Part shown: positions 1 to 64,000 of the stretch, in pieces
Numbering within the stretch: position 1 is the stretch's first letter
How the letters are laid out: the number at the start of each line of letters is the position of its first letter
Source: Candidatus Magasanikbacteria bacterium RIFOXYC2_FULL_42_28
GTDB taxonomy: Bacteria > Patescibacteriota > Patescibacteriia > Magasanikbacterales > GWA2-37-8
DNA: 64,000 nt
Assembly: GCA_001784435.1 (NCBI GenBank)
Contig: MFQZ01000001.1
Coordinates: forward strand, 220,742-284,741
Direction: 5' to 3'
The notes under the pieces: generated by a model
Seen by the model: the letters and a program-made list of their open reading frames with translations, nothing else
What the model was told of the DNA's origin: nothing
Database searches by the model: none
Position numbers and translations under genes: made by a program

Positions 1-337
1 CAATTGATGGATATGGAATTTCAACGCTTTTCACCATCGTATAGTAACTCCAGGCCCATTGGCCAAATACTTCAGCCAAAAGCCCGAGAGATAGGAAAAT
101 TATTCCTCTCCCCATAACACTACGGTGCTTTCCCCACCTCTTAGAAATCCAAAAAATGCCATACAAGCCACCAATTAAAGAAATCAACGGGTAAAGTGCT
201 CCATATAAATTATTATAGTCGCCTTCTATCAAATTATTAGTTAAAATCCAAATCCAAAAAAATACCAACATCGTATATATGGCAATGATAACTCGGACGA
301 CGTTATTTTGTAATAATTGTTTTAAATTTGCAAACAT
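1..337 (-). CDS. Partial multi-TM membrane protein (N-terminal part; runs off the window start). It is a paralog of the 1842..2726 membrane protein.
   Basis: Manual translation of the minus strand from the ATG at 335-337 gives MFANLKQLLQNN...GLLAEVFGQWAWSYYTMVKSVEIPYPSI, with no stop down to position 1. This matches ...GLLLETFGQIMYSAYLHIFGPEIPYPSIGD in ORF 1842..2726. Confidence 0.5.
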   Translation of the reverse strand, partial: MFANLKQLLQNNVVRVIIAIYTMLVFFWIWILTNNLIEGDYNNLYGALYPLISLIGGLYGIFWISKRWGKHRSVMGRGIIFLSLGLLAEVFGQWAWSYYTMVKSVEIPYPSI

Positions 338-360
338 AATAATAAATTATACCACATTAC

Positions 361-957
361 TTATGACTTAATTTTATACCAATCTTTATTTTTTGTAAAG
401 TGTACCCACAAAAGCAGCCCAGCCACACTCCCCTCGGCGAGCAGTATGTATAAAGGATAAATAACAATGTGAAATTGCCACTGTTCAATAGCTAACAAAT
501 TAATTATACCACCTAAAGTAAAAATACACCATGTTGGCAGATCCTCCGTCCAAGGTTCCTGGAAAGATTTTTTTATAGTTGGCAAAAAGGCAATAAAATC
601 GGCCAATAAATTAAAGACCAGGCCAATAACCGGAGAATCATACAGTTGCCACAGTGCTATTGCAATTGCGGAAAATACCAAATACTTAAAATCGCCTTTC
701 CCTTTCCACCCTTCTCCAAACTTAATGGCAAGAATAAAAACTACCAATGGACCAACCACATTGGCTAAAGCAACGCCGAGGGTCGCTTGAGCGCCGGCAT
801 CTCTGTAGACAATAAAAGTAATCGCGCCTATTAAAAATAGTACCAGCCAAGTGGTGCGATTTGGTTTCGTCCTATTCCTAAAAATACTCACAATGTAAGG
901 GACATAAGCAATAACTGTAAACGCCATTGCTATTTCCCCCATTAGCGCGTGATTCAT
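361..957 (-). CDS. Small polytopic membrane protein, possibly a PnuC-like or PQ-loop-like transporter.
   Basis: 198 aa with about 6-7 hydrophobic helices. Two loop motifs (YVPYIVSIFRNRTKPNRTT and FLPTIKKSFQEP) resemble PQ-loop/PnuC repeats. No catalytic motif was found. Confidence 0.35.
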   Translation of the reverse strand: MNHALMGEIAMAFTVIAYVPYIVSIFRNRTKPNRTTWLVLFLIGAITFIVYRDAGAQATLGVALANVVGPLVVFILAIKFGEGWKGKGDFKYLVFSAIAIALWQLYDSPVIGLVFNLLADFIAFLPTIKKSFQEPWTEDLPTWCIFTLGGIINLLAIEQWQFHIVIYPLYILLAEGSVAGLLLWVHFTKNKDWYKIKS

Positions 958-968
958 ATAAATATAGG

Positions 969-1811
969 CTATTCAACTCTGTCGACCTTAAAATGATTGT
1001 AGCCGCCACCAAAAATATAACCAACTTTAATATTCACAACATCGCCAACTTCGACAGTAAATTCTTTAATTGGGATAAGCATTGGGGCGTTTAATGCTTC
1101 CGTATCTTTTACAGAAATGCCATCGGCTAAAAATGTCTCGCTGGTTAAATAAACACTGTTAACTATGCCGCCCTTTTTTACTTTAAAAGAAATTAAACCG
1201 GTAAATACCTCTTCAATCTTATTATTAAACATCACGGAATTCAATAGCGTCGGTTCTGTAATTTTTTTCACTTTTAAATTGCTCCAATCATGCCATTTCC
1301 AAAGGTGTGATACCATCGGAAATTTTAATCCATAAACGGTAAAATCCGTATTGGTGAGAGTGATATGTGTATCCTGTTTATAGGGCAAAAAAGTGGTTGC
1401 TTGACCGACTACTCCTTGGTTGTGAATATTGTTGATTGCCTGGACTTGATACTCTTCTACCATCCCAGTAGTCAGCATCTCCGCAATAACCACATCAAAT
1501 TTTGTCTTTACCGGAAAAACACATTTCTTGGCGTCCTCAGTAACAAGTGAAATAACATCTGCAAATTTATTTAGGGCTATAGCGTTACGCGCTATCTGGG
1601 CTATGAATTTATCAAATTCAACTGCCACTACTTTTTTTGCTCCGGCCTGTGCCGCTAAGATAGCCATAATACCAGAGCCAGTACCCACATCAAAAACAAC
1701 GTCTGTTTTTTTGACAATTTTGTTTATGGCTTTCTTAAATAACCTTGTCCGCTCTTCATCAACTAAACATTGACCGACGAAATCAATAGAACTAAACAAA
1801 TTATCCGACAT
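969..1811 (-). CDS. Class I SAM-dependent methyltransferase with a PRMT-like (protein arginine N-methyltransferase-like) core plus a C-terminal beta-rich domain.
   Basis: Motif I is VFDVGTGSGIMAILAAQAGAKKVVAVE. The post-I and motif III region FDVVIAEMLTTGMVEEYQ resembles the PRMT pattern VLDVGCGTGILS...AGAKKV..E...VDIIISEWMGY. Confidence 0.55.
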   Translation of the reverse strand: MSDNLFSSIDFVGQCLVDEERTRLFKKAINKIVKKTDVVFDVGTGSGIMAILAAQAGAKKVVAVEFDKFIAQIARNAIALNKFADVISLVTEDAKKCVFPVKTKFDVVIAEMLTTGMVEEYQVQAINNIHNQGVVGQATTFLPYKQDTHITLTNTDFTVYGLKFPMVSHLWKWHDWSNLKVKKITEPTLLNSVMFNNKIEEVFTGLISFKVKKGGIVNSVYLTSETFLADGISVKDTEALNAPMLIPIKEFTVEVGDVVNIKVGYIFGGGYNHFKVDRVE

Positions 1812-1841
1812 AAATATTATAAATAAAAATTAATTAATATT

Positions 1842-2726
1842 CTAAACTTCCACCGACCGTTGTTTTAAAAACCCACTATGATTAAAAAATGGCTTTGTCT
1901 CTCCGTCAATTCCGACAACCGCGCGCGTATCCTCAAAAACGGAACGTAATCTAATTACTCCCAAAATCATTAAAAAGTAAGCAACAAGATATAAGGCGTC
2001 ACCTATCCCGGCCCACTGCCAGGTGTTTTGATAAAATTGAATAGAGAATAAATAATCCGATAGATATTGAACCACCAAAGCCCAAGAAATAATCCGAATG
2101 GAAGAACCAAAAATCCCAGCCATCAGCTCCGGCGAAGAGAAATTAAGCATAAACACAAGCGCCAAATACAAAGCACCAACCAACAAATATCCGATCTCTA
2201 ACAACAACTCAAACCGTGATGATTGTAGCGCGCCGTATCCGTTACCATACAGCCAACTAATCGACGCCAGAGACAAAACCGCAAAAAAGACCAACAGGGC
2301 ATTTAACTCAAATTTTGTGGCATGAGAAAGTTTTCGGACAATTTTCCATAAATAAATAATACCAGCCGCATAAAATACCGGTCCAAAAAAATATCCGACA
2401 TCGCCAATTGAAGGATAGGGTATTTCTGGCCCAAAAATATGCAGGTACGCGGAATACATAATTTGACCGAAAGTTTCCAACAATAAACCAACCGAAAAAA
2501 ACAAGATAGGCCGTCCAAATAAACTTTTGACGCCGCCACAGGCGCGCACGTTAATCAAGCCAAAAACCCCACCTATTAACGCGACAATTCCGTAAGTATC
2601 ACTCCAAAAATCCCGCAAAAAAATCACATCTGCAAAAAATAAGTGAACTAAGAGCCAACTCACAGCCCACACTACAAAAAATAACATGATAATTTGTTTT
2701 TGCCTGACAACACCCATATTTAACAA
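1842..2726 (-). CDS. Polytopic integral membrane protein of unknown function, paralogous to the partial ORF at 1..337.
   Basis: 294 aa with many hydrophobic segments. It shares the conserved block FGQ...EIPYPSIGD with the 1..337 ORF. Confidence 0.5.
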   Translation of the reverse strand: MLNMGVVRQKQIIMLFFVVWAVSWLLVHLFFADVIFLRDFWSDTYGIVALIGGVFGLINVRACGGVKSLFGRPILFFSVGLLLETFGQIMYSAYLHIFGPEIPYPSIGDVGYFFGPVFYAAGIIYLWKIVRKLSHATKFELNALLVFFAVLSLASISWLYGNGYGALQSSRFELLLEIGYLLVGALYLALVFMLNFSSPELMAGIFGSSIRIISWALVVQYLSDYLFSIQFYQNTWQWAGIGDALYLVAYFLMILGVIRLRSVFEDTRAVVGIDGETKPFFNHSGFLKQRSVEV

Positions 2727-2813
2727 AAATACTTTAAATAATGCCTTAAATTAAGGGTAATTTTACTATACCACATTTTTGGCGATTTGGCTATAAAAAC
2801 TAATGGGCAAAAG

Positions 2814-4613
2814 TTACATCTCCCCAACCACTTCAATCCCCAAAATATCCAAAGATTTTGTCAAAACCGTCCGAACGGCGCCGGACAATTGCACCCGCGC
2901 GGAAATTAATTCTTTGCTTTCGGCTTGTAGGACACTATGTTTATTGTAAAATTCATTATATGCTTGCGCTAAATCAAAAGTGTATTTAATAACGACGGAT
3001 GGATTATAATTATTGTACGCCTTTTGGATTATTTCGCCGTATTGTGATAGCAGTAATAACAATTTTTTTTCTTCGGGCGAAGTGAGTGGGACAGAGATCC
3101 CGATTTTCATCGGGATGACAGTTCGGTGAGAGGATTTTTTGATAATACTGTTGATGCGGGCGACCGTATACAAAACATACGGACCGGTAAAACCGTCAAA
3201 ACTTGCGGCCGTGGCCGGATCAAAAACAATCACTTTTTCCGCTTCGTGTTTTAAAATTTCAAATTTTATGGCCGCTTGAGTAATGGTATGCGCGGTGGTG
3301 GCGATTTTCTTTTTAGACCAATCAGTGTGACGCTTGGCGGTTTCGCTCAATAATTTTTCATAAACTTCATCGCGTAAATCTTCGTACAGTAAAACATTGC
3401 CCAAACGCGAAGACATCTTGCCAGAAGTTGTACTCACGAGCCCATAACCAATATGTTTAGTTTGGTAATTAAATCCGGCTAATTCTAAAATTTTGAATAA
3501 TTGTTTAAAATAAAAATTCTGCTCGATGCCAGTTAGGTGAACGCTTTGAAAAATTTTCGGAAATGTTTTATTGCGCAATTGCGCGAGGCCAAGATCGCTT
3601 GTTAAATACAATCCTAAACCATTGCTTTTACGCAATAATCCAATATCCAAATTATATTTATTTAGATCCACAATAATCGCTCCACCCTCGCCCACTTGTG
3701 CCACGCCTTTTTTCAATAATTCATCCACTAATTTTTGGCCGGCCTCTTTGACCTCATGTTCATACAAAACTGTTTTGTGTCGCACTCCCAATTCTTTAAA
3801 AATTATATTGAAACCGGCGATGCTCCACTGGCGCGTGGTTTTATACAACGGCCAAATGGTTTTATCGTGTTTTTCAATTTTATTTTGTATGATCGCGATT
3901 TCGTCTTTGGCTTCCGGATGTTCCGCTAAATAGATGCTCGCTTCCGTATAAATAGCCCCGAGCCAACGCTGTTTGTTGGCCGGCGGTTTTTCATTTTTAT
4001 GGAATTTTAATAAACCCCACAAACATTTGGCCACATGCGCGCCAAAATCATTAAGGTAGTTGATGGGGATAATATTAAAACCATTGGCCTCAAAAATTTT
4101 AATCAGGGAATTTCCCAAACAGATATTGCGTAAATGACCAACATGAATTTCTTTGTGGGTATTGTTGGCCGGATATTCCACGAGAATTTTTTTGCCTTTG
4201 CCGAAATTGTTTGTGCCATATTTTTTATTCGCAACCGCTGGGATAATTTCTGACGCGAGCGCGCCGGTGTTTAGGAAAAAATTGACATAAGGGCCAAAGG
4301 CGGCGACACGGCCAACAATTCGATTGTCATCCCGAGCGTTTTTTACTGTCATTCCGAGCGAGCCCTTAAGGGGCGACGAGGAATCTCCACCGGACGAATT
4401 GAACGCTGACAGAGATTTCTCACCCTTCGGGTTCGAAATGACAATGGCGAGCTGTTTAGCTATTTCAACCGGATTCATTTTTAATTCTTTGGCCAAATTA
4501 AAACACGCAAACGCCAAATCCCCCATCTCCGGTTTGGGCGGGGTGGTTAAATCAATTTCGCCGGTAACCCCGGCAACGCGTAAAATTTTTATGATTTCGG
4601 ATTTGATGTCCAT
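2814..4613 (-). CDS. argS: Arginyl-tRNA synthetase carrying two in-frame repeat-element insertions.
   Basis: HIGH motif HVGHLRN, an MSSRLG KMSKS-like motif, and class I ArgRS architecture. Insert regions translate to ...GGDSSSPLKGSLGMT... and ...MKIGISVPLTSPEE.... Confidence 0.9.
   Translation of the reverse strand: MDIKSEIIKILRVAGVTGEIDLTTPPKPEMGDLAFACFNLAKELKMNPVEIAKQLAIVISNPKGEKSLSAFNSSGGDSSSPLKGSLGMTVKNARDDNRIVGRVAAFGPYVNFFLNTGALASEIIPAVANKKYGTNNFGKGKKILVEYPANNTHKEIHVGHLRNICLGNSLIKIFEANGFNIIPINYLNDFGAHVAKCLWGLLKFHKNEKPPANKQRWLGAIYTEASIYLAEHPEAKDEIAIIQNKIEKHDKTIWPLYKTTRQWSIAGFNIIFKELGVRHKTVLYEHEVKEAGQKLVDELLKKGVAQVGEGGAIIVDLNKYNLDIGLLRKSNGLGLYLTSDLGLAQLRNKTFPKIFQSVHLTGIEQNFYFKQLFKILELAGFNYQTKHIGYGLVSTTSGKMSSRLGNVLLYEDLRDEVYEKLLSETAKRHTDWSKKKIATTAHTITQAAIKFEILKHEAEKVIVFDPATAASFDGFTGPYVLYTVARINSIIKKSSHRTVIPMKIGISVPLTSPEEKKLLLLLSQYGEIIQKAYNNYNPSVVIKYTFDLAQAYNEFYNKHSVLQAESKELISARVQLSGAVRTVLTKSLDILGIEVVGEM
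3089..3122. repeat. Family A hairpin repeat (GGACAGAGATCCCGATTTTCATCGGGATGACAG) inside the argS coding region.
   Basis: The same roughly 33-bp element recurs at 18541, 25648, 35034 and 45601. Here the argS reading frame stays open through it. Confidence 0.85.
4325..4446. repeat. Family B long palindromic element (TGTCATYCCGAGCG...GGAATCTCC...GAGATTTCTC...CGAAATGACA) inserted in frame in argS.
   Basis: Near-identical copies lie at 44797-44890 (uvrA) and 59562-59660 (queA). Shorter copies lie at 10472, 21188, 38109, 42174, 45084 and 61937. Confidence 0.85.
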
Positions 4614-4706
4614 ACTATTGACTTATATATTGTATATGGTATTATATAATTATCACTATGTTAAAGACCCCTATACGGTTCCGTCCGTATCGGGGGCTTT
4701 TTCTTT

Positions 4707-5195
4707 TTAGGGGTAATTTAACCTATTTTTTTGAGCATCTAAATATACCAACGGAATATTTAATTTTCTAAGTAAAAATGAACATTTATTGCTGGGTGCT
4801 ATTAGTGAACGAAAAACATTTTTTTCTTTAAAAAATTTCACTAACCCGGCGTAATCACCATCACTAGTTACCAGAACCGCTTGATTAAATTGTTTTTCAA
4901 AATAATCAACTACTGCTTTTAATACTAAATCAGCATCGCAATTTCCTTTAACTTTTCCTTCACTGTTACAAGTTGTTTCCTTAAAAACCAATGTGAAGCC
5001 GGCTTCTTGTAAAAAAGTATAAAGATCTTTATTTTTTGGCACTAAACCAATAAAAAGGTAAGCGCGCTCCACTGAATATTTTTCTTTAAGCCAAATTCTA
5101 AAACGTTTATAATCTAACCTCCACCCTAAATCAGCTACACCTTTGTGAAGATTGGCGCCATCAATATAAGCAAAATTATTCTCTTTCTTTATCAT
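4707..5195 (-). CDS. NYN-domain ribonuclease (YacP/Rae1-like) embedded in the aaRS operon.
   Basis: It begins AYIDGANL and contains ...LVTSDGDYAGLV, which are NYN/PIN-like acidic motifs. Its start overlaps the tyrS stop (ATGA). Confidence 0.65.
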   Translation of the reverse strand: MIKKENNFAYIDGANLHKGVADLGWRLDYKRFRIWLKEKYSVERAYLFIGLVPKNKDLYTFLQEAGFTLVFKETTCNSEGKVKGNCDADLVLKAVVDYFEKQFNQAVLVTSDGDYAGLVKFFKEKNVFRSLIAPSNKCSFLLRKLNIPLVYLDAQKNRLNYP

Positions 5196-6382
5196 AATAC
5201 TCGCACAAAATGACGACTGCCTTTTTGTATTATATCGCCGGCCTTTACTTTGGCGGAATAATCTTTGGCCTCAACTTTTTTGTCATTAATTTTCACACCA
5301 CCCTGATCAACCGCACGACGCGCCTCGCCTTTACTCGCGCAAATTTTTGCTTCAACTAAAACTTCCACCACTTCATACTTGGCAGGTTTTAATTCAGGCA
5401 TTTCGTCTGGTGTTTGTTTTTTACTGAATGTAGAAATAAAGTATTCTTGCGCGCTTACCGCGTCTTTTTCATTGTGATAAAATTTTACTAATTCAAAAGC
5501 TAATTTTATTTTATAATCGCGCGGATTGGCGCCCGATTTTAATTTTTGTTCAAATTCTTTTATTTCTGGAAGTGGCAACCGTGTCGTTAAAGTAAAATAT
5601 TTAATTATTAACTCATCACTAATTGACATCACCTTACCAAACATATCATTGGGAACGGCCATTAAATCAATGGTATTGCCCCAGCTGGAGCTCATTTTAC
5701 GGCCATCGGTTCCTTCTAAAAGCGGACCGACTAAAATATCTTGTGGCTCTTGTTTGTAAAATTTTTGCAATGTCCGGCCGGCCAGTAAATTAAACCACTG
5801 GTCAGTTCCGCCCAATTCCACATCAGCGCGAACGGCCACGGAATCATAGCCCTGCATCAAGGGATACAACAACTCCCGGAGCGACACCCTGGTGCCGGCA
5901 TCAAGACGTTTTTTAATATTGTCGCGCGCGATAAATTCGGCCAACGAAAATTGGTCGGCCTGTGAACCAATCTCATGATAATTTAATTTACCAAGCCATT
6001 CGCTATTGTGACAAAATTCACATTTATCAATATCAATAACTTTCGCGGCTTGTCCTAAATATCCGGCCATGTTGGATTTTATTTTTTCCGCTTCCAGCAT
6101 CGGACGTTCGCTGGTTTTATCAGAAGTATCGCCAATTACGCCGGTAAAATCACCAACAATAAAAACAACTTGGTGCCCCAACTCTTGGAAATCACGCAAT
6201 TTTAAAAGTGGAATAGAGCGACCGATATGAATGTTTGGACTAGTTGGGTCAATCCCCAATTTTACGCGCAACTGACGACCGGATTTTAATTTCTTTTCCA
6301 AATTATCGCGGTCAACGATTTGATCCACTCCGCGTGTTAAAAGTTCTTCAATTTTTTGAGGGTCGGTGTTAATTTTTGGCAT
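5192..6382 (-). CDS. tyrS: Tyrosyl-tRNA synthetase.
   Basis: GIDPTSPNIHIGRSIP...IVGDFTGVIGDTSDK is a TyrRS-type HIGH region. KMSSS is the KMSKS-like motif. There is a C-terminal S4 domain (GEARRAVDQGGVKINDKKV). Confidence 0.85.
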   Translation of the reverse strand: MPKINTDPQKIEELLTRGVDQIVDRDNLEKKLKSGRQLRVKLGIDPTSPNIHIGRSIPLLKLRDFQELGHQVVFIVGDFTGVIGDTSDKTSERPMLEAEKIKSNMAGYLGQAAKVIDIDKCEFCHNSEWLGKLNYHEIGSQADQFSLAEFIARDNIKKRLDAGTRVSLRELLYPLMQGYDSVAVRADVELGGTDQWFNLLAGRTLQKFYKQEPQDILVGPLLEGTDGRKMSSSWGNTIDLMAVPNDMFGKVMSISDELIIKYFTLTTRLPLPEIKEFEQKLKSGANPRDYKIKLAFELVKFYHNEKDAVSAQEYFISTFSKKQTPDEMPELKPAKYEVVEVLVEAKICASKGEARRAVDQGGVKINDKKVEAKDYSAKVKAGDIIQKGSRHFVRVL

Positions 6383-6383
6383 A

Positions 6384-9119
6384 TTACTTCAAATTACTTA
6401 ATTGCTCTTTTAGTTTAGACAATTTTTGCTCGGTCTCGGCCAATTTTTGGGTTTCTTTTTCAACGACGGCCGGTGGGGCGTTATTGACAAATTCGGCGTT
6501 GGCCAATTTATTTTTCATAACTGTCACAAATTTTTCCGCGGCTTCAACTTCTTTGGTCAAACGCGCGGTTTCTTTTTCAATGTCAACAGCGCCGGATAAA
6601 TCTAAATAAATTTCCATATCACCGCACACCAGCGCCACAGCGTTTTCCGGTTTGACGGCCTTGGTCTCAATGGTTAGTTTTTCTAGACGCGCGAGGCCGG
6701 TGATAATAGCGCTATTTTCGGTTAACAATTTTTCTTTAGCGCCGGCACTGATTATCGCGTCAATTTTTTTGTTTGGTTCAATTTTATTGTCGGCGCGAGC
6801 GGAACGGATGGTGGTGATGATAAGTTGTATGGTATTAAAATCGTTAAGGGATTCCTCCACTACGGTCGGAATGACAAGGTGTGGCCACGATTCTACCATT
6901 AACATTCTATCGATGCCGAACATCTCACTCCAAATTTGTTCAGTAACAAACGGCATAAATGGATGCCACAATTTAAGTAATGTTTGCAAAATATACTGTA
7001 AAATCTCTTCTTTGTCACCCTCTATTTTCGCGATTTCTAAATACCAATCAGCCAATTCACTCCAAGTAAAATCGCGCAATTTTTCACCGGCCGCAGAAAA
7101 TTGAAAATTTTCAATATTCTCGCTTACATCTTTAACGGTAGCATCTAAACGCGACAAAATCCATTTGTCAGCTAATGTCAAATTTTGAATTTTTAATTGT
7201 AATTTTGAATTTTGATTTTTAATTTTTGAATTCGCGATAATAAATCGCGCCATATTCCACAATTTATTTGTAAAATTCCGGAAGCCGGCGATTTTTTCTT
7301 CGGATAATCTAGTGTCATTACCGGGGGTATTTCCAAGTAGTAATGATAAACGTGTAGCATCAGCGCCATACTTAGCAATTGAATCCAACGGATCAATTAC
7401 ATTACCAAGCGACTTACTCATTTTGCGCCCTTGCTCATCGCGCACCAGTCCGTGCATATATACTTTTTCAAACGGAATATCACCCAAAGTATAAGTAGTC
7501 ATGAGTACCATGCGCGCCACCCAGAAAAATAAAATATCATAACCGGTTTCCAACACGGAAGTTGGATGAAAAGTTTGTAAATCAACTGTTTTCTCTGGCC
7601 ATCCCAAAGTAGAAAACGTCCACAAACCCGAAGAAAACCAGGTATCCAACGTGTCAGGATCTTGGTGCAAATCGCCACCATCAGTTTGGTTCCCACAATA
7701 CGGACATACCGCTGGCTCGTCAATACTAACGATGGGATTTTCAGAAACTCCCGGCCCAACTTTTTCGGACACCTCTTGACAGGTGCCGTGGTACCACACC
7801 GGAATCTGATGACCATACCAAATCTGGCGCGAAATACACCAATCGCGCAAATTATCTATCCAGCTAAAATACGTTTTATTAAATCTTTCAGGAATAATTT
7901 CTATCTGCCCACTTGCGACCGCTTCAGACATTAACTTCTTTAAAGTCACTTTTTGACCGGCTTTAATATTTTTCAGTTTTGAATTAACAATTGAAAATTC
8001 TTTATTAACATCAATAAACCACTGCTTAGATGGCAACGGCTCAACCGCTGTACCACAACGATAACAGACGGACAAATTATGTATATAATTTTCATCCACT
8101 CTCTCAAGCAATCCCTTATCTGCTAAAATTTTAACGATCTCTTCCCGACTTGCCTGCGCGTTCTTACCGACAAAATCTCCCGCCGCATCCGTAAAATTGC
8201 CGTCTTCATCAATGATTTGAACAACATCTAAATTGTATTTTTTTGCCAATTCATAATCTTCAAAACTATGCGCCGGAGTAATAGTCATCGCACCCGTACC
8301 AAATTTAGGATCAGAGGCCTGGTCGGCGATAACTTTAGCTATAATTTTGCCACCGATCCAATCCATTTCAAATTTTGTGCCTTGCAATTTTTTGTAACGC
8401 TCATCATCTGGGTGGACGACAATAACCTTATCTAAAAATTTCGTTTCCGGACGCGCCGTGCCAATAATTACCGGACCGTATTTAAAATAATAAAATTTTG
8501 TTTTTTGTTCCTTGTATTCCACCTCATCATCCGCCAAAGTGGAGTGGCACCTCGGGCACCAATTTACAATTCTGTATCCACGATAAATCAAACCGTCGTC
8601 ATACATTTTTTTAAAAACCGTGCGCACTGCTAAATTTCGCGGTTCGTCCAAAGTAAACGCCTCACGACTCCAATCTAACGACGAACCCATTTTTTTACAT
8701 TGATTTACAATCGTATCGTGCGACGCCTGCGCAAATTTATTAACTTCGTCTAAAAATTTTTCACGCCCTAATTCTTTTTTTGGATCCTTAATTCCTTTTT
8801 CAATCAATAATTTTTCTACTTTTGTTTGAGTCGCGATTGCCGCGTGATCCGTCCCAGGCAACCACAAAGTTTTATCACCTTTCATGCGATGATATCGAAT
8901 CATCAAATCCTCTATTGCAAGCATCATGGCATGACCAATGTGAAGTGTGCCAGTTACATTTGGCGGGGGTAAAACTATTGTAAACGGTTTGGCATTTGCA
9001 TCTGTTCCACCTTTCTCAACACATACATCCGGATTAAAAAATCCGCTCTCTTCCCAGCGTTTATAAATCGCATCCTCGTAATTTTGGGGCTCGTAGGCCT
9101 TGGGTAGTTCTTTATTCAT
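6384..9119 (-). CDS. valS: Valyl-tRNA synthetase.
   Basis: PPPNVTGTLHIGHA, KMSKSLGN, and a long C-terminal coiled coil, in 911 aa. It contains an in-frame AT-rich repeat insertion at about 7178-7232. Confidence 0.92.
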   Translation of the reverse strand: MNKELPKAYEPQNYEDAIYKRWEESGFFNPDVCVEKGGTDANAKPFTIVLPPPNVTGTLHIGHAMMLAIEDLMIRYHRMKGDKTLWLPGTDHAAIATQTKVEKLLIEKGIKDPKKELGREKFLDEVNKFAQASHDTIVNQCKKMGSSLDWSREAFTLDEPRNLAVRTVFKKMYDDGLIYRGYRIVNWCPRCHSTLADDEVEYKEQKTKFYYFKYGPVIIGTARPETKFLDKVIVVHPDDERYKKLQGTKFEMDWIGGKIIAKVIADQASDPKFGTGAMTITPAHSFEDYELAKKYNLDVVQIIDEDGNFTDAAGDFVGKNAQASREEIVKILADKGLLERVDENYIHNLSVCYRCGTAVEPLPSKQWFIDVNKEFSIVNSKLKNIKAGQKVTLKKLMSEAVASGQIEIIPERFNKTYFSWIDNLRDWCISRQIWYGHQIPVWYHGTCQEVSEKVGPGVSENPIVSIDEPAVCPYCGNQTDGGDLHQDPDTLDTWFSSGLWTFSTLGWPEKTVDLQTFHPTSVLETGYDILFFWVARMVLMTTYTLGDIPFEKVYMHGLVRDEQGRKMSKSLGNVIDPLDSIAKYGADATRLSLLLGNTPGNDTRLSEEKIAGFRNFTNKLWNMARFIIANSKIKNQNSKLQLKIQNLTLADKWILSRLDATVKDVSENIENFQFSAAGEKLRDFTWSELADWYLEIAKIEGDKEEILQYILQTLLKLWHPFMPFVTEQIWSEMFGIDRMLMVESWPHLVIPTVVEESLNDFNTIQLIITTIRSARADNKIEPNKKIDAIISAGAKEKLLTENSAIITGLARLEKLTIETKAVKPENAVALVCGDMEIYLDLSGAVDIEKETARLTKEVEAAEKFVTVMKNKLANAEFVNNAPPAVVEKETQKLAETEQKLSKLKEQLSNLK
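7178..7232. repeat. AT-rich AATTTTGAATTTT-type repeat inserted in frame in valS.
   Basis: CAAATTTTGAATTTTTAATTGTAATTTTGAATTTTGATTTTTAATTTTTGAATT translates to KIKNQNSKLQLKIQNL. The same motif family occurs in intergenic repeats at 13741, 36590, 55325 and 58478. Confidence 0.6.
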
Positions 9120-9216
9120 AGTATTATTAGTGCTGATATTTTATACCAAAACTAAGAAAAAGGCAAGAAAATGGCTTAATTTTGACAAATTTGCCCCAAA
9201 AATGGCTTACATACTA

Positions 9217-9245
9217 TTGACAAATATTGGAATAATTGGTAAGAT
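9217..9245 (+). promoter_or_regulatory. Sigma70-like promoter for the DHH-family gene.
   Basis: TTGACA (9217-9222), a 17-bp spacer, then TAAGAT (9240-9245). Confidence 0.45.
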
Positions 9246-9309
9246 TACCCGTTATTTCACACTGAAAGATTGCCGCGCCCTTTGGGCTCGCAATGACATT
9301 AACACCGAT

Positions 9310-10452
9310 ATGGCTTTGACCGAAATTGAACAATTTAAACAGCTCGTTAGCGACAGCAAACATATTTTAATTGCCCTGCCGGCGCAAGCGGAAACGGACG
9401 CAACTGCGAGTGCTTTGGCTCTGCAATTATTTTTGACCGCTTCCCACAAGCAAGTTGACATTGTGTCGGCTGATTTTGTCATGCCAAAAAATTTAAAATT
9501 TTTAACCGGCGTGGAAAAAATTAAACCGGAATTGGAACATTTACAAAAATTTATTATTAAAGTGGATGTGTCCAAAGCAAAGATTGACTCCATCAGTTAT
9601 GATATCAAAGATAGTTGGCTTTCCATTTATTTAACCCCTCGCTCCGGCACCGTGGGCGCCTCGGATTTACGCACGGCTCAAACTACTTACCGCTATGATT
9701 TTGTAATTACTCTGGGCGCGCCCGACTTAGCGAGTTTGGGCGAGGTGTTTGCCAACAACACCGATTTATTTTATCGTTTGCCGATTATTAACATCGACAC
9801 GAACGCGGGTAACGAACGATTTGGAAAAATCAACTTCGTGGATTTGAGCGCCGCCGGCGTGGCCGAAATGCTTTTTAAATTATTACAACAAATTAATGAA
9901 CCGCAAATCACGGCCGAAATCGCGACCGCGCTTTTAACCGGCATTACCGCCGCGACGCACAGTTTTAAATCACCACATGTTTCGCCGTTGTCTTTAAAAC
10001 ACGCGAGCACGCTCGTGTCTATGGGCGCGGATCGGGAAAAAATTATCACTCATTTATACCGCACCAAAACTTTATCCGCGCTGAAAATGTGGGGGCAGGC
10101 CTTGGCGCATTTGAAATTTAATCCCGAATTAAAATTGGCCTCGGTGGTAATTACCCGCGATGATTTCACCCGTGCCGGCGCGCGCGCTGAAGAGTTGGCT
10201 GGTCTCGCTGAAGAATTAATTGGCAGTGCTCCCGAAGCGGAATTGACATTGTTAATGTATGAAGATCCGACTGATGGGGTAGTCAACGGCTTGCTTCACG
10301 CTAATTCTAAATATGATGCCAAACAATTGACCGCGGCCTTTGGAAGTGAAGGCAATAAAAAGCAGGCGCGGTTTATTTTGACCGGGGTGGATTTGGTGGG
10401 GGCGGAGGAGAAAGTGGTTGAGCAGCTGAAAAATTTAAATTCTAAATCTTAA
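9310..10452 (+). CDS. DHH/DHHA1-family (NrnA-like) phosphoesterase homolog with degenerate catalytic motifs.
   Basis: The overall layout resembles NrnA, but the DHH motif reads IDTNAGNERFG and motif I reads AETDATAS rather than PDGDALGS. The listed ORF starts at 9100 and overlaps valS. MALTEIEQFK at 9310 is the more plausible start. Confidence 0.5.
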   Translation: MALTEIEQFKQLVSDSKHILIALPAQAETDATASALALQLFLTASHKQVDIVSADFVMPKNLKFLTGVEKIKPELEHLQKFIIKVDVSKAKIDSISYDIKDSWLSIYLTPRSGTVGASDLRTAQTTYRYDFVITLGAPDLASLGEVFANNTDLFYRLPIINIDTNAGNERFGKINFVDLSAAGVAEMLFKLLQQINEPQITAEIATALLTGITAATHSFKSPHVSPLSLKHASTLVSMGADREKIITHLYRTKTLSALKMWGQALAHLKFNPELKLASVVITRDDFTRAGARAEELAGLAEELIGSAPEAELTLLMYEDPTDGVVNGLLHANSKYDAKQLTAAFGSEGNKKQARFILTGVDLVGAEEKVVEQLKNLNSKS

Positions 10453-10471
10453 GCAAATTAAAAAACTAACT

Positions 10472-10506
10472 TGTCATTCCGACGACGAAGGAGGAATCTC
10501 TGTCCA
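10472..10506. repeat. Short intergenic copy of the family B element (TGTCATTCCGACGACGAAGGAGGAATCTCTGTCC).
   Basis: Sequence identity to the intragenic copies. Confidence 0.8.
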
Positions 10507-10527
10507 TTAGTAATCCGAAAAATTAAT

Positions 10528-10566
10528 AATCCACCCCGACGTTACATCGGGGTGGATTTTTTGTGT
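10528..10566 (+). terminator. Rho-independent terminator after the DHH-family gene.
   Basis: ATCCACCCCGA-CGTTACA-TCGGGGTGGAT followed by TTTTTT. Confidence 0.8.
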
Positions 10567-10580
10567 TCCAATACATAGCC

Positions 10581-10609
10581 TTGACATTCATATATATATG
10601 TTAATAATA
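10581..10609 (+). promoter_or_regulatory. Sigma70-like promoter upstream of the GC-rich ORF.
   Basis: TTGACA (10581-10586), a 17-bp spacer, then ATAATA. Confidence 0.5.
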
Positions 10610-10616
10610 AGTGGTT

Positions 10617-10635
10617 GAGTCGGACAGTCTGACTC
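10617..10635. promoter_or_regulatory. 19-bp imperfect palindrome (GAGTCGGACAGTCTGACTC) between the promoter and the RBS, an operator-like site.
   Basis: Dyad symmetry GAGTC...GACTC around a central A. It lies just downstream of the -10 element. Confidence 0.35.
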
Positions 10636-10663
10636 GCAAAACAACCTACACGAGGAGGCAGTC

Positions 10664-10981
10664 GTGAAAATGACCCTTGGTCAAATCGCCACGGACAGAA
10701 AAAAGACAGTCGTCGTCGTTCCGATCGGAGATGGCAAAAACCTGTCTCTCGAAGACGAGGAGTGGCTGACACTGGGAGCATTCCCCGACGTCATCATCGA
10801 GATCGACTCAGAGCGGGCCTTGCCGCTCGAGGCCTATCTGGTCAACGCCGACCAGCGACACCTGCTCATCTGCCCGAAGCACGGCCACACCATCAAGACG
10901 GCTGACGGTAAGCCCTGCGAATACGAGAATGGCCAGCGCAAGCTGTCCATTCAACCTACCAACCTGTACGCGGACAGCTGA
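10664..10981 (+). CDS. Hypothetical 105-aa protein with compositionally foreign coding (GC3-rich).
   Basis: A GAGGAGG RBS at 10652-10658 precedes the GTG/ATG start. Codon usage is dominated by G/C-ending codons (CTG, GGC, GAC, ATC), unlike the neighbouring genes. No recognisable family. Confidence 0.55.
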   Translation: MKMTLGQIATDRKKTVVVVPIGDGKNLSLEDEEWLTLGAFPDVIIEIDSERALPLEAYLVNADQRHLLICPKHGHTIKTADGKPCEYENGQRKLSIQPTNLYADS

Positions 10982-11110
10982 ACTACACGCGACTCCTGCC
11001 AGAACCCCCAGGGCCTGCACATCGTTCTTTCCCACCTTCACATCCCAGGCCCGCCCATTCTTTACAATAAAAATTGCAAAGAGTGATAATCCTGGAATGT
11101 GAATAAGTTT

Positions 11111-11146
11111 AAAAAAACGCTGTCAATTTTGACGGCGTTTTTTTGG
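11111..11146 (+). terminator. Rho-independent terminator downstream of the GC-rich ORF.
   Basis: AAAAAAACGCTGTCAA-TT-TTGACGGCGTTTTTTT. The stem has one G-U pair. It is flanked by A and T runs. Confidence 0.7.
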
Positions 11147-11218
11147 GGGAAATTTTGAAATTTTAAATTTGTTTAGAATCAGGAACAATCAGTTATCCAC
11201 AGCTTAATTGATTAAACA

Positions 11219-11247
11219 TTGACAAAATGCACTTTTTTAGGTATAAT
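11219..11247 (+). promoter_or_regulatory. Near-consensus sigma70 promoter.
   Basis: TTGACA (11219-11224), a 17-bp spacer, then TATAAT (11242-11247). Confidence 0.65.
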
Positions 11248-11253
11248 ACATGT

Positions 11254-11322
11254 GTAAGTTGGAAACAGCTTACAAACAAATCGTTGGCTTGAGGGTCCCC
11301 AAAGGATCCTTTTGGCTTTTTA
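11254..11322 (+). ncRNA. Candidate small RNA of about 65-70 nt, bracketed by a consensus promoter and a terminator hairpin.
   Basis: The TSS is predicted about 7 nt after the -10. The hairpin CCCCAAAGGATCCTTTTGG at 11297-11315 is followed by CTTTTT. The only plus-strand ORF here (68 aa) overlaps the convergent NYN gene and looks spurious. Confidence 0.4.
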
Positions 11323-11353
11323 TAATAGCAACTAACCTAATTTTCGGGCATCC

Positions 11354-12121
11354 TTATAATAATTTATTCTTAAAATCGGCCGTAATTTCAGAAGATAATT
11401 CTTTAGAACGACAAATAAACTCTTTAATTTTCCGAATATCAAAAATACCCGCTTGACTTTGACCAAGCTCAACTGACACTCTCCTTGCGACCGCAAAAAT
11501 CATCACCTTCTTATTGTCATCTACCAACTGTTGGATTGGATCGGCAAAATCGCTATCCCCACTCCACAATATAAAATTATCAATATCGCCTTGGCTGTAA
11601 TCCAAAAGCATATCACGACCAATCTCAACGTCAAAATTACACTTCAACACTTTAAGTGCTTTGACACCACCGCGATTCATTTCCAGCAATTTAGAATTTA
11701 AAAATTCAATTGTCTCAACATCTAATTTATACAGAAACGGTTTAGCAATAAAATTGGCAATTACCGTCGGCGACCCAGGATCAATACCGGATACATCAAT
11801 TGACCAATTCATTACTTTAACCGGCTTCGTCTTTACTTCATAGCCGCAATCCGTGGCTGTTTTTGTATATACATTTTCTAACGGATCATTTTCCAACGTA
11901 CCATAATAAAATTTTACAATTTTTACCATCTCAAAAGAATCAAGTAGTTGCTTTAATCTTTTTAAATCAATGTGCCACCCTAACTTTTTTTGCCAATGTT
12001 TAACGTTAGCAAAATCAATATAAACATTAGTGGGCTTATCAAAAATCGCATCTAACTGTCTAATAATATCCGAAAATTTTTTAGCCAATTCAGCCACACG
12101 CGGCGTTTTTGGTTTGAACAT
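11354..12121 (-). CDS. NYN-domain protein carrying an N-terminal extension domain.
   Basis: VYIDFANV...FILWSGDSDFADPIQQLV are NYN/LabA-like motifs. Confidence 0.6.
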   Translation of the reverse strand: MFKPKTPRVAELAKKFSDIIRQLDAIFDKPTNVYIDFANVKHWQKKLGWHIDLKRLKQLLDSFEMVKIVKFYYGTLENDPLENVYTKTATDCGYEVKTKPVKVMNWSIDVSGIDPGSPTVIANFIAKPFLYKLDVETIEFLNSKLLEMNRGGVKALKVLKCNFDVEIGRDMLLDYSQGDIDNFILWSGDSDFADPIQQLVDDNKKVMIFAVARRVSVELGQSQAGIFDIRKIKEFICRSKELSSEITADFKNKLL

Positions 12122-12138
12122 AAAAAAATGACAGAATT

Positions 12139-13731
12139 TTATATCAACGGCACACCGGTCATTTCAGACGGCTTCTCCACTTCCATCAATTTCAAAACTG
12201 TCGGCGCGATATCAGCCAACACCCCGACCGGATGCATTAAGGACAAATCCCCTTCGGGCGGATCACCGGCCGGGCCGGCTTGGCCTTGAAAATCTTTGCC
12301 GATTATTAAAAGTGGCACCGGATTAGTGGTGTGCTCTTTATCAATTTCGCCGGTTTGTAAATTGATGGTTTCTTCGGCATTGCCATGATCGGCGGTCATA
12401 AGCATTACTCCGCCGGCGGCCAAAGTGTGTTCCACAATTTCACCCAACGCCTTGTCGGCGGCTTCACACCCCTTGATGGTCGCGTTCACGTCGCCGGTGT
12501 GCCCGACCATATCGGGGTTGGCCAAATTAACAATTACCAAATCATATTTTCCGCTATCAATCGCTTTGGACGCTTCTTTGGCCACGCCCGCGGCTGACAT
12601 CTGGGGCTCTTCGTTATAACTGGACACTTGCGGAGAAGGGATAAGCGAACGCTCTTCGCCCGGAAACGGATCTTCCACCGCGCCATTTAAAAAGTAAGTA
12701 ACATGCGCGTATTTTTCCGTTTCGGCCACATGAAATTGGGTCTTGCTTGCCTTACTAACTGTTTCAGCTAAACTGTTAATCACCACGACCGGTGGAAACG
12801 CTACACCAGACACAGGTAAATCTTTTTCATATTCAGTCATGGATACAAACCGCAAATCCCGCAAATATGGCCGATCAAATTTATCAAAACCGGGCAGGAC
12901 AAACGCCTTGGTTAATTGCCGACCGCGGTCAGGCCGAAAATTAAAAAATATCGCGCTATCCCCTTCTTTAAAAATTCCAATCGGTTCGCCTTTTTTGGTG
13001 ATGACTGTAGGAATGAATTCCTCATCATAAACTTTTTTCGCGTAAGAATCAGTAACGGCTTTAAGCGCGTCTTCGGCCGTTTGTTTGCTTTCGCCCAACG
13101 CCATCGCGCGATAGGCCTTTTCCACTCTGTCCCAACGGTTATCGCGGTCCATCGCATAATACCGGCCACAGACAGACGCGATTTTCCCAACTTTTAAACT
13201 ATTCATTTTATCTTGTAACCGACGCACAAAATCCGCGCCGGAATTATAAGGCGCATCGCGGCCGTCTAAAATTACGTGAATAAAAACATGATTTTTTAAA
13301 GTGGTGGAAATTTTTTGCTGACGGCATAAATCCAACAGCGCGTAGAGGTGGCTTTCGGCCGCGTGAATATTGCCGGCGGACAGTAATCCAATTAAATGCA
13401 AATCAGATTTTTTTTCTTTAACTTGATTTAAGGCGCGCGTAAAAGCGGTGTTGGTAAAAAAAGTGCCATCGGCAATGGTTTGGTTAATGCGCGGACAGGA
13501 TTGATAATACACTCGGCCAGCACCGATATTTAAATGCCCTACTTCGGAATTGCCCATTTCGCCAAACATAAGACCAACCTCATTGCCAGACGCAAACAAA
13601 GTCATCGCCGGATATTCTTTAATATACTTATTAAAGTTTTTCATCTGGGCGCGCGTAACCGCGTTGCCTTCTCCAGGTGGAGCAACGCCGAGGCCGTCGA
13701 AAATTGTGAGGACTACGGGTTTATAGGACAT
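12139..13731 (-). CDS. gpmI: 2,3-bisphosphoglycerate-independent phosphoglycerate mutase.
   Basis: VLTIFDGLGV...GNSEVGHLNIGAGRV (catalytic Ser region), in 530 aa. Confidence 0.9.
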   Translation of the reverse strand: MSYKPVVLTIFDGLGVAPPGEGNAVTRAQMKNFNKYIKEYPAMTLFASGNEVGLMFGEMGNSEVGHLNIGAGRVYYQSCPRINQTIADGTFFTNTAFTRALNQVKEKKSDLHLIGLLSAGNIHAAESHLYALLDLCRQQKISTTLKNHVFIHVILDGRDAPYNSGADFVRRLQDKMNSLKVGKIASVCGRYYAMDRDNRWDRVEKAYRAMALGESKQTAEDALKAVTDSYAKKVYDEEFIPTVITKKGEPIGIFKEGDSAIFFNFRPDRGRQLTKAFVLPGFDKFDRPYLRDLRFVSMTEYEKDLPVSGVAFPPVVVINSLAETVSKASKTQFHVAETEKYAHVTYFLNGAVEDPFPGEERSLIPSPQVSSYNEEPQMSAAGVAKEASKAIDSGKYDLVIVNLANPDMVGHTGDVNATIKGCEAADKALGEIVEHTLAAGGVMLMTADHGNAEETINLQTGEIDKEHTTNPVPLLIIGKDFQGQAGPAGDPPEGDLSLMHPVGVLADIAPTVLKLMEVEKPSEMTGVPLI

Positions 13732-13740
13732 AGTGTTATC

Positions 13741-13860
13741 AAATTCTAAACTCTAAATACTAAATTCTAAACAATTTCAAAATTCAAAATTCAAAAAGCT
13801 TAAAATTTAAATTTGGAACATTAGGGTTTATTTAGAATTTAGGGTTTAGTATTTAGAGCT
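13741..13860. repeat. AT-rich palindromic intergenic repeat (TCTAAACTCTAAATACTAAA ... TTTAGGGTTTAGTATTTAGAGC).
   Basis: A long inverted repeat sits between the two iPGM genes. The same motif family is at 36590-36717 and 58478-58527. Confidence 0.75.
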
Positions 13861-15428
13861 TAATACAATGGTCTTCCCGTCATCTCCTTCGCTTTCGCAA
13901 TATTCATCATTTTTAAAAGTGTCGGTGCCACATCAGCCAAAATGCCGTTTCTTAGGCGCTTCGCTTTTCCACCAATTAAAATACATGGCACCGGACTAAA
14001 AGTATGTTCATTCATTTTTTCTTTGGTTTTGTGATTGATCATTACTTCGGCATTGCCATGATCGGCGACGATTAACGCCTGGCCGTGAATTTCCTTCAAA
14101 GTATTAATAATTTTTTTAACGGCCACGTCCATAGTCGCAATCCCTTTTTTGGCCGCGGCTAAATTGCCAGTGTGGCCCAACATGTCGGCGTTGGGGAAAT
14201 TTACGCAGATAAAATTATATTTCCCGGTTTTAAAATAATGGGAAATTTTTTGCGCCAATTGGGGCGCGTGCATTTGGGGTTTTTGCGCGTAAGAATGAAT
14301 TTTGTCCGAATGAATTAATTCGCGCTGTTCACCATTTAAGGCGTCAGGGTACCCGCCGTTGATAAAGTAAGTAACATGCGCGTATTTTTCCGTTTCCGAA
14401 ATATATAATTGTTTATAATGACCATCGATTACCGCCGGCAAACAATTTTTAATGTCTTCGGAGGGGAACGCTGTCAAAACATTGGGCAAGTCCGGTCCAA
14501 AATCCGTCATGGCCACAAAGCGAATATCTTTCGGAACATGGCAACGCGTGAATGACCCGGGATTTTTTTTATTAAAATCGGGCTGGACAAAGGATTTGGT
14601 AATTTGACGAGCGCGATCACTCCGAGCGTTGAAAAAGAAAATCACGTCATTGTCTTGGACTTTTGTCACTGGATGACCATGTTCGGTAATTACCGTCGGG
14701 GTAATATATTCATCGGTTTCGCCCCGGTTATACGCCTGAGCTATTGCGTCTTCGGCCGACACGGCTGTGTTGCCAACACAACCCACCAGCGCGTCGTGCG
14801 CTAATTTTATCCGTTCCCAAATTTTATTCCGATCCATGGCATAAAATCGCCCCATCACCGTGGCAATTTTTTCTGCGCCTTGCATTTTAGCGCGCAATGC
14901 AACTAAATATTTAGCGGCGGCATGCGGAGGAGAATCGCGGCCATCGGTAAATAAATGTAAATAAACTTTTTTCTGTTCTTCTCGGCGGAATAATTCCAAT
15001 AAAGCGTAAAGGTGTTCAGGATACGAATGCGCGCTCGCCCCGTCGGTCAACATCCCCATCACATGCACGGCGCTGTTATATTTTTTAGCGTGATACAACG
15101 CCTGTTTAAAAGCGGTATTTTTAAAGAATGTTCCATCGTGAATGGCTTCAGAAATTATTACTAAATCCTGTTTGACAATCCGACCGGCGCCGATGTTTAA
15201 ATGCCCGGCTTCGGAATTTCCTACTTGCTTCGGAAATAAACCGGCATATTGGCCGTAAGTTTTTAAAGTGGAATGAGGATATTTTTTAAAATATGAAAAG
15301 AGATTGGGCGCAGTCGCGGATGTAATCGCGTTGCCCGGATCGTCTTTTTTTCCAAACCCAAAACCATCCAAGATTATGAGGGCGGTTGATGGACGGATTA
15401 TTTTAGATTTAGAGTTAATTTTAATCAT
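13860..15428 (-). CDS. Second iPGM-family paralog (cofactor-independent phosphoglycerate mutase or a related phosphomutase).
   Basis: ALIILDGFGFG...GNSEAGHLNIGAGRIV. The listed ORF extends to 15494 by translating the upstream repeat. MIKINSKS at 15428 is the more likely start. Confidence 0.8.
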   Translation of the reverse strand: MIKINSKSKIIRPSTALIILDGFGFGKKDDPGNAITSATAPNLFSYFKKYPHSTLKTYGQYAGLFPKQVGNSEAGHLNIGAGRIVKQDLVIISEAIHDGTFFKNTAFKQALYHAKKYNSAVHVMGMLTDGASAHSYPEHLYALLELFRREEQKKVYLHLFTDGRDSPPHAAAKYLVALRAKMQGAEKIATVMGRFYAMDRNKIWERIKLAHDALVGCVGNTAVSAEDAIAQAYNRGETDEYITPTVITEHGHPVTKVQDNDVIFFFNARSDRARQITKSFVQPDFNKKNPGSFTRCHVPKDIRFVAMTDFGPDLPNVLTAFPSEDIKNCLPAVIDGHYKQLYISETEKYAHVTYFINGGYPDALNGEQRELIHSDKIHSYAQKPQMHAPQLAQKISHYFKTGKYNFICVNFPNADMLGHTGNLAAAKKGIATMDVAVKKIINTLKEIHGQALIVADHGNAEVMINHKTKEKMNEHTFSPVPCILIGGKAKRLRNGILADVAPTLLKMMNIAKAKEMTGRPLY

Positions 15429-15429
15429 A

Positions 15430-15470
15430 CTATTTGACATTGGAAATTGGAAATTTGACATTTCGCACAC
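15430..15470. repeat. Family E repeat (TTTGACATTGGAAATTGGAAATTTGACATTTCGC).
   Basis: Copies at 18850-18900, 45133-45180, 53080-53140 and 61081-61200, all at gene 5' ends or inside uvrA. Confidence 0.8.
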
Positions 15471-15471
15471 C

Positions 15472-16716
15472 TTATCTTCCCAACTCCAATTCAATTTCCA
15501 TCAACCGATTATACTTTTCCGTGCGCTCGGAACGCGAAATTGATGTTTTAATAAATTCAGCGTTGACGGCTACTGCTAAATCAGCAATAAAAGTATCGGA
15601 CGTCTCGCCACCGCGATGCGAAATAGTAACCTGATAGCCACTGTTTTTAACCAGCTGAATTGCCACCATAGTTTCGGTTACCGTGCCGATTTGATTCGGT
15701 TTGATAAGTACCGCGTTGGCAATTTTTTCTTTAACACCACGCGTGATCCGCTCGACATTAGTCACAAACAAATCATCGCCAATAAGTGAAACTTTACCAC
15801 CCAATTCTTTAGTTAAAATTTTCCAATTTTCCCAATCATCTTCGGCCAAACCGTCTTCAATGGAAAATAAGGGATATTTTTTCACCCATTGCTTAAAGGT
15901 CTCAATCATTTTCGCCGCGCGCCACGGTTGTTTTTTACTGATGAAATAATAATTGCCCTTGCTATACAATTCCGAAGCGGCCACATCTACCCCCAAAAAA
16001 ACCTGCTTACCCGGTTCCCAACCGGCGGATTTAATCGCTTCAATCATAATTTGCAAAGCGCGTTCGTTGCTGGACAATTCAGCCGCATAGCCACCCTCAT
16101 CACCCACGGAAGTATGATAACCCTTGCGCGCGAGCAAAGTGCCAAGAGCATGAAAAATTTGCGAGCCCATGCGCACGCGTTCACTGAAAATTTTATTGCG
16201 GGGAATAATTAAAAATTCCTGAATTGTCAACCCGCTGTCCGCGTGCCGGCCACCTTCAATTACCATCATCATGGGTACGGGCAAACGATATTCTTTTTCT
16301 TTTATGCCATAAACTTTGCGCAAATAGATATAAAGCGGCAAACGAGCGGCAGACGCACCCGCGCGCGCGAGCGCGAGTGAAACCGCCAAAGTAGCGTTGG
16401 CCCCTAGATTGGATTTATTTTTAGTGCCATCAAGTGTAATTAACATTTGGTCCAAAGCCGGCAAATCTTCCACTTCAAAACCGACTAATTTTTTAGCAAT
16501 TATGGTATTAACATTTTTCACCGCGCGCAATACTCCTTGCCCGCCATAGCGCTTGCCCCCATCGCGCAATTCCCGCGCTTCATGAACACCGGTCGAAACG
16601 CCGGATGGAACTTTGGCCACGGCCATAAGCCCATTTTCCAAAATAACTTTCGCCTCCACGGTCGGATTACCGCGTGAGTCCAAAATTTCGCGAGCGGTGA
16701 TTTGTTTGATTTTCAT
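15472..16716 (-). CDS. eno: Enolase.
   Basis: MKIKQITAREILDSRGNPTVEAKV N-terminus and full enolase architecture. Confidence 0.95.
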   Translation of the reverse strand: MKIKQITAREILDSRGNPTVEAKVILENGLMAVAKVPSGVSTGVHEARELRDGGKRYGGQGVLRAVKNVNTIIAKKLVGFEVEDLPALDQMLITLDGTKNKSNLGANATLAVSLALARAGASAARLPLYIYLRKVYGIKEKEYRLPVPMMMVIEGGRHADSGLTIQEFLIIPRNKIFSERVRMGSQIFHALGTLLARKGYHTSVGDEGGYAAELSSNERALQIMIEAIKSAGWEPGKQVFLGVDVAASELYSKGNYYFISKKQPWRAAKMIETFKQWVKKYPLFSIEDGLAEDDWENWKILTKELGGKVSLIGDDLFVTNVERITRGVKEKIANAVLIKPNQIGTVTETMVAIQLVKNSGYQVTISHRGGETSDTFIADLAVAVNAEFIKTSISRSERTEKYNRLMEIELELGR

Positions 16717-16764
16717 AGAATAATTAAAAAAGTATCAACAATATTATACCATAATCTCGCCAAA

Positions 16765-16795
16765 TAAAAAAGAGCGCCTTCGACGCCCTTTTTTG
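16765..16795 (-). terminator. Probable rho-independent terminator after the SIMPL-domain gene.
   Basis: AAAAAAGAGCGCCTTCGACGCCCTTTTTTG: a short GC stem flanked by A6 and T6 runs. Confidence 0.45.
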
Positions 16796-16803
16796 ACTGA
16801 TAA

Positions 16804-17634
16804 CTACTGTAAAATCTCGTAGGTAATGCTCACATTCATCGCCACATCTTGACTGCCAGAGGCCACCCCCGGCTCGCCGCCGCCTTTTTCCGCGCCCATC
16901 ATGCTATACACCGGATATGGCCCGGGTGACGCGTCCCACTCTGAAAAACTAATCACTCCACCCAAGCGTACTCCCAAAGCGACCGCCATTTGACCAGCTT
17001 TTATTTGGGCATCTTCTAACGCCTTTTTGCGCGCCTCATTTTTTAAATTTTCCGGGTCATCAATGGTAAAATTTAAGCCCGAAACTTCTGTCGCGCCGTA
17101 TTTGCCAGCCAACCCCAACACCGCGCTCACTTTGCTTAAATCGCGAATTTTAACAGTGAGTTGATTGGAAACGCGATACCCTTGCAACACCTGGCCTTTT
17201 TCTTCAGTATAATTATAATCGGGATAAATCGTATAATTGCTTTGCAAATCTTTATCAGCCACGCCCATAGTTTGTAAGTCCGCCAAAATTTGATCCATTA
17301 CTTTTTTATTTTCCGCCTGCGCTTTAGAAACATCTTTGTCAGTGTTAGAGTGGCCAATCGTGGTAACAGCGATATCATTACTGCCACTCACTTTGCCATA
17401 ACCATTAATCGCGATTTGGCGTTCAAATTTATCGGCCTTGCCAATAAAATCATACTGCTTAATGTTATTACGAATAGTCGTGCCCAGCCAAAAAATCGCG
17501 TAGACCAATAGTACGCCAGCAAAAGTCCACAGCACTTTTTTGCCAAAATCCGCGCCCCAGCAACCGCCGCAGGCCTTATCGGCATTGACGGCGCAGCAAT
17601 TTTCTTTTACTTCTTTGACAAAATTATTTGCCAT
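16804..17634 (-). CDS. SIMPL (DUF541) domain protein with an N-terminal membrane anchor.
   Basis: The region LTVKIRDLSKVSAVLGLAGKYGATEVSGLNFTIDDPENLKNEARKKALEDAQIKAG matches SIMPL-family proteins (compare the 26-kDa periplasmic immunogenic protein). Confidence 0.65.
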   Translation of the reverse strand: MANNFVKEVKENCCAVNADKACGGCWGADFGKKVLWTFAGVLLVYAIFWLGTTIRNNIKQYDFIGKADKFERQIAINGYGKVSGSNDIAVTTIGHSNTDKDVSKAQAENKKVMDQILADLQTMGVADKDLQSNYTIYPDYNYTEEKGQVLQGYRVSNQLTVKIRDLSKVSAVLGLAGKYGATEVSGLNFTIDDPENLKNEARKKALEDAQIKAGQMAVALGVRLGGVISFSEWDASPGPYPVYSMMGAEKGGGEPGVASGSQDVAMNVSITYEILQ

Positions 17635-17681
17635 ATGATTATAGATTATCCCGCCTACGGGATCCCGCTTGGCGGGAAAAA

Positions 17682-18842
17682 TTAAGTTTTTTTTAGTATT
17701 TTTATTCCCGGTAAAATTTTCCCAGATAAATATTCCAACATCGCCCCCCCGCCGGTTGAAACTAAATCAATCTCACCGGCTAATTTTAATTTTTCTAAAA
17801 TTTCAATGGTTTCGCCGCCACCCGCTACGCCAAACGCTTGGCCTTTGGAGCGTGCCGCGAATAACCGCGCGAGCGAATAGGTGCCATATTGATAGGGGTG
17901 TTGTTCAAACCGTCCCATCGCTCCATTCCAAATTAAAGTTTTCGCTTTTTTTATATACTGACTGAATAATTTTACTGTCGCTGGACCGATGTCAAAAATC
18001 CCTTCATTTTTGGATAATTTTAATGGCTTGAGCAAAGATACAATTCTGGCTTTTGTGCCATTGGCACACCCAACGACCACATCCACCGGCATTATTATTT
18101 TTTTATGTGCACCCAATCGCTTCATCAATTTGATATAATCTTTATCAATTAACGACGCACCCAATTGATGCCCATGTCCGGCTAAATAGGTATTAACTAT
18201 CCCGCCCCCGACTAAAATATAATCGGCCTTAGTTAAAAAATTTTGTAAAATGGGAATCTTGGTCTCAATTTTCGCTCCGCCTAAAATTAATACGAGTGGT
18301 TTTTTGGCTTTGGCAGTCGCGTGCTCTAACCCTTCAATTTCTGCGCTTATCAGTAGTCCGGCGTAAGCAGGCAAATATTTGGCCACGCCTGATACTGAAG
18401 CGGACGCCCGATGCGCCACGGCAAAACCGTCTAAAACAAACAGGTCGGCAAGCCCAGCCAATTGCTTTGATAGTATTATACCACATTTTTCTTCTTCCGG
18501 AAAGAAACGGATGTTTTCTAGAAGGACAAGACGCGCACCACTGTCATCCCGACGAAAGTCGGGATCTCTGTCCAGTCGCACTTTCTCTCCCAACAATTTT
18601 TCCAAACACTTTGCCACCGGCGCCAAAGATAATTTTTTATCAACTCCTTTTGGCCGGCCCAAGTGCGACACCAAAATCACCCGCGCGCCTTTGCTTAATA
18701 AATATTTTATCGTCGGCAAACTTTTAATAATTTTAAAATCTTCTTTTACTTTCCCCTTTTCAACCGGCACATTAAAATCCACCCGCACTAAAACGCGTTT
18801 GTCTTTCAAATTTTTTACTTCGGTAATTTTACGCAAACGCAT
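17682..18842 (-). CDS. pgk: Phosphoglycerate kinase with an in-frame hairpin-repeat insertion.
   Basis: VLVRVDFNVP N-terminal motif and two-domain PGK layout. The insertion translates to LDRDPDFRRDDSGARL. Confidence 0.92.
   Translation of the reverse strand: MRLRKITEVKNLKDKRVLVRVDFNVPVEKGKVKEDFKIIKSLPTIKYLLSKGARVILVSHLGRPKGVDKKLSLAPVAKCLEKLLGEKVRLDRDPDFRRDDSGARLVLLENIRFFPEEEKCGIILSKQLAGLADLFVLDGFAVAHRASASVSGVAKYLPAYAGLLISAEIEGLEHATAKAKKPLVLILGGAKIETKIPILQNFLTKADYILVGGGIVNTYLAGHGHQLGASLIDKDYIKLMKRLGAHKKIIMPVDVVVGCANGTKARIVSLLKPLKLSKNEGIFDIGPATVKLFSQYIKKAKTLIWNGAMGRFEQHPYQYGTYSLARLFAARSKGQAFGVAGGGETIEILEKLKLAGEIDLVSTGGGAMLEYLSGKILPGIKILKKT
18541..18574. repeat. Family A hairpin repeat (CTGTCATCCCGACGAAAGTCGGGATCTCTGTCCA) in frame in pgk.
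   Basis: Same element as 3089, 25648, 35034 and 45601. The pgk frame stays open through it. Confidence 0.85.
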
Positions 18843-18849
18843 AATTGGC

Positions 18850-18900
18850 TATTTTTGAAATTGGAAATTGGAAATTTGACATTTCGCCAATATATTATAC
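18850..18900. repeat. Family E repeat (GAAATTGGAAATTGGAAATTTGACATTTCGCC) in the pgk 5' intergenic region. It carries a TATAAT on the minus strand.
   Basis: The minus-strand reading is GGTATAATATATTGGCGAAATGTCAAATTTCCAATTTCCAATTTC..ATG(pgk). Confidence 0.75.
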
Positions 18901-18903
18901 CAT

Positions 18904-19932
18904 TTATTCCGCCAACTCGCCATATCCCGCATCCTCCGGCCAAACATAATTCGCGAGCGCCCACACTCCCAAATCGCGTGCTTCGGTAAAACGAGTTTCA
19001 TTGGTGGTGGCGCCTAAAACTACCACGCGCACTCCCCGCCCGCTCGCATCACCTAATTTTACCGCAAAATTATAACCCGACTCGCCAATATATCCGGTCT
19101 TGCCGGCAATCTGATCGTTATCAAATTTATGCGGAATCCAGCCGGTCAAAAGCCAATCCGTGCTCCAAACACGCGTCGGTTTTTTGGCTCCCACTGATTG
19201 AGCGTAATATTCCGGCGTTTGCAAAGCGCGATAAATTTTATCCTCGCGCAACGCAAATTTTAATAACCGCGCGATATCCCGGCTGTTGCCAACATTGCCC
19301 GCATCTAATCCGGTCGGGTCGGTAAAACGCAAAGAATCCAACCGCCAAATTTTTGCTTTCGCATTCATCCGCGCCACAAATTCCGTTTTGGTCAGTCCGG
19401 TTAAACGCGCGAGCGCGTTCACCGCGCCGTTAGAAGATCCAACCAACGCTAAATTCCAAAGTTCAGTCGCCGTATATTTCTCGCCCGCAGTAGCGACACG
19501 GCTCCCAACGGCCTCATCATCGCTAAATTCCGCTGTGGCCTGCCAATCAAATTTTCTTTCTAAAATAACGAGCACGCTCATTAATTTTGTGATACTCGCG
19601 AGCGCACGCACCGCGTCCGGATTTTTAGAAAATAATTCCGTGTCCGTGCGATTGTCCACTACCAAAACCGCTTCGGCTGTTAGTGGTAAATTAAAATCTT
19701 TTTTATCGGGCTTGACCAAAGGCACAAGCGGATGGCTCACTGGTAAGACCGCTGGTTTTATATCGCCACCTACAAGCAAAGTTTGACGTGGTGTTAATTT
19801 TGGCAATTCTGGCGGTGTCACCACATTCGGCACAATCGAAACCGTACTAAAAAAAAGTCCGCCTATCCCCAAAAAGGCAAGCGAAAAAGAAAAAAATCCG
19901 TCTTTTAAATTGGAATTATTTTCAGGTGTCAT
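18904..19932 (-). CDS. D-alanyl-D-alanine carboxypeptidase (PBP5-like, serine type).
   Basis: SITK (SxxK) and SSN (SxN) motifs, and an N-terminal signal/anchor. Confidence 0.8.
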   Translation of the reverse strand: MTPENNSNLKDGFFSFSLAFLGIGGLFFSTVSIVPNVVTPPELPKLTPRQTLLVGGDIKPAVLPVSHPLVPLVKPDKKDFNLPLTAEAVLVVDNRTDTELFSKNPDAVRALASITKLMSVLVILERKFDWQATAEFSDDEAVGSRVATAGEKYTATELWNLALVGSSNGAVNALARLTGLTKTEFVARMNAKAKIWRLDSLRFTDPTGLDAGNVGNSRDIARLLKFALREDKIYRALQTPEYYAQSVGAKKPTRVWSTDWLLTGWIPHKFDNDQIAGKTGYIGESGYNFAVKLGDASGRGVRVVVLGATTNETRFTEARDLGVWALANYVWPEDAGYGELAE

Positions 19933-19934
19933 AA

Positions 19935-20477
19935 TTATACGGTCGGTTGCGTCGCGCGCGCGGCCGTCAGATACTCGTGATTATGCAAAGTCGCATAATC
20001 CGGCAATTCATGTAAAGAATTTAATCCTAAGCGGCGCAAATAATCCATCGTCACTTCGTAAGTTGGTAATAAATTAGTCGCATCATCGCGCTCTTTCACC
20101 AGTCCCCGCATCATTAAATTACGCAAAATCAAAGCGCAATTCACACCGCGAATTTGTTCTAATTCCGGTTTGGTTATCGGCCCGCAATACGAAATCACGG
20201 TTAGAGTTTCTAATTGCGGGCGAGTTAATTCCCCCGACACTTCGGCTTTGATAAAATTTTCCGCCACCGTTTGATTATCCGGACTCGCAACCATTTGGTA
20301 TTCATCATTATTTTCCACAATCACCACGCCAGAATTTTCCACATTATATTTTGCGCGCAATTCAGTGACAACAGTCAAAACTTCTTCAGCCGAAACATTT
20401 AATGCCTTGGCTAATTTTTTAACGCCAAGCGGTTTAGACGCTACGAATAGGATTGATTCTAATTGAGAGACAAGCAT
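19935..20477 (-). CDS. scpB: Segregation and condensation protein B.
   Basis: LESILFVASKPLGVKKLAKAL winged-helix N-terminus. Confidence 0.85.
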   Translation of the reverse strand: MLVSQLESILFVASKPLGVKKLAKALNVSAEEVLTVVTELRAKYNVENSGVVIVENNDEYQMVASPDNQTVAENFIKAEVSGELTRPQLETLTVISYCGPITKPELEQIRGVNCALILRNLMMRGLVKERDDATNLLPTYEVTMDYLRRLGLNSLHELPDYATLHNHEYLTAARATQPTV

Positions 20478-20486
20478 AAAATAAAA

Positions 20487-21179
20487 TTAAATTTTTACAA
20501 TTTCCATATCGCCAAACGCGCTCGTCTGTCGCGCCGACGCTTTGGCTTCTTTTAATAAATCTAACACCGCCAAAAATGTCACTATTACATCGGTGCGACT
20601 TTCGGCTTTTTCTAAAACACTTCTAAAATTAAAACTTTTGTGCGTTTTTAAAATTTCCCACAGTGCGACTACTCTTTCTTTTACGGATAATCCCCTGTCA
20701 ATTTGCACACGTGGCAGTGGATTAATCGGTTTCAAACGCGTTAACAATTTTTCAAACGACGCGCGCAAATCTTCTATTTTTGCATTCGCCGGTAAAACAA
20801 ATTCTTTTAATTTAATTGGCGGTTCAACGCGACCATACGCCACTCTGCCTTCATTCCATTTACCTTCAATAATTTTACTCGCCTCCACATATTGGCGATA
20901 CAATTTTAATTGGTCAGCGAGGTTAGGGCCGTCATCTTCTTCGGGATATAAATATGGCAGTAAAGTGCGTGATTTTAAATATACCAATTTTGTGGCGACA
21001 ACTAAAAAATCCGCCAACTGCTCGGAACGCTCGCCGTCTAATTTATCCAAGTATTTAATAAACTGCTCGGTCACTTGCGAAAGAGAAACTTCGGTAATAT
21101 TTAATTTCTCCTCGTCAATTAATTGGAGGAGTAAATCTAACGGCCCTTCAAATTTTTCTAGTTTTAGTTCGTGGATCAT
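20487..21179 (-). CDS. scpA: Segregation and condensation protein A.
   Basis: LKLEKFEGPLDLLLQLIDEEKLNITEVSLSQVT N-terminus. Confidence 0.85.
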   Translation of the reverse strand: MIHELKLEKFEGPLDLLLQLIDEEKLNITEVSLSQVTEQFIKYLDKLDGERSEQLADFLVVATKLVYLKSRTLLPYLYPEEDDGPNLADQLKLYRQYVEASKIIEGKWNEGRVAYGRVEPPIKLKEFVLPANAKIEDLRASFEKLLTRLKPINPLPRVQIDRGLSVKERVVALWEILKTHKSFNFRSVLEKAESRTDVIVTFLAVLDLLKEAKASARQTSAFGDMEIVKI

Positions 21180-21187
21180 AATAGTTA

Positions 21188-21294
21188 ACTGTCATCCCGA
21201 GCGTAGCCGAGGGATCCCTTAATGTTGACATTGTTTTTGATGTTGACTATAAGGGATTCCTCCGCTCCCTGCGACGGTCGGTCGGAATGACAAG
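21188..21294. repeat. Intergenic long palindromic element (family B variant) between scpA and aspS.
   Basis: CTGTCATCCCGAGCGTAGCCGAGGGATCCCTTAATGTTGACAT...TAAGGGATTCCTCCGCTCCCTGCGACGGTCGGTCGGAATGACAAG. Confidence 0.8.
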
Positions 21295-21299
21295 TGATA

Positions 21300-22649
21300 T
21301 TACTGTTTATACTCCGGCGGAGAAATTTGTAAATCTATTCTATTTAAATCACGCGGAAATAGGGTAGCGTATTTTACATTATCAATTTCCAGCAAGCGCG
21401 CTGTCAAACGCTCTAATCCCAAACCAAATCCGCCTTCTGGGGGCATACCGTATTTAAACGCTTCCAAATAAAATTTAAAATCCTCCGGATTCAATCCTTT
21501 ATTTTCCATACTTTTAACAAGCGCATTGTAATCGTTGTGACGCTGTCCGCCGGAAGTAATTTCAATTCCACGAAACAACAAATCAAAACTTTTGGTAAAT
21601 TCCGGATTTTTTTCATCAGGATACGTATACATCGGACGCTTGGAGGTCGGATAATGTGTGACAAAAATAAAATCAGAATTAAAGATGGTTTTAGCATATT
21701 CACCAAGCCATTTTTCTTCACTTGGTTCCAAATCCGGCTCGCTAATGTGATCTACGCCGGTTTTTTCTTTGATTAATTGCTGAACTTCGCGCAAAGTCAT
21801 AAACGGAACTTTTTCCGGCAAGAGTGGGCGCGCATATTTCCATATTTTTAATTCACTGGAAACGGTCGCATCCAAATGATTTAAAATGTGGCGCATCATT
21901 GCCATTTCCAAATCCATCACATCATGGTGATCGGTAATCATCCCCATTTCCAAATCCAATCCGGTAAATTCATTCAAGTGGCGCGTGGTGGCGTGCTGTT
22001 CCGCGCGAAAACAATTTCCCACCGCGAATACGCGTTCAAAAACTCCGACCATAATTTGCTTATAAAATTGCGGACTTTGCGCGAGAGTCGCTTTATTTTT
22101 TAAATATGATACTTCAAACACATCGGCTCCACCCTCGGCCGCGGCCGCCACAATTTTAGGCGCTTGAATTTCGGTAAAACCTTGCGTATTTAAATAATCA
22201 CGAAAGCCACGGACAATTTCCGCTTGAATTTTAAACACCGCGCGATATTTATCCGCACGCAAAGTCAAAGGTAAATAATCCAAATGCACATCCATGCCAA
22301 TTTTTTCATCTTCCAAATCCAACGGCAATGGCTCGGCCTCGGCTAAAACTTTTAACTCCTTGGCTAAAACTTCCACCATCCCAGTCGGCATTTCCGGATT
22401 TTGTTGTTTGGCGCCACGCGCGTTTACGACACCGCGAATTTCCACGACCCATTCCGGGCGCACGGTTTTTAATTTTTCTTGACTCGCTTCGTCCAATTCT
22501 GCCGGCACGCCGACAACCTGAACAATTCCAGCGCGGTCGCGCAAATCCAAAAATACGATTTTTCCCATGTTGCGGCGGGCATTGACCCAGCCTTTTAGTG
22601 TTACCTCTTGGCCGATTTTGTTATTGGTTTCTACAGATAATGTTCTCAT
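21300..22649 (-). CDS. aspS: Class IIb aspartyl-tRNA synthetase, archaeal/type-2-like and possibly non-discriminating. AsnRS is not excluded.
   Basis: N-terminal OB fold (GWVNARRNMGKIVFLDLRDRAGIVQVV). Motif 2 FRAEQHATTRHLNEFTGLDLEM resembles archaeal AspRS (TTRHLNE). Motif 3 GGFGLGLERL. 449 aa. Confidence 0.7.
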   Translation of the reverse strand: MRTLSVETNNKIGQEVTLKGWVNARRNMGKIVFLDLRDRAGIVQVVGVPAELDEASQEKLKTVRPEWVVEIRGVVNARGAKQQNPEMPTGMVEVLAKELKVLAEAEPLPLDLEDEKIGMDVHLDYLPLTLRADKYRAVFKIQAEIVRGFRDYLNTQGFTEIQAPKIVAAAAEGGADVFEVSYLKNKATLAQSPQFYKQIMVGVFERVFAVGNCFRAEQHATTRHLNEFTGLDLEMGMITDHHDVMDLEMAMMRHILNHLDATVSSELKIWKYARPLLPEKVPFMTLREVQQLIKEKTGVDHISEPDLEPSEEKWLGEYAKTIFNSDFIFVTHYPTSKRPMYTYPDEKNPEFTKSFDLLFRGIEITSGGQRHNDYNALVKSMENKGLNPEDFKFYLEAFKYGMPPEGGFGLGLERLTARLLEIDNVKYATLFPRDLNRIDLQISPPEYKQ

Positions 22650-22651
22650 AT

Positions 22652-23233
22652 TTAATTTTTTCTTGATTTCATTATTAATTTTTTAAACATTTGATAATTT
22701 TCTTCTGTTTCTTTTTTACAAATATCAAGCGATAATATTTTATGTTTTTCGTCAATTTTTGATTCCATAAACTGTAAATTTTTATCCAAATCTTCCGAAT
22801 CACGTTTCCCCAATAATGTCATATACGCAAAAAATCCCCTGGCGCTTAAAAATCGATAGCAATCGGCATTGGCACAGATTTCTGCTTCTAGACAGCTAAA
22901 AGGAACTGCGCCGTGGTGCGCTTCTATGCAATTTATTACTTTATTTTTTAAATCATCGTCAACTCGTAATTCTGATAGCCACTCACTACCCCATTTAGAA
23001 CTCATTGCCACATGGTCTTGAATTTTGCCTTCTTTTAAGGCCTGGCCCAATTTACAATCCATCAAATAACAACCGGCCTTTACAATATTAACGTCGACAC
23101 CTAATTTTTCCGCTAATTCTATCCCCTTTTGTTCGGAAATTACAAAATGTTCTGGAATTGGCGTACCATATTTTTCCGTCTCCGCCCAGGCTAATTGTCT
23201 TAATTTTTGTAAAACTTCTTCACTCAAAGACAT
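22652..23233 (-). CDS. Hypothetical protein, possibly a degenerate HD-domain phosphohydrolase.
   Basis: AGCYLMDCKLG (HD-like, with H replaced by M) and CIEAHHG...CANADCYRF. Confidence 0.35.
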   Translation of the reverse strand: MSLSEEVLQKLRQLAWAETEKYGTPIPEHFVISEQKGIELAEKLGVDVNIVKAGCYLMDCKLGQALKEGKIQDHVAMSSKWGSEWLSELRVDDDLKNKVINCIEAHHGAVPFSCLEAEICANADCYRFLSARGFFAYMTLLGKRDSEDLDKNLQFMESKIDEKHKILSLDICKKETEENYQMFKKLIMKSRKN

Positions 23234-23244
23234 ATTGATTTAAA

Positions 23245-23598
23245 TCATGGTATCTTATTTCTCGCCGCCATTGCAAACTCAAAAAAATATTTTTCCATTT
23301 TTTCCGGTGTGTCGCCATATTGCCTGTCGCCATAAAAAGTGTCAGCTAACACCTCACGCGCCCGACAAATTTCTTTCAATTTCGGACCATGCCAACGAAT
23401 ATCCGCAATTGTTAAATCTAGCAATTCAAAACCACGCTCAAGCGCTTTATCGCGCATTTCCCGCATCCCTTTTACCTCCCATTTAGCCGCCCGGCCAACT
23501 TCACTGCCAACATTGCCTAACTGTTCGCACAGCGTCAAAGTTTGCCATTTGCCAGTCGCTTGGTCAGCGTGAATAAAATCTGCCATATCAATCAACAA
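23245..23598 (-). CDS. Small MazG-like nucleotide pyrophosphohydrolase-like protein.
   Basis: LCEQLGNVGSEVGRAAKWE...E..R helical pattern typical of the all-alpha NTP-PPase fold. Confidence 0.35.
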   Translation of the reverse strand: MLIDMADFIHADQATGKWQTLTLCEQLGNVGSEVGRAAKWEVKGMREMRDKALERGFELLDLTIADIRWHGPKLKEICRAREVLADTFYGDRQYGDTPEKMEKYFFEFAMAARNKIP

Positions 23599-24004
23599 TT
23601 AATTTACCAACCAATGCCAAAATCTGCTCACGAATTTGCTCATCTTCCACACTACGCGAACGATTATTTTGACGCGGACGAATATTTATCATTGAATCGA
23701 ATTCAATCCTATCCGCAACCGGCAAATCCGGATAAATATTTATCCCCCACAAATCATTTTGCTTAGAACCATCTTCTAATAATAATTGCTCTTCATCAGC
23801 GTGCATTTCCCCGCCCAAAGCCATTTTTCCACGCGACAAATCAACCACAATCTTAACCATATCACCCATTCTTTGGCTGGCGATTTCTTTTATTTTTGCT
23901 ATGGTAATTGGTTGATCAGTAATCAATATTTCACTCATATTTTTATAATTATTTCCACCACCGCGGTAAGATATCAGAACATATCTGCCATCTTTCCACG
24001 TCAA
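23588..24004 (-). CDS. Hypothetical protein.
   Basis: Open reading frame with typical codon usage. No recognised motif. Confidence 0.4.
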   Translation of the reverse strand: MTWKDGRYVLISYRGGGNNYKNMSEILITDQPITIAKIKEIASQRMGDMVKIVVDLSRGKMALGGEMHADEEQLLLEDGSKQNDLWGINIYPDLPVADRIEFDSMINIRPRQNNRSRSVEDEQIREQILALVGKLIVD

Positions 24005-24479
24005 TTAAATCACGGTGATTGCGTAAAATAAATGGGAGATTTCGAACGCGCGATCCCGGATATATGCCAACAATTTTACCATTCGCGTCGGCAATCGTAA
24101 TTACACGTTCTTTTCCCGAAGCCACATCGGCAATCGATAAATCAATATTACCATCTAACATCTGAGCCTGTCTATATGCCGAAATCCAACCACCTAAACA
24201 ATCAATAAAATATCCACCGATACCACACATCGCGCCGATACAAAATGACTCATCGCCAAAAGCCCGAACATAAAAACTGGAAATTGGGACGTGATCGTCC
24301 GGTGGCGCCCAACCGGTAGATTCTCCCGCCTTTTCAAAGGTATTCATGCCTAATATTATCCCTTTATAACTTCTAACACCAAATGGATAACGCCAAGCTA
24401 CAACAATAACCACAGTCGTAATAACCACTGCTAATATTATAATAATTTTTTTATGATTGAATTTCATATCATTCAACAA
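23949..24479 (-). CDS. Hypothetical secreted or membrane-anchored protein.
   Basis: N-terminal hydrophobic segment IIIILAVVITTVVIVVAW. Cys-rich. No recognised motif. Confidence 0.4.
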   Translation of the reverse strand: MLNDMKFNHKKIIIILAVVITTVVIVVAWRYPFGVRSYKGIILGMNTFEKAGESTGWAPPDDHVPISSFYVRAFGDESFCIGAMCGIGGYFIDCLGGWISAYRQAQMLDGNIDLSIADVASGKERVITIADANGKIVGIYPGSRVRNLPFILRNHRDLIDVERWQICSDILPRWWK

Positions 24480-24628
24480 CCTCTAATACCCCAACACTTT
24501 GACTGTCGCCCTTGCGCGCTTTGACCAACATATCATAAATTTCACCCCATTTCTTTTGATCTAACACCGTAATACAACCCAAAGAATGTCGGCCAGTATG
24601 AATATAACGCTCACCACTATGCCAATGA

Positions 24629-25624
24629 TTAACCAAACAACTCCGCCATTTCTATCATGCGATGGGCGTAGCCACATTCATTATCATACCATGCCACCAC
24701 TTTTACCAAATTGCCACCGACGACATTCGTAAGCGCGCTATCCACAATTGCCGAGTAAGTATTGCCGACATAATCAGACGACACTAGTGGCTCTGATGAT
24801 ACTGCCAATACACCAGCAAAACGCGCGGTTTGCGAAGCGGCCAATAACGCCAAATTAACTTCTTCTTTGGTCACATTTTTTTTCAAAACCGCGGTAATAT
24901 CGGACAAGGAACAAGTTGGTACTGGCACACGAAACGCTACGCCATCAAAAATTCCTTTTAAATTTGCCTTTGCTTCCCCCACAGCTTTGGCTGCACCAGT
25001 AGAAGTCGGCACGATATTTTCCGCGGCCGCGCGCGCCCGGCGCAAGTCCTTGTGCGGACCGTCTTGTAAATTTTGGTCGGCGGTGTAACCGTGCACCGTG
25101 CTCATCAAAGCTTTTTCAATGCCAAATTTTTCGTCTAATACGGCCATTACCGGGCCAATACAATTAGTAGTGCAAGAAGCGTTGTTAATTACACGAGATT
25201 TTTCCTGGCTAACCTTGCCACAATTTACCGCGCGGACATAGGTCGGGACATCGGCGCCTTTAGCCGGAGCGGAAATTATTACTTTGCCGGCACCGGCGGT
25301 CAAATGCGCCGAAGCGGAAATTTTATCGGTAAATCGGCCAGTGCATTCCAGAACTATATCTACTTTTAATTTTTTCCATGGCAACATCGCCGGATCTTTT
25401 TCCGCAAACACCGGAATTTTTTTACCCTTAACAATTAAATTTTTTTCATCATACGAAACTTCCACCTCCCATTTTCCATAGGCAGTATCATATTGCAAAA
25501 GATGCGCCAAAGTTTTCGTATCGGTCAAATCATTAACCGCGACAACTTTAACATTTTTACGACCCCAAGCGGCTTTAAACGCCTGGCGACCGATACGACC
25601 GAAGCCGTTGATTGCGATGTTCAT
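24629..25624 (-). CDS. gap: Glyceraldehyde-3-phosphate dehydrogenase.
   Basis: NIAINGFGRIGR Rossmann motif and the catalytic ASCTTNC motif. Confidence 0.95.
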   Translation of the reverse strand: MNIAINGFGRIGRQAFKAAWGRKNVKVVAVNDLTDTKTLAHLLQYDTAYGKWEVEVSYDEKNLIVKGKKIPVFAEKDPAMLPWKKLKVDIVLECTGRFTDKISASAHLTAGAGKVIISAPAKGADVPTYVRAVNCGKVSQEKSRVINNASCTTNCIGPVMAVLDEKFGIEKALMSTVHGYTADQNLQDGPHKDLRRARAAAENIVPTSTGAAKAVGEAKANLKGIFDGVAFRVPVPTCSLSDITAVLKKNVTKEEVNLALLAASQTARFAGVLAVSSEPLVSSDYVGNTYSAIVDSALTNVVGGNLVKVVAWYDNECGYAHRMIEMAELFG

Positions 25625-25647
25625 AGATAATAATTAGAAATAAGATA

Positions 25648-25680
25648 GACAGAGATCCCGATTTTCATCGGGATGACAGA
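25648..25680. repeat. Family A hairpin repeat, intergenic copy.
   Basis: AGACAGAGATCCCGATTTTCATCGGGATGACAGA. Confidence 0.85.
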
Positions 25681-25702
25681 TATATTTTACCTCATCATTA
25701 AA

Positions 25703-25738
25703 ACAAAAACAAGGGCGTTATTAGTACCCTTGTTTTTA
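25703..25738 (-). terminator. Rho-independent terminator after the giant surface-protein gene. The symmetric sequence could act bidirectionally.
   Basis: AAAACAAGGG-CGTTATTAGTA-CCCTTGTTTT flanked by A and T runs. Confidence 0.75.
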
Positions 25739-25749
25739 AGTTATTTATT

Positions 25750-28700
25750 CTACCTTGCGTTCAACGCCGCTCGCGTGGCCGGACCCAAATGGCCAGGATA
25801 TGGCTTCAAATCCTTAGCTTTTTGGAATTTAACCACCGCCGCTTTGGTAACCGCGCCATAGTAACCGGTGATGGTTGGGTAAGTGAAATAACCTAAATCT
25901 TTCAACACTTGCTGTAATTGTTTCACTTCTTCACCAGTCGCGCCCATTCCCAAATACTTGGTAAATTTGTAGCCCGAGGACACAACTGGTGCTGGTGTTG
26001 TGACAATCGGCGCCGATCCATTTAATTTTTCACAAGTGGCCGTATTCAACTTACCATTTATCGGCAAGCCCTTGGCCTTTTGATAAGCGCTTACCGCTTT
26101 TGCTGTCACCGCACCGTAATAACCGGTGTTAGAAGGGTAAGTAAAATATCCTAATTCTTTCAAATGCGCCTGTAAATCTTTGACCGCGTTACCTCGCGCG
26201 CCCGGATTTAGATTGCCTTTACACCTGATGATGGTAACTGCTGGTGTTACTACGACGGCGACCGGTTGAGTTGTGGTCGACACAACTACTGGTGGTGGCG
26301 TCGTAGTTACCGGGGAAATCAAAGTGATCGTATCTGACACGGCATTGGAGACATTTCCAGAATCGTCGCGGAATTTAGCGTATACGGTCTTGACACCGTC
26401 GCCCACAGCCAATACCCACGCTTTCGTCGTAGAATATGTCGTCCAGACGCCACCAGCAAATGCGCTATCATTAGCAACCATCATATGCGATGCGCCAGTC
26501 GCGGCTAAAGCCAGATTAACGCTTGTAGTCGCGATAGAAGTCGCGCCGTCCGCTATTACAACTGAAGTGTTGGTCGGTGGAGTGGTGTCAGATGAACCGC
26601 CGCCACCGCCACTCGATGCTGAATCATTATCAGTGATAGCAACGGTAATATCGTTAATTACTAAACCATTATAATCTGAATCATCACTTGTTACCGCGTG
26701 AGTAATGGTGGTGCTATGTGACCCCTCAACCGTGCTATCATCGGTAGCGGTAACGATTATTGATTGAGGTGTGGCATAATTGCCCGAAGTAAATGTCAAA
26801 CTGGACGGCGACCGAGTGGCCTGACTGGCGATTGATGGGGTAATTACCACATTGGCTGTGGGCTCGCTAGTCAAAACATAACTTACCGTGTCGGTGGTTC
26901 CACCTTCGGTAACTGCGGTCACCTCATCTGATTGAGTAACAGTAATACCGGCACTACCTTGTGTATAAGTAATCACGAAATCCGTAAAGTGGCTGGTCAA
27001 ACCGGTGATAGTATTATTAGCCGTATCAATGGTAAACCCGCCCTCTACCGGCACATAATCGCCTTTTTCTGGAGAGTAATAAGCTAATTTCAAATCTGAT
27101 TCCGAAACCCCTTCCGGCAAATCAGCCAATAAACTGGCGTAATCGATTTGAATTTCCGCGTTGCCGGATAAAGTTTTAATACTGGAATCTCCGGTAGCGT
27201 TGATACTGAAGTTGGCGTTACCCAACGCTTGATAGTTAGCGGTATCAGGAGCGTTATAACTCTTTTCAAAATTTAAGGTAACATCGCCCGAACCGGTTTC
27301 CAACACGCCCGCGCCGGCTGTTAATTTAAGCCCGGTGCCGGAACTATCATTCACCGAACCACCGGCCGAAGCGGTCAAAATCCCCGAGGTAGAAGTAGCA
27401 ACATTACTAGCATCGGCAGTCAAAACGAAACTGGCAATTTCATCACCGCCACTTACGATAACCGCGCCACCACTATTAGTAGTTTCAGTATGACTCTCAC
27501 CCACACCTTTAAGGGTCCAAGTACCGGTGGCAACAGCCAAAGAATACGAACCATCAGCATTAACCGGAGCCGTAACTACGGTACCGGAAGCATTGGTCGC
27601 CCAGACATAACCCTCATCCATAGCCACGCCGGCTGAACTGCTCACCGTGCCGGAAATAGTGTAAGGCGCGCTTGTAAGGGCGGCTTGGCCATCGTTGTCC
27701 GTGCCACCTTCACTCGTGCCAAAATCATACCCAGCAGTACTAGTGGCGAACTCTACACTGGTATCTTTAGTAGGCAAATATCCGGCCAAAGAATCACTCA
27801 CGCTGTAATCACCGGCTTTTAATTGCGCGCTATATTGTCCGTTGGAATCAGTCGTTGCCGTAATCGTGCTACTGGCATTGGTAAAGGTGATAAGAGCGCC
27901 GGATTTGGCGTTACCACTGTCATCATAAACCGTACCGGTAACAGTAAGCAGAGTGGCACCACTTAAATTAATGGCAACTTCCGCTTCACCCTCTAAGAAA
28001 TTTAAAATCGTACCGGTAAACTTACCAATACCAAAAACATCGGCAAAATAAGTGTAGGTCGCACTATCATTTGGAACTGATATGGTGGTGGCGGAATCCA
28101 AACCGTTAATTTGTTTGGCGATTTTTTTATTTTTATCAGCGTTATTTTTTAATTCAATAAACGCGTCCATATCAGCGGCACCACCCGTAAAGGTGAAAAT
28201 AACAGAGCCATTGCTAACTGTTAAATTTTTAGTAGTATTAGCGGCAACTGTTACTGTGTCGCTTAACTCTCCATAAGTGGAACTCCAAGAACCAACCCGA
28301 TAGGTCCCGGCACCGACTTTGACTGAATAATCACCGGCACTATCAGTAGAGCCACCGACTCGGATACCGGCCGGAGCTGGACGATTGTTATCCGCGTCCC
28401 ACTCTTCAATAAATATCGGGGCATTGGCAATATCAGCAACATTACCACTTAAAGTATAACAAGTTGAAACCGACGGAGTAATATTTTGGCTGGATTGATT
28501 GGCGCCACTAACCGTAACGGATTTGGAGAAAGAGCCACAGGTGTCTGATTTACTCGGCGGTAATTGCGCCCGCACGGTCCAAGTGCCATTATCAACAAAC
28601 AAAGTATAACTACCGTCCGAAGAGGTCATACCAAAGACACTGGTACCACTCGCGCTCACTGCTGAAATGGGGGCGTAGCCAATAGCGCTATTGTTGCCGT

Positions 28701-31700
28701 CTAAAACCTTACCGGAAATAGTGTAATCGGCTTTTTTCATTGTCAAAACAAAATTGCTGGTTTTATCCTGACCGTCAACATAAATTTTATTCAATTCTCC
28801 CACCGCTCGTAATTCTATATTTTTCATAACTTCCGGCATACCATCTTTATGCGCCCCAATTTCATAACTGCCATAATCAGTAACATTCAAACTAAATGTA
28901 CCAGAAGCGTTGGTTTGAGTAAATACCGGCTGGCTAAAACCTTGGCGATGTAAAAACACTTCCACATTCGCCAAACCATTACCGGCGACATCTTTTACCG
29001 TGCCGGATATGGTTTTGTTAGCCGCAGCAAAAGTAAATGTTACCGTGCCATTGGAATAAGATACTCCGGGTGGCGCGAATTGATTGCCCAGTGCTATTAC
29101 CGGCGTAGTCGCAATATTACTGACACTCAAATTAACCGATGGTGGTGGCATTACTCCCAAACTGGCCGGCTTACCGCCGGACGCGCTTTTAGACATCCCC
29201 GGACCCATCCCAACAAACCAGTATCCATCAGAATTTAATTTTACTTGATAACCGGCCGACAGCGAAGTAGTAACATTGGTTAAATTTTTCACCACAAATT
29301 TACCAGGGCCACCGGCAAAAATATCAATATCCTTGCCACCAAAATTATATGGGTCGCCGCTACTGTTTACAAATTTAACAGTCAAAGTGGCGGTAGAACC
29401 ACCGCTGGCCGAAGTTAAATTGATTGTTTTGCTACTTGATTGGCCACCGCTTAAACAAGCCGGCTCGGGCGACATTTGGCCATAATAATCAGTGCTACCC
29501 AAAGTAACATACGGATCAGTGCCTAAGAAATAACAACCATCCGGCAAGCTGGCATAAATAACCGAAGTCGCGCTGGTGCCATCAACTTTGTCAATAATAC
29601 CATCAGCCAAAGTAAGCAATTTATCCATCGGCCCACCCGGACCACCGCCGTGTAAATACACGGTGCCATTGGCGCCGGCCGCTCCACCACCGGCAGTAAC
29701 ATTAACCGTCAAAGTATTGCTACCACCGGCCATAATAAAGTACGGCATTGATGTTTTGGTGGTAACCGCGGCGCCACCGCGCAACACTTTAATACCAACC
29801 GTATAACCACCGGAGGATGGATCTTTTGGAATAGACGGGTTGAGAATTTTTTTCAAATCAACGGAAATCGGATCAGAAGCATTAGGCGAACCGGAAACAG
29901 CCAAAGTGATAGTAACTTTGTTATTAGCGCTATCCACCGCCACACCGGAACCGGTAATTGTGCCGGCCATAAACTGATTAAAATCAGTATAAAATGGCGA
30001 CTGTGTATCTAAGGTCGCATTGGTAATCGTCGTGCCATTGGGGAATGTTAAAACCACCTGATCACCCTCTATCAAAACAACATTTGGCACAAATTTAATT
30101 TGAAACACATTGGAATCGGCGCTGGCTGTCGGATTAAACGGAAACGCCATATCGGCCTGCCCAAACGAAAATTGATCAGCCGTGAAACTACCAAAACCCA
30201 TTGGTTTAAATTCACCACTGCCAATATTACCCTCACCCATAAAACTTTCCGTTGGTGGCCCAAACATCCCCATATCGCCAAATGAGCCAAAAGTGATTTT
30301 ACTGTCTTCTACTTTACCAACAACTGTACGGACGGTCGTAGAAACCGCGTTATCTGATAAATCAGTGGTGGAAGTGGCAATGGTAGTGGTAACGGTTACG
30401 CCCACCGTTAACCCCAAACCGGTAATACTCACCGCATGGCGCATTGGATCATAACTTAACGGCTTATCGGACAAACTAACCGTACTGCCACCGCTCGTAA
30501 TTGTAAAATTATCAGAGTTTAAAACACTGGCCAACCAACGACTATCGGATTGCGAATCCGCCACCATCGGCTCGTTAAACACCAATTCGCAACGGTAATC
30601 ATCACAACGCGCTTCGCGCAATTGCGGAGCGGTGGAATCAGTGCCGCCGGTAGTATATGCATAGGTGGTGGTGGCGAGAGTGTTTCCGGCCAAGTCAGTT
30701 ACACTGGGGCTAAAAGTAATCGTGTAAGCGGTATTAGGCGCCAAGACATTGCTCGGAACCACAGAAATACTATTTTTACCTGGGTCATAAGCAATGCTAA
30801 CACTTACAGCCGTAGAACCGCGCGTCATAGTAACGTTGGAATTGCTCACAGTGCTAAACGCCAACTGTTCGTTAAAACCAAATTCAAAAATTTTATTAGT
30901 CGGCACACCGGTAGAATTATTAGTAAGAGCGGGGTAAATTGTCGGAGCGGTGGAATCGTTGGAACCGGAAACAGTAAATCTGGAACTAAACGCTGTTTGC
31001 GCCGCCTGTTCCCCGGTGCGCATCGGCACATTACTAATGTTGCTAGCCGCGCCTAAAACACGCACTTCATATTCACCGGCTGATAAAGCGCTATGACTCA
31101 CAGTAACAAAACGTTTTTCGTTGGAATCCAGTGACGCGGTCGTGCCGGCCACAAGCGAACCGCCGACCGTATATAATTTTACCGAACTGGTTACGCTCGC
31201 ACTCATCGCGTCGTTAAACTCCACTAAAACCGGAATATTGGGAGCGGCAGTTATCCCGGGAGACGGAGCAACCGAACGAACATACGGAGGCATATATTGG
31301 CCACCGGTGCCGAACTGTCCGGATATTTGGCTAAAATCAACAAACTGGTCGCCAATAGTGGTAAAAGTTATTTTGTGCCCGCCACCGGAACGATTACCTT
31401 CTACCGCTTGTCCGCCTTGGCTTTTTACTTTTTCGGTAATTACGAGAGTATATTGAGTGCTGGTTGATAAATCAGCGGTTGGGTTAAACAGAATCACGTT
31501 GGTGTCCATACTAAACAACAGCTCACACCCCGCGGCCTGATTATTAGAACAATAAGTTACCGAACCGGCCACATTTTCACCGGTGGCGGTTTTTACTAAA
31601 TAAACATTACTGCTGGTAGCCGAGCTTACTGTTGTAATTGAAGTGGCATCCATTGGCTGATTAAAACCGGCCCGCAACGATTCGGAAATATTAAATCCTT

Positions 31701-33948
31701 GCATGCCATCCGGCGGACCGGAAAATACCACGCGTGGCGCGCCACCCCCATCCATACCGCCACCATCAAAAAAACCAAAGGATCCAAAATTCAAATACAT
31801 GTTAACCCCGGTTTTGTTGCTGGTGCCGATAGTTTCCAATTTACTTGCTTTACCATAACCAACTTTGGTGGCGGAAAAATCAAAACCACTATTGTTCGGC
31901 AAACTGCCAATACTGTAATCGCCACTACCATCGGTAGTTACACCCGCTCCACCAAAACCGGCGGCAAATACAAACGCGTCCGATAAATTGCCCTCTTGAT
32001 TGGTAATTTTCCCGGAAACAGTTCTGCCCCCGGCCGTAACGGTATTAATCACAAACGGACTGGCTTTACAAGTGGAAGTGACGGAAGCAGTGCCATCGGC
32101 GCAAATAAATCTTTTATTGCCACCGGCATCTTGAGCGATTAAATAATATTCCAAAGTATTACCGGCCGCTGGTACTGAACCCACCGAAATGGTAAAAGAA
32201 TATAATTCACCGGCATCGGCAACGGCAACAGCATCTACACTGGCCTCGCTCGCGGAAACATCAGTGCCGTAAAACGCTTTAAAAAATTCCGCTCCGCCAT
32301 CCCCGGTATTGCCAAAGGCAACGGAATTAGTCTGGTCGTCAAAAACAAAAGCATACAGAGTGGCGGTTGCCGCTTCGGTAGCCGTATGAACCGAAATATG
32401 ATCAACTTGCGGGGCGTTAATATCCGGAACAACATCAAAAGATTCGGCATAAGACACCGCGCTGGAAGATGCGATTGATGAGGCAGTGGCGGAAGTAAAC
32501 ACCCAAGCCACATAACTAGAACTGGTGGCATAATTTTGTCGACAACTATCAACATTAGGAAAATTCGGCAAAGTAAAGGTGGCCATGCCTAAAAATTGAT
32601 TAAAAAAACCACGGGGCTCGGGGGCAATATCACCACATCCATTGGTGGTAACATTGCTGGCGGTTAATTGCACACCGCTCGTGGTAATATATATATGAGT
32701 AGATTGATAACCGGCCGGCGCGCTGGAAGTCGGTGTCCAAGTTACTGTAAAATCCCGGCCATCCAAACCATAACCGGCGGCATTGCCCAAAGTGCTGGTA
32801 GAATCGTTATCAGCCAAAACTACATTGGAAACAGCAGCCGGGGTATCACCAACATCCTCTTCAACTGTAGAAGTGGTTAAAGACAGTGTCGTAGTGGCAG
32901 AAAATTTCTCCACGACATAGCTGCTAATTGGCGCGTTTAAAGTATCTAAAGTGCCGGCGCTAACTTCAAACAATAAATCCGCGACTTGACTTTGAATGCC
33001 GGAGGCATTAGTAATACCGGTAAAAGTAAAAGTTAAAGGCGTGCCAGTGGCGATGGTGGAAGTGATATAACCGTAAATTGTTAGGTTTGAACCCAAAATA
33101 TCACCGGCGAAACCGTTATTATTTGCTTTTTTAATATTCAAATTATCAATAATTATCGATTTGGAAGCATCGCCAACAATACCCCAGTTAGGAGTAATCT
33201 CGCCCCCAATAGTGCTGGTAACTGATACCAAAAATGTTTCCCAAGCGGTGGTGGACACGTTGGCAAACTGATAAAAATTGGCCAAACCGGGCATACCACC
33301 GGTATCCTCGAATGTGCTACTGACAAAATTCCACCAAACGTTCGTGCCAACGATCGAAAAACCAAAATATAAATTGGAACTATCCGTGAGAGCGCGAGCT
33401 GTAGCTGAATAGCTATAAACTGAACTGGTAACAACCGTTATGGCTTGAGACATAAAAACCAAATTACCATCACCATCACTCGTAACAACACTGGCCAAAT
33501 TACCATCATAGGACGTGGTGGTGGGCGTAGTAGTGGACAGTCCTACATAGGCCGACTCCCATTGATCTGGTAATTCTCCGGACCATTCTTCCAAACTTGA
33601 ATTTAAAAGTAAATCAAACGGCGAACGATAAAATGTTGAGACGCTTGACGGTATAGCCGGCAAAACAAACGGGGAAGACGTCCCGACCGCGGCCGGAAAT
33701 TTAAATTTAATTATGTCGTTTTCAACAAGAGCTTCCGTTGTGGTTACGTTAAATATCCAACTGGCGTTAGTTGCTCCGCTTTCCATATTAGACGGAGTTA
33801 AACGGATATTCATATTACCATCCGAACTAACGGCCACTATCGGCGGTAAAATTGCGCTGGCTTTGTTAAAAGAAAAAAACACGCCCATGATTATACCGAC
33901 AACAGCAATCGGCATAAATATTGGCGCGAAGCGACGAAAATTTCCCAT
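25750..33948 (-). CDS. Giant secreted cell-surface protein (2732 aa) with two C-terminal peptidoglycan-binding (PGBD-like) domains.
   Basis: Signal peptide MGNFRRFAPIFMPIAVVGIIMGVFFSFNKASA. A very S/T/G/N-rich, repetitive beta-type sequence. A GGGGG linker. Two C-terminal repeats of ...VKDLQAHLKELGYFTYP..GYYGAVT.KAV..YQKAKGL... typical of PG_binding_1. Confidence 0.85.
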   Translation of the reverse strand: MGNFRRFAPIFMPIAVVGIIMGVFFSFNKASAILPPIVAVSSDGNMNIRLTPSNMESGATNASWIFNVTTTEALVENDIIKFKFPAAVGTSSPFVLPAIPSSVSTFYRSPFDLLLNSSLEEWSGELPDQWESAYVGLSTTTPTTTSYDGNLASVVTSDGDGNLVFMSQAITVVTSSVYSYSATARALTDSSNLYFGFSIVGTNVWWNFVSSTFEDTGGMPGLANFYQFANVSTTAWETFLVSVTSTIGGEITPNWGIVGDASKSIIIDNLNIKKANNNGFAGDILGSNLTIYGYITSTIATGTPLTFTFTGITNASGIQSQVADLLFEVSAGTLDTLNAPISSYVVEKFSATTTLSLTTSTVEEDVGDTPAAVSNVVLADNDSTSTLGNAAGYGLDGRDFTVTWTPTSSAPAGYQSTHIYITTSGVQLTASNVTTNGCGDIAPEPRGFFNQFLGMATFTLPNFPNVDSCRQNYATSSSYVAWVFTSATASSIASSSAVSYAESFDVVPDINAPQVDHISVHTATEAATATLYAFVFDDQTNSVAFGNTGDGGAEFFKAFYGTDVSASEASVDAVAVADAGELYSFTISVGSVPAAGNTLEYYLIAQDAGGNKRFICADGTASVTSTCKASPFVINTVTAGGRTVSGKITNQEGNLSDAFVFAAGFGGAGVTTDGSGDYSIGSLPNNSGFDFSATKVGYGKASKLETIGTSNKTGVNMYLNFGSFGFFDGGGMDGGGAPRVVFSGPPDGMQGFNISESLRAGFNQPMDATSITTVSSATSSNVYLVKTATGENVAGSVTYCSNNQAAGCELLFSMDTNVILFNPTADLSTSTQYTLVITEKVKSQGGQAVEGNRSGGGHKITFTTIGDQFVDFSQISGQFGTGGQYMPPYVRSVAPSPGITAAPNIPVLVEFNDAMSASVTSSVKLYTVGGSLVAGTTASLDSNEKRFVTVSHSALSAGEYEVRVLGAASNISNVPMRTGEQAAQTAFSSRFTVSGSNDSTAPTIYPALTNNSTGVPTNKIFEFGFNEQLAFSTVSNSNVTMTRGSTAVSVSIAYDPGKNSISVVPSNVLAPNTAYTITFSPSVTDLAGNTLATTTYAYTTGGTDSTAPQLREARCDDYRCELVFNEPMVADSQSDSRWLASVLNSDNFTITSGGSTVSLSDKPLSYDPMRHAVSITGLGLTVGVTVTTTIATSTTDLSDNAVSTTVRTVVGKVEDSKITFGSFGDMGMFGPPTESFMGEGNIGSGEFKPMGFGSFTADQFSFGQADMAFPFNPTASADSNVFQIKFVPNVVLIEGDQVVLTFPNGTTITNATLDTQSPFYTDFNQFMAGTITGSGVAVDSANNKVTITLAVSGSPNASDPISVDLKKILNPSIPKDPSSGGYTVGIKVLRGGAAVTTKTSMPYFIMAGGSNTLTVNVTAGGGAAGANGTVYLHGGGPGGPMDKLLTLADGIIDKVDGTSATSVIYASLPDGCYFLGTDPYVTLGSTDYYGQMSPEPACLSGGQSSSKTINLTSASGGSTATLTVKFVNSSGDPYNFGGKDIDIFAGGPGKFVVKNLTNVTTSLSAGYQVKLNSDGYWFVGMGPGMSKSASGGKPASLGVMPPPSVNLSVSNIATTPVIALGNQFAPPGVSYSNGTVTFTFAAANKTISGTVKDVAGNGLANVEVFLHRQGFSQPVFTQTNASGTFSLNVTDYGSYEIGAHKDGMPEVMKNIELRAVGELNKIYVDGQDKTSNFVLTMKKADYTISGKVLDGNNSAIGYAPISAVSASGTSVFGMTSSDGSYTLFVDNGTWTVRAQLPPSKSDTCGSFSKSVTVSGANQSSQNITPSVSTCYTLSGNVADIANAPIFIEEWDADNNRPAPAGIRVGGSTDSAGDYSVKVGAGTYRVGSWSSTYGELSDTVTVAANTTKNLTVSNGSVIFTFTGGAADMDAFIELKNNADKNKKIAKQINGLDSATTISVPNDSATYTYFADVFGIGKFTGTILNFLEGEAEVAINLSGATLLTVTGTVYDDSGNAKSGALITFTNASSTITATTDSNGQYSAQLKAGDYSVSDSLAGYLPTKDTSVEFATSTAGYDFGTSEGGTDNDGQAALTSAPYTISGTVSSSAGVAMDEGYVWATNASGTVVTAPVNADGSYSLAVATGTWTLKGVGESHTETTNSGGAVIVSGGDEIASFVLTADASNVATSTSGILTASAGGSVNDSSGTGLKLTAGAGVLETGSGDVTLNFEKSYNAPDTANYQALGNANFSINATGDSSIKTLSGNAEIQIDYASLLADLPEGVSESDLKLAYYSPEKGDYVPVEGGFTIDTANNTITGLTSHFTDFVITYTQGSAGITVTQSDEVTAVTEGGTTDTVSYVLTSEPTANVVITPSIASQATRSPSSLTFTSGNYATPQSIIVTATDDSTVEGSHSTTITHAVTSDDSDYNGLVINDITVAITDNDSASSGGGGGSSDTTPPTNTSVVIADGATSIATTSVNLALAATGASHMMVANDSAFAGGVWTTYSTTKAWVLAVGDGVKTVYAKFRDDSGNVSNAVSDTITLISPVTTTPPPVVVSTTTQPVAVVVTPAVTIIRCKGNLNPGARGNAVKDLQAHLKELGYFTYPSNTGYYGAVTAKAVSAYQKAKGLPINGKLNTATCEKLNGSAPIVTTPAPVVSSGYKFTKYLGMGATGEEVKQLQQVLKDLGYFTYPTITGYYGAVTKAAVVKFQKAKDLKPYPGHLGPATRAALNAR

Positions 33949-34067
33949 ATGTTTATAGGTTAATAAATTTTAATAAAAATTTTTGATGAATGATTTTTCA
34001 TCTTATTTATATTATACCACATTTTTTATTGTCAAGCGAGGGGGATGTGGATAATTGCAAATAACCG

Positions 34068-34145
34068 AAGACTAAAGAATGAAGATTAAAAAAGCCACCC
34101 AATTACGGATGGCTTCAATCGCTAATCTTTAGTCTTCGATCTTTA
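34068..34145. repeat. Nested inverted repeat (GAAGACTAAAGAATGAAGATT ... AATCTTTAGTCTTCGATCTT) downstream of tsf. Probable terminator. Related to the AATCTTC heptamer repeats in prmC.
   Basis: The inverted repeat encloses an inner hairpin GCCACCC-AATTAC-GGATGGC. Confidence 0.5.
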
Positions 34146-34158
34146 TTCTTTCACCAAT

Positions 34159-35022
34159 TTAAGCCATCTGCTCTGCCACCTCGGCCGCAAAGTCCTTCAC
34201 CACCTTTTCAATCCCCTCACCCAATTCAAATCGATAAAAAGTTTTTACCGTTATGCCTGGGCCCTTGGAATCTAAGAATTTCTGGACGGATTTTTCTTCG
34301 TCTTTGATAAATGGTTGTTCCAACAAACACGCCTCGCTGTAAAATTTTTCCATTTTACCTTTCACAATATTTTCAATAATATTTTCCGGTTTGTTTTGGG
34401 CTTTTAATTGCACAACGTAAACTTCTTTTTCTTTTTCTAGAATACTCGCGTCAACTTCATCGCGACGAGTAGCGCGCGGATTACTGGCGGCAACTTGCAT
34501 GCCGATTTCACGAGCTAACGCACTGTCGGTAGTGCCAGTCAAAATTGTCAACACGGAAATTTTTCCACCCATGTGGACGTAATCACCAAACGCTTCGCCA
34601 TCAGATTTTTCAACAACTTGAAAACGGCGTAAAGCAATTTTTTCGCCGATTTTACCGGTCAAAGCGGTTAATTTGTCGTTAATTCCAGAAGCGAGTGCCA
34701 CGTCTAAATTTGCTGGATTTTTTGCGAGCAAATCAGTCGCTACTTCGTCAGCCAATTTAACAAAATCATCACCTTGAGCAACGAAATCAGTTTCAGAATT
34801 TAATTCCAGAATAACCGCGCGATTGCCGGCAATTTTAATTTTGGTCGCGCCTTCGGCGGCAATTTTATCTGCGCGTTTGGCGGCCTTAAGAACTCCTTTT
34901 TTACGCAAGATGTCTATGGCTTTTTCAGAATCGCCACCCGCTTCTTCTAAAGCGGCCTTACAATCCATCATACCGGCACCGGTGGAAGTGCGCAAAGCGG
35001 AGATTTGTGATGCTGTGATCAT
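34159..35022 (-). CDS. tsf: Elongation factor Ts.
   Basis: MITASQISALRTSTGAGMMDCKAALEEAGGD UBA-like N-terminus. Confidence 0.92.
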   Translation of the reverse strand: MITASQISALRTSTGAGMMDCKAALEEAGGDSEKAIDILRKKGVLKAAKRADKIAAEGATKIKIAGNRAVILELNSETDFVAQGDDFVKLADEVATDLLAKNPANLDVALASGINDKLTALTGKIGEKIALRRFQVVEKSDGEAFGDYVHMGGKISVLTILTGTTDSALAREIGMQVAASNPRATRRDEVDASILEKEKEVYVVQLKAQNKPENIIENIVKGKMEKFYSEACLLEQPFIKDEEKSVQKFLDSKGPGITVKTFYRFELGEGIEKVVKDFAAEVAEQMA

Positions 35023-35033
35023 ATGTTTAAATT

Positions 35034-35144
35034 TGTCATCCCGATGCGCCCGAGTGTAGCGACAAGTGCCCTTGGGGTGAAAATCGGGATCTCTGTCAGT
35101 TATCCCATTGGATAGGGATCCCGAATCAGGTTCGGGATGACAGT
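35034..35144. repeat. Long form of the family A element (two linked hairpins) between tsf and rpsB.
   Basis: TGTCATCCCGATGCGCCCGAGTGTAGCGACAAGTGCCCTTGGGGTGAAAATCGGGATCTCTGTCAG...GGATAGGGATCCCGAATCAGGTTCGGGATGACAG. Confidence 0.8.
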
Positions 35145-35168
35145 GAAGTAATTATAAAATTTATTTTT

Positions 35169-36008
35169 TTATACGCTTTCCGCTACCACCACTTTACGTT
35201 CTTTACTTTCATCCTTGGCTACGGGCTTTGTTTTTGACGCCACCGGTTTGCTAACTGGTTTACCGGCAACAGCCACCTTAATCTCCGGTTTAACGGCAGC
35301 CATGACCAACTTATTTTTCTCCCATTCCGCTTTTCCTTCTTTCACCGCTTCGGCCATTAAATTAACGATCAACCTAATACTGTTAACCGCGTCATCATTA
35401 GCCGGAATCGGATAAGCCGCTTTTTCTGGATTAACATTGGTATCACAAATACCGATAATCGGCACATTGGTTTTGGTAGCTTCAACTACCGCGGTTTTAC
35501 CAGCGCGCATGTCGGTGATAAAAATCGCGTCCGGTAATTTGTCCAAATTGGCCAAACCATTTAAGTATTTATCCATCTTGTCCAATTTCTTTTTAAATTC
35601 ACCCTGTTCTTTTTTGATATATTTTTCAATTTCGCCGGTCGCCACTTCTTCTTTCATTTTTAAATATTTTTTTAAACGAATTTTGGCTTCATCAAAATTA
35701 GTCAACAGTCCGCCAATCCAACGTTCGGTTAAAAAGGGCGCGCCACAATCGGTAGCGGCCGCCTTAACTATCGCCTGCGCTTGGCGTTTGGTACCGACAA
35801 ACAAAACTGTTTTACCGTTCGCCACCAAACTTCTAACAAAATCCAAGGCCTCTTGTAATTTAGCCTGGGTCTTTTCTAAATCGACGACGTGCACGCCACC
35901 GCGCGCGCCAAAAATATACTGCTCCATTTTCGGGTGCCAGCGAGATTTTTGATGACCGAAGTGTACCCCGGCTTTCAACATCTCTAAAAGAGAAGGCATT
36001 TTTGCCAT
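35169..36008 (-). CDS. rpsB: 30S ribosomal protein S2 with a roughly 45-aa K/P/V-rich C-terminal extension.
   Basis: MAKMPSLLEMLKAGVHFGHQKSRWHPKM canonical N-terminus. Confidence 0.93.
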   Translation of the reverse strand: MAKMPSLLEMLKAGVHFGHQKSRWHPKMEQYIFGARGGVHVVDLEKTQAKLQEALDFVRSLVANGKTVLFVGTKRQAQAIVKAAATDCGAPFLTERWIGGLLTNFDEAKIRLKKYLKMKEEVATGEIEKYIKKEQGEFKKKLDKMDKYLNGLANLDKLPDAIFITDMRAGKTAVVEATKTNVPIIGICDTNVNPEKAAYPIPANDDAVNSIRLIVNLMAEAVKEGKAEWEKNKLVMAAVKPEIKVAVAGKPVSKPVASKTKPVAKDESKERKVVVAESV

Positions 36009-36170
36009 ATTTGCATTTTCCTTAAATCCTCCCCGCTTGCGCTCGCGAGTGGTCGCGAGAGGAAAACATCTCCCGACTAAGTCGGGATCCCAAAATAAGG
36101 GAAAACGGGTGGGTGATTAAATATGCGGACAGTATATCTGAAAACGAAACAACTGTCAAGGGTGCGGGTA

Positions 36171-36199
36171 TTGACATTTTCCCGACTTTGTACTAATAT
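36171..36199 (+). promoter_or_regulatory. Sigma70-like promoter for rpmE.
   Basis: TTGACA (36171-36176), a 17-bp spacer, then TAATAT (36194-36199). Confidence 0.55.
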
Positions 36200-36234
36200 A
36201 TAGCAATTAACTTAATAAACCAATCTCTTCAACT

Positions 36235-36528
36235 ATGAAAAAGGAAATCCACCCAAAATATTACAACGATTGTAAGGTCACCTGCGCCTGTGGCAATGCT
36301 TTTGTTACTGGCTCAACCATGCCGGAAATTCGCACTGAATTATGCAACAAATGCCATCCTTTTTATACTGGCAAACAGAAGTTCGTTGACACCGCCCGTC
36401 GCGTGGAAAAATTCCAAGAAAAAGCAACCCGCGTGGCCAAAACTGCTGCTGTCCGCAAAGGCAAAAAAGTAAAGAAGGCGACTGCCGCCGCCAAAAAAGC
36501 CAAAAAGGTGGAGAAGGCCGAGGCCTAG
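36235..36528 (+). CDS. rpmE: 50S ribosomal protein L31 with a K/A-rich C-terminal tail.
   Basis: [10 protein letters not shown]...C..C...[11 protein letters not shown] zinc-ribbon L31 signature. Confidence 0.9.
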
Positions 36529-36540
36529 ATATTAAATTAA

Positions 36541-36577
36541 AAACAGACCGAGAGTATCTTTTTGGTCTGTTTTTTTG
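36541..36577 (+). terminator. Rho-independent terminator after rpmE.
   Basis: AAACAGACC-GAGAGTATCTTTTT-GGTCTGTTT followed by TTTTTGT. Confidence 0.75.
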
Positions 36578-36589
36578 TATAATAGATGA

Positions 36590-36717
36590 AACCCTAAATT
36601 CTAAACTCTAAATCCTAAACAAACCCAAATATTAAAATTCAAAGTTTAAAACATTTATATTTTGAATTTCGAACTTGTTTAGAGCTTAGTGTTTAGAGTT
36701 TAGAATTTAATAATTGT
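36590..36717. repeat. AT-rich palindromic intergenic repeat (CCCTAAATTCTAAACTCTAAATCCTAAAC ... GTTTAGAGCTTAGTGTTTAGAGTTTAGAATTTAA).
   Basis: Same family as 13741-13860 and 58478-58527. Confidence 0.75.
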
Positions 36718-37770
36718 ATGTTACCAAAATTTGAAGAAATCAAAAATCGTTTTAGCCAGCTGGAATCTGATTTACAATCCCCGGCCGTTCTTAATGATCC
36801 AAAAAAATTAAAAGAGGTATCACAGGAATATTCCGATTTGAAAGAAACTGCGGATCATGTCAATGAACTGGCGAAGGTGGAAAAAAATCTTACCGATGCC
36901 GAACTCATGCTCACCACCGAAACCGACGAAGAAATGCTCACTATCGCCGCTTCCGAAATTTTGGAATTAAAAGAAAAACAATCCGCCTTGCAAAAAATCT
37001 TAAAAGAGTTGACACACCCACGCGACCCGATGGACAAAAAAAATATTATCGTGGAAATCCGGGCGGCCGCCGGTGGTGACGAGTCGGGATTATTCGCGGC
37101 TGAATTGTATCGCATGTATGCCAAATATGCCGAAAGCAAACATTGGAAAGTTAGCGTGTTGGATTCAAGCGAAAGTGGCATCGGCGGATTTAAAGAAATT
37201 ACTTTTGGGATCAAAGGCCAGAACGCTTACCGCGATTTAAAATATGAAATGGGCGTGCATCGTGTGCAACGAGTGCCAGACACGGAAAAAACCGGACGCA
37301 TCCACACCTCCACTGTCACCGTCGCGGTCTTGCCGGAAATTGAAGAAACCGAATTAAAAATTGAAGCCAAAGATTTGCGCATCGATACTTTTTGCGCCGG
37401 TGGCGCGGGCGGACAAAGTGTGAACACGACTTACTCGGCCGTGCGCATCGTGCACATTCCAACCGGCACAATGGTACAATGCCAAGACGAACGTTCCCAA
37501 ACTGCTAATCGCGAAAAAGCCATGGCAGTTTTGCGCTCCCGTTTATACGAATTAGAACGCGAGAAAAAAGCCAAAGAATACACCGACAAACGCCGTTCCC
37601 AAATTGGCTCGGGCGATCGCAGTGAAAAAATTCGTACTTACAATTTTCCTCAAGACCGAATTTCCGACCACCGCGTCCACCAAAATTGGAACAATATTAG
37701 TACCATTATGAACGGCGATTTAGATCCGATAATCAACGCGCTTCATACCGCTGATTATGCGCAAGAGTAA
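36718..37770 (+). CDS. prfA: Peptide chain release factor 1.
   Basis: GGQ motif ([11 protein letters not shown]) and a PxT-type tripeptide region ([17 protein letters not shown]). Confidence 0.9.
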
Positions 37771-38746
37771 ATTTTTTTTGAATTTAGGGCAAATAAAAAA
37801 TTCTTGGAGCGATAAAATTCCGGCTTTGGATTTGGATTTGATTTTGGCTGATGCGATAAACCAACCGAGAGAATTTATAATCACCCATCCGGAATTTCGC
37901 CCAAACCCGTGGCAACTTCTAAAAATTTATATTAATTTGTCACGCCGAAACAACGACGTGCCTATCGCCTACATAACAGGCCACAAAGAATTTTTTGGCC
38001 TTGATTTTTTTGTTAATAAAAATGTCTTAGTGCCACGACCAGATACGGAAATACTCGTCGAAACGGCAATATCGCTAATATCCAATATCTTTAAATCGCA
38101 AAACTTATCTGTCATTCCGACGGCGAAGGAGGAATCTCTATCCGGTTCGCCACATCCAATAACACTCATCGACGTCGGCACCGGCTCCGGCTGTATTCCA
38201 ATCGCGATAAATAAAACACTGCAACAATTAAACACTGCAACAAACAAACAGACCGGCATCACAACCCACGCGATTGATATCTCGCATCGCGCACTTAGAG
38301 TCGTCAAAAAAAATGCCAAAAAACATAACGTAAAAATAAATTTTCACCAAGGCAATTTGATTGAGCCAATCGCAAAATCTTCAATCTTCAGTCTTCAATC
38401 TTCGCTCATCATCACCGCCAATCTCCCCTACCTCACTCAATCGCAATTTGATAATGAACAGTCAATAAAAAAAGAGCCGAAACTGGCTCTAGTCGCGGAT
38501 AATCAAAACGGACTATCCCTCTACGAAAAATTACTCACACAGTTAAAATCTTCAATCTTCAATCTTCAATCTTCCATTACGCTACTCCTCGAAATCGACC
38601 CCAGCCAAACCACTGACATTCGTACACTCGTAAAAAACATCTTCCCATCTGCCCAAATAGAAATCAAAAAAGATTTGGCCGGACTTGATCGCGTGGTAAT
38701 AATTCAATTGATCACTTCAACCACCACCTCCCACGGCACAATTTGA
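37757..38746 (+). CDS. prmC: Release factor glutamine methyltransferase (PrmC/HemK) with three in-frame repeat insertions.
   Basis: [17 protein letters not shown] motif and the NLPY substrate motif ([10 protein letters not shown]). Inserts translate to [26 protein letters not shown] and [10 protein letters not shown]. Confidence 0.85.
38109..38154. repeat. Short family B element in frame in prmC.
   Basis: CTGTCATTCCGACGGCGAAGGAGGAATCTCTATCC. Confidence 0.8.
38375..38404. repeat. Tandem heptamer repeat (AATCTTC, about 4 copies) in frame in prmC.
   Basis: AAAATCTTCAATCTTCAGTCTTCAATCTTC. A second block lies at 38546-38574. Confidence 0.8.
38546..38574. repeat. Second tandem AATCTTC heptamer block in frame in prmC.
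   Basis: AAATCTTCAATCTTCAATCTTCAATCTTCC. Confidence 0.8.
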
Positions 38747-39795
38747 ATCCAAGTAACCCCCGGTTTAAATTTAATTTCTTCTCCGTTTAAATCCGAAAAA
38801 ATCGTCCGACTTTCGGTTGCGTCTTTTTGCCATTGCGCGTAAATTATCCGACCATCGCGCAACACCCGCGCCGAACCACTGCCAATCGTCACAATTTCTT
38901 TGCGATCAACTTCATCTAGTGAGCGGATTTTTACATATTGAATTACCACATTATTCGCATTGATAATTTCGCTTGACGCGTCCGAATACAAAACATTATT
39001 CAATAATCGCTCATACACACTCTGACTGCTATCAAATTTCCAACCGATGTGATAACCGGAATTATATTTTATCAAAACCGAAGACGCGGGCGATGAGCTG
39101 GCCGGGGCGTTATTATCAAATTTACGACCAGACCAAACAATAGTTGTTGTCGAAAATTTCAGCGCTAATTTATTCCATAACTCACTACTGGTAAATAAAT
39201 TATGCGGAGCATAACTATCGGACGTGCGCCAATAATATTGTCCAAAATAAAATTCATTCGCGTCAAAATAATCACTCTTTTTGATTAGCGACAGCGCCTC
39301 GGGCGAACCGCCAGAGTGCATGTAGAGCGGTTTACCATACTCCGCCTGCCAATCCAAAAAATACGGCCGAGCGCTACGTACCGGCCCAACTCGAGCGATA
39401 TTGGTACCCCTATCAAACATTGCCATAAACCGCGTCAGCCCACCTTCAACCGGCACTTCATAAACCACTTTCGCCTGCGCCAACCCATACTGCGGACGCG
39501 CCACTGGAAAATTATCAATCATCACCGCCACCACGCCCGGAGTTTGCGCTTCCGTACTCGTTACCGGCAGGCCATCTAACACACTAAAAAATTTTGGCCC
39601 GTGATTAACAGTCAAAAAATTAACATCTGTTTTGACATTGCCAAACGTCAATAAAAGCCAAACTACCAAAATCAATAAAACAAACAACCCGGCGCCGGCA
39701 ATGATTAAATTTTTACGAGACCGATTCGGCCAACAAATATTACCCAAAGAAATATATTTCATATTGGATATTTTAACACAAAACCCCTCCGGCAC
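38704..39795 (-). CDS. DUF3048-domain (YerB-like) membrane-anchored protein.
   Basis: VVAVMIDNFPVARPQYGLAQAKVVYEVPVEGGLTRFMAMF block and an N-terminal TM anchor. Its 3' end overlaps the convergent prmC by about 43 bp. Confidence 0.6.
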   Translation of the reverse strand: MPEGFCVKISNMKYISLGNICWPNRSRKNLIIAGAGLFVLLILVVWLLLTFGNVKTDVNFLTVNHGPKFFSVLDGLPVTSTEAQTPGVVAVMIDNFPVARPQYGLAQAKVVYEVPVEGGLTRFMAMFDRGTNIARVGPVRSARPYFLDWQAEYGKPLYMHSGGSPEALSLIKKSDYFDANEFYFGQYYWRTSDSYAPHNLFTSSELWNKLALKFSTTTIVWSGRKFDNNAPASSSPASSVLIKYNSGYHIGWKFDSSQSVYERLLNNVLYSDASSEIINANNVVIQYVKIRSLDEVDRKEIVTIGSGSARVLRDGRIIYAQWQKDATESRTIFSDLNGEEIKFKPGVTWIQIVPWEVVVEVIN

Positions 39796-39813
39796 GCAAC
39801 CGAAGGGGTTTTA
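39781..39813 (-). terminator. Rho-independent terminator after rplY.
   Basis: AAACCCCTCCGG-CACGCAA-CCGAAGGGGTTTT with one mismatch. A T-rich run follows on the minus strand. Confidence 0.65.
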
Positions 39814-39824
39814 AAACATCTAAA

Positions 39825-40553
39825 TTACTTTTTCTCTTCTTTTTTATCGCCCTTATCACCATCTTTCTTGTCTTCCTTCTTCTCACCATCCTTGGCTTCC
39901 GCGCCCTCTTCACCTTCGACTGGCTCTTCTTTCTTGCCGGCCACCTCAATCTTGCTAATATCGGCGGTCTTAGACGCTTCTTCCATGGCTTTAATCTGGT
40001 CTTCAGTCAAAGCCGGCTTGGCCGTAGCAATGACGCTCTCGCCTTGCGGTCTTGTTACTACCACACCGGCCGGCGCCTTCAGATCCTTCACACGAATAGA
40101 ATCCTCAAAAGTTTTCAACACGCTCAAATCCACCTCAACATATTCCACCAAGTCATTCGGCAGACATTTAACCTCCACACGGTCAAGATTTTTTACCAAA
40201 GTGCCACCCGATGATTTAACTATCGGCGATTCACCGACAAATTTCAATTCCACAAATACCGTAAGCTCTTTTTTCATATCAATCCGACGCAAATCAACAT
40301 GCGTAATTTTACCAGAAACCGGCTCAAATTGCAACTCTTGCACCAACACCTTACCGGCGTCCTTACCGTCAACTGTCAAATCCAACAAACTGGATTCGGA
40401 AGCATCCTTATAAATTTTGAAAAATTCATTGTATGGCAAAACCAAACTTTGATTTTCCTTCGTCACCCCGTACACTTCAGCCGGGATTCCATGTTCGGCG
40501 CGAACTGTTTCAGGTTTTTTCACCCGTAACATCGCAGACAACTGATAAGTCAT
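39825..40553 (-). CDS. rplY: 50S ribosomal protein L25 / general stress protein Ctc, with a K/E/D-rich C-terminal tail.
   Basis: MTYQLSAMLRVKKPETVRAEHGIPAEVYG N-terminus. Confidence 0.85.
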   Translation of the reverse strand: MTYQLSAMLRVKKPETVRAEHGIPAEVYGVTKENQSLVLPYNEFFKIYKDASESSLLDLTVDGKDAGKVLVQELQFEPVSGKITHVDLRRIDMKKELTVFVELKFVGESPIVKSSGGTLVKNLDRVEVKCLPNDLVEYVEVDLSVLKTFEDSIRVKDLKAPAGVVVTRPQGESVIATAKPALTEDQIKAMEEASKTADISKIEVAGKKEEPVEGEEGAEAKDGEKKEDKKDGDKGDKKEEKK

Positions 40554-40566
40554 AAAATATTTTTAA

Positions 40567-40890
40567 TTAATACCATTTTTGTTTTAAAAATTCGTAGCCC
40601 TCGATTACTTCATCCATCGTAATCTCTTCTTTATTATGCAGGCGCATCGCGTCGCCATAATTCAAATCCGTAACCATTCCTACCGAACTTAGTCCGGCCG
40701 GCGACACCATCACCATCGCGATAAACCCACCGCTACATTTCTCGCAAGTCAAATGCACCAAATTCGCCGCGCCGGCAGAATTTAATTTCTGTGCGCTGTT
40801 GGGGGAATAAATCCCGTTACAAAGCGGGCAATGCCCCATGAATTTTAACGCTTCCTTCCAGGAATCCGGTTGGATTTTGCCGATTGGCAT
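40567..40890 (-). CDS. Small zinc-ribbon hypothetical protein.
   Basis: CPLCNG ... CEKCSG, two CxxC pairs. Confidence 0.4.
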   Translation of the reverse strand: MPIGKIQPDSWKEALKFMGHCPLCNGIYSPNSAQKLNSAGAANLVHLTCEKCSGGFIAMVMVSPAGLSSVGMVTDLNYGDAMRLHNKEEITMDEVIEGYEFLKQKWY

Positions 40891-40937
40891 ATAGGCAACA
40901 GTTTAATATATTTTTAATAAAATGTCAATACCTTTGC

Positions 40938-41198
40938 TCATTCTTTCTTCTTTTCCAATTTAAGCAAATAAACAGAAATGAAAACAGCCACCAATGTGAT
41001 AATCAACGCATAAATCAGTTTTGCCCAAATACCATTGGCTTCCAAAGGGAATAATTGTTCAATAATTGCTTTAATAGCCTCATTCCACGCTAAACCAGAA
41101 ACCAGCCCCAACGCGGCCAATATATAACCTAAAGTTTTCTTTTTTACTTCATCGCCCAATTCTTTGCCTTGAGACACAAATTTTTCTTTAAGATCCAT
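40938..41198 (-). CDS. Small membrane protein of unknown function.
   Basis: 86 aa with two hydrophobic helices. Confidence 0.4.
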   Translation of the reverse strand: MDLKEKFVSQGKELGDEVKKKTLGYILAALGLVSGLAWNEAIKAIIEQLFPLEANGIWAKLIYALIITLVAVFISVYLLKLEKKKE

Positions 41199-41256
41199 AT
41201 TAATTTACCTTTGAAGTGTAATTATATTCTACCACTGATACCATTTTTTGTCCAAA

Positions 41257-42576
41257 TTATTTATTATCTTTAATCTTTCGCTTTTCACGTTGAAATTTAA
41301 TGGCAAACCGATGGGCTTCATCGCGCACTTTAATTAAAACCTCTAAATTTTTTTGCGCCCATTTAGGTACGGGCATGTCTTGTATTTTAGCATTAGTGCC
41401 GACCACCACCAAATCATTGCGCTTCCGTTTTGCGCCTTTGGCAATACCCACAACCGGAATATCTATTTTCAAATTATTTAACACTGATTTTACCGCGTTC
41501 ACCTGGGGCACGCCGCCATCAATTAAAAATACAGCTGGCATCGGCCACTCGCTATGTTTCAATCGGCGCGACAAAACTTCCTTTAAACAATCAACATCGC
41601 TTTGGCCAACCACGGTTTTAATATTAAATTTGCGATAATCGGTTTTAGACGGCACACCACCTTTAAATACTACCATACTCCCAACCTTGCCAGTAGCGCC
41701 CAAATTGGAAATATCATAACCTTCAATCCGCATCTCACCGCTCTGCCCGGACGGATCAATGGTAAAACTTTTATTCAAAAGCGCGATATCCTGAATTCTA
41801 TTTAACGCTTTAATTTGATTTCGCAATCTCCCCGCTTCTTCAAAATTTTCCACGCGCGATGCTTGAACCATTTTTGTATTCAAGCTCCGCAGAAGCGATT
41901 TTTTTTGGCCACTTAAAAATAATTTCAAAGGATTGATAACTTTCTGACGATATTCAGCTGGCGTGATTCCCCCATCGCAAACGCCCAAACACAAACCAAT
42001 CTGCCGATAAAAACACGGACGCGTTTGCCCGGGCGAACAAGTAGAATACAAAAATAAACTCCGCAAAATTTTCAAAGTCGCCGCCGTATTTAATCCTGGG
42101 TACGGGCCAAACACGTTTTTCCTTCCCCTGCCCGAGGGGAGGGCGAGGGTGAGGTGGGAGCGGGCGCCGTTTTTTGTCATTCCGAGCGAAGCTCGCGCCG
42201 ACGAGGAATCTCCATCCAACTCATGCTGTCGCACCACCAAAACCTTCGGAAATTTATCCTTTGTAACCACCAAATAATTCCAACTTTTATCATCTCTCCA
42301 ATCAACATTATACTTCGGCTGTTTTTCCTTAATATATTTCCCCTCCAAAATAATCGCCTCCAAAACCGAATCTGTCACTTCTACTTTTATATCCACGACT
42401 TCATGCATCATTTGTTCGATTGGGCGACTACTGCGCGCGCCCCGAAAATACGACCGCACCCGTGAACGCAAACTCGTTGCCTTGCCAACATAAATTAATT
42501 CTTTTTTTGAATTATAAAATAGATATACGCCGGGTGCATCGGGTAATTTTTTTAATTTTTTCTGGATATCTAACAT
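41257..42576 (-). CDS. uvrC: Excinuclease ABC subunit C. Short form lacking the C-terminal HhH region. Carries an in-frame repeat insertion.
   Basis: GIY-YIG N-terminus (GVYLFYNSKKELIYVGKATSLRSRV). An RNase H-like/EndoV-like domain (GYDISNLGATGKVGSMVVFKGG). Insertion translates to ...SSARASLGMT...LALPSGRGRK. Confidence 0.85.
   Translation of the reverse strand: MLDIQKKLKKLPDAPGVYLFYNSKKELIYVGKATSLRSRVRSYFRGARSSRPIEQMMHEVVDIKVEVTDSVLEAIILEGKYIKEKQPKYNVDWRDDKSWNYLVVTKDKFPKVLVVRQHELDGDSSSARASLGMTKNGARSHLTLALPSGRGRKNVFGPYPGLNTAATLKILRSLFLYSTCSPGQTRPCFYRQIGLCLGVCDGGITPAEYRQKVINPLKLFLSGQKKSLLRSLNTKMVQASRVENFEEAGRLRNQIKALNRIQDIALLNKSFTIDPSGQSGEMRIEGYDISNLGATGKVGSMVVFKGGVPSKTDYRKFNIKTVVGQSDVDCLKEVLSRRLKHSEWPMPAVFLIDGGVPQVNAVKSVLNNLKIDIPVVGIAKGAKRKRNDLVVVGTNAKIQDMPVPKWAQKNLEVLIKVRDEAHRFAIKFQREKRKIKDNK
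42121..42222. repeat. Composite insertion in uvrC: a family C G-rich element (CCCCTGCCCGAGGGGAGGGCGAGGGTGAGG) followed by a family B short element.
   Basis: Family C copies are also at 45647-45686, 57254-57297 and 59931-59970. Confidence 0.8.
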
Positions 42577-42586
42577 ACTAATTTAA

Positions 42587-42616
42587 TTGACATAACATAC
42601 CATTTAATTATATAAT
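42587..42616 (+). promoter_or_regulatory. Sigma70-like promoter upstream of a small GC-rich ORF.
   Basis: TTGACA (42587-42592), an 18-bp spacer, then TATAAT (42611-42616). Confidence 0.5.
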
Positions 42617-42647
42617 CCCAGCGAACCCCAACTCTTCGGAGGAAGAC

Positions 42648-42797
42648 ATGTTGCACGCATTGTTCGCATGTGGAGCGGCGGTTCTCCTTGGCCTCACCAT
42701 TGGCTTCGTCTCGGCGACGTACTTCAACCGACGCGCCCGCGCCAAGATGAACAAGCTGTTCGAACAGAAGCCCAACGCTAGCGATCAGCTCATCTGA
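42648..42797 (+). CDS. Small (49-aa) single-TM peptide with foreign GC3-rich codon usage.
   Basis: A GGAGG RBS at 42638-42642 precedes MLHALFACGAAVLLGLTIGFVSATYFNRRARAKMNKLFEQKPNASDQLI. It is too short for the ORF track. It sits between uvrC and uvrA. Confidence 0.45.
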   Translation: MLHALFACGAAVLLGLTIGFVSATYFNRRARAKMNKLFEQKPNASDQLI

Positions 42798-42937
42798 CCA
42801 CGAACTCCACCCGGGGCCACCAGAAAGGAGGTTCCAAGAACCACCCGCGCCCCACTTTGGCTGTAAAGTATATCATGATTTAAGTCATGATATAAATATA
42901 TATTTTACAATCAAAGTGGCGGGTGGTTTTTGTTTTG

Positions 42938-45589
42938 CTATATAACTCTTTTTAAATAAGCCCCCGTAAAACTCGCCGCCTTTTTCGCCACCTCCTCCGG
43001 CGTCCCCACCGCCACCACCTGCCCGCCCTTATCGCCCCCTTCCGGCCCCAAATCAATCACCCAATCCGCCGCTTTTATTATATCCAAATTATGCTCAATT
43101 ACCAAAATCGTATTTCCTTGCGATACCAAACGCTGTAAAACTTCTAATAACTTCCGCACATCATCGTAATGCAAACCGGTCGTCGGCTCATCTAACAAAT
43201 ACAAAGTTTTCGTCGTGCCATAACGCGCCAACTCCCGTGACAATTTAATTCGTTGCGCTTCCCCACCCGACAAAGTCGTGGCCGATTGCCCCAAAGTTAA
43301 ATAATCCAAACCCACTTCGTTTAAAATTTTCAACTTGTCATAAATCATCGGAATATCGCGGAAAAATTCCTCGGCGTCTTCAATCGTCATTGCCAAGACC
43401 TCGGCAATATTTTTTCCGTTATAACTCACAGCCAATGTCTCATTCGTAAACCGCAAACCCTTACACACATCACAAGTCACTTCCACACTCGGCAAAAAAT
43501 GCATTTCAATTTCCAGCACGCCTTTGCCCTCGCAATTTTCGCACCGGCCGGCATTTTTGACATTAAAACTAAACCGCGAAGCCGTGTACCCCCGCATGCG
43601 CGCCTCGGCCGTTTCGGCAAACAACGCCCGAATATGGTCAAAACATTTGGTATAAGTCGCCGGGTTACTGCGCGAAGTCCGACCAATGGACGACTGGTCA
43701 ATCGTTATCACACCATCCAAATATTCCAAGCCGGAAACTTCCAAACAATTTTCCAATTTCTTTTTCTGGCGAAATATTTTGTTCATGACAGCCGGCCGCA
43801 AAACTTCATTCATCAAAGTTGACTTACCCGAACCCGACACGCCGGTCAAACAGACAAACCGGCGCAACGGAATTTCCACATTAATATTTTTTAAATTATG
43901 CAAATTCGCTTTTTTAATTTTTAATTTCGGCGTCGCGCGATCAACCTCACGCCGTTTCAATGGCATGGGAATAGTTACTTCGCCACGCAGATACTTGCCG
44001 GTTAAAGAACTGCTTTTGTGTTTCGCTGACAGCAAATCTTTCACCGTGCCAGAATACACAATCTCGCCCCCATGCTTCCCCGCCCCGGGACCAATATCCA
44101 CAATCCAATCACTCACCTTAATTGTATCCTCGTCGTGTTCTACTACTATTATCGTATTTCCCGCATCGCACAACGCCCGCAAAGTTTTCACCAACCGGTC
44201 ATTATCACGTTGATGCAAACCAATTGTCGGCTCATCCAATACATACAACGCCCCCACAAGGCGCGTCCCCACCTGCGACGCCAGTCGTATCCGTTGCGCT
44301 TCCCCGCCCGACAAAGTCCCGGCCTTACGATTCAAAGTTAAATAATGCAACCCCACGTCATACATAAACTGCAATCGATTTTGAATTTCTTTCAAAACCA
44401 TTCCGCAAATTTGCATCGTACGTTCAGGCAAATCTAATTCCAACGCCGCGAAAAACTCGCGCGCCTCACTAATAGACAAATTCGTAATTTCCCAAATATT
44501 TTTCCCGCCAATTTTTACGCTTAGCGCGTTAACATTCAAACGCTTACCCAAACACACCGGGCAATCTTCCACTGAAAATAATTCTTTCGTGCCAAGCCCA
44601 GTACACGCCTCGCAATATCCATACGGACTATTAAACGAAAAAAGTCGTGGCTCAATTTCCGGAAAACTAAAACCATCTTTCGGACAAGAATACAAAGTAG
44701 AGAATGTCTGTTCTTCGCCGTCCGCATAGATCACAGCGCACAACCCCTTAGACAAATTCACCGCCGCCTCCACCGCTTCGGCAAGTCGTTGGTTATCTGT
44801 CATCCCGAGCGAGCCCTTAAGGGGCGACGAGGGATCTCCATCCGCCGGTAATTGGGATAGAGATTTCTCCTTCGTCGTCGAAATGACAGCGAGTGGCACT
44901 CGATCAACCACCACCTCAATCGTATGCTTAAAATTCTTTTCCAAAATTATCCGCTCGCGCAAACTTTTTATTTTCCCATCCACCCGCACTTCCAAATACC
45001 CAGAATTATACAAATCATAAAGCATCTGATAATACTCCCCCTTCCTGCCTCGCACCACCGGCGACAAAACAACAATCTCTTTACTGTCATTTCGAGCGAG
45101 GCCTTTTGGCCGACGAGAAATCTTCGCGTCTTCGTCCGTCACTTTGGAAATTGGAAATTGGAAATTGGAAATTCTCGCACCCATCTCATCCACCGTCATC
45201 TTCTCAATCTTACTCCCACAATCCGGACAATGTGGCACCCCCACACGCGCAAAAAGAACCCGCAAATAATCATAAATTTCCGTAATCGTCGCCACGGTCG
45301 AACGCGGATTCGCACTATGCGCCTTTTGATCAATCGAAATCGCCGGCGACAACCCTTCAATTTCATCCACATCCGGCTTTTGCATCCCACCCAAAAACTG
45401 CCGAGCGTAAGCCGACAATGACTCAATATACCGCCTCTGCCCCTCGGCAAAAATCGTATCAAACGCCAAAGAAGACTTGCCCGATCCCGACAACCCCGTA
45501 AAAACAATCATCTGATTGCGAGGCAACTCCAAATTAACATTTTTCAAATTGTGTTCGCGTGCGCCTTTGATAATAATTTTGTTTTGCAT
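42938..45589 (-). CDS. uvrA: Excinuclease ABC subunit A with at least two in-frame repeat insertions.
   Basis: Tandem ABC ATPase modules (GLSGSGKSSLAF...; GVSGSGKSTL), zinc-finger Cys clusters and ABC signature motifs. Confidence 0.92.
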   Translation of the reverse strand: MQNKIIIKGAREHNLKNVNLELPRNQMIVFTGLSGSGKSSLAFDTIFAEGQRRYIESLSAYARQFLGGMQKPDVDEIEGLSPAISIDQKAHSANPRSTVATITEIYDYLRVLFARVGVPHCPDCGSKIEKMTVDEMGARISNFQFPISKVTDEDAKISRRPKGLARNDSKEIVVLSPVVRGRKGEYYQMLYDLYNSGYLEVRVDGKIKSLRERIILEKNFKHTIEVVVDRVPLAVISTTKEKSLSQLPADGDPSSPLKGSLGMTDNQRLAEAVEAAVNLSKGLCAVIYADGEEQTFSTLYSCPKDGFSFPEIEPRLFSFNSPYGYCEACTGLGTKELFSVEDCPVCLGKRLNVNALSVKIGGKNIWEITNLSISEAREFFAALELDLPERTMQICGMVLKEIQNRLQFMYDVGLHYLTLNRKAGTLSGGEAQRIRLASQVGTRLVGALYVLDEPTIGLHQRDNDRLVKTLRALCDAGNTIIVVEHDEDTIKVSDWIVDIGPGAGKHGGEIVYSGTVKDLLSAKHKSSSLTGKYLRGEVTIPMPLKRREVDRATPKLKIKKANLHNLKNINVEIPLRRFVCLTGVSGSGKSTLMNEVLRPAVMNKIFRQKKKLENCLEVSGLEYLDGVITIDQSSIGRTSRSNPATYTKCFDHIRALFAETAEARMRGYTASRFSFNVKNAGRCENCEGKGVLEIEMHFLPSVEVTCDVCKGLRFTNETLAVSYNGKNIAEVLAMTIEDAEEFFRDIPMIYDKLKILNEVGLDYLTLGQSATTLSGGEAQRIKLSRELARYGTTKTLYLLDEPTTGLHYDDVRKLLEVLQRLVSQGNTILVIEHNLDIIKAADWVIDLGPEGGDKGGQVVAVGTPEEVAKKAASFTGAYLKRVI
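44797..44890. repeat. Full-length family B palindromic element in frame in uvrA.
   Basis: Near-identical to 4325-4446 (argS). It translates to DGDPSSPLKGSLGMT. Confidence 0.85.
45084..45180. repeat. Family B variant plus a family E (GGAAATTGGAAATTGGAAATT) repeat in frame in uvrA.
   Basis: CTGTCATTTCGAGCGAGGCCTTTTGGCCGACGAGAAATCTTCGCGTCTTCGTCCGTCACTTTGGAAATTGGAAATTGGAAATTGGAAATTC. Confidence 0.8.
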
Positions 45590-45600
45590 ACATTACAATA

Positions 45601-45686
45601 TTGTCATCCCGATGAAAATCGGGATCTCTGTCCAACGTTCACTCAATTTTCCCCTCCTTTTCAAGGAGGGGCGAGGGGGTGGTTAT
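45601..45686. repeat. Family A hairpin plus family C G-rich element upstream of uvrA.
   Basis: TTGTCATCCCGATGAAAATCGGGATCTCTGTCC ... CCCCTCCTTTTCAAGGAGGGGCGAGGGGGTGGTT. Confidence 0.8.
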
Positions 45687-45834
45687 CACCAAACGCCAAA
45701 ATGACCCAAAAGTGGGTCGCAATATATAAGTTGGAATAAAAGAACTACCTATACCATACCAATTTTGTCTTAAAAAGTCAATTGACCGTATGGTGAATTT
45801 AAGGTAAAATTAAGTAAACTTATTATATATTATT

Positions 45835-46362
45835 ATGTCTGAATCAATAAACAATAATATATCCTTTAAACCGCTTTCTGCTGTTGATCTTCCACTCACC
45901 CACAAGTGGCTTACTTCATCACATGTTAAAGAAGGATATGGTCACGGCAAACAAACAATCGCGGACATAGAAAAGAAATATATTCCGCGAATCAACGGCG
46001 AAACACCCACATCCTGTTTTATTATTTTTTATGATAATGCGCCCATCGGACAAATTCAAATGTATAAAATAAATGATTATCCCGATTACAAAAAAATAAT
46101 TCAAATCGATCAAAGCGCCGCCGGTATTGATTTGTTTATCGGAGAGAAAGATTTTCAACACAAAGGTCTCGGCAGTGTCATTATCCAAAAATTTTTAAAA
46201 GATTTTGTATTTAAAAAATTAAATGTTGAGAGTTGCATCATCGGACCAAACCCAAACAACATCGCCGCAATTAAAGCATACGAAAAAGCGGGGTTTAAAT
46301 ATTTAAAAACGATAATCAATCCGGATGGTGAAGATGAATATTTAATGGAAAAAGAAAAATAA
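45835..46362 (+). CDS. GNAT-family N-acetyltransferase resembling aminoglycoside 6'-N-acetyltransferase AAC(6')-Ib-type enzymes.
   Basis: WLTSSHVKEGYG...IAAIKAYEKAGFKYLKTIINPDGEDEYLMEKE parallels the AAC(6')-Ib blocks WLNRSHIVEWWG and AIRCYEKAGFERQGTVTTPDGPAVYMVQ, recalled from memory. Confidence 0.6.
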   Translation: MSESINNNISFKPLSAVDLPLTHKWLTSSHVKEGYGHGKQTIADIEKKYIPRINGETPTSCFIIFYDNAPIGQIQMYKINDYPDYKKIIQIDQSAAGIDLFIGEKDFQHKGLGSVIIQKFLKDFVFKKLNVESCIIGPNPNNIAAIKAYEKAGFKYLKTIINPDGEDEYLMEKEK

Positions 46363-46387
46363 TTCTATAAAAATCTAACAACCAAAA

Positions 46388-47008
46388 ATGCAAAACTTCG
46401 CCCTAATCGGCACAATCCTATCCATCCACGTCATGGCCTGGCTCACACCCGGCCCTCTTTTTGTATTGATAATCCGAAATTCTCTCGTTTATTCGCGAAA
46501 GATCGGCTTTTGGACTGCGCTCGGATTTGCTCTAGGCAATTTTATCCATATTACACTCGCCGTTTTTGGGATCTCGCTTATTATCCAAAGTTCGCCACTC
46601 GCATTCAGCACTGTCAAATTTTTAGGCGCTGGCTATCTAATATATTTGGGTATCAAAACCTTACTGATGAAAATTAGAACGCAGAAAACCGATACGCCCA
46701 CTGAACACGATAACATCACGGTGCCCCAAGCAATAAAAATTGGCTTCTTAACCAACATCTTAAGCGCGGGCGCATATTTATTCTTCGCCAGCATTTTTGC
46801 CACCGTGTTATCAACGGCTACTTCATCATGGGTAGTGGCAATATTAGCAATTGCGATGCCACTAAATACTTTTGTTATGGCCTCAATTTTATCCCTATTT
46901 TTTACCCACCACAAAATTAAATCAATATATATCAAATTCCAATATATTTTAAATAAATGTTTGGGCGTGGCACTAATATTATTCGCCTTAACAATTGCTT
47001 TTAAATAA
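46388..47008 (+). CDS. LysE/RhtB-family amino-acid (or small-metabolite) exporter.
   Basis: Six TM helices. N-terminal LTPGPLFVLII motif typical of the LysE superfamily. Confidence 0.75.
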   Translation: MQNFALIGTILSIHVMAWLTPGPLFVLIIRNSLVYSRKIGFWTALGFALGNFIHITLAVFGISLIIQSSPLAFSTVKFLGAGYLIYLGIKTLLMKIRTQKTDTPTEHDNITVPQAIKIGFLTNILSAGAYLFFASIFATVLSTATSSWVVAILAIAMPLNTFVMASILSLFFTHHKIKSIYIKFQYILNKCLGVALILFALTIAFK

Positions 47009-47429
47009 TAAATTTATTACCGCTTCTAAACAAATTTACGTCCACCCCGAACATACCGAACATGCTTTTGATTTGCCTTTTTGGCGAGACAACGAAAAAC
47101 TATGGGCTCTCAAAGTTCCGGTGGAAGAAATAAATATCAGCGAATTACTGTGGATTTTTGATATTCCATTTTGGGAAGATGTCGATGGTAACATTGTAAT
47201 TACTCCTAACGAAGTTATTAATAACCCAGATCAATTTATAGAACACTACAACAAAATTCAGGCCACAGACACTTCTTATCCGATTGACATAATGAAAAAC
47301 AAAAAGGGAAAATGGCTAACTTTGGACGGGCTACACCGATTGGTAAAATTATTTTTAAATAAGAAAACGAAAATTCGCGTCCGAAAAATTCCACCTGAAT
47401 TAATCCACCTTACGGCACGAGACGAATAA
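46995..47429 (+). CDS. ParB/Srx-fold (ParB-like nuclease domain) small protein.
   Basis: PIDIMKNKKGKWLTLDGLHRLVKLFLNKKTKIRVRKI matches the ParB N-terminal-domain pattern (..g.y.liDGhHRl.A......I.v). Confidence 0.5.
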   Translation: MLLNNKFITASKQIYVHPEHTEHAFDLPFWRDNEKLWALKVPVEEINISELLWIFDIPFWEDVDGNIVITPNEVINNPDQFIEHYNKIQATDTSYPIDIMKNKKGKWLTLDGLHRLVKLFLNKKTKIRVRKIPPELIHLTARDE

Positions 47430-47445
47430 ATTAAAGAAATCAAAT

Positions 47446-47886
47446 ATGAACGGCATCGTTATCACGACAATAAAAAACCAAGACGAAATCGAATTCCTGC
47501 GTGGCCGGCAATCATTTGAATATACTTATAACGATGAAACCATTGATTCACTTAAAAAACATTTTGACCCGGAAAACAGTTTATATTTGCTCGCAAAAAA
47601 AGGAAGTGAATTTGCAGCTTTTTGTTCGATTGATAGAGGCTGGTGGGAAGAAAATATCTTTTTCATTCGTGAAATTTTAGTAGACCAGAATTTTCAAAAA
47701 CTTGGAATAGGAGAAAAATTAATGCAAAAATGTATAGAATACGCCAAAAGTAAAGGCACAATTGGAGTAGTCACAGAAACTGATTTTAAAAATAAACCGA
47801 TGCAAGGATTGTGCAAAAAACTCGGCTTCAAAGAATGGAATAACCCCCAGTGGAAAAATGGTATTGCTTATAGATTAATATTTTGA
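47446..47886 (+). CDS. GNAT-family acetyltransferase.
   Basis: Q/R-x-x-G-x-G/A-like region VDQNFQKLGIGEKLMQKCIEYAK and a C-terminal LGFKE motif. Confidence 0.65.
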   Translation: MNGIVITTIKNQDEIEFLRGRQSFEYTYNDETIDSLKKHFDPENSLYLLAKKGSEFAAFCSIDRGWWEENIFFIREILVDQNFQKLGIGEKLMQKCIEYAKSKGTIGVVTETDFKNKPMQGLCKKLGFKEWNNPQWKNGIAYRLIF

Positions 47887-47889
47887 CCC

Positions 47890-48363
47890 ATGCCCAAAAT
47901 AATCGTAATCCGCGGCCCACTCGGCGTTGGCAAAACCACGGTCGCCAAAATTTTAGCGCAAAAACTTGACGCTCAATATTTATCGTTGGACAAAATTTTG
48001 GATGATAATGATTTAGCGCCCGCGGACGGAATTCCGATTGAAAATTTTTTAAAAGCCAACGAAATAATTTTGGATTTAGTTGGGCAAAGTAATGAAACTT
48101 TTATAATTGACGGCTGTTTTTACTACCAAGAACAAATTGACGACTTGCAAAAAAAATTTAACGACCAAGTGGTATTTTTTACACTCATGAGTACGGTGGA
48201 AAAATGTATTGAGAGAGATGCCAAACGTGAAAAAATTTACGGCGAGGATTCGGCTCGGTATGTGTATGATATTACCAGTAAAATTCATACTGGCCAGGAA
48301 ATTGATAATACTAATTTGACCGCGAAAGAAACGGTGGACAAAATAATGAAGTATTTAAAATAA
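47890..48363 (+). CDS. Small P-loop kinase (AAA_33/TmrB-like).
   Basis: Walker A GPLGVGKTT. 157 aa. Resembles TmrB and chloramphenicol-phosphotransferase-like small kinases. Confidence 0.55.
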   Translation: MPKIIVIRGPLGVGKTTVAKILAQKLDAQYLSLDKILDDNDLAPADGIPIENFLKANEIILDLVGQSNETFIIDGCFYYQEQIDDLQKKFNDQVVFFTLMSTVEKCIERDAKREKIYGEDSARYVYDITSKIHTGQEIDNTNLTAKETVDKIMKYLK

Positions 48364-48367
48364 AATT

Positions 48368-49084
48368 ATGGACAATCCCACTATTCAATCATCGGCTACT
48401 GCCTTTGCCAGAAAAAATAGAAAAAGAATCGCGAAGGAACGAACGGACAAAAATAAATATCAACCGGACGAAACGCCGGTCTCGGTATTTATGGCCGGAT
48501 CCCCTGGCGCCGGAAAAACTGAATTTTCTAAAAACATCATCTCCATTCTTGAGAAAGGCAGAAAACACCAGGTAATCCGAATTGATGGCGACGACATCCG
48601 CCACGAACTACCTGGATATACTGGCAACAATTCCTATTTATTTCAAAGCGCCATATCATTGATTGTGGAAAAAATTCATGACTTTGTTTTAACACAAAAA
48701 CAAAGTTTCGTCCTAGACGGAACTTTTTCAAAACATACCAAAGCCGCTGAAAATATTAAACGTTCTTTAGACAAAGGACGCGGGGTGTTTATTTTCTATG
48801 TCTATCAACATCCAGCCACCGCTTGGAAATTTACGGAAAAACGCGAACAAGCCGAGGGACGCAATATACCAAAAGAATCATTTATTGAACAATTTATCGG
48901 GGCCAAGGAAACGATAAACCAAATTATAGAAAAATTTGGTGAAAAAGTGACTGTTTTTCTTGTAAAAAAGGACTATGAAAAAAATACAGTCGAAGAAGTT
49001 GTAAAAATAGAACCAAACGACCAGCCGATTGACGAATATATCAAAGAACGGTATAATAAAGAAGACCTAGAAAAAATGATATGA
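48368..49084 (+). CDS. Zeta-toxin-family P-loop kinase (PezT/zeta-like).
   Basis: AGSPGAGKT ... IRIDGDDIRHELPGY ... FVLDGTFSKH parallels the zeta toxin pattern GGQSGAGKT ... IIDGDSFRSQHPHY ... LLIEGTLR. Confidence 0.65.
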   Translation: MDNPTIQSSATAFARKNRKRIAKERTDKNKYQPDETPVSVFMAGSPGAGKTEFSKNIISILEKGRKHQVIRIDGDDIRHELPGYTGNNSYLFQSAISLIVEKIHDFVLTQKQSFVLDGTFSKHTKAAENIKRSLDKGRGVFIFYVYQHPATAWKFTEKREQAEGRNIPKESFIEQFIGAKETINQIIEKFGEKVTVFLVKKDYEKNTVEEVVKIEPNDQPIDEYIKERYNKEDLEKMI

Positions 49085-49266
49085 GTATATTTAGTTTTTT
49101 TGCGGCAACAAAAGAAAAACAAAAAACCGGCGAATTCGCCAGATTCTTTTTGCACGCTTCTGAAAAAGAAAAAAAGCAAGTATTCAAAGACGCGGCCAGA
49201 CGAGCAAACGAAGACCAACGCGCACTCGTTAAAAACGTCAAAGAACTTCAACATAAGGCCACCTGA
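49081..49266 (+). CDS. Small K/E-rich helical protein translationally coupled to the zeta-like kinase. Candidate partner or antitoxin.
   Basis: Start overlaps the kinase stop (ATGA). 61 aa. A terminator hairpin immediately downstream overlaps its stop codon. Confidence 0.45.
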   Translation: MSIFSFFAATKEKQKTGEFARFFLHASEKEKKQVFKDAARRANEDQRALVKNVKELQHKAT

Positions 49267-49283
49267 CAAGGTGGCCTTTCTTG
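49255..49283 (+). terminator. Rho-independent terminator.
   Basis: AAGGCCACC-TGACAA-GGTGGCCTT followed by TCTTGAT. Confidence 0.75.
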
Positions 49284-49309
49284 ATATTATATACGGATAA
49301 AAAAATAAC

Positions 49310-49693
49310 ATGCTTTTCAAAACCGTCAATCACGTCGCCATTATCGCCTCCGATTTGGAAATTTCCAGAAATTTTTACATTGGCAAACTTGGTTTTAAAT
49401 TAATTAAAACAATTGACCGGTCAGAAAGACAATCAACGATTTTATATTTAGACGCGGGAAACATTATAATTGAATTAATGTCTTTCCCCAATCCCCCAAA
49501 ACGCCCGGCCTGGCCAGAAGCTTGCGGTTTGCGACACTTAGCATTTGATGTGGAAAATTTTGATGAAATGATAACGAAATTAAACGAGCTTGGTATCACG
49601 ACCGAACAACCTCGCGTTGACGCGCGCACGGGAAAAAGATTGACTTTTTTTAATGATCCGGATAATTTACCGCTGGAAATTTGTGAGATGTAA
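49310..49693 (+). CDS. VOC-family protein (glyoxalase/bleomycin-resistance fold).
   Basis: VNHVAIIASDLEISRNFYIGKLGFKLI N-terminal beta-alpha-beta-beta-beta module. 127 aa. Confidence 0.7.
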   Translation: MLFKTVNHVAIIASDLEISRNFYIGKLGFKLIKTIDRSERQSTILYLDAGNIIIELMSFPNPPKRPAWPEACGLRHLAFDVENFDEMITKLNELGITTEQPRVDARTGKRLTFFNDPDNLPLEICEM

Positions 49694-49697
49694 TTTT

Positions 49698-50330
49698 ATG
49701 AAAAAACTTAAATGGATATTACCAATATTAATCTTCACGACTCTCGCTATCATTTGGCTTGCCGATTTTAAAATTGAACACGCTACCAATGATTTAACAT
49801 ATAATGACGCCACCGAAATCCCCCACAACAAAGTCGGCCTACTTTTAGGAACCACAAAATACGCCCCATCCGGACAATTAAACGGCTACTTTGTTTACCG
49901 CATCCAAGCGGCCGTTGACTTGTTTAATAACCAAAAAATTGATAACATTGTGATTAGTGGCGATAACGGCACCAAAAAATATAACGAGCCGGAGGATATG
50001 AAAAATGAATTAGTGGCGCGTGGCATTCCGGAGAACAAAATATATTTGGACTACGCCGGTTTTCGGACTTATGATTCGGTCGTGCGATTAAATAAAATTT
50101 TTGGCCAAGATAAATTTACGATTATATCCCAAGAATTTCACAACCGGCGCGCAATATATATCGCCCAAGCCAAAAATTTAGAAGCCGTCGGGTATAACGC
50201 GAAAGATATCAATACTTACCGCGGATTGCGGACAAAATTGCGCGAAAAATTAGCGCGCGTCAAGGTATTTATTGATCTACTGACAAATAAACAACCAAAA
50301 TTTTTAGGCGAAGAAATTGAAATAAAATAA
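49698..50330 (+). CDS. SanA/YdcF-family (DUF218) membrane-anchored protein.
   Basis: N-terminal TM anchor, then NIVISGDNGTKKYNEPEDMKNELVARGIPENKIYLDYAGFRTYDSVVR, the DUF218 core. Confidence 0.65.
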   Translation: MKKLKWILPILIFTTLAIIWLADFKIEHATNDLTYNDATEIPHNKVGLLLGTTKYAPSGQLNGYFVYRIQAAVDLFNNQKIDNIVISGDNGTKKYNEPEDMKNELVARGIPENKIYLDYAGFRTYDSVVRLNKIFGQDKFTIISQEFHNRRAIYIAQAKNLEAVGYNAKDINTYRGLRTKLREKLARVKVFIDLLTNKQPKFLGEEIEIK

Positions 50331-50335
50331 TTAAA

Positions 50336-50372
50336 ACAAAAAAATCAGCTGACACACGCGCTGATTTTTTAA
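50336..50372. terminator. Bidirectional rho-independent terminator between the convergent SanA and pgsA-like genes.
   Basis: AAAAAAATCAGC-TGACACACGC-GCTGATTTTTTAA. Confidence 0.75.
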
Positions 50373-50380
50373 TATATTTT

Positions 50381-51004
50381 TTAGATCCCGTAAGTAAACA
50401 AGCTAATCAACGCGAAACCAATCGCGAACCCAAACAGCCAAAAAGCGACCGCAAATAACAATGGGAAATCCAACAAAAGCGCGAGCAAAACCAAAAATGT
50501 CGCCACCACTTGTAGCCACATTTTTATTTTCCCCCAAACATTCGCCATCCGCGTAATGTGAAAATATTGATGCGAAATATACGCGGCGATAATAAACAAA
50601 ATTTCTACGACCAAAATTGTCAAACCCAACCAATCGGGAAAATAACGAAACACCAAAAGCAAAACCATTGAACCGATCAATAGTTTATCGGCCAAAGGAT
50701 CAAATAATTTGCCAAAATCGGTAATTTGACCACGCATCCGCGCCATTGAGCCATCCATGGCATCGGTAAAAGCGGTTAAAATAAACAGAGTCGCGCCCCA
50801 AGCGTAATGATTGAACAACACCAACAAAAATACCGGCGGAGTCATAATTATGCGCAAAACCGTTAAGCGGTTGGGGGTGACGCTCGGTGGCAGATAACGC
50901 AATAAATACCGATACAAAAAAACATCGTGAACATGGCGTTCAGTTGATTTTTGATAAACAAACAGATCGTCGTGATGATTTTTGAAATTATCAATCCATT
51001 CCAT
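50381..51004 (-). CDS. pgsA: CDP-alcohol phosphatidyltransferase (PgsA-like).
   Basis: DAMDGSMARMRGQITDFGKLFDPLADK matches the D-G-x2-A-R-x8-G-x3-D-x3-D motif. Multi-TM protein. Confidence 0.75.
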   Translation of the reverse strand: MEWIDNFKNHHDDLFVYQKSTERHVHDVFLYRYLLRYLPPSVTPNRLTVLRIIMTPPVFLLVLFNHYAWGATLFILTAFTDAMDGSMARMRGQITDFGKLFDPLADKLLIGSMVLLLVFRYFPDWLGLTILVVEILFIIAAYISHQYFHITRMANVWGKIKMWLQVVATFLVLLALLLDFPLLFAVAFWLFGFAIGFALISLFTYGI

Positions 51005-51024
51005 ACGATAATTAGTATATCAAA

Positions 51025-53079
51025 TTATAGACGTTTCTTCAATTCTCCAATCTCATCCCGCAAAATCGCGGCCAATTCAAATTCCAATTCTTTGGCGGCT
51101 TTGCGCATTTCCATTTCTTTTTCTTTGATTATTTCCGGCAAGGGCCGCGTGTCGCCTTTTAGGTCTAATTCCAAAATTTTCTTGGCCCTACTGTGCCCGC
51201 GTTTGCCCGCGCCCGCCGTCCGCGTCAAACCAAACTCACTTAAAATATCGCGAATATTTTTTTGAATGGTTTTGGGCGTGATATTATGTTTTTTGTTATA
51301 GGCAATTTGCACGGTTCGCCGCCGATCAGTTTCCGACAACGCGCGTTTAATTGAACCGGTGATACTGTCGGCATACAGCACTACTTGGCCATTGACATTG
51401 CGCGCCGCCCGGCCGATAGTTTGAATTAAACTCGTTTCAGAACGCAAAAACCCTTCTTTGTCCGCATCCAAAATAGCCACCAGCGACACCTCGGGCAAAT
51501 CCAAACCCTCGCGCAACAAATTCACCCCGACAATCACATCAATTTTCCCGCGCCGCAGATCAGTAATAATTTCAATACGTTCCAAAGTATCAATTTCACT
51601 GTGAAGATACTTTACTTTCACACCTTTTTTCAACAAATAATCATTTAAATCCTCGGCCATTTTTTTGGTGAGCGTCGTGACCAAAACGCGCTCATTAATT
51701 TTTACGCGCTCGTCGATACGAATAATTAAATCATCAATTTGAGACAAGCCACTCTCGCTATTTTTGATTTTTGATATTTTATTTTTGATATTTCCCCCCG
51801 TCACCGGCCTAATAATCACCTCCGGATCAATCAACCCCGTCGGACGCACAATTTGTTCCACCACTTGTTCACTTTCTTTAATTTCAAACACCGACGGCGT
51901 GGCCGAAACAAAAATCATTTTGTTCACGCGCTTTTCAAATTCCGGATAAGTAAGCGGACGATTGTCGCGCGCTGACGGCAATCTAAACCCATGCTCAATC
52001 AAAGTGTTTTTACGCGCCCGATCGCCATTAAACATTCCGCCGATTTGCGGAATAGTAACATGCGATTCATCCACCACTGTTAAAAAATCCTTATCGCACT
52101 CGCGAAAATAATCCAACAAAGTAAACGGCGCGTCCCCAACAGCGCGCCCATCAAAATATCGCGAATAATTTTCAATCCCACTGCAATAACCAATATTTTT
52201 TATCATCTCCAAATCATAACGCGTCCGGCGTTTTAGACGTTCGTGTTCCAAAACTTTGCCTGCGTCTTCAAAATATTTTAATTGATCTTCCAAATCACTG
52301 CGAATTTGCGCAAAAGCCCGTTCGGTATCTGACGGCGATGCTACATAATGTTTGGTGGAATACAGCCAAACCTCACTCGCATCGCGCACCACTTTTCGCG
52401 TTACCACATCCAAAATTTCCACACGCGCAATTTTATCCGAAATTTCTAAACGATAAATTTTTTCTTCATGCGCCGGCACAATTTCTAATACGGGACCTCG
52501 CAAACGAAATTGTCCGCGCGCCAAATCCCCATTCGTCCGTTCAAATTGCAAATCCACTAATTTTCGCACAACACCATTGCGATCAATTTTCTGTCCCAAT
52601 TCCAACCGCAAAGCCGAACGCAAATATTCCGTGGGTGAGCCCAGACTGTAAATCGCCGACACGGACGAAACCACAATCACATCTTTGCGCGACAGTAACG
52701 CCTGCGTGCACGCATGACGCAAACGATCAATTTCTTGGTTAATCATCGCCTCTTTTTCAATATAGGTGTCTGAACCCGGCATATATGCCTCGGGCTGGTA
52801 ATAATCATAATAAGAAACAAAATATTCCACGGCGCTACCCGGAAAAAATTCGCGGAATTCATTACACAACTGCGCGGCCAAAGTTTTGTTGTGCGCCATT
52901 ACCAAAGTCGGCAACTGCGTTTTTTCAATGACGTTGGCAATCGTAAAAGTTTTGCCCGAACCCGTTACACCCAACAATGTCTGTCGACTCATACCCGAAT
53001 CCAAACCAGCGGTTAATTTCTTAATCGCTTGTGGTTGGTCGCCGGCCGGCTTCATTTTTGTTTTAAGTTTAAATTTCAT
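51025..53079 (-). CDS. uvrB: Excinuclease ABC subunit B.
   Basis: MKFKLKTKMKPAGDQPQAIKKL N-terminus, GVTGSGKTFT Walker A, helicase motifs, and a C-terminal UVR domain (AKELEFELAAILRDEIGELKK). The listed ORF extends to 53175 through the upstream repeat. The start at 53079 is more plausible. Confidence 0.9.
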   Translation of the reverse strand: MKFKLKTKMKPAGDQPQAIKKLTAGLDSGMSRQTLLGVTGSGKTFTIANVIEKTQLPTLVMAHNKTLAAQLCNEFREFFPGSAVEYFVSYYDYYQPEAYMPGSDTYIEKEAMINQEIDRLRHACTQALLSRKDVIVVSSVSAIYSLGSPTEYLRSALRLELGQKIDRNGVVRKLVDLQFERTNGDLARGQFRLRGPVLEIVPAHEEKIYRLEISDKIARVEILDVVTRKVVRDASEVWLYSTKHYVASPSDTERAFAQIRSDLEDQLKYFEDAGKVLEHERLKRRTRYDLEMIKNIGYCSGIENYSRYFDGRAVGDAPFTLLDYFRECDKDFLTVVDESHVTIPQIGGMFNGDRARKNTLIEHGFRLPSARDNRPLTYPEFEKRVNKMIFVSATPSVFEIKESEQVVEQIVRPTGLIDPEVIIRPVTGGNIKNKISKIKNSESGLSQIDDLIIRIDERVKINERVLVTTLTKKMAEDLNDYLLKKGVKVKYLHSEIDTLERIEIITDLRRGKIDVIVGVNLLREGLDLPEVSLVAILDADKEGFLRSETSLIQTIGRAARNVNGQVVLYADSITGSIKRALSETDRRRTVQIAYNKKHNITPKTIQKNIRDILSEFGLTRTAGAGKRGHSRAKKILELDLKGDTRPLPEIIKEKEMEMRKAAKELEFELAAILRDEIGELKKRL

Positions 53080-53140
53080 TTGATATTTGAATTTTGAAAT
53101 TGATTGGAAATTGGAAATTTGGATTTTGACATTATCACTA
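53080..53140. repeat. Family E repeat at the uvrB 5' end.
   Basis: TTTGAATTTTGAAATTGATTGGAAATTGGAAATTTGGATTTTGACATTATC. Confidence 0.75.
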
Positions 53141-54232
53141 ATATCTTCGCACCACCATACTCTCCACCATCCCAATCATCAACAAATTAACAATCAAAGA
53201 AGAACCACCATAAGACACAAACGGCAAGGTAACACCGGTAACCGGCAATAACCCTAAATTCGCCCCCACATTAACAATAAATTGCCCGAACAACGCCACG
53301 GCCACACCGGAAATAAAAACAGCGTAAAAGTCGTCGCCACTTGAAGCCGCCAAGCGCAACAAACGCCACAATAAAAATCCAAACAAGACAATCACGGCCG
53401 CCGCGCCGGCAAAACCCAATTCTTCGGCAATGGACGCGAAAATAAAATCGGTCTGCGCTTCTGGCAAAAATTTTAATTGCGACTGCGAACCAAAACCCAA
53501 GCCCCTCCCAAACAAACGTCCGGAACCAATGGCAATAGTGGCTTGGGCGGTATTATAACCGGCACCCAGCGGATCACGCGCCGGATCAATAAAAGTAAGC
53601 ACCCGATCTTTTTGATAAGGCGCGAGTAAAAAAAACCAAGTTGCCACGCCCACGCCCACTAACAAAATCAATAACCCCATAATATATGAACGACGCACAC
53701 CCACAAGTACCATTGTTCCAAACCAAATCATGCCGGCAATAACCGCTGATCCCAAATCCGGTTGGAATAAAATTAAAATCACCGCGCTACCGGTAATGAT
53801 AGCCGTACCAAAGAAAAATAACGGGCGTTCAAAGCGACGACCGAAATTAGCCACCACATAAGCCAAAATTAAAATCAAACCCAGTTTAGCCAATTCCACC
53901 GGTTGGAAACTAAAACCATAAAAAGTAAACCAACCGGTCGTACCGCGAATATTTTCGCCAAAAAAAAGCACGGCCAAAAGTAAAATTAAACAAAAACCAT
54001 AAAACCATTTAGCATAAGCGCGCCAAAAATTCGGCGCGGTCGCGCTTGCCCCAAAAAATAATACCAAACCAATCCCGACCGCCAACAATTGCCTTTTTAA
54101 TAAAACCAATTCCGTCCCCCGCGACAAGTCAATACTATAAATTGCCGTTAAGCCCACGGCCGAAAGCAAAAAAACAGCCAACGCGAGCGGCCAATCAAAA
54201 TTACGCCAAGAATATTTTGCAAAAAAACCCAT
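53138..54232 (-). CDS. ftsW: SEDS-family peptidoglycan glycosyltransferase (FtsW/RodA).
   Basis: About 10 TM helices. FQPVELAKLGLILILAYV and a C-terminal PFVSYGGSS motif typical of FtsW/RodA. Confidence 0.8.
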   Translation of the reverse strand: MGFFAKYSWRNFDWPLALAVFLLSAVGLTAIYSIDLSRGTELVLLKRQLLAVGIGLVLFFGASATAPNFWRAYAKWFYGFCLILLLAVLFFGENIRGTTGWFTFYGFSFQPVELAKLGLILILAYVVANFGRRFERPLFFFGTAIITGSAVILILFQPDLGSAVIAGMIWFGTMVLVGVRRSYIMGLLILLVGVGVATWFFLLAPYQKDRVLTFIDPARDPLGAGYNTAQATIAIGSGRLFGRGLGFGSQSQLKFLPEAQTDFIFASIAEELGFAGAAAVIVLFGFLLWRLLRLAASSGDDFYAVFISGVAVALFGQFIVNVGANLGLLPVTGVTLPFVSYGGSSLIVNLLMIGMVESMVVRRY

Positions 54233-54250
54233 AGTGATAATATTCTCGGT

Positions 54251-55216
54251 TTACCGCGCTGGAACAATATATTCTGATTTATTGTATAAATTAATCAGCG
54301 GATAAACCACCACTTCGGACGCGGAAATATTGTCGGCAAAAGTGCGAATATCAACCGCCCGCCGACTTTGCGCCGTAAAGTTAGAAATTTGTAAAGGAGA
54401 AACCCCGGTCAAATCATTATTTTGCAAAAAAGCCACATAAAAATCCGGCTCGGTATAACCATAAGCAGAATTATTGGTTAAACTGAATTGCACCACGCCG
54501 GCATTGGCCTGACCATAAGTGGCCGGCACAAAAGTAAGATCAGACACGCTAAAATTCAACCGCTCGCTCTGCCAAGTAATACTATCAGGTATAGTGTGGC
54601 TGTCAATCCTTTGCCAGCGCACATTTTGAATAATAATATCACCTACCCCCGGACTAAAACTCTCATAACCAAAAAATACCAACGGCCGGGACTCGCCCGC
54701 CATAAACACTGCCGACTGCGCCGGCGTGGACGTACCATCTACCGCGAAAAAATAATCAAACGCTACCCTAAAACGAGCGTTGGGATTAGTAACTGTCGAA
54801 ATTAAATCATATTTACCCACCCCACCCGGCAAACCCAGCGGACTGCCAATTTGTAAAGGGGCGGCCCCGTAATGTTCATGCAAAACTGTATAATCTGGAA
54901 ATTGCGATAACTGTAACGCTAAATTTTCATCGCTTCTTAACCCCACAACGGCGTAAGTTACCCAATGAATTAAGCTGGGTACCCAAAGTAAAATGTTGAC
55001 GCCAATAATAATTCCAAACAGCCACTTACGCAAAGTAAATTTATGTTTTACATACCACATCGCTCGCTCAAATTCTTTTTCTTTAAACTCTCCGGTCGGG
55101 TCTTCATACTTGGAAAAATGGGTCGTCGCTGTCGGTAATCCAACACCGGTCGCGCCGGGTTTATTGGTAAATTTATCGTCTAATTGACTATACATAATAA
55201 TTAGTAATTTATACAA
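54251..55216 (-). CDS. Membrane-anchored hypothetical protein with a single TM and a large extracytoplasmic domain. Upstream of ftsW, so possibly divisome-associated.
   Basis: TM segment WLFGIIIGVNILLWVPSLIHWV. No catalytic motif. Confidence 0.4.
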   Translation of the reverse strand: MYKLLIIMYSQLDDKFTNKPGATGVGLPTATTHFSKYEDPTGEFKEKEFERAMWYVKHKFTLRKWLFGIIIGVNILLWVPSLIHWVTYAVVGLRSDENLALQLSQFPDYTVLHEHYGAAPLQIGSPLGLPGGVGKYDLISTVTNPNARFRVAFDYFFAVDGTSTPAQSAVFMAGESRPLVFFGYESFSPGVGDIIIQNVRWQRIDSHTIPDSITWQSERLNFSVSDLTFVPATYGQANAGVVQFSLTNNSAYGYTEPDFYVAFLQNNDLTGVSPLQISNFTAQSRRAVDIRTFADNISASEVVVYPLINLYNKSEYIVPAR

Positions 55217-55295
55217 TACCTATATTATACACGAAAAACACCGTAAAGAAAACCCTTGTGCGTGGACTTAAAATATGATAGAATATAGTTGTTAA

Positions 55296-57578
<2,283 letters not shown>

Positions 57579-57586
57579 TGCCACTC

Positions 57587-57615
57587 TTGACTTCTCGGCC
57601 AAAGTATGCTATACT
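57587..57615 (+). promoter_or_regulatory. Sigma70-like promoter for secE-nusG-rplK.
   Basis: TTGACT (57587-57592), a 17-bp spacer, then TATACT (57610-57615). Confidence 0.55.
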
Positions 57616-57674
57616 ATATCCATACTATAAAACGGCCTCAAGGGCTGTTTTAAAATAGAAAATAACAAAAATCT

Positions 57675-57869
57675 ATGAACATCGTAACTTCTACCAAAAA
57701 CTATCTCCTCGGCTCTTACGAAGAAATGAAAAAGGTCTCTTGGCCCACTAAAAAACAAACCATCAATTACAGTTGGCTGGTTGTTGGCTTGTCTGTCGGC
57801 GTGGCCATATTTTTCGCTGTGCTGGATTATATTTTCAATCTCGGCATCGAGCAAATCATCGTTCTTTAA
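57675..57869 (+). CDS. secE: Preprotein translocase subunit SecE.
   Basis: EEMKKVSWPTKKQTINYSWLVVGLSVGVAIFFAVLDYIF matches the SecE core. 64 aa. Precedes nusG. Confidence 0.85.
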   Translation: MNIVTSTKNYLLGSYEEMKKVSWPTKKQTINYSWLVVGLSVGVAIFFAVLDYIFNLGIEQIIVL

Positions 57870-57902
57870 ATCGTTTTTTGAGTTTAGAATTTTTTAAAAG
57901 CT

Positions 57903-58448
57903 ATGGCCAAGCAAACCCTAAACCTCGGCAAACGCTGGTATGTGCTCCACACTTACAGTGGCTACGAGGAAAATGTTAAACAAAATTTAGAAACTCGTAT
58001 TGAGTCCTTTGACATGCAGGACAAAGTTTTTGGCGTCATCGTTCCAAAAGAAAAAAAGATTAAAATTAAAAATGGCAAACGCACCACTGTCGAAGAAAAA
58101 ATTTTCCCGGGTTATGTTTTAATTGAAATGCTTGTTACGGATGATTCTTGGTATATGGTGCGCAACACCCCCAATGTTACCGGCTTCGTCGGCTCGGGCA
58201 CTACTCCCACTCCGATTGATCAAAAAGAAGTTGATAAATTGTTAAAACGCGTCAACGCCACCGAAGCCCAACACAAAATTGATGTGGCGGTTAACGATGT
58301 GGTGCGCATTACGGACGGTCCATTTAAGAATTTTGAAGGCAAGGTCTCTAATGTGGATGAAGAACGCGGTAAAATCAAAGTCATGGTTACCATGTTCGGC
58401 CGTGAAACGCCAGTGGAATTGGACGCCTTACAAGTTAAAAAAATCTAA
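57903..58448 (+). CDS. nusG: Transcription termination/antitermination factor NusG.
   Basis: KRWYVLHTYSGYE NGN domain and KOW motif (VRITDGPFKNFEGKV). Confidence 0.92.
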   Translation: MAKQTLNLGKRWYVLHTYSGYEENVKQNLETRIESFDMQDKVFGVIVPKEKKIKIKNGKRTTVEEKIFPGYVLIEMLVTDDSWYMVRNTPNVTGFVGSGTTPTPIDQKEVDKLLKRVNATEAQHKIDVAVNDVVRITDGPFKNFEGKVSNVDEERGKIKVMVTMFGRETPVELDALQVKKI

Positions 58449-58477
58449 TAATCTATCCGGTTGGCCAACGGGGCGCT

Positions 58478-58527
58478 TCTCAATCGTATTAGAATTTAGA
58501 GTTTAGTATTTAGAATTTAAAAATATT
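58478..58527. repeat. AT-rich TTAGAATTTAGAGTTTAGTATTTAGAATTTAA repeat between nusG and rplK.
   Basis: Same family as 13741 and 36590. Confidence 0.7.
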
Positions 58528-58950
58528 ATGGCAAAAAAATTACTTACCCAAATCAAATTGCAAATCGTCGGTGGAGCGGCCAATCCCGCGCCTCCAATCG
58601 GTCCAGCTTTAGGCCAGCACGGTTTGAACATTCAAGGATTCTGCAAAGAATTCAACGATAAAACTCAAGACAAAAAAGGCGAAGTGGTGCCGGTGGTTAT
58701 CAATGTATATGCCGACCGTACCTACGATTTTGTCATGAAAACCCCGCCGGTCGCGGAACTCATCAAAAAAGCGGCCAAAATTACCAAAGGTTCCGCCAAG
58801 CCCCTGCAAGATAAGGTTGGTAAAATCACCAAAGCGCAAGTCCGCGAAATCGCGGAAAAGAAAATGCCTGACTTGAACGCCAACGACGTTGAAGGCGCGA
58901 TGAAAATGGTAGAAGGCACAGCGCGACAAATGGGTGTGGTGGTTGAATAG
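58528..58950 (+). CDS. rplK: 50S ribosomal protein L11.
   Basis: [36 protein letters not shown]. Confidence 0.95.
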
Positions 58951-58959
58951 AATTAAATA

Positions 58960-58997
58960 AAAAACAAAAAAATATCCCTACTGGGATATTTTTTTGT
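58960..58997. terminator. Bidirectional rho-independent terminator between the convergent rplK and queA.
   Basis: AAAAAAATATCCC-TACT-GGGATATTTTTTTG. Confidence 0.8.
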
Positions 58998-60215
58998 TTA
59001 AATTATTAACATTGCATCCCCAAAACTATAAAAACGATATTTGGCTTTAATCGCTTCGGCGTAACATTTTAAAACAAACTCTCTGTCCCCGGCAAACGCG
59101 GACACAAGCATCAACAGTGTGGACTCGGGCAAATGAAAATTGGTGATAAGCGCGTCCACCACTTGAAATTTAAAACCGGGGGTAATAAAAATATTAATAT
59201 CGCCATCGTACGGCGTGACTTGTCCGTCAAATTTTTGCGCCACTCCTTCCAACGTCCGCACCGTTGTCGTGCCAACCGCTACCACGCGTCGGCCACTGGC
59301 CTTGGCCGCGTTAATTAACCCGGCATTTTTATCAGTAATTTCTACCCACTCGGCGTGCATTTTATGATCTTCAACTTTTTCGGTTTTAACTGGTAAAAAT
59401 GTCCCTAACCCAACATGCAAAGTAACTTCCGCAAACTCCACACCCTGTTTTTTCAATCGCTCAATCAATTCTTCAGTAAAGTGAAATCCGGCTGTCGGCG
59501 CGGCCACTGAACCTTCATATTTGGCATACACGGTCTGATACCGCTCTGCAACATACTCACTTGTCATCCCGAGCGAGGACTCCCGACTTAGTCGGGACGA
59601 GGGATCTCCACCAACAAATGATTGGGATAGAGATTCCTCCTTCGCCGTCGGAATGACAGAAATGTACGGTGGTGTCGGCACTTCGCCATATTTATTCGCC
59701 TTGGCGCGCACAATCGCGTCCGAATCATTAAACTGTAAATCCACCGTGCCATCATCATTTTTAAACATCACCTCGGCAAAAAAATCATCTGCAAAAACCA
59801 CCCTCATCCCCAAGCGCAATTTTTTTCCCGGCTTAGCGAGCGCCCGCCACACCCCCGGATTTTCCATCGGCCGCGTTAAAAATATTTCGACTTTCGGCGC
59901 GTTAAAAATTACATCAGTACACTCAAATTTCCCCGTCCTTTTCAAGGAGGGGGCGAGGGGGTGGTTCGGCACACCCGCGACCTCCTCATCCAACATTACC
60001 GTCCCGCGCAAGCGCGCCTTAAAAACTTTCGTATTATTCCACACCACCAAATCCCCAGCACGCAAATACTTACAAATTTCCGCAAACGAATTTTCATGCT
60101 GAAAAATCTTGCGTTCGCGATCAACCAACATTAACCGCGAAGAATCGCGTGGCGTTGCCGGCGTTTGCGCAATTAGTTCTTTTGGTAAATTATAATTAAA
60201 ATCCGAGGTGAGCAT
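58998..60215 (-). CDS. queA: S-adenosylmethionine:tRNA ribosyltransferase-isomerase with two in-frame repeat insertions.
   Basis: MLTSDFNYNLPKELIAQTPATPRDSSRLML N-terminus. About 60 aa longer than typical QueA. Inserts translate to GGDPSSRLSRESSLGMT and PTPPLPLKRTGKFECT. Confidence 0.88.
   Translation of the reverse strand: MLTSDFNYNLPKELIAQTPATPRDSSRLMLVDRERKIFQHENSFAEICKYLRAGDLVVWNNTKVFKARLRGTVMLDEEVAGVPNHPLAPSLKRTGKFECTDVIFNAPKVEIFLTRPMENPGVWRALAKPGKKLRLGMRVVFADDFFAEVMFKNDDGTVDLQFNDSDAIVRAKANKYGEVPTPPYISVIPTAKEESLSQSFVGGDPSSRLSRESSLGMTSEYVAERYQTVYAKYEGSVAAPTAGFHFTEELIERLKKQGVEFAEVTLHVGLGTFLPVKTEKVEDHKMHAEWVEITDKNAGLINAAKASGRRVVAVGTTTVRTLEGVAQKFDGQVTPYDGDINIFITPGFKFQVVDALITNFHLPESTLLMLVSAFAGDREFVLKCYAEAIKAKYRFYSFGDAMLII
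59562..59660. repeat. Full-length family B element in frame in queA.
   Basis: TTGTCATCCCGAGCGAGGACTCCCGACTTAGTCGGGACGAGGGATCTCCACC...GGGATAGAGATTCCTCCTTCGCCGTCGGAATGACAGA. Confidence 0.85.
59931..59970. repeat. Family C G-rich element (CCCCGTCCTTTTCAAGGAGGGGGCGAGGGGGTGGTT) in frame in queA.
   Basis: Near-identical to 45647-45686. Confidence 0.8.
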
Positions 60216-60218
60216 ATT

Positions 60219-61070
60219 TTATCTAAGATATTTCGCCACATTAACATTATGCTCGTCCAAAGTTTTGGCAAAATGAGTATTACCTTCCGCATCACTCATA
60301 AAATACCAGTAATCGTTTTTAGTCGGATAAATCGTTGCCGCAATCGCCTTTAAACTCGGATTAGAAATCGGCCCGGGCGTTAATCCTAGATACTTATAGG
60401 TATTATACGGCGAATCAATCGCCCGATCAACCGCTGACACCGCCGGCGTATTTTTTCCGGTAATATAATTTACAGTCGCGCAAGATTGCAACGCCCAATT
60501 ACGCTCATATCGGCGCCAAAAAATATCCGCCACCATCGCCATATCTGCACCCGCCGCTTCTTTTTCTACAATTGATGCCATTGTCAAAATTTCAAAAAAA
60601 CTTTTCCCTTGCCGAGTAATTTCCGTACGCATTTCTGGTGTTATACTTTTATCCAATTGATGAAAAAATTTGTAAGCAATTTCTTCCAACCCCCCATCAA
60701 CATAAACTGTGTGTGTCTCTGGTAATAAATACCCCTCATATGAAACTCCGCCTGGTTTACCAACCAATAATTCTCTTAGAGTATTAGTAGCCAAAAACTG
60801 CCAATCCGCAGCCGGCGCAACACCATGCGCGCCAACAGACGGTGGCATACCAAAATTATAAAAAAACTCCTGCTCTGATTTTATCAACCCCTTCGCTTTC
60901 CAATCTTCCGCAATTTGGCGCAAATTCCAACCCGGTTTAACAATAACATCTACGACCGGTCGCGGTGGTGGTGGAATATAGCGATGAGTATAATGCCAAT
61001 AAAAAAAGAACCCAACCGGGGCAAGAATAATAATTAAAATAGAAGCTATTGTAATTTGTCGGACGGACAT
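60219..61070 (-). CDS. mltG: Endolytic murein transglycosylase MltG (YceG-like).
   Basis: N-terminal TM, then EILTMASIVEKEAAGADMAMVADIFWRRYERNWALQSCATVNY, the YceG core. Confidence 0.8.
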   Translation of the reverse strand: MSVRQITIASILIIILAPVGFFFYWHYTHRYIPPPPRPVVDVIVKPGWNLRQIAEDWKAKGLIKSEQEFFYNFGMPPSVGAHGVAPAADWQFLATNTLRELLVGKPGGVSYEGYLLPETHTVYVDGGLEEIAYKFFHQLDKSITPEMRTEITRQGKSFFEILTMASIVEKEAAGADMAMVADIFWRRYERNWALQSCATVNYITGKNTPAVSAVDRAIDSPYNTYKYLGLTPGPISNPSLKAIAATIYPTKNDYWYFMSDAEGNTHFAKTLDEHNVNVAKYLR

Positions 61071-61080
61071 AGGTGATTAA

Positions 61081-61200
61081 TGCCAAATTTCCAATTTCAA
61101 ATTTCAAATCAATGTCAAAATCAAAATATCAAATTTGACCTTTGGCATTTGAAATTTGGATTTGATTTGACATTGGAAATTTGGATTTTGAAATTTAATT
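61081..61200. repeat. Long AT-rich inverted repeat built from family E motifs (CCAAATTTCCAATTTCAAATTTCAAATC ... GATTTGACATTGGAAATTTGGATTTTGAAATTT).
   Basis: Two arms with extensive complementarity, located between mltG and the nucleotidyltransferase gene. Confidence 0.75.
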
Positions 61201-61231
61201 GATTAATTTACGAATCAAACCTTTGAAAAAT

Positions 61232-61924
61232 TTATACCAGAAATTCCCTCTCTGCCTTCTGATATTTCTCCAACGTATCCGTCGGAAACCACTGCCCATT
61301 ATGCCGATGCGCGAACATTTTCCCAAGCTTGGCGACTTTTTCAAAACAATCACGCTCAATTGACGAAACCCCAACCGGCAAAATGTCCAACACATCCGGC
61401 TCCATAATATACCCGCCGGCATTATTTAAATTTGACGGCGCTTTATCCGGTGTTGGTTTTTCCACAAATTCCAAAATTTTATCTCCTTCTAAGCGCGCGA
61501 TACCATACTGAGTAACGTCTTCAACCGGAAATAAAGACAGGGTCAATTTGGCGTTATTTTTTTTGTGAACTTCAAGCGCCGAAGTCCAATCAAAATCCGC
61601 CAAATTATCCCCGTTAATTGCCAAAAACGTTTCCTTAATTCCTTCAGCCGCTTTTTTCAAAGCCCCACCGGTGCCGAGTGGTTCGCTTTCCACGCAATAA
61701 CTGATTTTCATCCCCCACTTACTCCCATCGCCAAAATAATCTTTAATTTTGTCAGCCATATAACCGATAGACAAAACAATTTTGTCCACGCCATGCTTTT
61801 TAAAATTCAAAATCGCGTGCTCAACAATCGGCTTGCCGTGAATGGGCAAAAGCGGTTTTGGCGTTTCATAGGTTAGAGGGCGTAAACGTGTCCCGAGTCC
61901 TCCGGCCAAAATTATTGCTTTCAT
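61232..61924 (-). CDS. Sugar-phosphate nucleotidyltransferase (RmlA/GlmU-N-like).
   Basis: MKAIILAGGLGTRLRPLTYETPKPLLPI signature. The listed ORF extends to 61942 into the upstream repeat. Confidence 0.8.
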   Translation of the reverse strand: MKAIILAGGLGTRLRPLTYETPKPLLPIHGKPIVEHAILNFKKHGVDKIVLSIGYMADKIKDYFGDGSKWGMKISYCVESEPLGTGGALKKAAEGIKETFLAINGDNLADFDWTSALEVHKKNNAKLTLSLFPVEDVTQYGIARLEGDKILEFVEKPTPDKAPSNLNNAGGYIMEPDVLDILPVGVSSIERDCFEKVAKLGKMFAHRHNGQWFPTDTLEKYQKAEREFLV

Positions 61925-61936
61925 AATTATATCAAT

Positions 61937-62008
61937 TGTCATTGCGAGGAGCCGTAGCGACGCGGCAATCCCAACGTTAGATTGCCACGCTTCGCTCGCA
62001 ATGACAGT
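61937..62008. repeat. Family B variant palindromic element (TGTCATTGCGAGGAGCCGTAGCGACGCGGCAATCCCAACGTTAGATTGCCACGCTTCGCTCGCAATGACAGT).
   Basis: Terminal inverted repeats TGTCATTGCGAG / CTCGCAATGACA. Confidence 0.8.
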
Positions 62009-62014
62009 AAAAAA

Positions 62015-62551
62015 TTAAAAACTTAAATCCACCACAATTAACAAATAATACGCCAAAACTGCCATAAGACCGGCCAAAGAGGCGCCCCCAACAATATCAA
62101 ACGGATAATGCACTGCCGAATAAACGCGCCCCCAAGCCACCCAAAGCGCCAACCCCAAAAATATCCAAACACTCGGCAATCCATATACTAACGCCATAAA
62201 ACAAAACAAAAACGCCGAAAAAGCGTGATCCGATGGAAAAGATTTCCAAATAGATAAAGGATGAAATAAAAGTCGCACCTCCGGATGTTTTAAATACGGC
62301 CGTGGCTCTTTGACAGCTAATCCAATTAAAATGCTAACAAATATCCCCAAGCCCCACATCGCTCCAAACAAAATCATTCCCAAAAATACCATTCTATTGT
62401 CTGCCTCAAAAACCCGAAATAAATCCACCCCAAACCACCAAGCCATCCCAAAAATCACCCACTGCGCGCCGGCGCGGGAAAACAAATCCAGCCAGCGATA
62501 ACGGCCGGACAGTTTGTTGATGCATAAATAAAGTCGTGCGTTCCAATTCAT
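62015..62551 (-). CDS. PAP2-family phosphatase (undecaprenyl-diphosphatase/PgpB-like).
   Basis: KEPRPY, PSDH and SAVHYPFDIVGG match the three PAP2 motifs. Confidence 0.75.
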   Translation of the reverse strand: MNWNARLYLCINKLSGRYRWLDLFSRAGAQWVIFGMAWWFGVDLFRVFEADNRMVFLGMILFGAMWGLGIFVSILIGLAVKEPRPYLKHPEVRLLFHPLSIWKSFPSDHAFSAFLFCFMALVYGLPSVWIFLGLALWVAWGRVYSAVHYPFDIVGGASLAGLMAVLAYYLLIVVDLSF

Positions 62552-62687
62552 ATTTTTGTTTCTTAATTTTACCAGTTAATCCATTTTTACGCAACCCCAA
62601 AATAAGCCAATACTGCGCGATACCACTTGAATTTTTCCACAGAAATGGTATAAATAAATAGCCAGTTAAAATATAAGAAATCAAACT

Positions 62688-64000
62688 ATGGCTGAACAGC
62701 CGTTAATTATTCCACCCGACGCTTTTTTAATCGGAAAACGCGGTAATAGCATCCGCCGGCCAACCGGCTTGCCTGGAATAAGTCAAGATGATAACCCCCT
62801 GGCCAGCGTTTTGAACCCATCTGGATTCGTAAGACAGGGCGATATTTTTATTAAAGACAAGCCAATTGGTGATTTGGGGGTAATTACGGATCTTGCCAGC
62901 GCGCCCAAAGATATTATACAGTCACGCCCTATCAGTACTGAAGAATATTTTGAATTCTCAAAAAATACCCTCACAAAAGTGTTGGCCGCCCACGAAAGCA
63001 AGGGGACATTGCTCGCTTCCGGCCACGACGACCAATTCGTCAATTACCTAGAAACGATACTGGTAGAATCCGGCTTGAAAAAACCCGAGAAACTGGTCCG
63101 AGAGATGACCCTTATCATTAAATCACTGTCATACCAACGAAACAAAGAACTTGAAGAAAAACCCGAAGAAGGCGAAAGAGAGGCGACCTTTTGGATGCGG
63201 GCGATGCCATTTGAACATCCCCAAGCAAAAATTACTAAACGAGACATCAAGGGTGCCGAGGTAATTAAAAAAGATTACCAAGGCGAAGGCACATATGATA
63301 ATTTGAATATTTTATTACTACCGGAAATCTGGCTGTCGATGAACGCGCGCCAACAGGAACTACTTTTGTCCGGAATATTATTTTTATTCAGATACACTGA
63401 AAATACCGCGGATATCAACGCCCCCAGCTTGCTAATCCGTCTAAGCCAAATCACGCGAGAAACCCCAAGCCGTACAATCCGAGAAATGGCCTATGCGATA
63501 ATGACTTCATTGCCATTTGAACAATTGCCCCAAACCGCCAAAGAAACGACTGCGGAAGTAATAATCAAAAACAATGAATATGGCAATGAACTGGCCACCG
63601 CGCTAATCTTTCACGATCGCACCAAAATAGGAGACCGTTTACGCGAGCAGGCTGACCGATTTGAAAAAGAAGTTTTAACCGAACTATCGGTCCCCGTGGA
63701 TAATCTGGCCGCCTATACTCGCCCGCAATGGAACCGACTAACACGCCGATGCATGCAAGTAAATTTATTAAAATTTAACCACCCCGATCACGTTGGGATT
63801 GAAATTGAAATAGCGCCATTTGATAAAAATCCACAAAGCGGAGTAGCAGATATAGATCGTTTAAAGAAAAAAATTGGAGCCGACTCCCCTTTAAGTAGTT
63901 GTGGGGTTGATCGAGACTGTATTGAGGTTAGAAGCGGAAATAACGGATTCATACCGAATCTCAAAAACATGGAACATCTGGCAAATCACTTAAAAAGAAT
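62688..64000 (+). CDS. Hypothetical protein, partial (continues beyond the window end).
   Basis: By manual translation the ATG at 62688 opens a frame of more than 437 codons with no stop (MAEQPLIIPPDAFLIGKRGNSIRRPTGLPGISQDD...). Not in the ORF track because no stop falls within the window. Confidence 0.5.
   Translation, partial: MAEQPLIIPPDAFLIGKRGNSIRRPTGLPGISQDDNPLASVLNPSGFVRQGDIFIKDKPIGDLGVITDLASAPKDIIQSRPISTEEYFEFSKNTLTKVLAAHESKGTLLASGHDDQFVNYLETILVESGLKKPEKLVREMTLIIKSLSYQRNKELEEKPEEGEREATFWMRAMPFEHPQAKITKRDIKGAEVIKKDYQGEGTYDNLNILLLPEIWLSMNARQQELLLSGILFLFRYTENTADINAPSLLIRLSQITRETPSRTIREMAYAIMTSLPFEQLPQTAKETTAEVIIKNNEYGNELATALIFHDRTKIGDRLREQADRFEKEVLTELSVPVDNLAAYTRPQWNRLTRRCMQVNLLKFNHPDHVGIEIEIAPFDKNPQSGVADIDRLKKKIGADSPLSSCGVDRDCIEVRSGNNGFIPNLKNMEHLANHLKR

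What the first reader, a model, noticed from the sequence alone, without database searches (positions are those of the whole stretch)
42587..42935. Second GC3-rich islet encoding a 49-aa single-TM peptide between uvrC and uvrA.
It has the same foreign codon signature as the 10664-10981 gene. A TTGACA-18-TATAAT promoter, a GGAGG RBS, one N-terminal TM helix and then a basic tail (RRARAKMNKLFEQK), which is the architecture of type I toxin-like or small membrane regulatory peptides. It is followed by a long imperfect hairpin (CCACCCGCGCCCCACTTTG ... CAAAGTGGCGGGTGG) that encloses an internal palindrome ATCATGATTTAAGTCATGAT. Two compositionally identical islets within 32 kb suggest a common source.
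Basis: seen in the sequence. Interest (0 to 1): 0.6.

Follow-up and report, generated by a model that had tools for sequence, protein, structure and literature searches.

The report
Orphan membrane-peptide gene at uvrA–uvrC junction
A self-contained mini-gene for a 49-residue membrane peptide, written in a foreign GC-rich codon dialect, sits between two DNA-repair genes of a Magasanikbacteria (CPR) genome. Its reading frame has no relative anywhere, and the sister species carries an unrelated frame next to an almost identical 3' hairpin.

Summary
A 12/12 TTGACA-18-TATAAT promoter, a GGAGG site, a 49-codon ORF (42648-42797, GC3 0.76; native genes 0.21-0.55) and a 98-nt hairpin with a U-tract are all present. 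The only other such islet in the window is 10670-10981, with near-identical third-position composition.

The organism is a Candidatus Magasanikbacteria (CPR). Neither peptide has a homologue in 5.8 billion proteins, and neither matches any Pfam, NCBIfam, PHROG, PADLOC or Rfam family.

The uvrA-uvrC junction varies from 5 nt to 4.5 kb across relatives and often holds GC3-rich orphan mini-genes with their own promoters and terminators. In the closest relative, the same slot keeps the promoter layout and a 128-nt 3' block (126/128 identical; 4-fold sites about 67%) but carries an unrelated 53-codon ORF. In both species the mRNA 5' end (GAACCCC) is predicted to pair with GGAGGUUC beside the terminator.

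Best reading: an autonomous, moron-like accessory gene cassette for a small membrane peptide, in a gene-gain hot spot, on a stabilised and possibly gated mRNA. The type I toxin reading is neither excluded nor supported: no antitoxin RNA, no family match, and the peptide is not conserved. The peptide's function is unknown.

The parts
42587..42616 (+). Sigma-70-type promoter of the islet: -35 TTGACA at 42587-42592, 18-nt spacer, -10 TATAAT at 42611-42616.
   Evidence: It matches 12 of 12 positions. The layout TAATTGAC-N16/17-TATATAAT-N6-GAACCCC-N8-GGAG is shared with L002, while the spacers are unrelated.
42607..42612 (-). Perfect TATAAT on the minus strand, overlapping the islet's -10 hexamer. 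It is the likely -10 of uvrC, whose ATG is at 42576 (inference).
   Evidence: Read directly from the sequence. In relatives where uvrA abuts uvrC there is no separate promoter region.
42623..42629 (+). 5'-terminal motif GAACCCC of the predicted mRNA. It forms the 5' strand of the predicted 5'-3' closing helix.
   Evidence: It is conserved in L002 at the same distance from the -10. Its pairing probability with 42827-42834 is 0.82-0.99, robust across predicted transcription start sites 42618-42623.
42638..42642 (+). Shine-Dalgarno GGAGG, five nt upstream of the ATG.
   Evidence: Read. In the window's MFE and centroid folds it pairs with UCUCC in codons 12-13. In L002 the equivalent site is unpaired.
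42648..42797 (+). ORF of 49 codons encoding a single-pass membrane peptide with a basic C-terminal tail. It is an orphan with a GC-rich codon dialect.
42809..42936 (+). Conserved 3' block of 128 nt, 126/128 identical to L002/L053.
   Evidence: Shown. It is in the top 2% of 128-nt windows for identity, while 4-fold sites are only 66-68% identical. It is single-copy in the window and absent from 30 other loci.
42822..42834 (+). AGAAAGGAGGUUC: an 11-nt Shine-Dalgarno-like run with no start codon after it. Its GGAGGUUC portion (42827-42834) is the 3' strand of the closing helix. An alternative local partner, GAACUCC, lies at 42802-42808.
42835..42936 (+). Long imperfect hairpin with a GC-rich base, a 4-nt bulge and an AT-rich apex carrying the palindrome 42869-42894, followed by the U-tract 42927-42936. 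It is an intrinsic terminator for the islet and is convergent with the uvrA stop codon at 42938-42940.
   Evidence: The only Rfam matches are generic hairpin hits far below threshold.
10581..11147 (+). Sister islet 1. It has a promoter TTGACA-16-AATAAT (10581-10608), a 5' stem-loop, a GAGGAGG ribosome-binding site, an ORF at 10670-10981 (103 aa, orphan), a long 3' hairpin and a terminator.

Best explanation
The islet is an autonomous, monocistronic accessory gene cassette inserted into the uvrA-uvrC junction of a Candidatus Magasanikbacteria genome. In this lineage the junction is a hot spot where extra, often GC3-rich and orphan, genes accumulate as stand-alone transcription units.

How it probably works:
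1. A consensus promoter makes an mRNA of about 315 nt (inferred from sequence).
2. The first bases of that mRNA (GAACCCC) pair with GGAGGUUC just upstream of a long terminator hairpin (predicted in both species). Both RNA ends are therefore buried, which should give a long-lived message and possibly a translationally gated one (inferred).
3. Translation from GGAGG-N5-AUG gives a 49-residue peptide. It has one transmembrane helix, with the basic tail RRARAK... expected on the cytoplasmic side (predicted).
4. The reading frame is expendable or exchangeable. The sister species keeps the promoter layout, the 5' tag and the 3' block but carries an unrelated ORF (shown). The cargo therefore seems to be replaced or to turn over, while the expression module and the flanking homology persist.
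5. The insertion also supplies uvrC with a promoter on the other strand (inferred).

The biochemical role of the peptide is not known. A small membrane modulator or toxin-like peptide is the likeliest class.
For: Anatomy and coding signal:
- Promoter, ribosome-binding site, ORF and terminator are all present.
- The coding signal is significant: GC3 periodicity p = 0.0027, and a TM-grade hydrophobic block in only 0.29% of shuffles.

Foreign composition:
- The codon dialect is foreign and is not the dialect of highly expressed native genes.

Orphan status:
- No homologues in the large protein searches and no protein-family hits.

Hot spot:
- uvrA and uvrC are 5-30 nt apart in L012, L016, L017, L019, L022 and L023. 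They are 0.3-4.5 kb apart, with varied cargo, in L002, L003, L005, L009-L011, L013, L025 and L043.
- The slots of L011, L013, L043 and L054 hold one to three GC3-rich (0.58-0.94) orphan mini-genes. Each has its own promoter, 5' stem-loop, SD, 3' GC hairpin and terminator.
- One of these families keeps its frame at 38% identity, so these are real proteins.

ORF turnover against a kept module:
-.

5'-3' pairing:
- Predicted in both mRNAs despite unrelated bodies. Folding z-scores are -4.5 and -6.6, and pair probabilities are >0.8 in the window and ≥0.94 in L002, apart from one position at 0.28.

Real sequence:
- Identical in independent assemblies.

Architecture matches the definition of a moron: own promoter and terminator, composition unlike the neighbours, and extra DNA relative to related genomes (PMC3594210).
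Against: - There is no expression or proteomic evidence of any kind.
- The peptide has no homologue, so purifying selection on it cannot be shown.
- With 4-fold sites only about 67% identical between the two species, the unalignable ORF segment (shuffle p about 0.11) proves turnover. It does not strictly distinguish replacement from very fast divergence with indels.
- The 98% identity of the 3' block need not reflect selection. A 128-nt, 100%-identical tract inside prmC (38216-38343) shows that recent recombination tracts occur between these two lineages.
- Only two lineages carry the block, so there is no covariation test of the RNA structure.
- No vector (phage, plasmid or integrase) was found that could explain delivery.
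- Several cassettes in relatives combine GC3 of 0.87-0.94 with native-like GC1/GC2. Simple import from a GC-rich donor does not explain that pattern.
Confidence: 0.55

Rival explanations
1. A type I toxin-antitoxin module. The 49-aa TM peptide would be a membrane toxin. Its mRNA would be held inactive by 5'-3' pairing until processed at the 3' end. An antisense RNA started in the AT-rich hairpin apex on the minus strand would neutralise it.
For: - The peptide is small and hydrophobic with a basic tail.
- 5'-3' long-distance pairing is predicted, and in the window the SD pairs with codons 12-13. This resembles aapA1 full-length mRNA (PMC5416894).
- There are minus-strand promoter-like sites at 42914-42887 and 42896-42867, the latter with TGaTATACT. 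These lie inside the conserved block, so dual-strand use could explain its conservation. The minus-strand RNA would carry ACCUCCUUUCU, complementary to an SD.
Against: - The minus-strand sites match only 9/12 positions, lie in an AT-rich palindrome that gives similar matches on both strands, and have no convincing terminator.
- There is no hit to Hok, Ldr, TisB, Fst, Ibs or other toxin families and none in PADLOC.
- The peptide is single-copy and not conserved. The sister species' ORF in the same slot is acidic (net charge -3), and its best hydrophobic window scores 1.63 and contains Asp and Arg. In L002 the SD is unpaired.
Confidence: 0.17
2. The functional unit is a non-coding RNA or a DNA site, namely the conserved 128-nt block with the promoter driving it. 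The GC-rich segment upstream would be an unconstrained leader whose ORFs are incidental.
For: - Only the block and a few 5' motifs are conserved, and the ORF segment is not.
- An ORF stays open in 31% of composition-preserving shuffles.
- L002's ORF periodicity is not significant, p = 0.10.
- The block contains an 11-nt perfect SD-like run with no start codon.
- Both slots neighbour ORF-less mini-transcription units, at L002 4690-4935 and window 11219-11335.
Against: - Islet 2 has significant codon-position periodicity (p = 0.0027) and a TM-length hydrophobic block that shuffles rarely produce (0.29%). It also has an SD at ideal spacing in both species.
- Islet 1, with the same dialect, has 103 codons with p < 5e-5.
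- An unconstrained leader in a 43% GC genome should not hold 57% GC and a GC3 of 0.76.
- There is no Rfam family.
- The block's identity may be a recombination tract rather than selection.
Confidence: 0.15
3. A native, very highly expressed small protein whose GC3-rich codons result from translational selection rather than foreign origin.
For: - The promoter is consensus, the ends of the message are stabilised, and the ribosome-binding site is strong.
- Some cassettes in relatives have native-like GC1/GC2 with GC3 of 0.9.
Against: - Ribosomal-protein, EF-Ts and glycolytic genes of the same window use the ordinary dialect: AAA .77, TTR Leu .78, TTT .78, ATT .62. The islets use the opposite: AAG .80, CTS Leu .74, TTC 1.0, ATC .80.
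- The UTRs of the islet are also GC-rich.
- There are no orthologues even in the sister species.
Confidence: 0.05

Closest known systems
Phage 'morons' (autonomous accessory transcription units; PMC3594210)
   Same: It has its own sigma-70 promoter and intrinsic terminator. Its composition is unlike the flanking genes. It is present as extra DNA between two genes that abut in related genomes. Its cargo is small, orphan and non-essential-looking.
   Different: It is not in a phage or prophage. It is flanked by uvrA and uvrC, with no phage genes within 5 kb on either side and no relatives in viral, phage or plasmid collections. The host is a CPR bacterium. It also has a conserved 128-nt 3' module with 5'-3' pairing, which is not part of the moron definition.
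PeSL regulatory cassettes and ORFan shuffling in T4-type phages (PMC2839356, PMC4122927)
   Same: Small orphan ORFs are bracketed by strong promoters and stem-loop terminators. Closely related genomes differ by replacement of the ORF while the regulatory motifs persist. Terminator-promoter composites sit between tandem mini-genes in L011, L013 and L043.
   Different: PeSLs are many near-identical copies within one phage genome, which recombine with each other. Here the 3' block is single-copy in the window and absent from 30 other loci. There is no evidence of mini-circles, and the context is chromosomal.
Type I toxin mRNAs with 5'-3' long-distance interaction (hok, aapA1/IsoA1; PMC5416894)
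   Same: The mRNA is about 250-320 nt and encodes a hydrophobic peptide of fewer than 60 aa. The 5' end is predicted to pair with a sequence next to the terminator. The fold is highly stable.
   Different: No antitoxin RNA was identified, there is no family membership, the peptide is not conserved, and the ORF in the sister species is not a typical membrane toxin.
Integron gene cassettes with attC sites
   Same: A small orphan ORF with atypical composition is followed by an imperfect inverted repeat of about 100 nt with a bulge. The ORF differs between relatives while the repeat is conserved, as with Vibrio VCRs (from my own knowledge).
   Different: I could not find the core sites RYYYAAC/GTTRRRY at the hairpin base on either strand (read by eye). 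There is no integrase within 5 kb on either side. The cassette has its own promoter, there is no array, and the block is not repeated.

Membership tests
Type I toxin-antitoxin system | Small (<60 aa) hydrophobic or transmembrane toxin ORF | tested here: met
   The ORF is 49 aa. The best 19-residue Kyte-Doolittle window scores 2.14 at residues 5-23, and AlphaFold2 gives one helix over 2-44.
Type I toxin-antitoxin system | Cognate antisense or overlapping small RNA antitoxin gene | tested here: inconclusive
   The only candidates are 9/12 promoter-like matches on the minus strand inside the AT-rich palindrome, with a weak terminator-like site at 42842-42830. There are no expression data.
Type I toxin-antitoxin system | Sequence membership of a described toxin family (Hok, Ldr, TisB, Fst, Ibs, TxpA and others) | tested here: not met
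   Pfam gives only LapA_dom at E = 0.024, 15 bits against a cut-off of 28. NCBIfam hits are all far below their cut-offs. PADLOC gives none.
Type I toxin-antitoxin system | Toxin mRNA folded so that the 5' region is locked by long-distance pairing | tested here: met
   This is in silico only. GAACCCC:GGAGGUUC pairing has probability >0.8 in the window and ≥0.94 in L002, apart from one position at 0.28. SD occlusion is seen in the window but not in L002.
Type I toxin-antitoxin system | Toxicity on overexpression, relieved by the RNA | not testable with these tools
   This needs an experiment.
Moron-type autonomous accessory unit | Own promoter and own terminator | tested here: met
   The promoter matches 12/12 positions. 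A hairpin plus U-tract forms the terminator.
Moron-type autonomous accessory unit | Nucleotide composition differs from the surrounding genes | tested here: met
   GC3 is 0.76, against 0.43 in uvrC and 0.51 in uvrA. C3 is 0.47, against 0.12-0.15 in uvrA and uvrC.
Moron-type autonomous accessory unit | Extra DNA between genes that are adjacent in related genomes | tested here: met
   The uvrA-uvrC gap is 5-30 nt in L012, L016, L017, L019, L022 and L023, and 361 nt here.
Moron-type autonomous accessory unit | Resides in a phage or prophage genome | tested here: not met
   The neighbours are uvrA, uvrC, L25 and acetyltransferases. There are no viral, phage or plasmid relatives.
PeSL-type shuffling cassette | Multiple near-identical promoter/stem-loop copies in one genome that recombine | tested here: not met
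   The block motif occurs once in 64 kb. The covariance-model search finds no other copy in 367 kb of held sequence. The rest of the genome was not searchable.
Integron cassette / attC | R''/R' core sites (RYYYAAC ... GTTRRRY) at the base of the imperfect hairpin | tested here: not met
   By reading, the hairpin base is CAAGAACCACCCGC / GCGGGTGGTTTTTG. Neither strand fits the core consensus.
Integron cassette / attC | IntI integrase or an array of attC sites nearby | tested here: not met
   None of the called genes within 5 kb on either side carries an integrase domain. The block is single-copy.
Any Rfam RNA family | Score at or above the family gathering threshold | tested here: not met
   There are 0 hits at gathering threshold over the window. 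The permissive scan gives only generic miRNA-hairpin matches of 14-31 bits against thresholds of 45-140.

The most novel reading that the evidence does not exclude
The locus is a fixed 'expression socket'. It would consist of a conserved promoter layout, a 5' tag (GAACCCC) and a 128-nt 3' hairpin module, which pair with each other across the message. Unrelated GC-rich ORFs would be swapped into this socket by homologous exchange between co-occurring CPR lineages. That would make it an integrase-free cassette-exchange system. The 3' module would serve at once as terminator, mRNA lock or gate, and recombination anchor.
Probability: 0.15. Interest if true: 0.7.

Novelty: new variant of a known kind. 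Interest (0 to 1): 0.45.

Why it matters
CPR bacteria have tiny genomes and poorly understood accessory gene pools. This locus shows three things:
- A housekeeping operon junction (uvrA-uvrC) serves as a recurrent landing site for foreign-dialect orphan genes.
- Those genes arrive, or are kept, as fully equipped single-gene transcription units.
- In at least one pair of lineages, the regulatory shell outlives the reading frame.

If the shell really is an exchange scaffold, it would be a simple route by which episymbiotic bacteria sample new small proteins. The 5'-3' locked mRNA design would also be a compact expression device.

If not, the locus is one more orphan small membrane peptide. That is still useful to annotate, because NCBI's annotation lacks it and only JGI called it.

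Tried and rejected
- Known RNA genes. Rfam at gathering threshold over the window and nine related loci gave nothing. A permissive scan of the islet gave only generic hairpin hits. ARAGORN found nothing.
- Protein homology. The word-indexed search of 5.8e9 proteins found only the query itself. Full HMMER over 1.84e9 representatives found the query plus P0002, a 1635-aa repeat protein whose six weak stretches are a chance match.
- Protein families. Pfam, PHROGs, PADLOC and NCBIfam gave nothing above cut-off.
- Phage or plasmid origin. There were no relatives in IMG/VR, INPHARED or PLSDB, by DNA or by protein.
- Spread of the 3' block. A 23-mer scan of metagenome contigs found only L053, which belongs to the L002 lineage. 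A covariance model found no further copy in 31 held sources.
- Translational selection as the cause of GC3. Rejected by the codon tables.
- Assembly chimera. Rejected, because the sequence is identical in independent assemblies.
- Neighbouring repeat as the cause of the GC shift. Rejected, because no repeat copy lies inside the islet.
- Short direct repeats bracketing the ORFs (GAACCCCAACTCT/GAAGCCCAACGCT and CAACCTAC...). These are at chance level for regions of this size.
- LexA/Cheo box or dif-like site in the promoter or the hairpin apex. I saw none on reading. This was not a formal test.
- Structure of the islet-1 protein. Single-sequence AlphaFold2 gave pLDDT 35, which is unusable, so I ran no fold search.
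- Strain variants of the slot, looked up through identical neighbouring proteins. Only the same sequence was recovered.

Full report
**1. What is there**

The window comes from a Candidatus Magasanikbacteria (CPR/Patescibacteria) contig from the Rifle aquifer. The contig is JGI 3300002209, C687J26860_1000065. The islet-1 protein is NCBI A3J93_01660 of 'Magasanikbacteria bacterium RIFOXYC2_FULL_42_..'.

uvrC (41257-42576, minus strand) and uvrA (42938-45589, minus strand) are separated by 361 nt. That gap holds a complete plus-strand transcription unit:
- a promoter TTGACA-18-TATAAT at 42587-42616, matching 12/12 positions;
- GGAGG at 42638-42642;
- ATG at 42648 and a 49-codon ORF ending at 42797;
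- a 98-nt imperfect hairpin at 42835-42932, with a GC-rich base, a 4-nt bulge and an AT-rich apex carrying the palindrome 42869-42894;
- the tract TTTTTGTTTT after the hairpin.

The slot is identical in independent assemblies, so it is not a chimera.

**2. Is it more than chance?**

- GC by codon position is 0.54/0.42/0.76. No native gene exceeds GC3 of 0.55. None of 1450 native 50-codon windows reaches 0.76.
- The periodicity has a permutation p of 0.0027.
- The ORF being open is not informative in itself, since 31% of position-preserving shuffles stay open. However, a 19-residue window with Kyte-Doolittle 2.14 or more occurs in only 0.29% of those shuffles.
- AlphaFold2 gives a single helix over residues 2-44, pLDDT 81.
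- Scanning the whole window for small GC3-rich ORFs outside larger genes returns only this islet and 10670-10981.
- Their third-position compositions are almost the same: C3 is 0.47 in both, and A3 is 0.10 and 0.14.
- The codon dialect is the reverse of the native one. The islets use AAG .80, CTC+CTG .74, TTC 1.0 and ATC .80. Native genes use AAA .84, TTA+TTG .74, TTT .86 and ATT .64.
- Putatively highly expressed native genes (S2, L11, L25, L31, EF-Ts, enolase, GAPDH, PGK) use the native dialect. Translational selection is therefore not the cause.

**3. Homology**

- The 49-aa peptide has no relative in 5.8 billion clustered proteins. It has none in an exhaustive HMMER pass over 1.84 billion representatives either. 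The one extra hit there, P0002, is a repetitive 1635-aa surface protein and a chance match.
- The islet-1 protein is equally alone.
- No Pfam, NCBIfam, PHROG or PADLOC family reaches its cut-off. The best is LapA_dom at E = 0.024, 15 bits against 28.
- No Rfam family matches.
- There are no relatives in viral contigs, phage genomes or plasmids.

**4. The comparative picture changes the interpretation**

uvrA followed by uvrC is conserved across Magasanikbacteria and neighbouring Patescibacteria. The gap between them, however, ranges from 5-30 nt (L012, L016, L017, L019, L022, L023) to 4.5 kb (L011, L013, L025, L005).

The long slots hold varied cargo:
- Some cargo has native composition (L003, L005, L010, L025).
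- Much of it is GC3-rich. L011, L013, L043 and L054 carry a DHO_dh gene (E = 3e-39), an amidohydrolase-like gene, and one to three orphan mini-genes of 39-117 codons with GC3 of 0.58-0.94.
- Each mini-gene has its own promoter, a stem-loop at the mRNA 5' end, an SD, a GC-rich 3' hairpin (often built from GGAGG/CCTCC arms) and a terminator of the type aTTCGCCtttaGGGCGttttttt.
- One such family keeps its frame at 38% identity (E = 1e-25) yet has only five members in 5.8e9 proteins. These are real but very narrowly distributed proteins.

The window's islet is a small instance of this lineage-wide habit. It splits what is elsewhere a uvrA-uvrC pair. It also supplies a perfect TATAAT on the minus strand (42612-42607) that can serve uvrC. 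This last point is inference.

**5. The sister species**

L002/L053 is Magasanikbacteria RIFOXYD2_FULL_41_14. One search gave uvrC 84% identical over its best segment; global alignment gives about 89% amino-acid identity for both uvrA and uvrC. 4-fold degenerate sites are only 66-68% identical. The same slot there contains three things:
- The same promoter layout, with identical spacings but unrelated spacers: TAATTGAC-N16/17-TATATAAT-N6-GAACCCC-N8-GGAG.
- A different ORF of 53 codons, MFKKVVEKAFHF.... It has net charge -3, and its best hydrophobic window scores 1.63 and contains Asp and Arg.
- The same 3' block, 126/128 identical from CCCGGGGCCACC to the end of the U-tract.

The segment from the transcription start to the block aligns no better than shuffles (p about 0.11). 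blastn with 7-nt words finds nothing there, although neutral sequence at 67% identity should still give hits. The frame has therefore been replaced, or has diverged faster than neutral.

The block ranks in the top 2% of 128-nt windows for identity. I cannot attribute this to selection alone. A 128-nt stretch inside prmC (38216-38343) is 100% identical, including synonymous sites. Recent recombination tracts therefore exist between these two co-occurring lineages.

The block was found nowhere else:
- once in the window;
- not in 50 other loci;
- not by a covariance model in 31 sources;
- in the metagenome scan, only in the L002 lineage.

**6. Predicted RNA mechanism**

Folding the full predicted transcripts of both species gives the same architecture despite the unrelated bodies. 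The 5'-terminal GAACC(CC) pairs with GGAGGUUC (42827-42834), immediately 5' of the long terminator hairpin. This appears in both the MFE and the centroid structures. The z-scores are -4.5 and -6.6 against dinucleotide shuffles. Pair probabilities are 0.82-0.99 in the window, across predicted starts 42618-42623. In L002 they are ≥0.94, apart from one position at 0.28.

GGAGGUUC is part of an 11-nt run, AGAAAGGAGGU, that looks like a maximal Shine-Dalgarno sequence but has no start codon after it. A second, local partner ([G/C]AAC[U/C]CC) lies just after the stop codon in both species, so an alternative local hairpin is possible.

In the window the true SD is also paired, to UCUCC in codons 12-13. 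In L002 it is free.

Islet 1 shows a 5' stem-loop, and its SD/start region pairs with CACGCGACUCC just after its stop codon.

I infer that these units make end-protected, long-lived mRNAs. The 5'-3' helix may also gate translation, as shown experimentally for aapA1 full-length mRNA (PMC5416894). None of this has been tested here.

**7. Verdict on the readings**

- Best reading (0.55): a moron-like autonomous accessory cassette for a small membrane peptide, in a gene-gain hot spot, with cargo turnover inside a retained expression shell. The moron definition fits (own promoter and terminator, deviant composition, 'more DNA' than relatives; PMC3594210) except that the context is a CPR chromosome, not a phage. 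The closest mechanistic analogy for ORF replacement between conserved promoter/stem-loop modules is PeSL shuffling in T4-type phages (PMC2839356). The multi-copy requirement of that system is not met here.
- Type I TA (0.17): the peptide class and the mRNA fold fit. The antitoxin, family membership and conservation do not.
- ncRNA or DNA-site-only reading (0.15): this fits the conservation pattern but not the coding statistics.
- Native codon selection (0.05): contradicted by the codon tables.

**8. What remains odd**

Some cassettes in relatives have GC3 of 0.87-0.94 together with GC1/GC2 typical of an AT-rich genome. Simple import from a GC-rich donor does not explain this. Possible causes are selection at the RNA level or biased gene conversion at a recombination hot spot, and these remain open.

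The donor and the vehicle of these genes are unknown.

Noticed in passing
window 4348-4385, 6850-6875, 10473-10498, 21255-21291, 38111-38136, 42176-42210, 59632-59657 (plus about 17 one-mismatch half-sites): A short GC-rich palindromic repeat family, GTCATTCCGA-N6-21-GGAATC, has 7 exact copies against 0 expected. Several copies lie in frame inside genes. One is in uvrC (translated ...SSARASLGMTKNG...), and a related SLGMT insert is in uvrA. This recalls Rickettsia palindromic elements. None lies inside the islet.
   Followed up: partly
window 11219-11335 (+): Right after islet 1 there is a second perfect TTGACA-17-TATAAT promoter. It is followed by about 80 nt with two hairpins and a U-tract but no ORF. 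This is a candidate small RNA gene with no Rfam match.
   Followed up: no
L002 4690-4935 (minus strand), same as L053 2010-2260: Between the conserved 3' block and uvrA, the sister species carries two extra mini-units that are absent from the window. One is a tRNA-like RNA with acceptor stem GGGCCGU/ACGGUCC (G3-U70) and T-arm GGGGUUCGACUCCCC. The other has 11 nt complementary to the first (GGCUAGGAUAG / CUAUCCUAGCC) and a stretch GCAAACGAUUCU... reminiscent of a tmRNA tag start. ARAGORN and Rfam are both negative.
   Followed up: partly
window 38216-38343 (inside prmC, 37757-38746): This stretch of 128 nt is 100% identical to L002, although 4-fold sites average 67% identity. It looks like a recent recombination tract between two co-occurring Magasanikbacteria lineages. 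It matters for judging the conservation of the 3' block.
   Followed up: partly
L013 2388-5347; L011 2147-4339; L054 718-1716: The uvrA-uvrC slots of other Magasanikbacteria hold GC3-rich (0.59-0.74) full-size genes. These include a dihydroorotate dehydrogenase (PF01180, E = 3e-39) and an amidohydrolase-like gene. Each has its own promoter and terminator. They look like acquired pyrimidine-pathway genes in CPR genomes.
   Followed up: partly
L011 4830-4870, 5365-5390, 5880-5910; L013 5878-5904; L043 5330-5390, 5897-5914; L005 about 7440-7500: The 3' UTR hairpins of the mini-genes are repeatedly built from an SD-like arm (GGAGG/GGGAGGAG) and its complement (CCTCC). In the window such exact GGAGG...CCTCC pairs are rare: 1 found, 0.25 expected.
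   Followed up: partly
window 42605-42616, both strands: The sequence TAATTATATAAT gives a perfect TATAAT on both strands. The islet promoter and the likely uvrC promoter therefore share one overlapping -10 region, set back to back.
   Followed up: no
window 4707-5195 (-): This gene is a compositional outlier in the opposite direction. Its GC3 is 0.21, the lowest in the window.
   Followed up: no

Follow-up and report, generated by a model that had tools for sequence, protein, structure and literature searches.

The plus-strand block at 45835-50330 of the window (the whole 64,000-nucleotide stretch of DNA analysed) filled the slot between two DNA-repair genes, uvrB and uvrA, in the groundwater Candidatus Magasanikbacteria genome RIFOXYC2_FULL_42_28 (CPR). 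The block was reasonably likely a lineage-specific mosaic islet in a variable slot, with genes 6 and 7 forming a toxin-first cassette resembling type II toxin-antitoxin (TA) systems. Overall, it was an ordinary accessory islet carrying one mildly novel cassette (genes 6-7); a dedicated antibiotic-resistance module was not supported. The features were:

45590..45834, unstranded: divergent intergenic region between uvrA (minus) and gene 1 (plus), read from the sequence
45602-45636: palindromic repeat element in the uvrA/gene 1 intergenic region (repeat pairs I5/I8)
45782-45810: promoter-like site TTGACC-17-TAAAAT, 5' of gene 1 (promoter scan, consensus match alone)
45835..46362, plus: gene 1, GNAT acetyltransferase, 175 aa, AAC(6')-Ib/Ie-like (Acetyltransf_8; Pfam, 72.7 bits)
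46388..47008, plus: gene 2, predicted LysE/RhtB-type small-molecule exporter, 206 aa (Pfam LysE, 92.2 bits)
46995..47429, plus: gene 3, 144 aa, predicted ParB/Srx-like fold, no Pfam model, overlapping gene 2 by 14 nt
47446..47886, plus: gene 4, GNAT acetyltransferase, 146 aa (Acetyltransf_1; Pfam, 62.5 bits)
47890..48363, plus: gene 5, small P-loop NMP-kinase-like protein, 157 aa (AAA_18/AAA_33)
48368..49084, plus: gene 6, zeta/PezT-fold P-loop kinase, 238 aa (Zeta_toxin PF06414, 137.6 bits)
49081..49266, plus: gene 7, partner of gene 6, 61 aa, overlapping it by 4 nt (ATGA)
49255..49278, plus: 10-bp GC-rich hairpin across the gene 7 stop codon (terminator scan, consensus match, weak T tail)
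49310..49693, plus: gene 8, predicted VOC/glyoxalase-I-like metalloprotein of the YaeR/SMU1112c family, 127 aa (NF050075)
49698..50330, plus: gene 9, predicted DUF218/SanA-like membrane-anchored protein, 210 aa (DUF218, 67.8 bits; alternative start 49653)
50344..50370, unstranded: hairpin ATCAGC-N10-GCTGAT with an A-run and a T-run on either side, read directly from the sequence
50381..51004, minus: CDP-alcohol phosphatidyltransferase (PgsA-like), 207 aa (PF01066, 105.9 bits), 20 nt downstream of uvrB

The nine consecutive plus-strand ORFs were closely spaced, with operon-like intergenic gaps of -14 to +43 nt, and the remaining long ORFs from 38704 to 55216 were all on the minus strand; the ORF layout bore out the interruption of a minus-strand run described in the initial annotation, and gene calls were identical on the public contig. 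We infer that genes 1-7 are transcribed together, as are genes 8-9, with the hairpin at 49255..49278 a possible terminator or attenuator dividing the two groups. Island genes were lower than the other window genes in GC (0.373 vs 0.436; Mann-Whitney p 0.0003) and in GC3 (0.372 vs 0.429; p 0.011). The GC deviation proposed for checking was thus present, and it was modest (0.37 vs 0.44), some other window genes being just as AT-rich. Clustered at 90% identity, every island protein had one or two members, all from the Rifle population.

Among the 80 closest species-level representatives (UvrA up to 77% identical), uvrB-uvrA-uvrC synteny was retained in most loci long enough to judge, and the distance between uvrB and uvrA was 0-6 kb. 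Homologues of genes 1-8 and of the pgsA-like gene were found in this uvrB-uvrA gap in 0/80 related loci, and the pgsA-like gene gave no tblastn match in the same 80 loci at E 1e-2. The latter gene was below the TIGR00560 pgsA equivalog cut-off (92.8 vs 109.1) and, because it was missing from the slot in all relatives, is probably part of the variable segment. Gaps of Magasanikbacteria relatives contained RelB/YafQ with MazF, HicA, MsrB, GIY-YIG, a lipoprotein and a co-oriented DUF218 gene. The island is an accessory, variable insert, which answers the synteny question raised by the initial annotation. As in chromosomal hotspots and genomic islets, conserved flanks (uvrB, uvrA) enclosed lineage-specific cargo (RelB/YafQ, MazF, HicA, the zeta-type cassette), but the uvrB-uvrA slot showed neither a recombinase nor an attachment site. 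The identity of just 77% to the UvrA of the closest sampled relative counted against the mosaic reading, limiting what can be said of the date and mode of acquisition.

Gene 6 upheld the earlier call of a zeta-toxin-like kinase with a coupled small ORF, by its PF06414 score, its zeta fold and the conservation of the pair. Its AF2 model (pLDDT 90.7) gave zeta (1gvn/3q8x), PezT (2p5t), ng_zeta1 and AvrRxo1 as top Foldseek matches (TM 0.53-0.71). Walker A Lys50, catalytic Asp75 and Thr119 were invariant in the family alignment columns, and the IDGD motif aligned on PezT D66, of which Asp75 was the equivalent and the mutation of which abolishes toxicity (PMC3062530). Gene 6 had 2,943 homologues, the best 120 of 2,943 at 59-76% identity; zeta-like homologues traced to other loci adjoined NUDIX, HepT/MNT or a restriction-modification island. 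No PADLOC model covered this zeta-like family. Identity was flat across lineages (62% for a Magasanikbacteria match vs 60-64% in Taylor-, Wolfe-, Kaiser-, Harrison- and Kerfeldbacteria) while that of UvrA fell from 77% to 55% across comparable relatives, which fits lateral spread. Across CPR, the family was as conserved as UvrA, which is unusual for TA toxins.

Gene 7 had a conserved core in alignment (F-F-x-[HN]-A-S ... K..V[FY] ... A...Q) and is a candidate antitoxin or regulator. Its homologues formed 64 representative clusters, almost all of 56-65 aa with a few up to 117 aa, none long enough to hold the 238-aa kinase. A small ORF homologous to gene 7 trailed the kinase in four CPR genomes (loci L085-L090), and the pair recurred in eight IMG/VR prophage-like contigs from Proteobacteria (L116-L123; GC 38-63%) and on Shewanella plasmid pSA70-4; a P. 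aeruginosa plasmid had one copy of the kinase without the small partner. Genes 6 and 7 are the sole conserved unit of the cluster, travelling together. From this recurrence, the pair is therefore probably a toxin-first TA-like cassette; toxicity, substrate and neutralization by gene 7 we infer.

Compared with the UDP-GlcNAc 3'-kinase toxins of epsilon/zeta and PezA/PezT, gene 6 was alike in its strong Pfam Zeta_toxin match, its best superposition on zeta/PezT, the retained Walker A Lys, catalytic Asp and conserved Thr, a predicted small co-translated partner, and plasmid and defence/TA neighbourhoods. It differed in having no upstream epsilon/PezA-like antitoxin, the partner being instead downstream, about 60 aa long and unrelated in sequence. 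Similarity to solved zeta toxins was marginal (profile E 6e-5 to 0.3), and the CPR clade was, for zeta toxins, unusually conserved. A toxin encoded ahead of its antitoxin is already known from AvrRxo1:Arc1, a zeta-fold NAD kinase toxin with a downstream antitoxin (PMC4938570), with which genes 6-7 share the fold and the arrangement of a toxin followed directly by a small helical partner. However, AvrRxo1 is about 420 aa long with a secretion signal region, and Arc1 (81-121 aa) carries KExFD...YExxYY, which was missing in gene 7, the latter having its own motif (F-F-x-[HN]-A-S ... Q).

Most of the families named in the initial annotation stood. Seven calls were backed by profile searches, including the LysE exporter and the second GNAT as well as gene 6, and the ParB/Srx fold of gene 3 by its structure model; "TmrB-like" and "bleomycin-type" were not specifically supported. 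Gene 1 belonged to Acetyltransf_8, the same GNAT subfamily as AAC(6')-Ib/Ie, and aligned end to end with the AAC(6')-Ie and AAC(6')-Ib structures (PDB 4qc6/2pr8/1v0c, E 5e-23 to 1e-21), but its NCBIfam AAC(6') scores (about 87 bits vs cut-offs of 260-450) made it a non-member by NCBIfam rules. Its family was rare (76 homologues) and patchy in CPR and Bacillota, with homologues elsewhere lying after LepA or near an integrase and without LysE. Gene 2 was under the TIGR00949 cut-off (126.7 vs 183.95), and gene 4 had weak similarity to RimI and streptothricin acetyltransferases, all under cut-offs. Gene 3 carried an invariant DGxHR motif, its family occurred mainly in CPR genomes (homologue identity 63-82%), and its homologues adjoined DUF1801, a Na/Ca exchanger or T4SS pilins. 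Gene 5 was a generic P-loop kinase, the best named match being Gar/GrdA (37.7 bits vs a cut-off of 170), with PDB 4cvn at E 4e-5. For gene 8, the VOC assignment held and was of the YaeR type (NF050075 equivalog, passed with 153 bits vs a cut-off of 140; PDB 2p25, E 6e-34), but Ble-like_N was below threshold (20.4 vs 24.5). Gene 9 was DUF218 and SanA-like, but below the SanA cut-off (177 vs 363 bits); with the co-oriented DUF218 genes in relatives it shared 27-40% identity, vs about 38-62% among those genes themselves, and by identity it is an outlier beside the DUF218 genes native to the slot.

Close homologues of genes 1, 3, 5 and 6 were traced to about 30 other loci, where they lay in unrelated neighbourhoods without other island genes, genes 6-7 alone co-travelling, with two exceptions. 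Seventeen of these were metagenome loci with gene 5 homologues (57-69% identity) in unrelated contexts; the other island genes were missing from all 17 save for a distant gene-1-like GNAT upstream in one (L106). In one other genome, a gene 3 homologue was directly followed by a gene 5 homologue (L094/L095). These two pairings may reflect loose functional links among some island genes.

The initial annotation had read the nine genes as one module for modification, export and self-protection against a small molecule (an aminoglycoside, tunicamycin or a cell-wall-precursor analogue), with acetylation by genes 1 and 4, phosphorylation by 5 and 6, sequestration or cleavage by 8, export by 2 and envelope tightening by 9. 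LysE exporters and VOC proteins are known from resistance contexts. Operon-like packing behind a single promoter-like site 5' of gene 1, the full-length AAC(6') alignment of gene 1, the Gar/GrdA gentamicin-resistance ATP-binding family and a faint CPT match for gene 5, and a putative streptothricin acetyltransferase as the top PDB match of gene 4 also favoured this module. It was nonetheless distinctly improbable: besides 6-7, no pair recurred in the roughly 30 loci; resistance-family scores were all 3-5 fold under curated cut-offs, so that family membership was not supported for AAC(6'), Gar (38 vs 170) and SanA; gene 8 matched YaeR/SMU1112c, not Ble or Fos; and the zeta family is known for toxins whose substrates are the cell's own UDP-sugars or NAD, not for kinases of drugs (PMC3062530, PMC5923241, PMC4938570). 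Nor was such content unexpected in a reduced episymbiont genome, as had been claimed, resistance-like genes having been reported in 99.75% of 4,062 CPR genomes, including 1,831 aac matches (Maatouk et al. 2021, PMC8651080). The islet GNATs and VOC were of the kind in that repertoire (divergent, 20-40% identical AAC-like and Fos/VOC-like genes), but the repertoire comprised single genes by similarity, without this cluster, the uvrB-uvrA slot or a zeta-type pair.

Rather unlikely was a gathering by rearrangement of vertical CPR housekeeping or metabolite-repair genes, with 6-7 a metabolic kinase and its regulatory subunit (e.g., in nucleotide-sugar/NAD salvage control) and no addiction module. 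Families 3, 5 and 6 were widespread and about as conserved as UvrA, gene 5 homologues lay among NUDIX, deaminase and isochorismatase-type genes, a DUF218 gene was native to the slot in relatives and the GC deviation was modest; against this, the genes were missing from the slot in 80/80 relatives, gene 6 identity did not follow taxonomy, 6-7 occurred on a plasmid and proteobacterial prophage-like contigs and, in CPR, beside HepT/MNT and restriction-modification genes, gene 1 was rare with homologues reaching Bacillota, and gene 9 was an outlier. A remnant of an integrated plasmid or prophage, bringing nine genes in one event and stabilized by the zeta-type cassette, was extremely improbable. 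The single contiguous opposite-strand block of lower GC, zeta-type cassettes on plasmids and prophage-like contigs, and PHROG family matches of genes 1, 2, 3 and 8 agreed with it, but integrases, recombinases, replication or structural genes, tRNAs and flanking direct repeats that would mark a mobile element were all absent from the island, other loci shared at most the 6-7 pair, and a viral_contigs scan with gene 3 gave no match.

In the mosaic reading, the likeliest of the four, small genes circulating singly, mostly in the CPR gene pool, would have been assembled; the gene 6 kinase would phosphorylate a nucleotide-sugar or related nucleotide cofactor, the gene 7 protein would bind and restrain it, and the cassette would aid retention of the islet. 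The remaining genes would serve unrelated detoxification, export and envelope functions, each selectable singly, and not one pathway. Conversely, the operon-like packing could reflect co-regulation toward a common purpose hidden from comparative context. The UvrA-like conservation of the gene 6 family, its lack of a PADLOC model, the partnerless P. aeruginosa copy and the missing mobile-element marks also weighed against this reading.

The island was repeat-free, as initially noted, but this was not remarkable because the GTCATYCCGA-type repeat had zero copies throughout the surrounding 14 kb (45613-59562). The terminator scan passed over the hairpin at 50344..50370, the loop of which exceeds 8 nt; it is a putative bidirectional terminator between the convergent gene 9 and pgsA-like gene.

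Nine plus-strand open reading frames were recovered at 45835-50330, where the initial annotation had placed them, and broke a minus-strand run that reads, in order, L25, uvrC, uvrA, the island, a pgsA-like gene, uvrB and ftsW. The spacing between the nine frames ranged from -14 to +43 nt. The island proteins were identical to GenBank OGH88804-OGH88812 (locus tags A3J93_01800-01845) of the source organism, the groundwater CPR (Patescibacteria) bacterium Candidatus Magasanikbacteria bacterium RIFOXYC2_FULL_42_28, and were present on Rifle aquifer contigs too. Candidate transcription signals (pattern matches only) were located as follows:
45782-45810, promoter-like site 5' of gene 1
49255-49278, 10-bp GC-rich hairpin across the stop of gene 7
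49263-49290, second promoter-like site, ahead of gene 8
50344-50365, hairpin flanked by A and T runs, between the convergent gene 9 and pgsA-like gene
The placement of these sites and hairpins suggests that genes 1-7 form one putative transcription unit and genes 8-9 another.

The relatives were those GTDB species representatives that had the 80 closest UvrA sequences, mostly Patescibacteria; the best of them were Magasanikbacteria-type genomes (69-77% identity). The uvrB-uvrA-uvrC order was retained in most of the related loci on contigs long enough to judge it, uvrB and uvrA being 0-6 kb apart. When the island proteins were compared by tblastn with these loci, each covering at most 10 kb either side of uvrA, genes 1-8 and the pgsA-like gene had no homologue in any of them (80/80), even at E 1e-2. 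In the Magasanikbacteria relatives the gap held a DUF218 gene in the same orientation as uvrB, genes for a lipoprotein, MsrB and a GIY-YIG protein, and toxin-antitoxin (TA) modules, which were RelB/YafQ plus MazF in locus L006 and HicA (with a putative HicB) in locus L007. The gap cargo of four relatives was located as follows:
L006:8470-9694, L007:9344-9794, L008:9426-9812 and L010:9029-9292, carrying RelB/YafQ, MazF, HicA with putative HicB, MsrB and GIY-YIG genes

The window contained no homologue of the relatives' lipoprotein or MsrB, and no paralogues of island genes outside the island. Because related loci carry different gap content without genes 1-8, the interval between uvrB and uvrA is a cargo site that different lineages fill differently. 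Gene 9 was considered as the native DUF218 gene of this slot in inverted orientation; its identity to the relatives' DUF218 proteins was 27-40%, against approximately 38-62% among those proteins themselves, so that gene 9 is an outlier and its orthology is doubtful. In Magasanikbacteria the gap behaves as a collecting point for TA modules and small accessory genes, and it is a possible marker of CPR gene flow.

The GC content of the island genes was lower than that of the remaining 42 window genes (0.373 vs. 0.436; p = 0.0003), as was their GC3 (0.372 vs. 0.429; p = 0.011); a few genes outside the island were as AT-rich. Family profile searches found no integrase or recombinase among the nine genes, and there was no tRNA in the window and no direct repeats bracketing the segment. 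Measured against the classical description of a genomic island, the segment thus combined variable presence and deviant composition with a lack of mobility marks. Its standing as an accessory segment was borne out by its absence at the 80 related loci together with its deviant composition. The island had also been described as free of the repeats that pervade its flanks. The absence itself held, with none of the 24 copies of the GTCATYCCGA core in the window falling across 45613-59562, but this interval is repeat-free throughout and includes an adjoining 9 kb of housekeeping genes. Repeat absence is therefore uninformative, neither distinguishing the island nor pointing to a foreign origin.

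Close homologues of four island families (genes 1, 3, 5 and 6) were traced into other genomes. Gene 6 had 2,943 homologues, the best 120 of which were 59-76% identical and included Magasanik-, Taylor-, Wolfe-, Kaiser-, Harrison- and Kerfeldbacteria; they adjoined a NUDIX gene, a HepT/MNT pair, or the edge of an island with restriction-modification and OLD-nuclease genes. Gene 3 had 436 homologues (63-82% identity for the best 120), next to DUF1801, a Na/Ca exchanger, or T4SS pilin and HepT/MNT genes. Homologues of gene 5 occurred in 17 metagenome loci (57-69% identity) beside ATP synthase, ribosomal, NUDIX, deaminase and isochorismatase genes. Gene 1 belonged to a rare family of 76 homologues that extended to Bacillota, located 3' of lepA or close to an integrase-type gene. 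With two exceptions, no other island gene was adjacent in the traced loci of these four genes. In another Patescibacteria genome (L094:6001-6973 and L095:2510-3482), a gene 3 homologue (78% identical) was followed after 52 nt by a gene 5 homologue (41.5%), a hint that the small P-loop kinase and the ParB/Srx-fold protein may be functionally linked. In locus L106, a distant gene 1-like GNAT was located upstream of a gene 5 homologue.

As the traced homologues otherwise lacked adjacent island genes, the nine-gene cluster is a patchwork rather than a conserved pathway. Across the named CPR lineages, identity was flat and did not follow taxonomy, which suggests that these families move laterally inside CPR. 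The initial proposal of one dedicated modification and self-protection module was not sustained, since the families sit separately elsewhere and resistance-family cut-offs were not reached; the segment is an ordinary islet, specific to its lineage, that occupies a cargo slot. For CPR genomes this is a caution: close packing of genes with a resistance flavour does not amount to a resistance operon, given that the island families travel separately.

Profile searches agreed with most of the family names first given to the nine genes, and gave no specific support to "TmrB-like" or "bleomycin". Gene 1 was an Acetyltransf_8 GNAT (Pfam PF13523, 72.7 bits) whose residues 5-172 aligned with 4qc6, 2pr8 and 1v0c, end to end with the AAC(6')-Ie and AAC(6')-Ib structures. 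It scored below the NCBIfam AAC(6') equivalog and exception cut-offs, with best scores of 87.1 for TIGR04431 (cut-off 260) and 87.0 for NF033693 (cut-off 340). Gene 2 was a LysE-type exporter at superfamily level (PF01810, 92.2 bits vs. 25.6), its score with the RhtB (2A76) subfamily model being below the cut-off (TIGR00949, 126.7 vs. 183.95), and gene 4 was a generic GNAT. Gene 5 was a small generic P-loop kinase with AAA_18 and AAA_33 as top matches; its scores with models of small-molecule P-loop kinases remained below family cut-offs (Gar/GrdA 37.7 vs. 170; CPT 16.6 vs. 22). Gene 8 belonged to the YaeR/SMU1112c VOC family (NF050075, 153 bits vs. an equivalog cut-off of 140; 4-126 aligned to 2-125 of 125), and matched PDB 2p25 (E 6e-34); its scores were 20.4 vs. 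24.5 for Ble-like_N and 17-28 bits for Fos models with cut-offs of 170-310. Gene 9 was DUF218/SanA-like, matching DUF218 (67.8 vs. 27.6) and scoring 177.4 vs. 363 with the SanA model NF008092 (19-224 aligned to 5-209 of 239). A PADLOC scan of all nine proteins returned P-loop noise only.

Gene 3 is predicted to adopt a ParB-N/sulfiredoxin fold. Profile searches returned no Pfam or NCBIfam match, phmmer against the PDB no meaningful match, and a scan of viral_contigs with the gene 3 alignment zero relatives. The residues D111-G112-x-H114-R115 were invariant and are a candidate equivalent of the nucleotide-binding GxxR-type Srx/ParB motif. On its predicted fold, gene 3 would stand for a ParB/Srx-fold family common across CPR for which no model exists, a finding of modest interest.

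In a survey of 4,062 CPR genomes, 99.75% had resistance-like genes; 1,831 of the hits were to aac, and identity to known determinants was typically 20-40% (PMC8651080). Content of this type had been called unexpected in a reduced episymbiont genome, a view that these frequencies contradict. The island GNATs, VOC protein and kinase are of the same divergent kind, missing curated resistance-family cut-offs by wide margins. The open-access literature yielded nothing relevant on Magasanikbacteria genomic islands.

Gene 6 matched PF06414 (Zeta_toxin, the family of epsilon/zeta and PezAT) with 137.6 bits (gathering score 22.3) over profile positions 4-183 of 199. Its AF2 model (pLDDT 90.7) retrieved zeta (1gvn, 3q8x) and PezT (2p5t) as the top 8 Foldseek matches (TM 0.63-0.71, E approximately 1e-9), followed by ng_zeta1 and AvrRxo1; phmmer against the PDB had given no zeta match, and the family profile and fold search were needed for this placement. 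The GSPGAGKT (Walker A), IDGD and DGT motifs were invariant in 28 members of the gene 6 family. The roles of the Walker A lysine, the catalytic Asp and the conserved (E/D)GT Thr are described for zeta and PezT, and D66 of PezT is the catalytic base, mutation of which abolishes toxicity (PMC3062530). The family-profile alignment set the gene 6 IDGD over PezT IIDGDSFR, so that Asp75 of gene 6 corresponds to PezT Asp66 (zeta D67). No epsilon/PezA-type antitoxin was located directly upstream of gene 6, the upstream gene being the 157-aa P-loop kinase (gene 5), which was absent beside gene 6 homologues elsewhere.

Gene 7 (61 aa) overlapped the stop of gene 6 with its start by 4 nt. In all CPR loci inspected, the kinase was directly followed by a small gene 7-like frame, as it was in eight prophage-like IMG/VR contigs (kinase 40-44% identical, GC 38-63%) and in the Shewanella putrefaciens plasmid pSA70-4, where the small frame is annotated as hypothetical. 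The homologues shared a core of F-F-x-[HN]-A-S, then K..V[FY], then A...Q. An exhaustive search gave 64 representative clusters, almost all of 56-65 aa with a few up to 117 aa, none (0/64) long enough to hold the 238-aa kinase. Gene 7 had no Pfam, NCBIfam or PADLOC match. On the P. aeruginosa plasmid pNY5530-NR1 (L125:2432-3241), a zeta-like kinase from this subfamily, with 42% identity to the copy on IMG/VR contig L117, was flanked by PcfJ/strawberry-notch-like genes on one side and by a lytic transglycosylase gene on the other; a small partner downstream was not recognisable there.

In epsilon/zeta and PezAT the antitoxin is upstream of the kinase, whereas the gene 7 partner is downstream. 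Toxin-first order is known for AvrRxo1:Arc1 (PMC4938570), with which the pair shares its gene order, but the Arc1 motif is missing from gene 7. Given the conserved pair, the zeta fold, the catalytic residues and the toxin-first precedent, genes 6 and 7 are read as a putative toxin-first, zeta-type TA-like cassette, for which toxicity, substrate and neutralisation are what we infer from sequence and model; this reading fits a slot that holds other TA modules in relatives. Conservation within CPR was unusually high, which keeps alive the reading of gene 6 as a physiological kinase. CPR episymbionts are wall-dependent and scavenge precursors, and conservation of the CPR kinases at UvrA-like levels (59-76%) makes recruitment as a regulator of precursor flux possible. 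We thus entertain, as a rather unlikely proposal, that genes 6-7 represent an undescribed, widespread zeta-superfamily branch, with an intact kinase and a downstream "FFxxAS...Q" partner of approximately 60 aa unrelated to epsilon, PezA or Arc1, recruited for UDP-sugar/cell-wall precursor flux rather than for mere addiction, and that gene 3 represents a CPR-widespread ParB/Srx-fold enzyme family without a model. Beside the TA-like reading, the kinase and its 60-aa downstream partner are of modest interest as a pair conserved from CPR to proteobacterial plasmids. No description of zeta toxins or TA systems in CPR/Patescibacteria, or of a gene 7-type partner, was found in the open-access literature.

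Outside the island, GC-rich palindromic repeats (core GTCATYCCGA) were located in frame inside conserved genes, namely uvrA (44798-44866 and 45089-45166, minus strand) and uvrC (42122-42195), and resembled Rickettsia palindromic elements. In UvrA they encoded window-specific peptide insertions, e.g., KSLSQLPADGDPSSPLKGSLGMT, that were missing from the UvrA of six relatives. The same repeat was present at 4299-4442, where a tblastn match to uvrA was spurious and caused by the shared palindromic element. AT-rich TTGGAAATTGGAAATT-type repeats (15432-15462, 18853-18883, 45143-45173, 53079-53133 and 61079-61195) were intergenic and directly 5' of genes, and once within uvrA; they may be linked to promoters or form a further family of mobile repeats. 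The longest uvrB frame (51025-53175) started with TTG at 53175 and crossed the AT-rich repeat at 53079-53133, the public call having an ATG start and 684 aa; the extra N-terminal stretch is probably an artefact. Giant surface proteins are typical of CPR, and a single 2,732-aa frame at 25750-33948 (minus strand), with a high second-position GC (0.51), may encode one.

Follow-up and report, generated by a model that had tools for sequence, protein, structure and literature searches.

An AAC(6')-like acetyltransferase gene in a putatively inserted block of a Magasanikbacteria genome

Here we report that a gene in a 64,000-nucleotide stretch of the Candidatus Magasanikbacteria bacterium RIFOXYC2_FULL_42_28 genome (this whole stretch being the window) encodes a GNAT acetyltransferase whose nearest characterised relatives, by sequence, by profile and by predicted structure, are the aminoglycoside acetyltransferases AAC(6')-Ie, AAC(6')-Ib and AAC(6')-Im. 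The catalytic aspartate of these enzymes is conserved in the encoded protein, the aspartate that anchors their substrate is replaced by glycine, and the gene stands first in a small accessory block inserted, apparently by horizontal transfer, between uvrA and uvrB. An AAC-like acetyltransferase with an Asp99 mechanism, an aminoglycoside or aminocyclitol substrate class and a horizontally inserted gene together form the single explanation towards which we lean, with modest confidence. A previous reading of the DNA letters alone (the sequence-only reading) had proposed, in hedged terms, an AAC(6')-Ib-like enzyme acquired by horizontal transfer and serving either as a resistance determinant or as a related acetyltransferase of small molecules, and both homology and synteny uphold this proposal.

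Similarity of the AAC-like protein to AAC(6') enzymes

The reading frame extends on the + strand from the ATG at 45835 to a stop codon ending at 46362 and encodes 175 aa, and the coordinates proposed by the sequence-only reading were recovered unchanged. Its product matches, at 100% identity, the 'hypothetical protein A3J93_01800' annotated for Candidatus Magasanikbacteria bacterium RIFOXYC2_FULL_42_28, a CPR genome whose source habitat is groundwater. The best Pfam family is Acetyltransf_8 (PF13523), at 72.7 bits against a cut-off of 27, and a match to Acetyltransf_3 was found at 42 bits. Acidic and basic residues are equal in number (22 each), and the protein has a net charge of 0 and a pI of 6.9, compared with a family median of 5.9 and with values of 4.66-5.22 among the AAC(6') references (5.2 in the comparison with Ie and Im). 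A promoter-like site on the + strand (TTGACC-17 nt-TAAAAT, 45782..45810), which agrees with the consensus at 10 of 12 positions as a pattern match only, ends 25 bp 5' of the ATG. Hairpins in the 245-bp region upstream of the gene are copies of a dispersed palindromic repeat, and no structured RNA or riboswitch was identified in this region, the window containing no Rfam family at the gathering score.

In general, the similarity of the protein to AAC(6') enzymes is well above chance and above generic GNAT similarity, as the sequence-only reading had claimed. The best NCBIfam matches are all AAC(6') families (AacA4/TIGR04431 at 1e-24, the Ie family and set A both at 1.6e-24, and the Ib family at 9.8e-21), the first family of another kind being PseH at 9e-9. 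A phmmer search of PDB sequences returned AAC(6')-Ie (4.7e-23), Ib (1e-21 to 3e-22) and Im (3.6e-19), with the next match at 1.5e-6, and a profile of the family matched the Im, Ib and Ie structures at 1e-35 to 1e-37, with the next solved relatives (3f5b, BH2621 and MbtK) at 1e-18 to 1e-19. Plasmid records matched by tblastn number 4,335, and among the matches listed all lie under annotated aac(6') genes except for one unannotated match on a Rhizobium gallicum plasmid (H39), in which 67% of the query is aligned. The curated cut-offs of the AAC(6') models TIGR04431, NF033693, NF012165 and NF033074 are missed by the protein: its four best AAC(6') model scores are 87.1, 87.0, 86.6 and 74.2 bits against cut-offs of 260, 340, 280 and 400, and all curated AAC(6') cut-offs fall between 260 and 450 bits.

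Among individual enzymes, identity is highest to AAC(6')-Ie (37%, or 36.7% in the plasmid tblastn), the N-terminal domain of AAC(6')-Ie/APH(2'')-Ia (PDB 4QC6), and to AAC(6')-Im (31%; 6BFF/6BFH). The AAC(6')-Ib/AacA4 group (PDB 1V0C, 2BUE, 2VQY and 2PRB), which includes AAC(6')-IIa, follows at 28-30% (IIa 30%, Ib approximately 28%), and in all of these comparisons the alignment spans the full length. The designation 'AAC(6')-Ib-like' holds, and Ie is somewhat nearer than Ib. As a calibration, the verified enzymes Ib and Ie are 28% identical to one another and align at 81 bits, compared with 37% and 91 bits for the AAC-like protein against Ie and 28% and 97 bits against Ib; the distance separating it from the verified AAC(6') enzymes is thus no larger than the distance between two of them.

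The predicted structure leads to the same enzymes. In the AlphaFold (AF2) model, which has a pLDDT of 93.5, the protein adopts a predicted GNAT fold that is nearest to the Ib, Ie and Im structures over its full length. Foldseek ranks 1-9 are all occupied by AAC(6')-Im, Ib and Ie (E-values of 2e-12 to 2.5e-15, TM 0.77-0.84; 0.79-0.84 in the comparison with Ie and Im), and the first match outside these enzymes is 2qml at 1.6e-11. The sequence-only reading had named best matches to non-AAC GNATs, with the AAC(6') blocks failing to align, as the outcome that would count against it; this is not what was found, AAC(6')-Ie, Ib and Im being nearest among characterised proteins in the sequence, profile and model comparisons alike.

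Active-site residues and the Gly137 branch

Three motif blocks had been proposed as shared with Ib, of which two are in register in both HMMER and MAFFT alignments. Query residues 25-WLTSSHVKEGYG-36 pair with Ib WLNRSHIVEWWG (WL..SH..E..G), and 145-AIKAYEKAGFKYLKTIINPDGEDEYLM-171 with Ib AIRCYEKAGFERQGTVTTPDGPAVYMV (AI..YEKAGF....PDG...Y), which includes a C-terminal 'AI(K/R)AY(E/Q)K(A/S)GF' helix common to the query, Ie and Im. The third block, 'IDQS..G', is out of register by seven residues, and query I91-D-Q-S-A-A-G97 was rejected as the counterpart of the Ib 'GIDQS/L' segment, with which G97-I-D99-L-F, seven residues downstream, aligns instead. Across the 285 family sequences used for counting residue conservation, D99 is kept in 284, and the column of D92 is variable.

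The residues that define the active site of the verified enzymes are largely retained. GNAT enzymes bind the pyrophosphate of acetyl-CoA through a Q/R-x-x-G-x-G/A motif, which the query shares with Ie and Im as Q108-H-K-G111-L-G113 (codons 46156..46173, + strand), G111 and G113 being invariant in the alignment. Also common to the query, Ie and Im are a Q-x-Y motif (Q75 in 271 and Y77 in 255 of the 285 sequences) and an acidic residue at position 84/85, represented in the query by position 84, and Y49 is kept as well. In the numbering of Ib, which along with the roles of its residues we take in part to be that of Vetting et al. 2008, D99, Q75, Y77, Y49 and D84 correspond to Asp115, Gln91, Tyr93, Tyr65 and Asp100, respectively. 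The numbering and roles of the Ib residues are in part also taken from PMC8471502. The codon of Asp99 (GAT, 46129..46131, + strand) aligns by HMMER and MAFFT with Asp99 of Ie and Im and with Asp115 (also numbered Asp105) of Ib, and that of Tyr35 (45937..45939, + strand), a position that is aromatic in 273 of the 285 family members, with Tyr34 of Ie and Im and Trp49 of Ib. In Ie and Im the conserved Asp99 orients or deprotonates the aminoglycoside N6', Tyr34 stacks on ring A, and Asp136 hydrogen-bonds, or anchors, the aminoglycoside on the beta-5/alpha-4 side (PMC5722643).

Other positions set the query apart from these enzymes. Lys86 and Lys87 occupy the positions of Ib Trp102 and Trp103 at the edge of the pocket, Tyr82 replaces Ib Ser98, Ile53 replaces Trp54 of Ie and Im, and the 'ELY' insertion of Ie and Im (the Tyr79/Glu81 region) is missing. 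Furthermore, Gly137 (codon GGA, 46243..46245, + strand) stands in place of the anchoring aspartate (Asp136 in Ie and Im, Asp152 in Ib) that all four verified AAC(6') references carry. Glycine is found at this position in 50 of 57 close homologs and aspartate in 17 of 18 distant ones; over all 285 sequences the counts are 132 for glycine and 117 for aspartate, the glycine branch extending over CPR, Chloroflexota, Acidobacteriota, Myxococcota and others. From these counts, Gly137 reads as a signature of the sub-clade to which the query belongs.

The wider family is large, comprising 2,459 clusters, and is distributed in a patchy manner over CPR, Chloroflexota, Acidobacteriota, Myxococcota, Bacillota and Actinomycetota. 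Clusters (at 50% identity) that lie nearer to the query than the verified AAC(6') enzymes do number at least 150, all of them uncharacterised. In a neighbour-joining (NJ) tree of 285 domains with 100 bootstraps, Ib, IIa, Ie and Im all fall inside a group of 39 sequences in which Asp137 is present in 100%, and the AAC-like protein lies outside the clade that they span, across the deepest split of the tree from all four verified enzymes (73/100 bootstraps, a moderate level of support from the NJ method only).

Fusions to other domains offer an additional view of this side of the tree. Fusion to APH domains, as in Ie, recurs in some relatives of the query: the best curated matches of the fused partners are APH(3') in P0125 and P0154, APH(2'') in P0217 and ANT(4')-I in P0179, and the GNAT domains of these four proteins, which are 36-42% identical to the query and lie on its side of the tree, lack the aspartate at position 137 (T, S, C and T across the APH(3')-, APH(2'')- and ANT(4')-like fusions). 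Since these fused relatives also do without it, loss of Asp137 is compatible with an aminoglycoside-modifying context; the argument that this loss marks a protein as something other than an aminoglycoside enzyme is weakened, and the anchoring aspartate may not be indispensable. As judged from domain architecture, the fusions favour aminoglycoside-like substrates, short of proof. Other relatives are fused to NUDIX (P0094 and P0132), VanZ, DinB-like, HAD, DUF952 and further domains, none of which speaks for aminoglycosides.

A putatively inserted block between uvrA and uvrB

The AAC-like gene opens a block of tightly spaced genes of lower GC on the + strand (45835..50330). It is followed by genes for a LysE exporter (46388-47008), an uncharacterised 144-aa ORF (46995-47429), a second GNAT (47446-47886), a P-loop kinase (47890-48363), a zeta-toxin-like kinase (48368-49084), a 61-aa ORF (49081-49266), a YaeR-family glyoxalase-like protein (49310-49693) and a SanA/DUF218 protein (49698-50330), all on the + strand. 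Where the 61-aa ORF ends, a terminator-like hairpin with a stem of 10 bp (49255..49278, + strand; pattern match only) suggests that a first transcription unit may comprise 45835-49266. On the left the block is flanked by uvrA (42938..45589, - strand), which is divergent from the AAC-like gene, and on the right by uvrB (51025..53175, - strand), with a pgsA-like gene (50381-51004, - strand) between the block and uvrB.

Comparison with related loci suggests that this arrangement is derived. In 49 of 80 such loci the two genes are immediate neighbours on one strand, uvrB being the upstream one, often with a gap of 8-260 bp, and in the window the gap is 5.4 kb. The first seven genes of the block that were compared, counted with the 61-aa ORF set aside, are absent within 10 kb of uvrA in these 80 loci. 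The nearest UvrA in the metagenome collection is 74% identical. The GC content of the block is 0.355-0.39 compared with 0.43-0.47 in its flanks, and the GC3 comparison that the sequence-only reading had suggested yielded 0.368 for the block versus 0.420 for the rest of the window (Mann-Whitney p = 0.015), a modest signal; GC3 of the AAC-like ORF itself is 0.312, and a few other genes in the window are equally low. Because synteny is broken, GC3 is lower and the family is scattered across phyla, the evidence supports horizontal insertion of the block into the uvrB-uvrA-uvrC repair operon region. No tRNA was found in the window, no integrase or transposase domain in the block, and no convincing flanking repeats at its borders, where only short AT-rich chance repeats occur. 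Unlike Ib, the AAC-like gene is neither integron- nor plasmid-borne.

We also considered whether the block represents a resistance cassette. This was rejected, because the glyoxalase-like gene, the DUF218 gene and the kinases match non-resistance or generic families: the first belongs to the YaeR/SMU1112c family (153 bits against a cut-off of 140) and to neither Fos nor bleomycin-resistance proteins, the second is SanA-like, and the P-loop kinase scores 37.7 bits against the 170 required for 'Gar/GrdA gentamicin resistance', its PDB matches being generic and adenylate-kinase-like. No solved relative of the zeta-like kinase was found, and a search for anti-phage defence systems with PADLOC gave weak P-loop matches only. 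In the neighbourhoods of five relatives of the AAC-like gene the neighbours differ in each and no partner gene recurs; therefore, context provides no clue to the substrate, with the exception of a repeated NUDIX association. NUDIX genes lie on both sides of one relative (P0011). The AAC-like gene behaves as a stand-alone accessory gene.

Proposed function and significance

We propose that the product of the gene is a functional and probably monomeric N-acetyltransferase of the GNAT fold, dependent on acetyl-CoA and belonging to an uncharacterised environmental branch within the lineage of AAC(6')-Ib, -Ie and -Im (AAC(6') sub-family C). Acetyl-CoA would be bound by the Q108-x-x-G111-x-G113 motif, and a cationic amine substrate would sit in the pocket stacked on Tyr35, its primary amine being oriented or deprotonated by Asp99 for direct attack on the thioester. 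The reading frame, the predicted fold, the specific homology, the retained catalytic residues and the insertion are what the analysis shows, and the substrate class, like any regiochemistry or resistance phenotype, is what we infer from it: an aminoglycoside or aminocyclitol-type antibiotic appears most likely, which would make self-protection or detoxification the likely role. Since Gly137 replaces the anchoring aspartate, the binding mode is probably unlike that of the clinical enzymes.

The main alternative is that the enzyme, although sharing ancestry with sub-family C, acetylates another small-molecule amine, such as a polyamine, an amino sugar or nucleotide-sugar, or another antibiotic or metabolite, with the Gly137 clade as a distinct group. 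This is a genuine possibility, if not the probable one. It draws on the glycine that the query shares with other family members (132 of 285 in all), on the lysines at the positions of Ib Trp102 and Trp103, on the neutral pI, on a position outside the verified clade and below all curated cut-offs, on the NUDIX fusions and flanking NUDIX genes, and on the sheer size of an environmental family whose hosts have no obvious aminoglycoside exposure. However, the APH(3')-, APH(2'')- and ANT(4')-like fusions lie on the query's own side of the tree and likewise do without Asp137, polyamine acetyltransferases (SpeG) are far off (at least 1e-9 by profile, approximately 1e-10 to 1e-11 by structure), and sub-family C enzymes acetylate aminoglycosides only (PMC5722643). 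In addition, we tentatively entertain, as a rather unlikely reading, that the Gly137 branch is a functionally distinct class, which would either bind aminoglycosides without the canonical anchoring aspartate or have switched to another cationic substrate.

Two further assignments suggested by database names carry much less weight. A RimJ/RimL-type enzyme that acetylates protein N-termini or ribosomal proteins is very improbable: many homologs are named 'RimJ/RimL family protein N-acetyltransferase' by JGI, and the Acetyltransf_3 match points the same way, but JGI names other homologs 'aminoglycoside 6'-N-acetyltransferase', and because both labels are used these names are automatic. Moreover, NCBIfam rimI reaches 21.6 bits where 86.4 are required, the RimJ and RimL models are unmatched, RimJ/RimL structures are absent from the top sequence and fold matches, and archaeal N-alpha-acetyltransferases appear at 1e-5 to 1e-6. 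The probability of a siderophore-pathway N-acyltransferase is close to negligible. Acetyltransf_8 does include IucB-, MbtK- and DfoC-type enzymes, and MbtK/EryM, DfoC and Rv1347c are among the weaker PDB matches, but MbtK (2.6e-18) and DfoC (5e-11) are at least 16 orders of magnitude weaker than AAC(6') (1e-37); neither the block nor the neighbourhoods of the five relatives contain siderophore synthetase, monooxygenase or transporter genes, and a gene that acts alone in a small CPR genome fits such a pathway poorly.

Similar genes of CPR bacteria have already been catalogued, and in this respect the AAC-like gene is a fairly ordinary find. A CPR survey (Maatouk et al. 2021, mSystems, PMC8651080) lists 1,831 aac matches in 4,062 CPR genomes, and its 'aac-like' genes, mostly 20-40% identical to known resistance genes and in many cases annotated as hypothetical, answer to the description of the gene studied here. 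Residues, synteny, fusions and clade structure were not part of that survey's analysis, which included no aminoglycoside assays. The practical consequence of our analysis is modest, namely the replacement of 'hypothetical protein' by 'AAC(6')-like GNAT family N-acetyltransferase' as the annotation.

Preferring as we do an aminoglycoside or aminocyclitol substrate, we note that the biological implications depend on whether such compounds are acetylated. If they are not, the protein would be instructive as a negative example for those resistome surveys in which 'aac-like' genes of 20-40% identity are counted as resistance genes. If the AAC-like enzyme does acetylate aminoglycosides, a large environmental branch of the AAC(6') lineage of greatest clinical importance, with members among the ultra-small CPR bacteria, would be escaping the curated models and their cut-offs of 260-450 bits, and the anchoring aspartate (Asp136/Asp152) would prove dispensable. 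Should the Gly137 branch bind aminoglycosides in a new way, it would amount to an environmental reservoir of resistance enzymes that has gone unrecognised and that every curated model misses, and the AAC-like protein would be the first candidate from a CPR bacterium for an enzyme that inactivates aminoglycosides.

Relationship of the AAC-like gene to AAC(6') enzymes

The AAC-like gene, a plus-strand ORF of 175 amino acids (ATG at 45835, stop ending at 46362), encodes a protein 100% identical to 'hypothetical protein A3J93_01800' of Candidatus Magasanikbacteria bacterium RIFOXYC2_FULL_42_28, a metagenome-assembled CPR/Patescibacteria genome, and independently assembled contigs carry the identical gene with the same genes downstream. 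A pattern match to a promoter-like site (TTGACC-17-TAAAAT, plus strand) ends 25 bp 5' of the ATG. Two short-read assemblies made independently from this organism (Logan contigs L001 and L002) both begin at window position ~45606, 229 bp 5' of the gene, where a copy of the palindromic repeat lies upstream of uvrA; this is probably a repeat-induced assembly break and not a strain-variable junction.

The resemblance of this protein to AAC(6') enzymes is real. It belongs to Pfam family Acetyltransf_8 (72.7 bits), and in NCBIfam AAC(6') families take the first eleven places (~87 bits, E ~1e-24, for each of AacA4, set A and the Ie family; 74 bits for the Ib family), ahead of PseH, the first non-AAC model, at 9e-9. 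AAC(6')-Ie, Ib11, Ib and Im fill the top five places of a PDB sequence search (4.7e-23 to 3.6e-19; sixth match 1.5e-6), and a profile of 69 family members matches Im, Ib and Ie at 1e-35 to 1e-37, against no better than 1e-18 to 1e-19 for the solved proteins that rank next (Legionella 3f5b, BH2621 and MbtK). A confident AlphaFold2 model built on the 69-member alignment (pLDDT 93.5, pTM 0.89) had AAC(6')-Im, -Ib or -Ie structures as its best nine Foldseek matches in the PDB (TM 0.77-0.84, E 2e-12 to 2.5e-15), with BH2621, SpeG and EryM ranking behind them. By tblastn against 72,556 plasmids the query matched 4,335 records (36.7% identity to Ie, 30% to IIa, ~28% to Ib); among the matches listed, all lay under annotated aac(6') genes except one unannotated match (H39, Rhizobium gallicum), whose alignment covers 67% of the query. 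The sequence-only reading had based an AAC(6')-Ib-like assignment on three motif blocks, of which WL..SH..E..G and AI..YEKAGF....PDG...Y are in register, while 'IDQS..G' (query 91-97) is not, since the 'GIDQ' motif of Ib pairs with query G97-I-D99-L seven residues downstream.

The query falls below every curated AAC(6') cut-off in NCBIfam (87 bits vs 260-450). Distance alone does not bar it from AAC(6') sub-family C, as the lineage with AAC(6')-Ib, -Ie and -Im has been named (PMC5722643), because verified Ib and Ie themselves share only 28% identity and 81 bits; the query reaches 37% and 91 bits with Ie, and 28% and 97 bits with Ib. When 1.84 billion cluster representatives were searched exhaustively, 2,459 clusters matched at E ≤ 1e-3, of which 88 reached E ≤ 1e-30; the best 150 of the 2,459 each score >106 bits, which places them nearer to the query than every verified AAC(6'). 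Neighbour-joining of 285 domains put Ib, IIa, Ie and Im together in one 39-member group, and the deep split between the verified enzymes and the query's side was recovered in 73 of 100 bootstraps. Within the AAC(6')-Ib/Ie/Im lineage, the protein belongs to an environmental branch that is uncharacterised.

A gene block within the uvr array

The AAC-like gene leads a run of closely packed plus-strand genes, followed in order by a LysE exporter, a 144-aa ORF (46995-47429), a second GNAT, a P-loop kinase (47890-48363), a zeta-toxin-like kinase (48368-49084) and a 61-aa ORF (49081-49266). A terminator-like hairpin (49255-49278, plus strand) lies at the end of this run, and beyond it, on the same strand, are a YaeR-family glyoxalase-like gene and a SanA/DUF218 gene. 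The flanking genes are on the minus strand: uvrC (41257-42576) and uvrA (42938-45589) on one side, and on the other a pgsA-like gene followed by uvrB (51025-53175). Across 80 metagenomic loci with UvrA 57-74% identical, 49 have uvrB immediately 5' of uvrA, frequently with a gap of 8-260 bp, and uvrC follows uvrA in 53; none of the 80 has, within 10 kb of uvrA, a homolog of the AAC-like gene, LysE, the 144-aa ORF, the second GNAT, either kinase or the glyoxalase. On this evidence the block is an insertion into a uvrB-uvrA-uvrC array that is otherwise conserved. Base composition agrees modestly (GC 0.355-0.39 in the block vs 0.43-0.47; GC3 0.368 vs 0.420, p = 0.015), and no integrase, tRNA or flanking repeats were found at the insertion site.

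The distribution of the family is patchy: identity is 62% in Paceibacter and 67% in Nomurabacteria, homologs at 39-51% occur in Blastocatellia, Thermomicrobiales/Nitrolancea, 'delta proteobacteria', Symbiobacterium, Rubrobacterales and one Bathyarchaeia MAG, and the genes around family members are unlike in each genome examined. Horizontal acquisition, as proposed from sequence alone, is upheld by the interrupted uvr order, the lower GC and GC3 and this patchy spread, the gene having been acquired within the inserted block. The homolog in the archaeal Bathyarchaeia MAG (L045:3175-3669, 39% identical) represents either a cross-domain transfer or a binning contaminant.

The block is recognisable neither as a resistance cassette nor as a defence system. 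Its P-loop kinase is probably a generic small-molecule or nucleotide kinase; the best NCBIfam match, the Gar/GrdA gentamicin-resistance ATP-binding protein, scores only 37.7 bits vs a cut-off of 170, and PDB matches are generic and adenylate-kinase-like. The zeta-toxin-like kinase has a strong Zeta_toxin domain (137.6 bits), with no recognisable epsilon-type antitoxin upstream and no solved relative by sequence, and the 61-aa ORF, assigned to no family, shares 4 bp with the kinase gene at the latter's stop codon. The 144-aa ORF has no Pfam, NCBIfam or PADLOC match and carries a 'DGLHRL' motif reminiscent of ParB/sulfiredoxin-fold proteins. Elsewhere in the window, a very large minus-strand ORF (25750-33948, 2,732 aa) has a GC2 of 0.509, unusually high compared with the other genes.

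Dispersed palindromic elements

Short palindromic elements are dispersed in the window in at least 10 full or partial copies (3089-3120, 4325-4389, 18542-18574, 25648-25678, 35033-35097, 38120-38143, 42199-42217, 44789-44863, 45077-45145, 45596-45700, 59553-59633 and 59910-59972), with cores like GGAGATCCCTCGTC...CTCGCTCGGGATGACA and CCCCTCCTT-GAAA-AGGAGGGG. Part of the copies are intergenic and part in-frame within genes, those in uvrA encoding SLSQLPADGDPSSPLKGSLGMT and those in a queA-like gene SLSQSFVGGDPSSRLSRESSLGMT and NHPLAPSLKRTGKFECT. Alignment to 15 UvrA homologs shows the UvrA segments to be insertions in hypervariable loops; one relative (L094) carries a comparable insert, 'GDPS..GMT', at the identical site. 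The pattern resembles that of Rickettsia palindromic elements; a literature search, not exhaustive, found no report of elements of this sort in CPR, and this family may hold more interest than the AAC-like gene.

Active-site residues, fused relatives and predicted substrate

The full contact list of Ib is reportedly that of Vetting et al. in 2008. Residue roles were taken here from PMC5722643 and PMC8471502. The GNAT CoA motif Q108-x-x-G111-x-G113 is kept, as are Gln75, Tyr77, Tyr49 and an acidic residue at 84. Asp99 corresponds to Asp115 (alias Asp105) of Ib and to Asp99 of Ie/Im, which orients the 6'-amine (PMC5722643), and is D in 284 of 285 sequences; Tyr35 is equivalent to the ring A-stacking Tyr34 of Ie/Im (PMC5722643). 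The protein is predicted to be an acetyl-CoA-dependent N-acetyltransferase and is probably functional. It differs from the verified enzymes in having Gly137 for Asp136 of Ie/Im (Asp152 of Ib), Lys86/Lys87 for Trp102/Trp103 of Ib and Ile53 for Trp54 of Ie/Im, and in not being acidic (pI 6.9 vs 4.7-5.2). Gly137 is a clade signature: of the 285 sequences, 132 have G at position 137 and 117 have D, while Asp stands there in 100% of the reference-side group.

An aminoglycoside-like substrate is the likeliest reading, one we favour by somewhat better than even chances, with a different amine as a serious rival to which we give roughly one chance in three. The ranking rests mainly on fused relatives that lack the Asp at 137. 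Of 20 multidomain relatives that share the query's side of the tree, three have clear APH domains (best curated match APH(3') for P0125 and P0154, APH(2'') for P0217), and in P0179 the GNAT is fused to an ANT(4')-I-like KNTase domain; position 137 is T, S, C or T in these members, so the missing Asp is compatible with an aminoglycoside-modifying setting. A further relative with Gly137 and 46% identity to the query (P0093) has a weak APH-like domain, and the other partners are NUDIX (two cases), VanZ, DinB-like, HAD, a second GNAT and domains of unknown function. The step from these fusions to an aminoglycoside-like substrate is made by association.

NUDIX hydrolases recur with the family, in the GNAT-NUDIX fusions P0094 and P0132 and in three NUDIX genes flanking the Nomurabacteria homolog P0011 (L013:79-2361), which could reflect a nucleotide-linked substrate or simply 'house-cleaning' gene clusters. 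P0011 itself (L013:1142-1942, 266 aa, 67% identical to the query) has an N-terminal extension of ~90 aa resembling two or three transmembrane helices, and may be a membrane-anchored variant or else have a miscalled start codon.

Most of the 1,831 aac hits reported by a survey of 4,062 CPR genomes have 20-40% identity, and that survey included no aminoglycoside assays (PMC8651080); the AAC-like gene is one case of this known pattern of divergent 'aac-like' genes in CPR. New here are its exact lineage, Gly137 as the signature of its clade, the evidence from APH/ANT fusions and the insertion between uvrB and uvrA.
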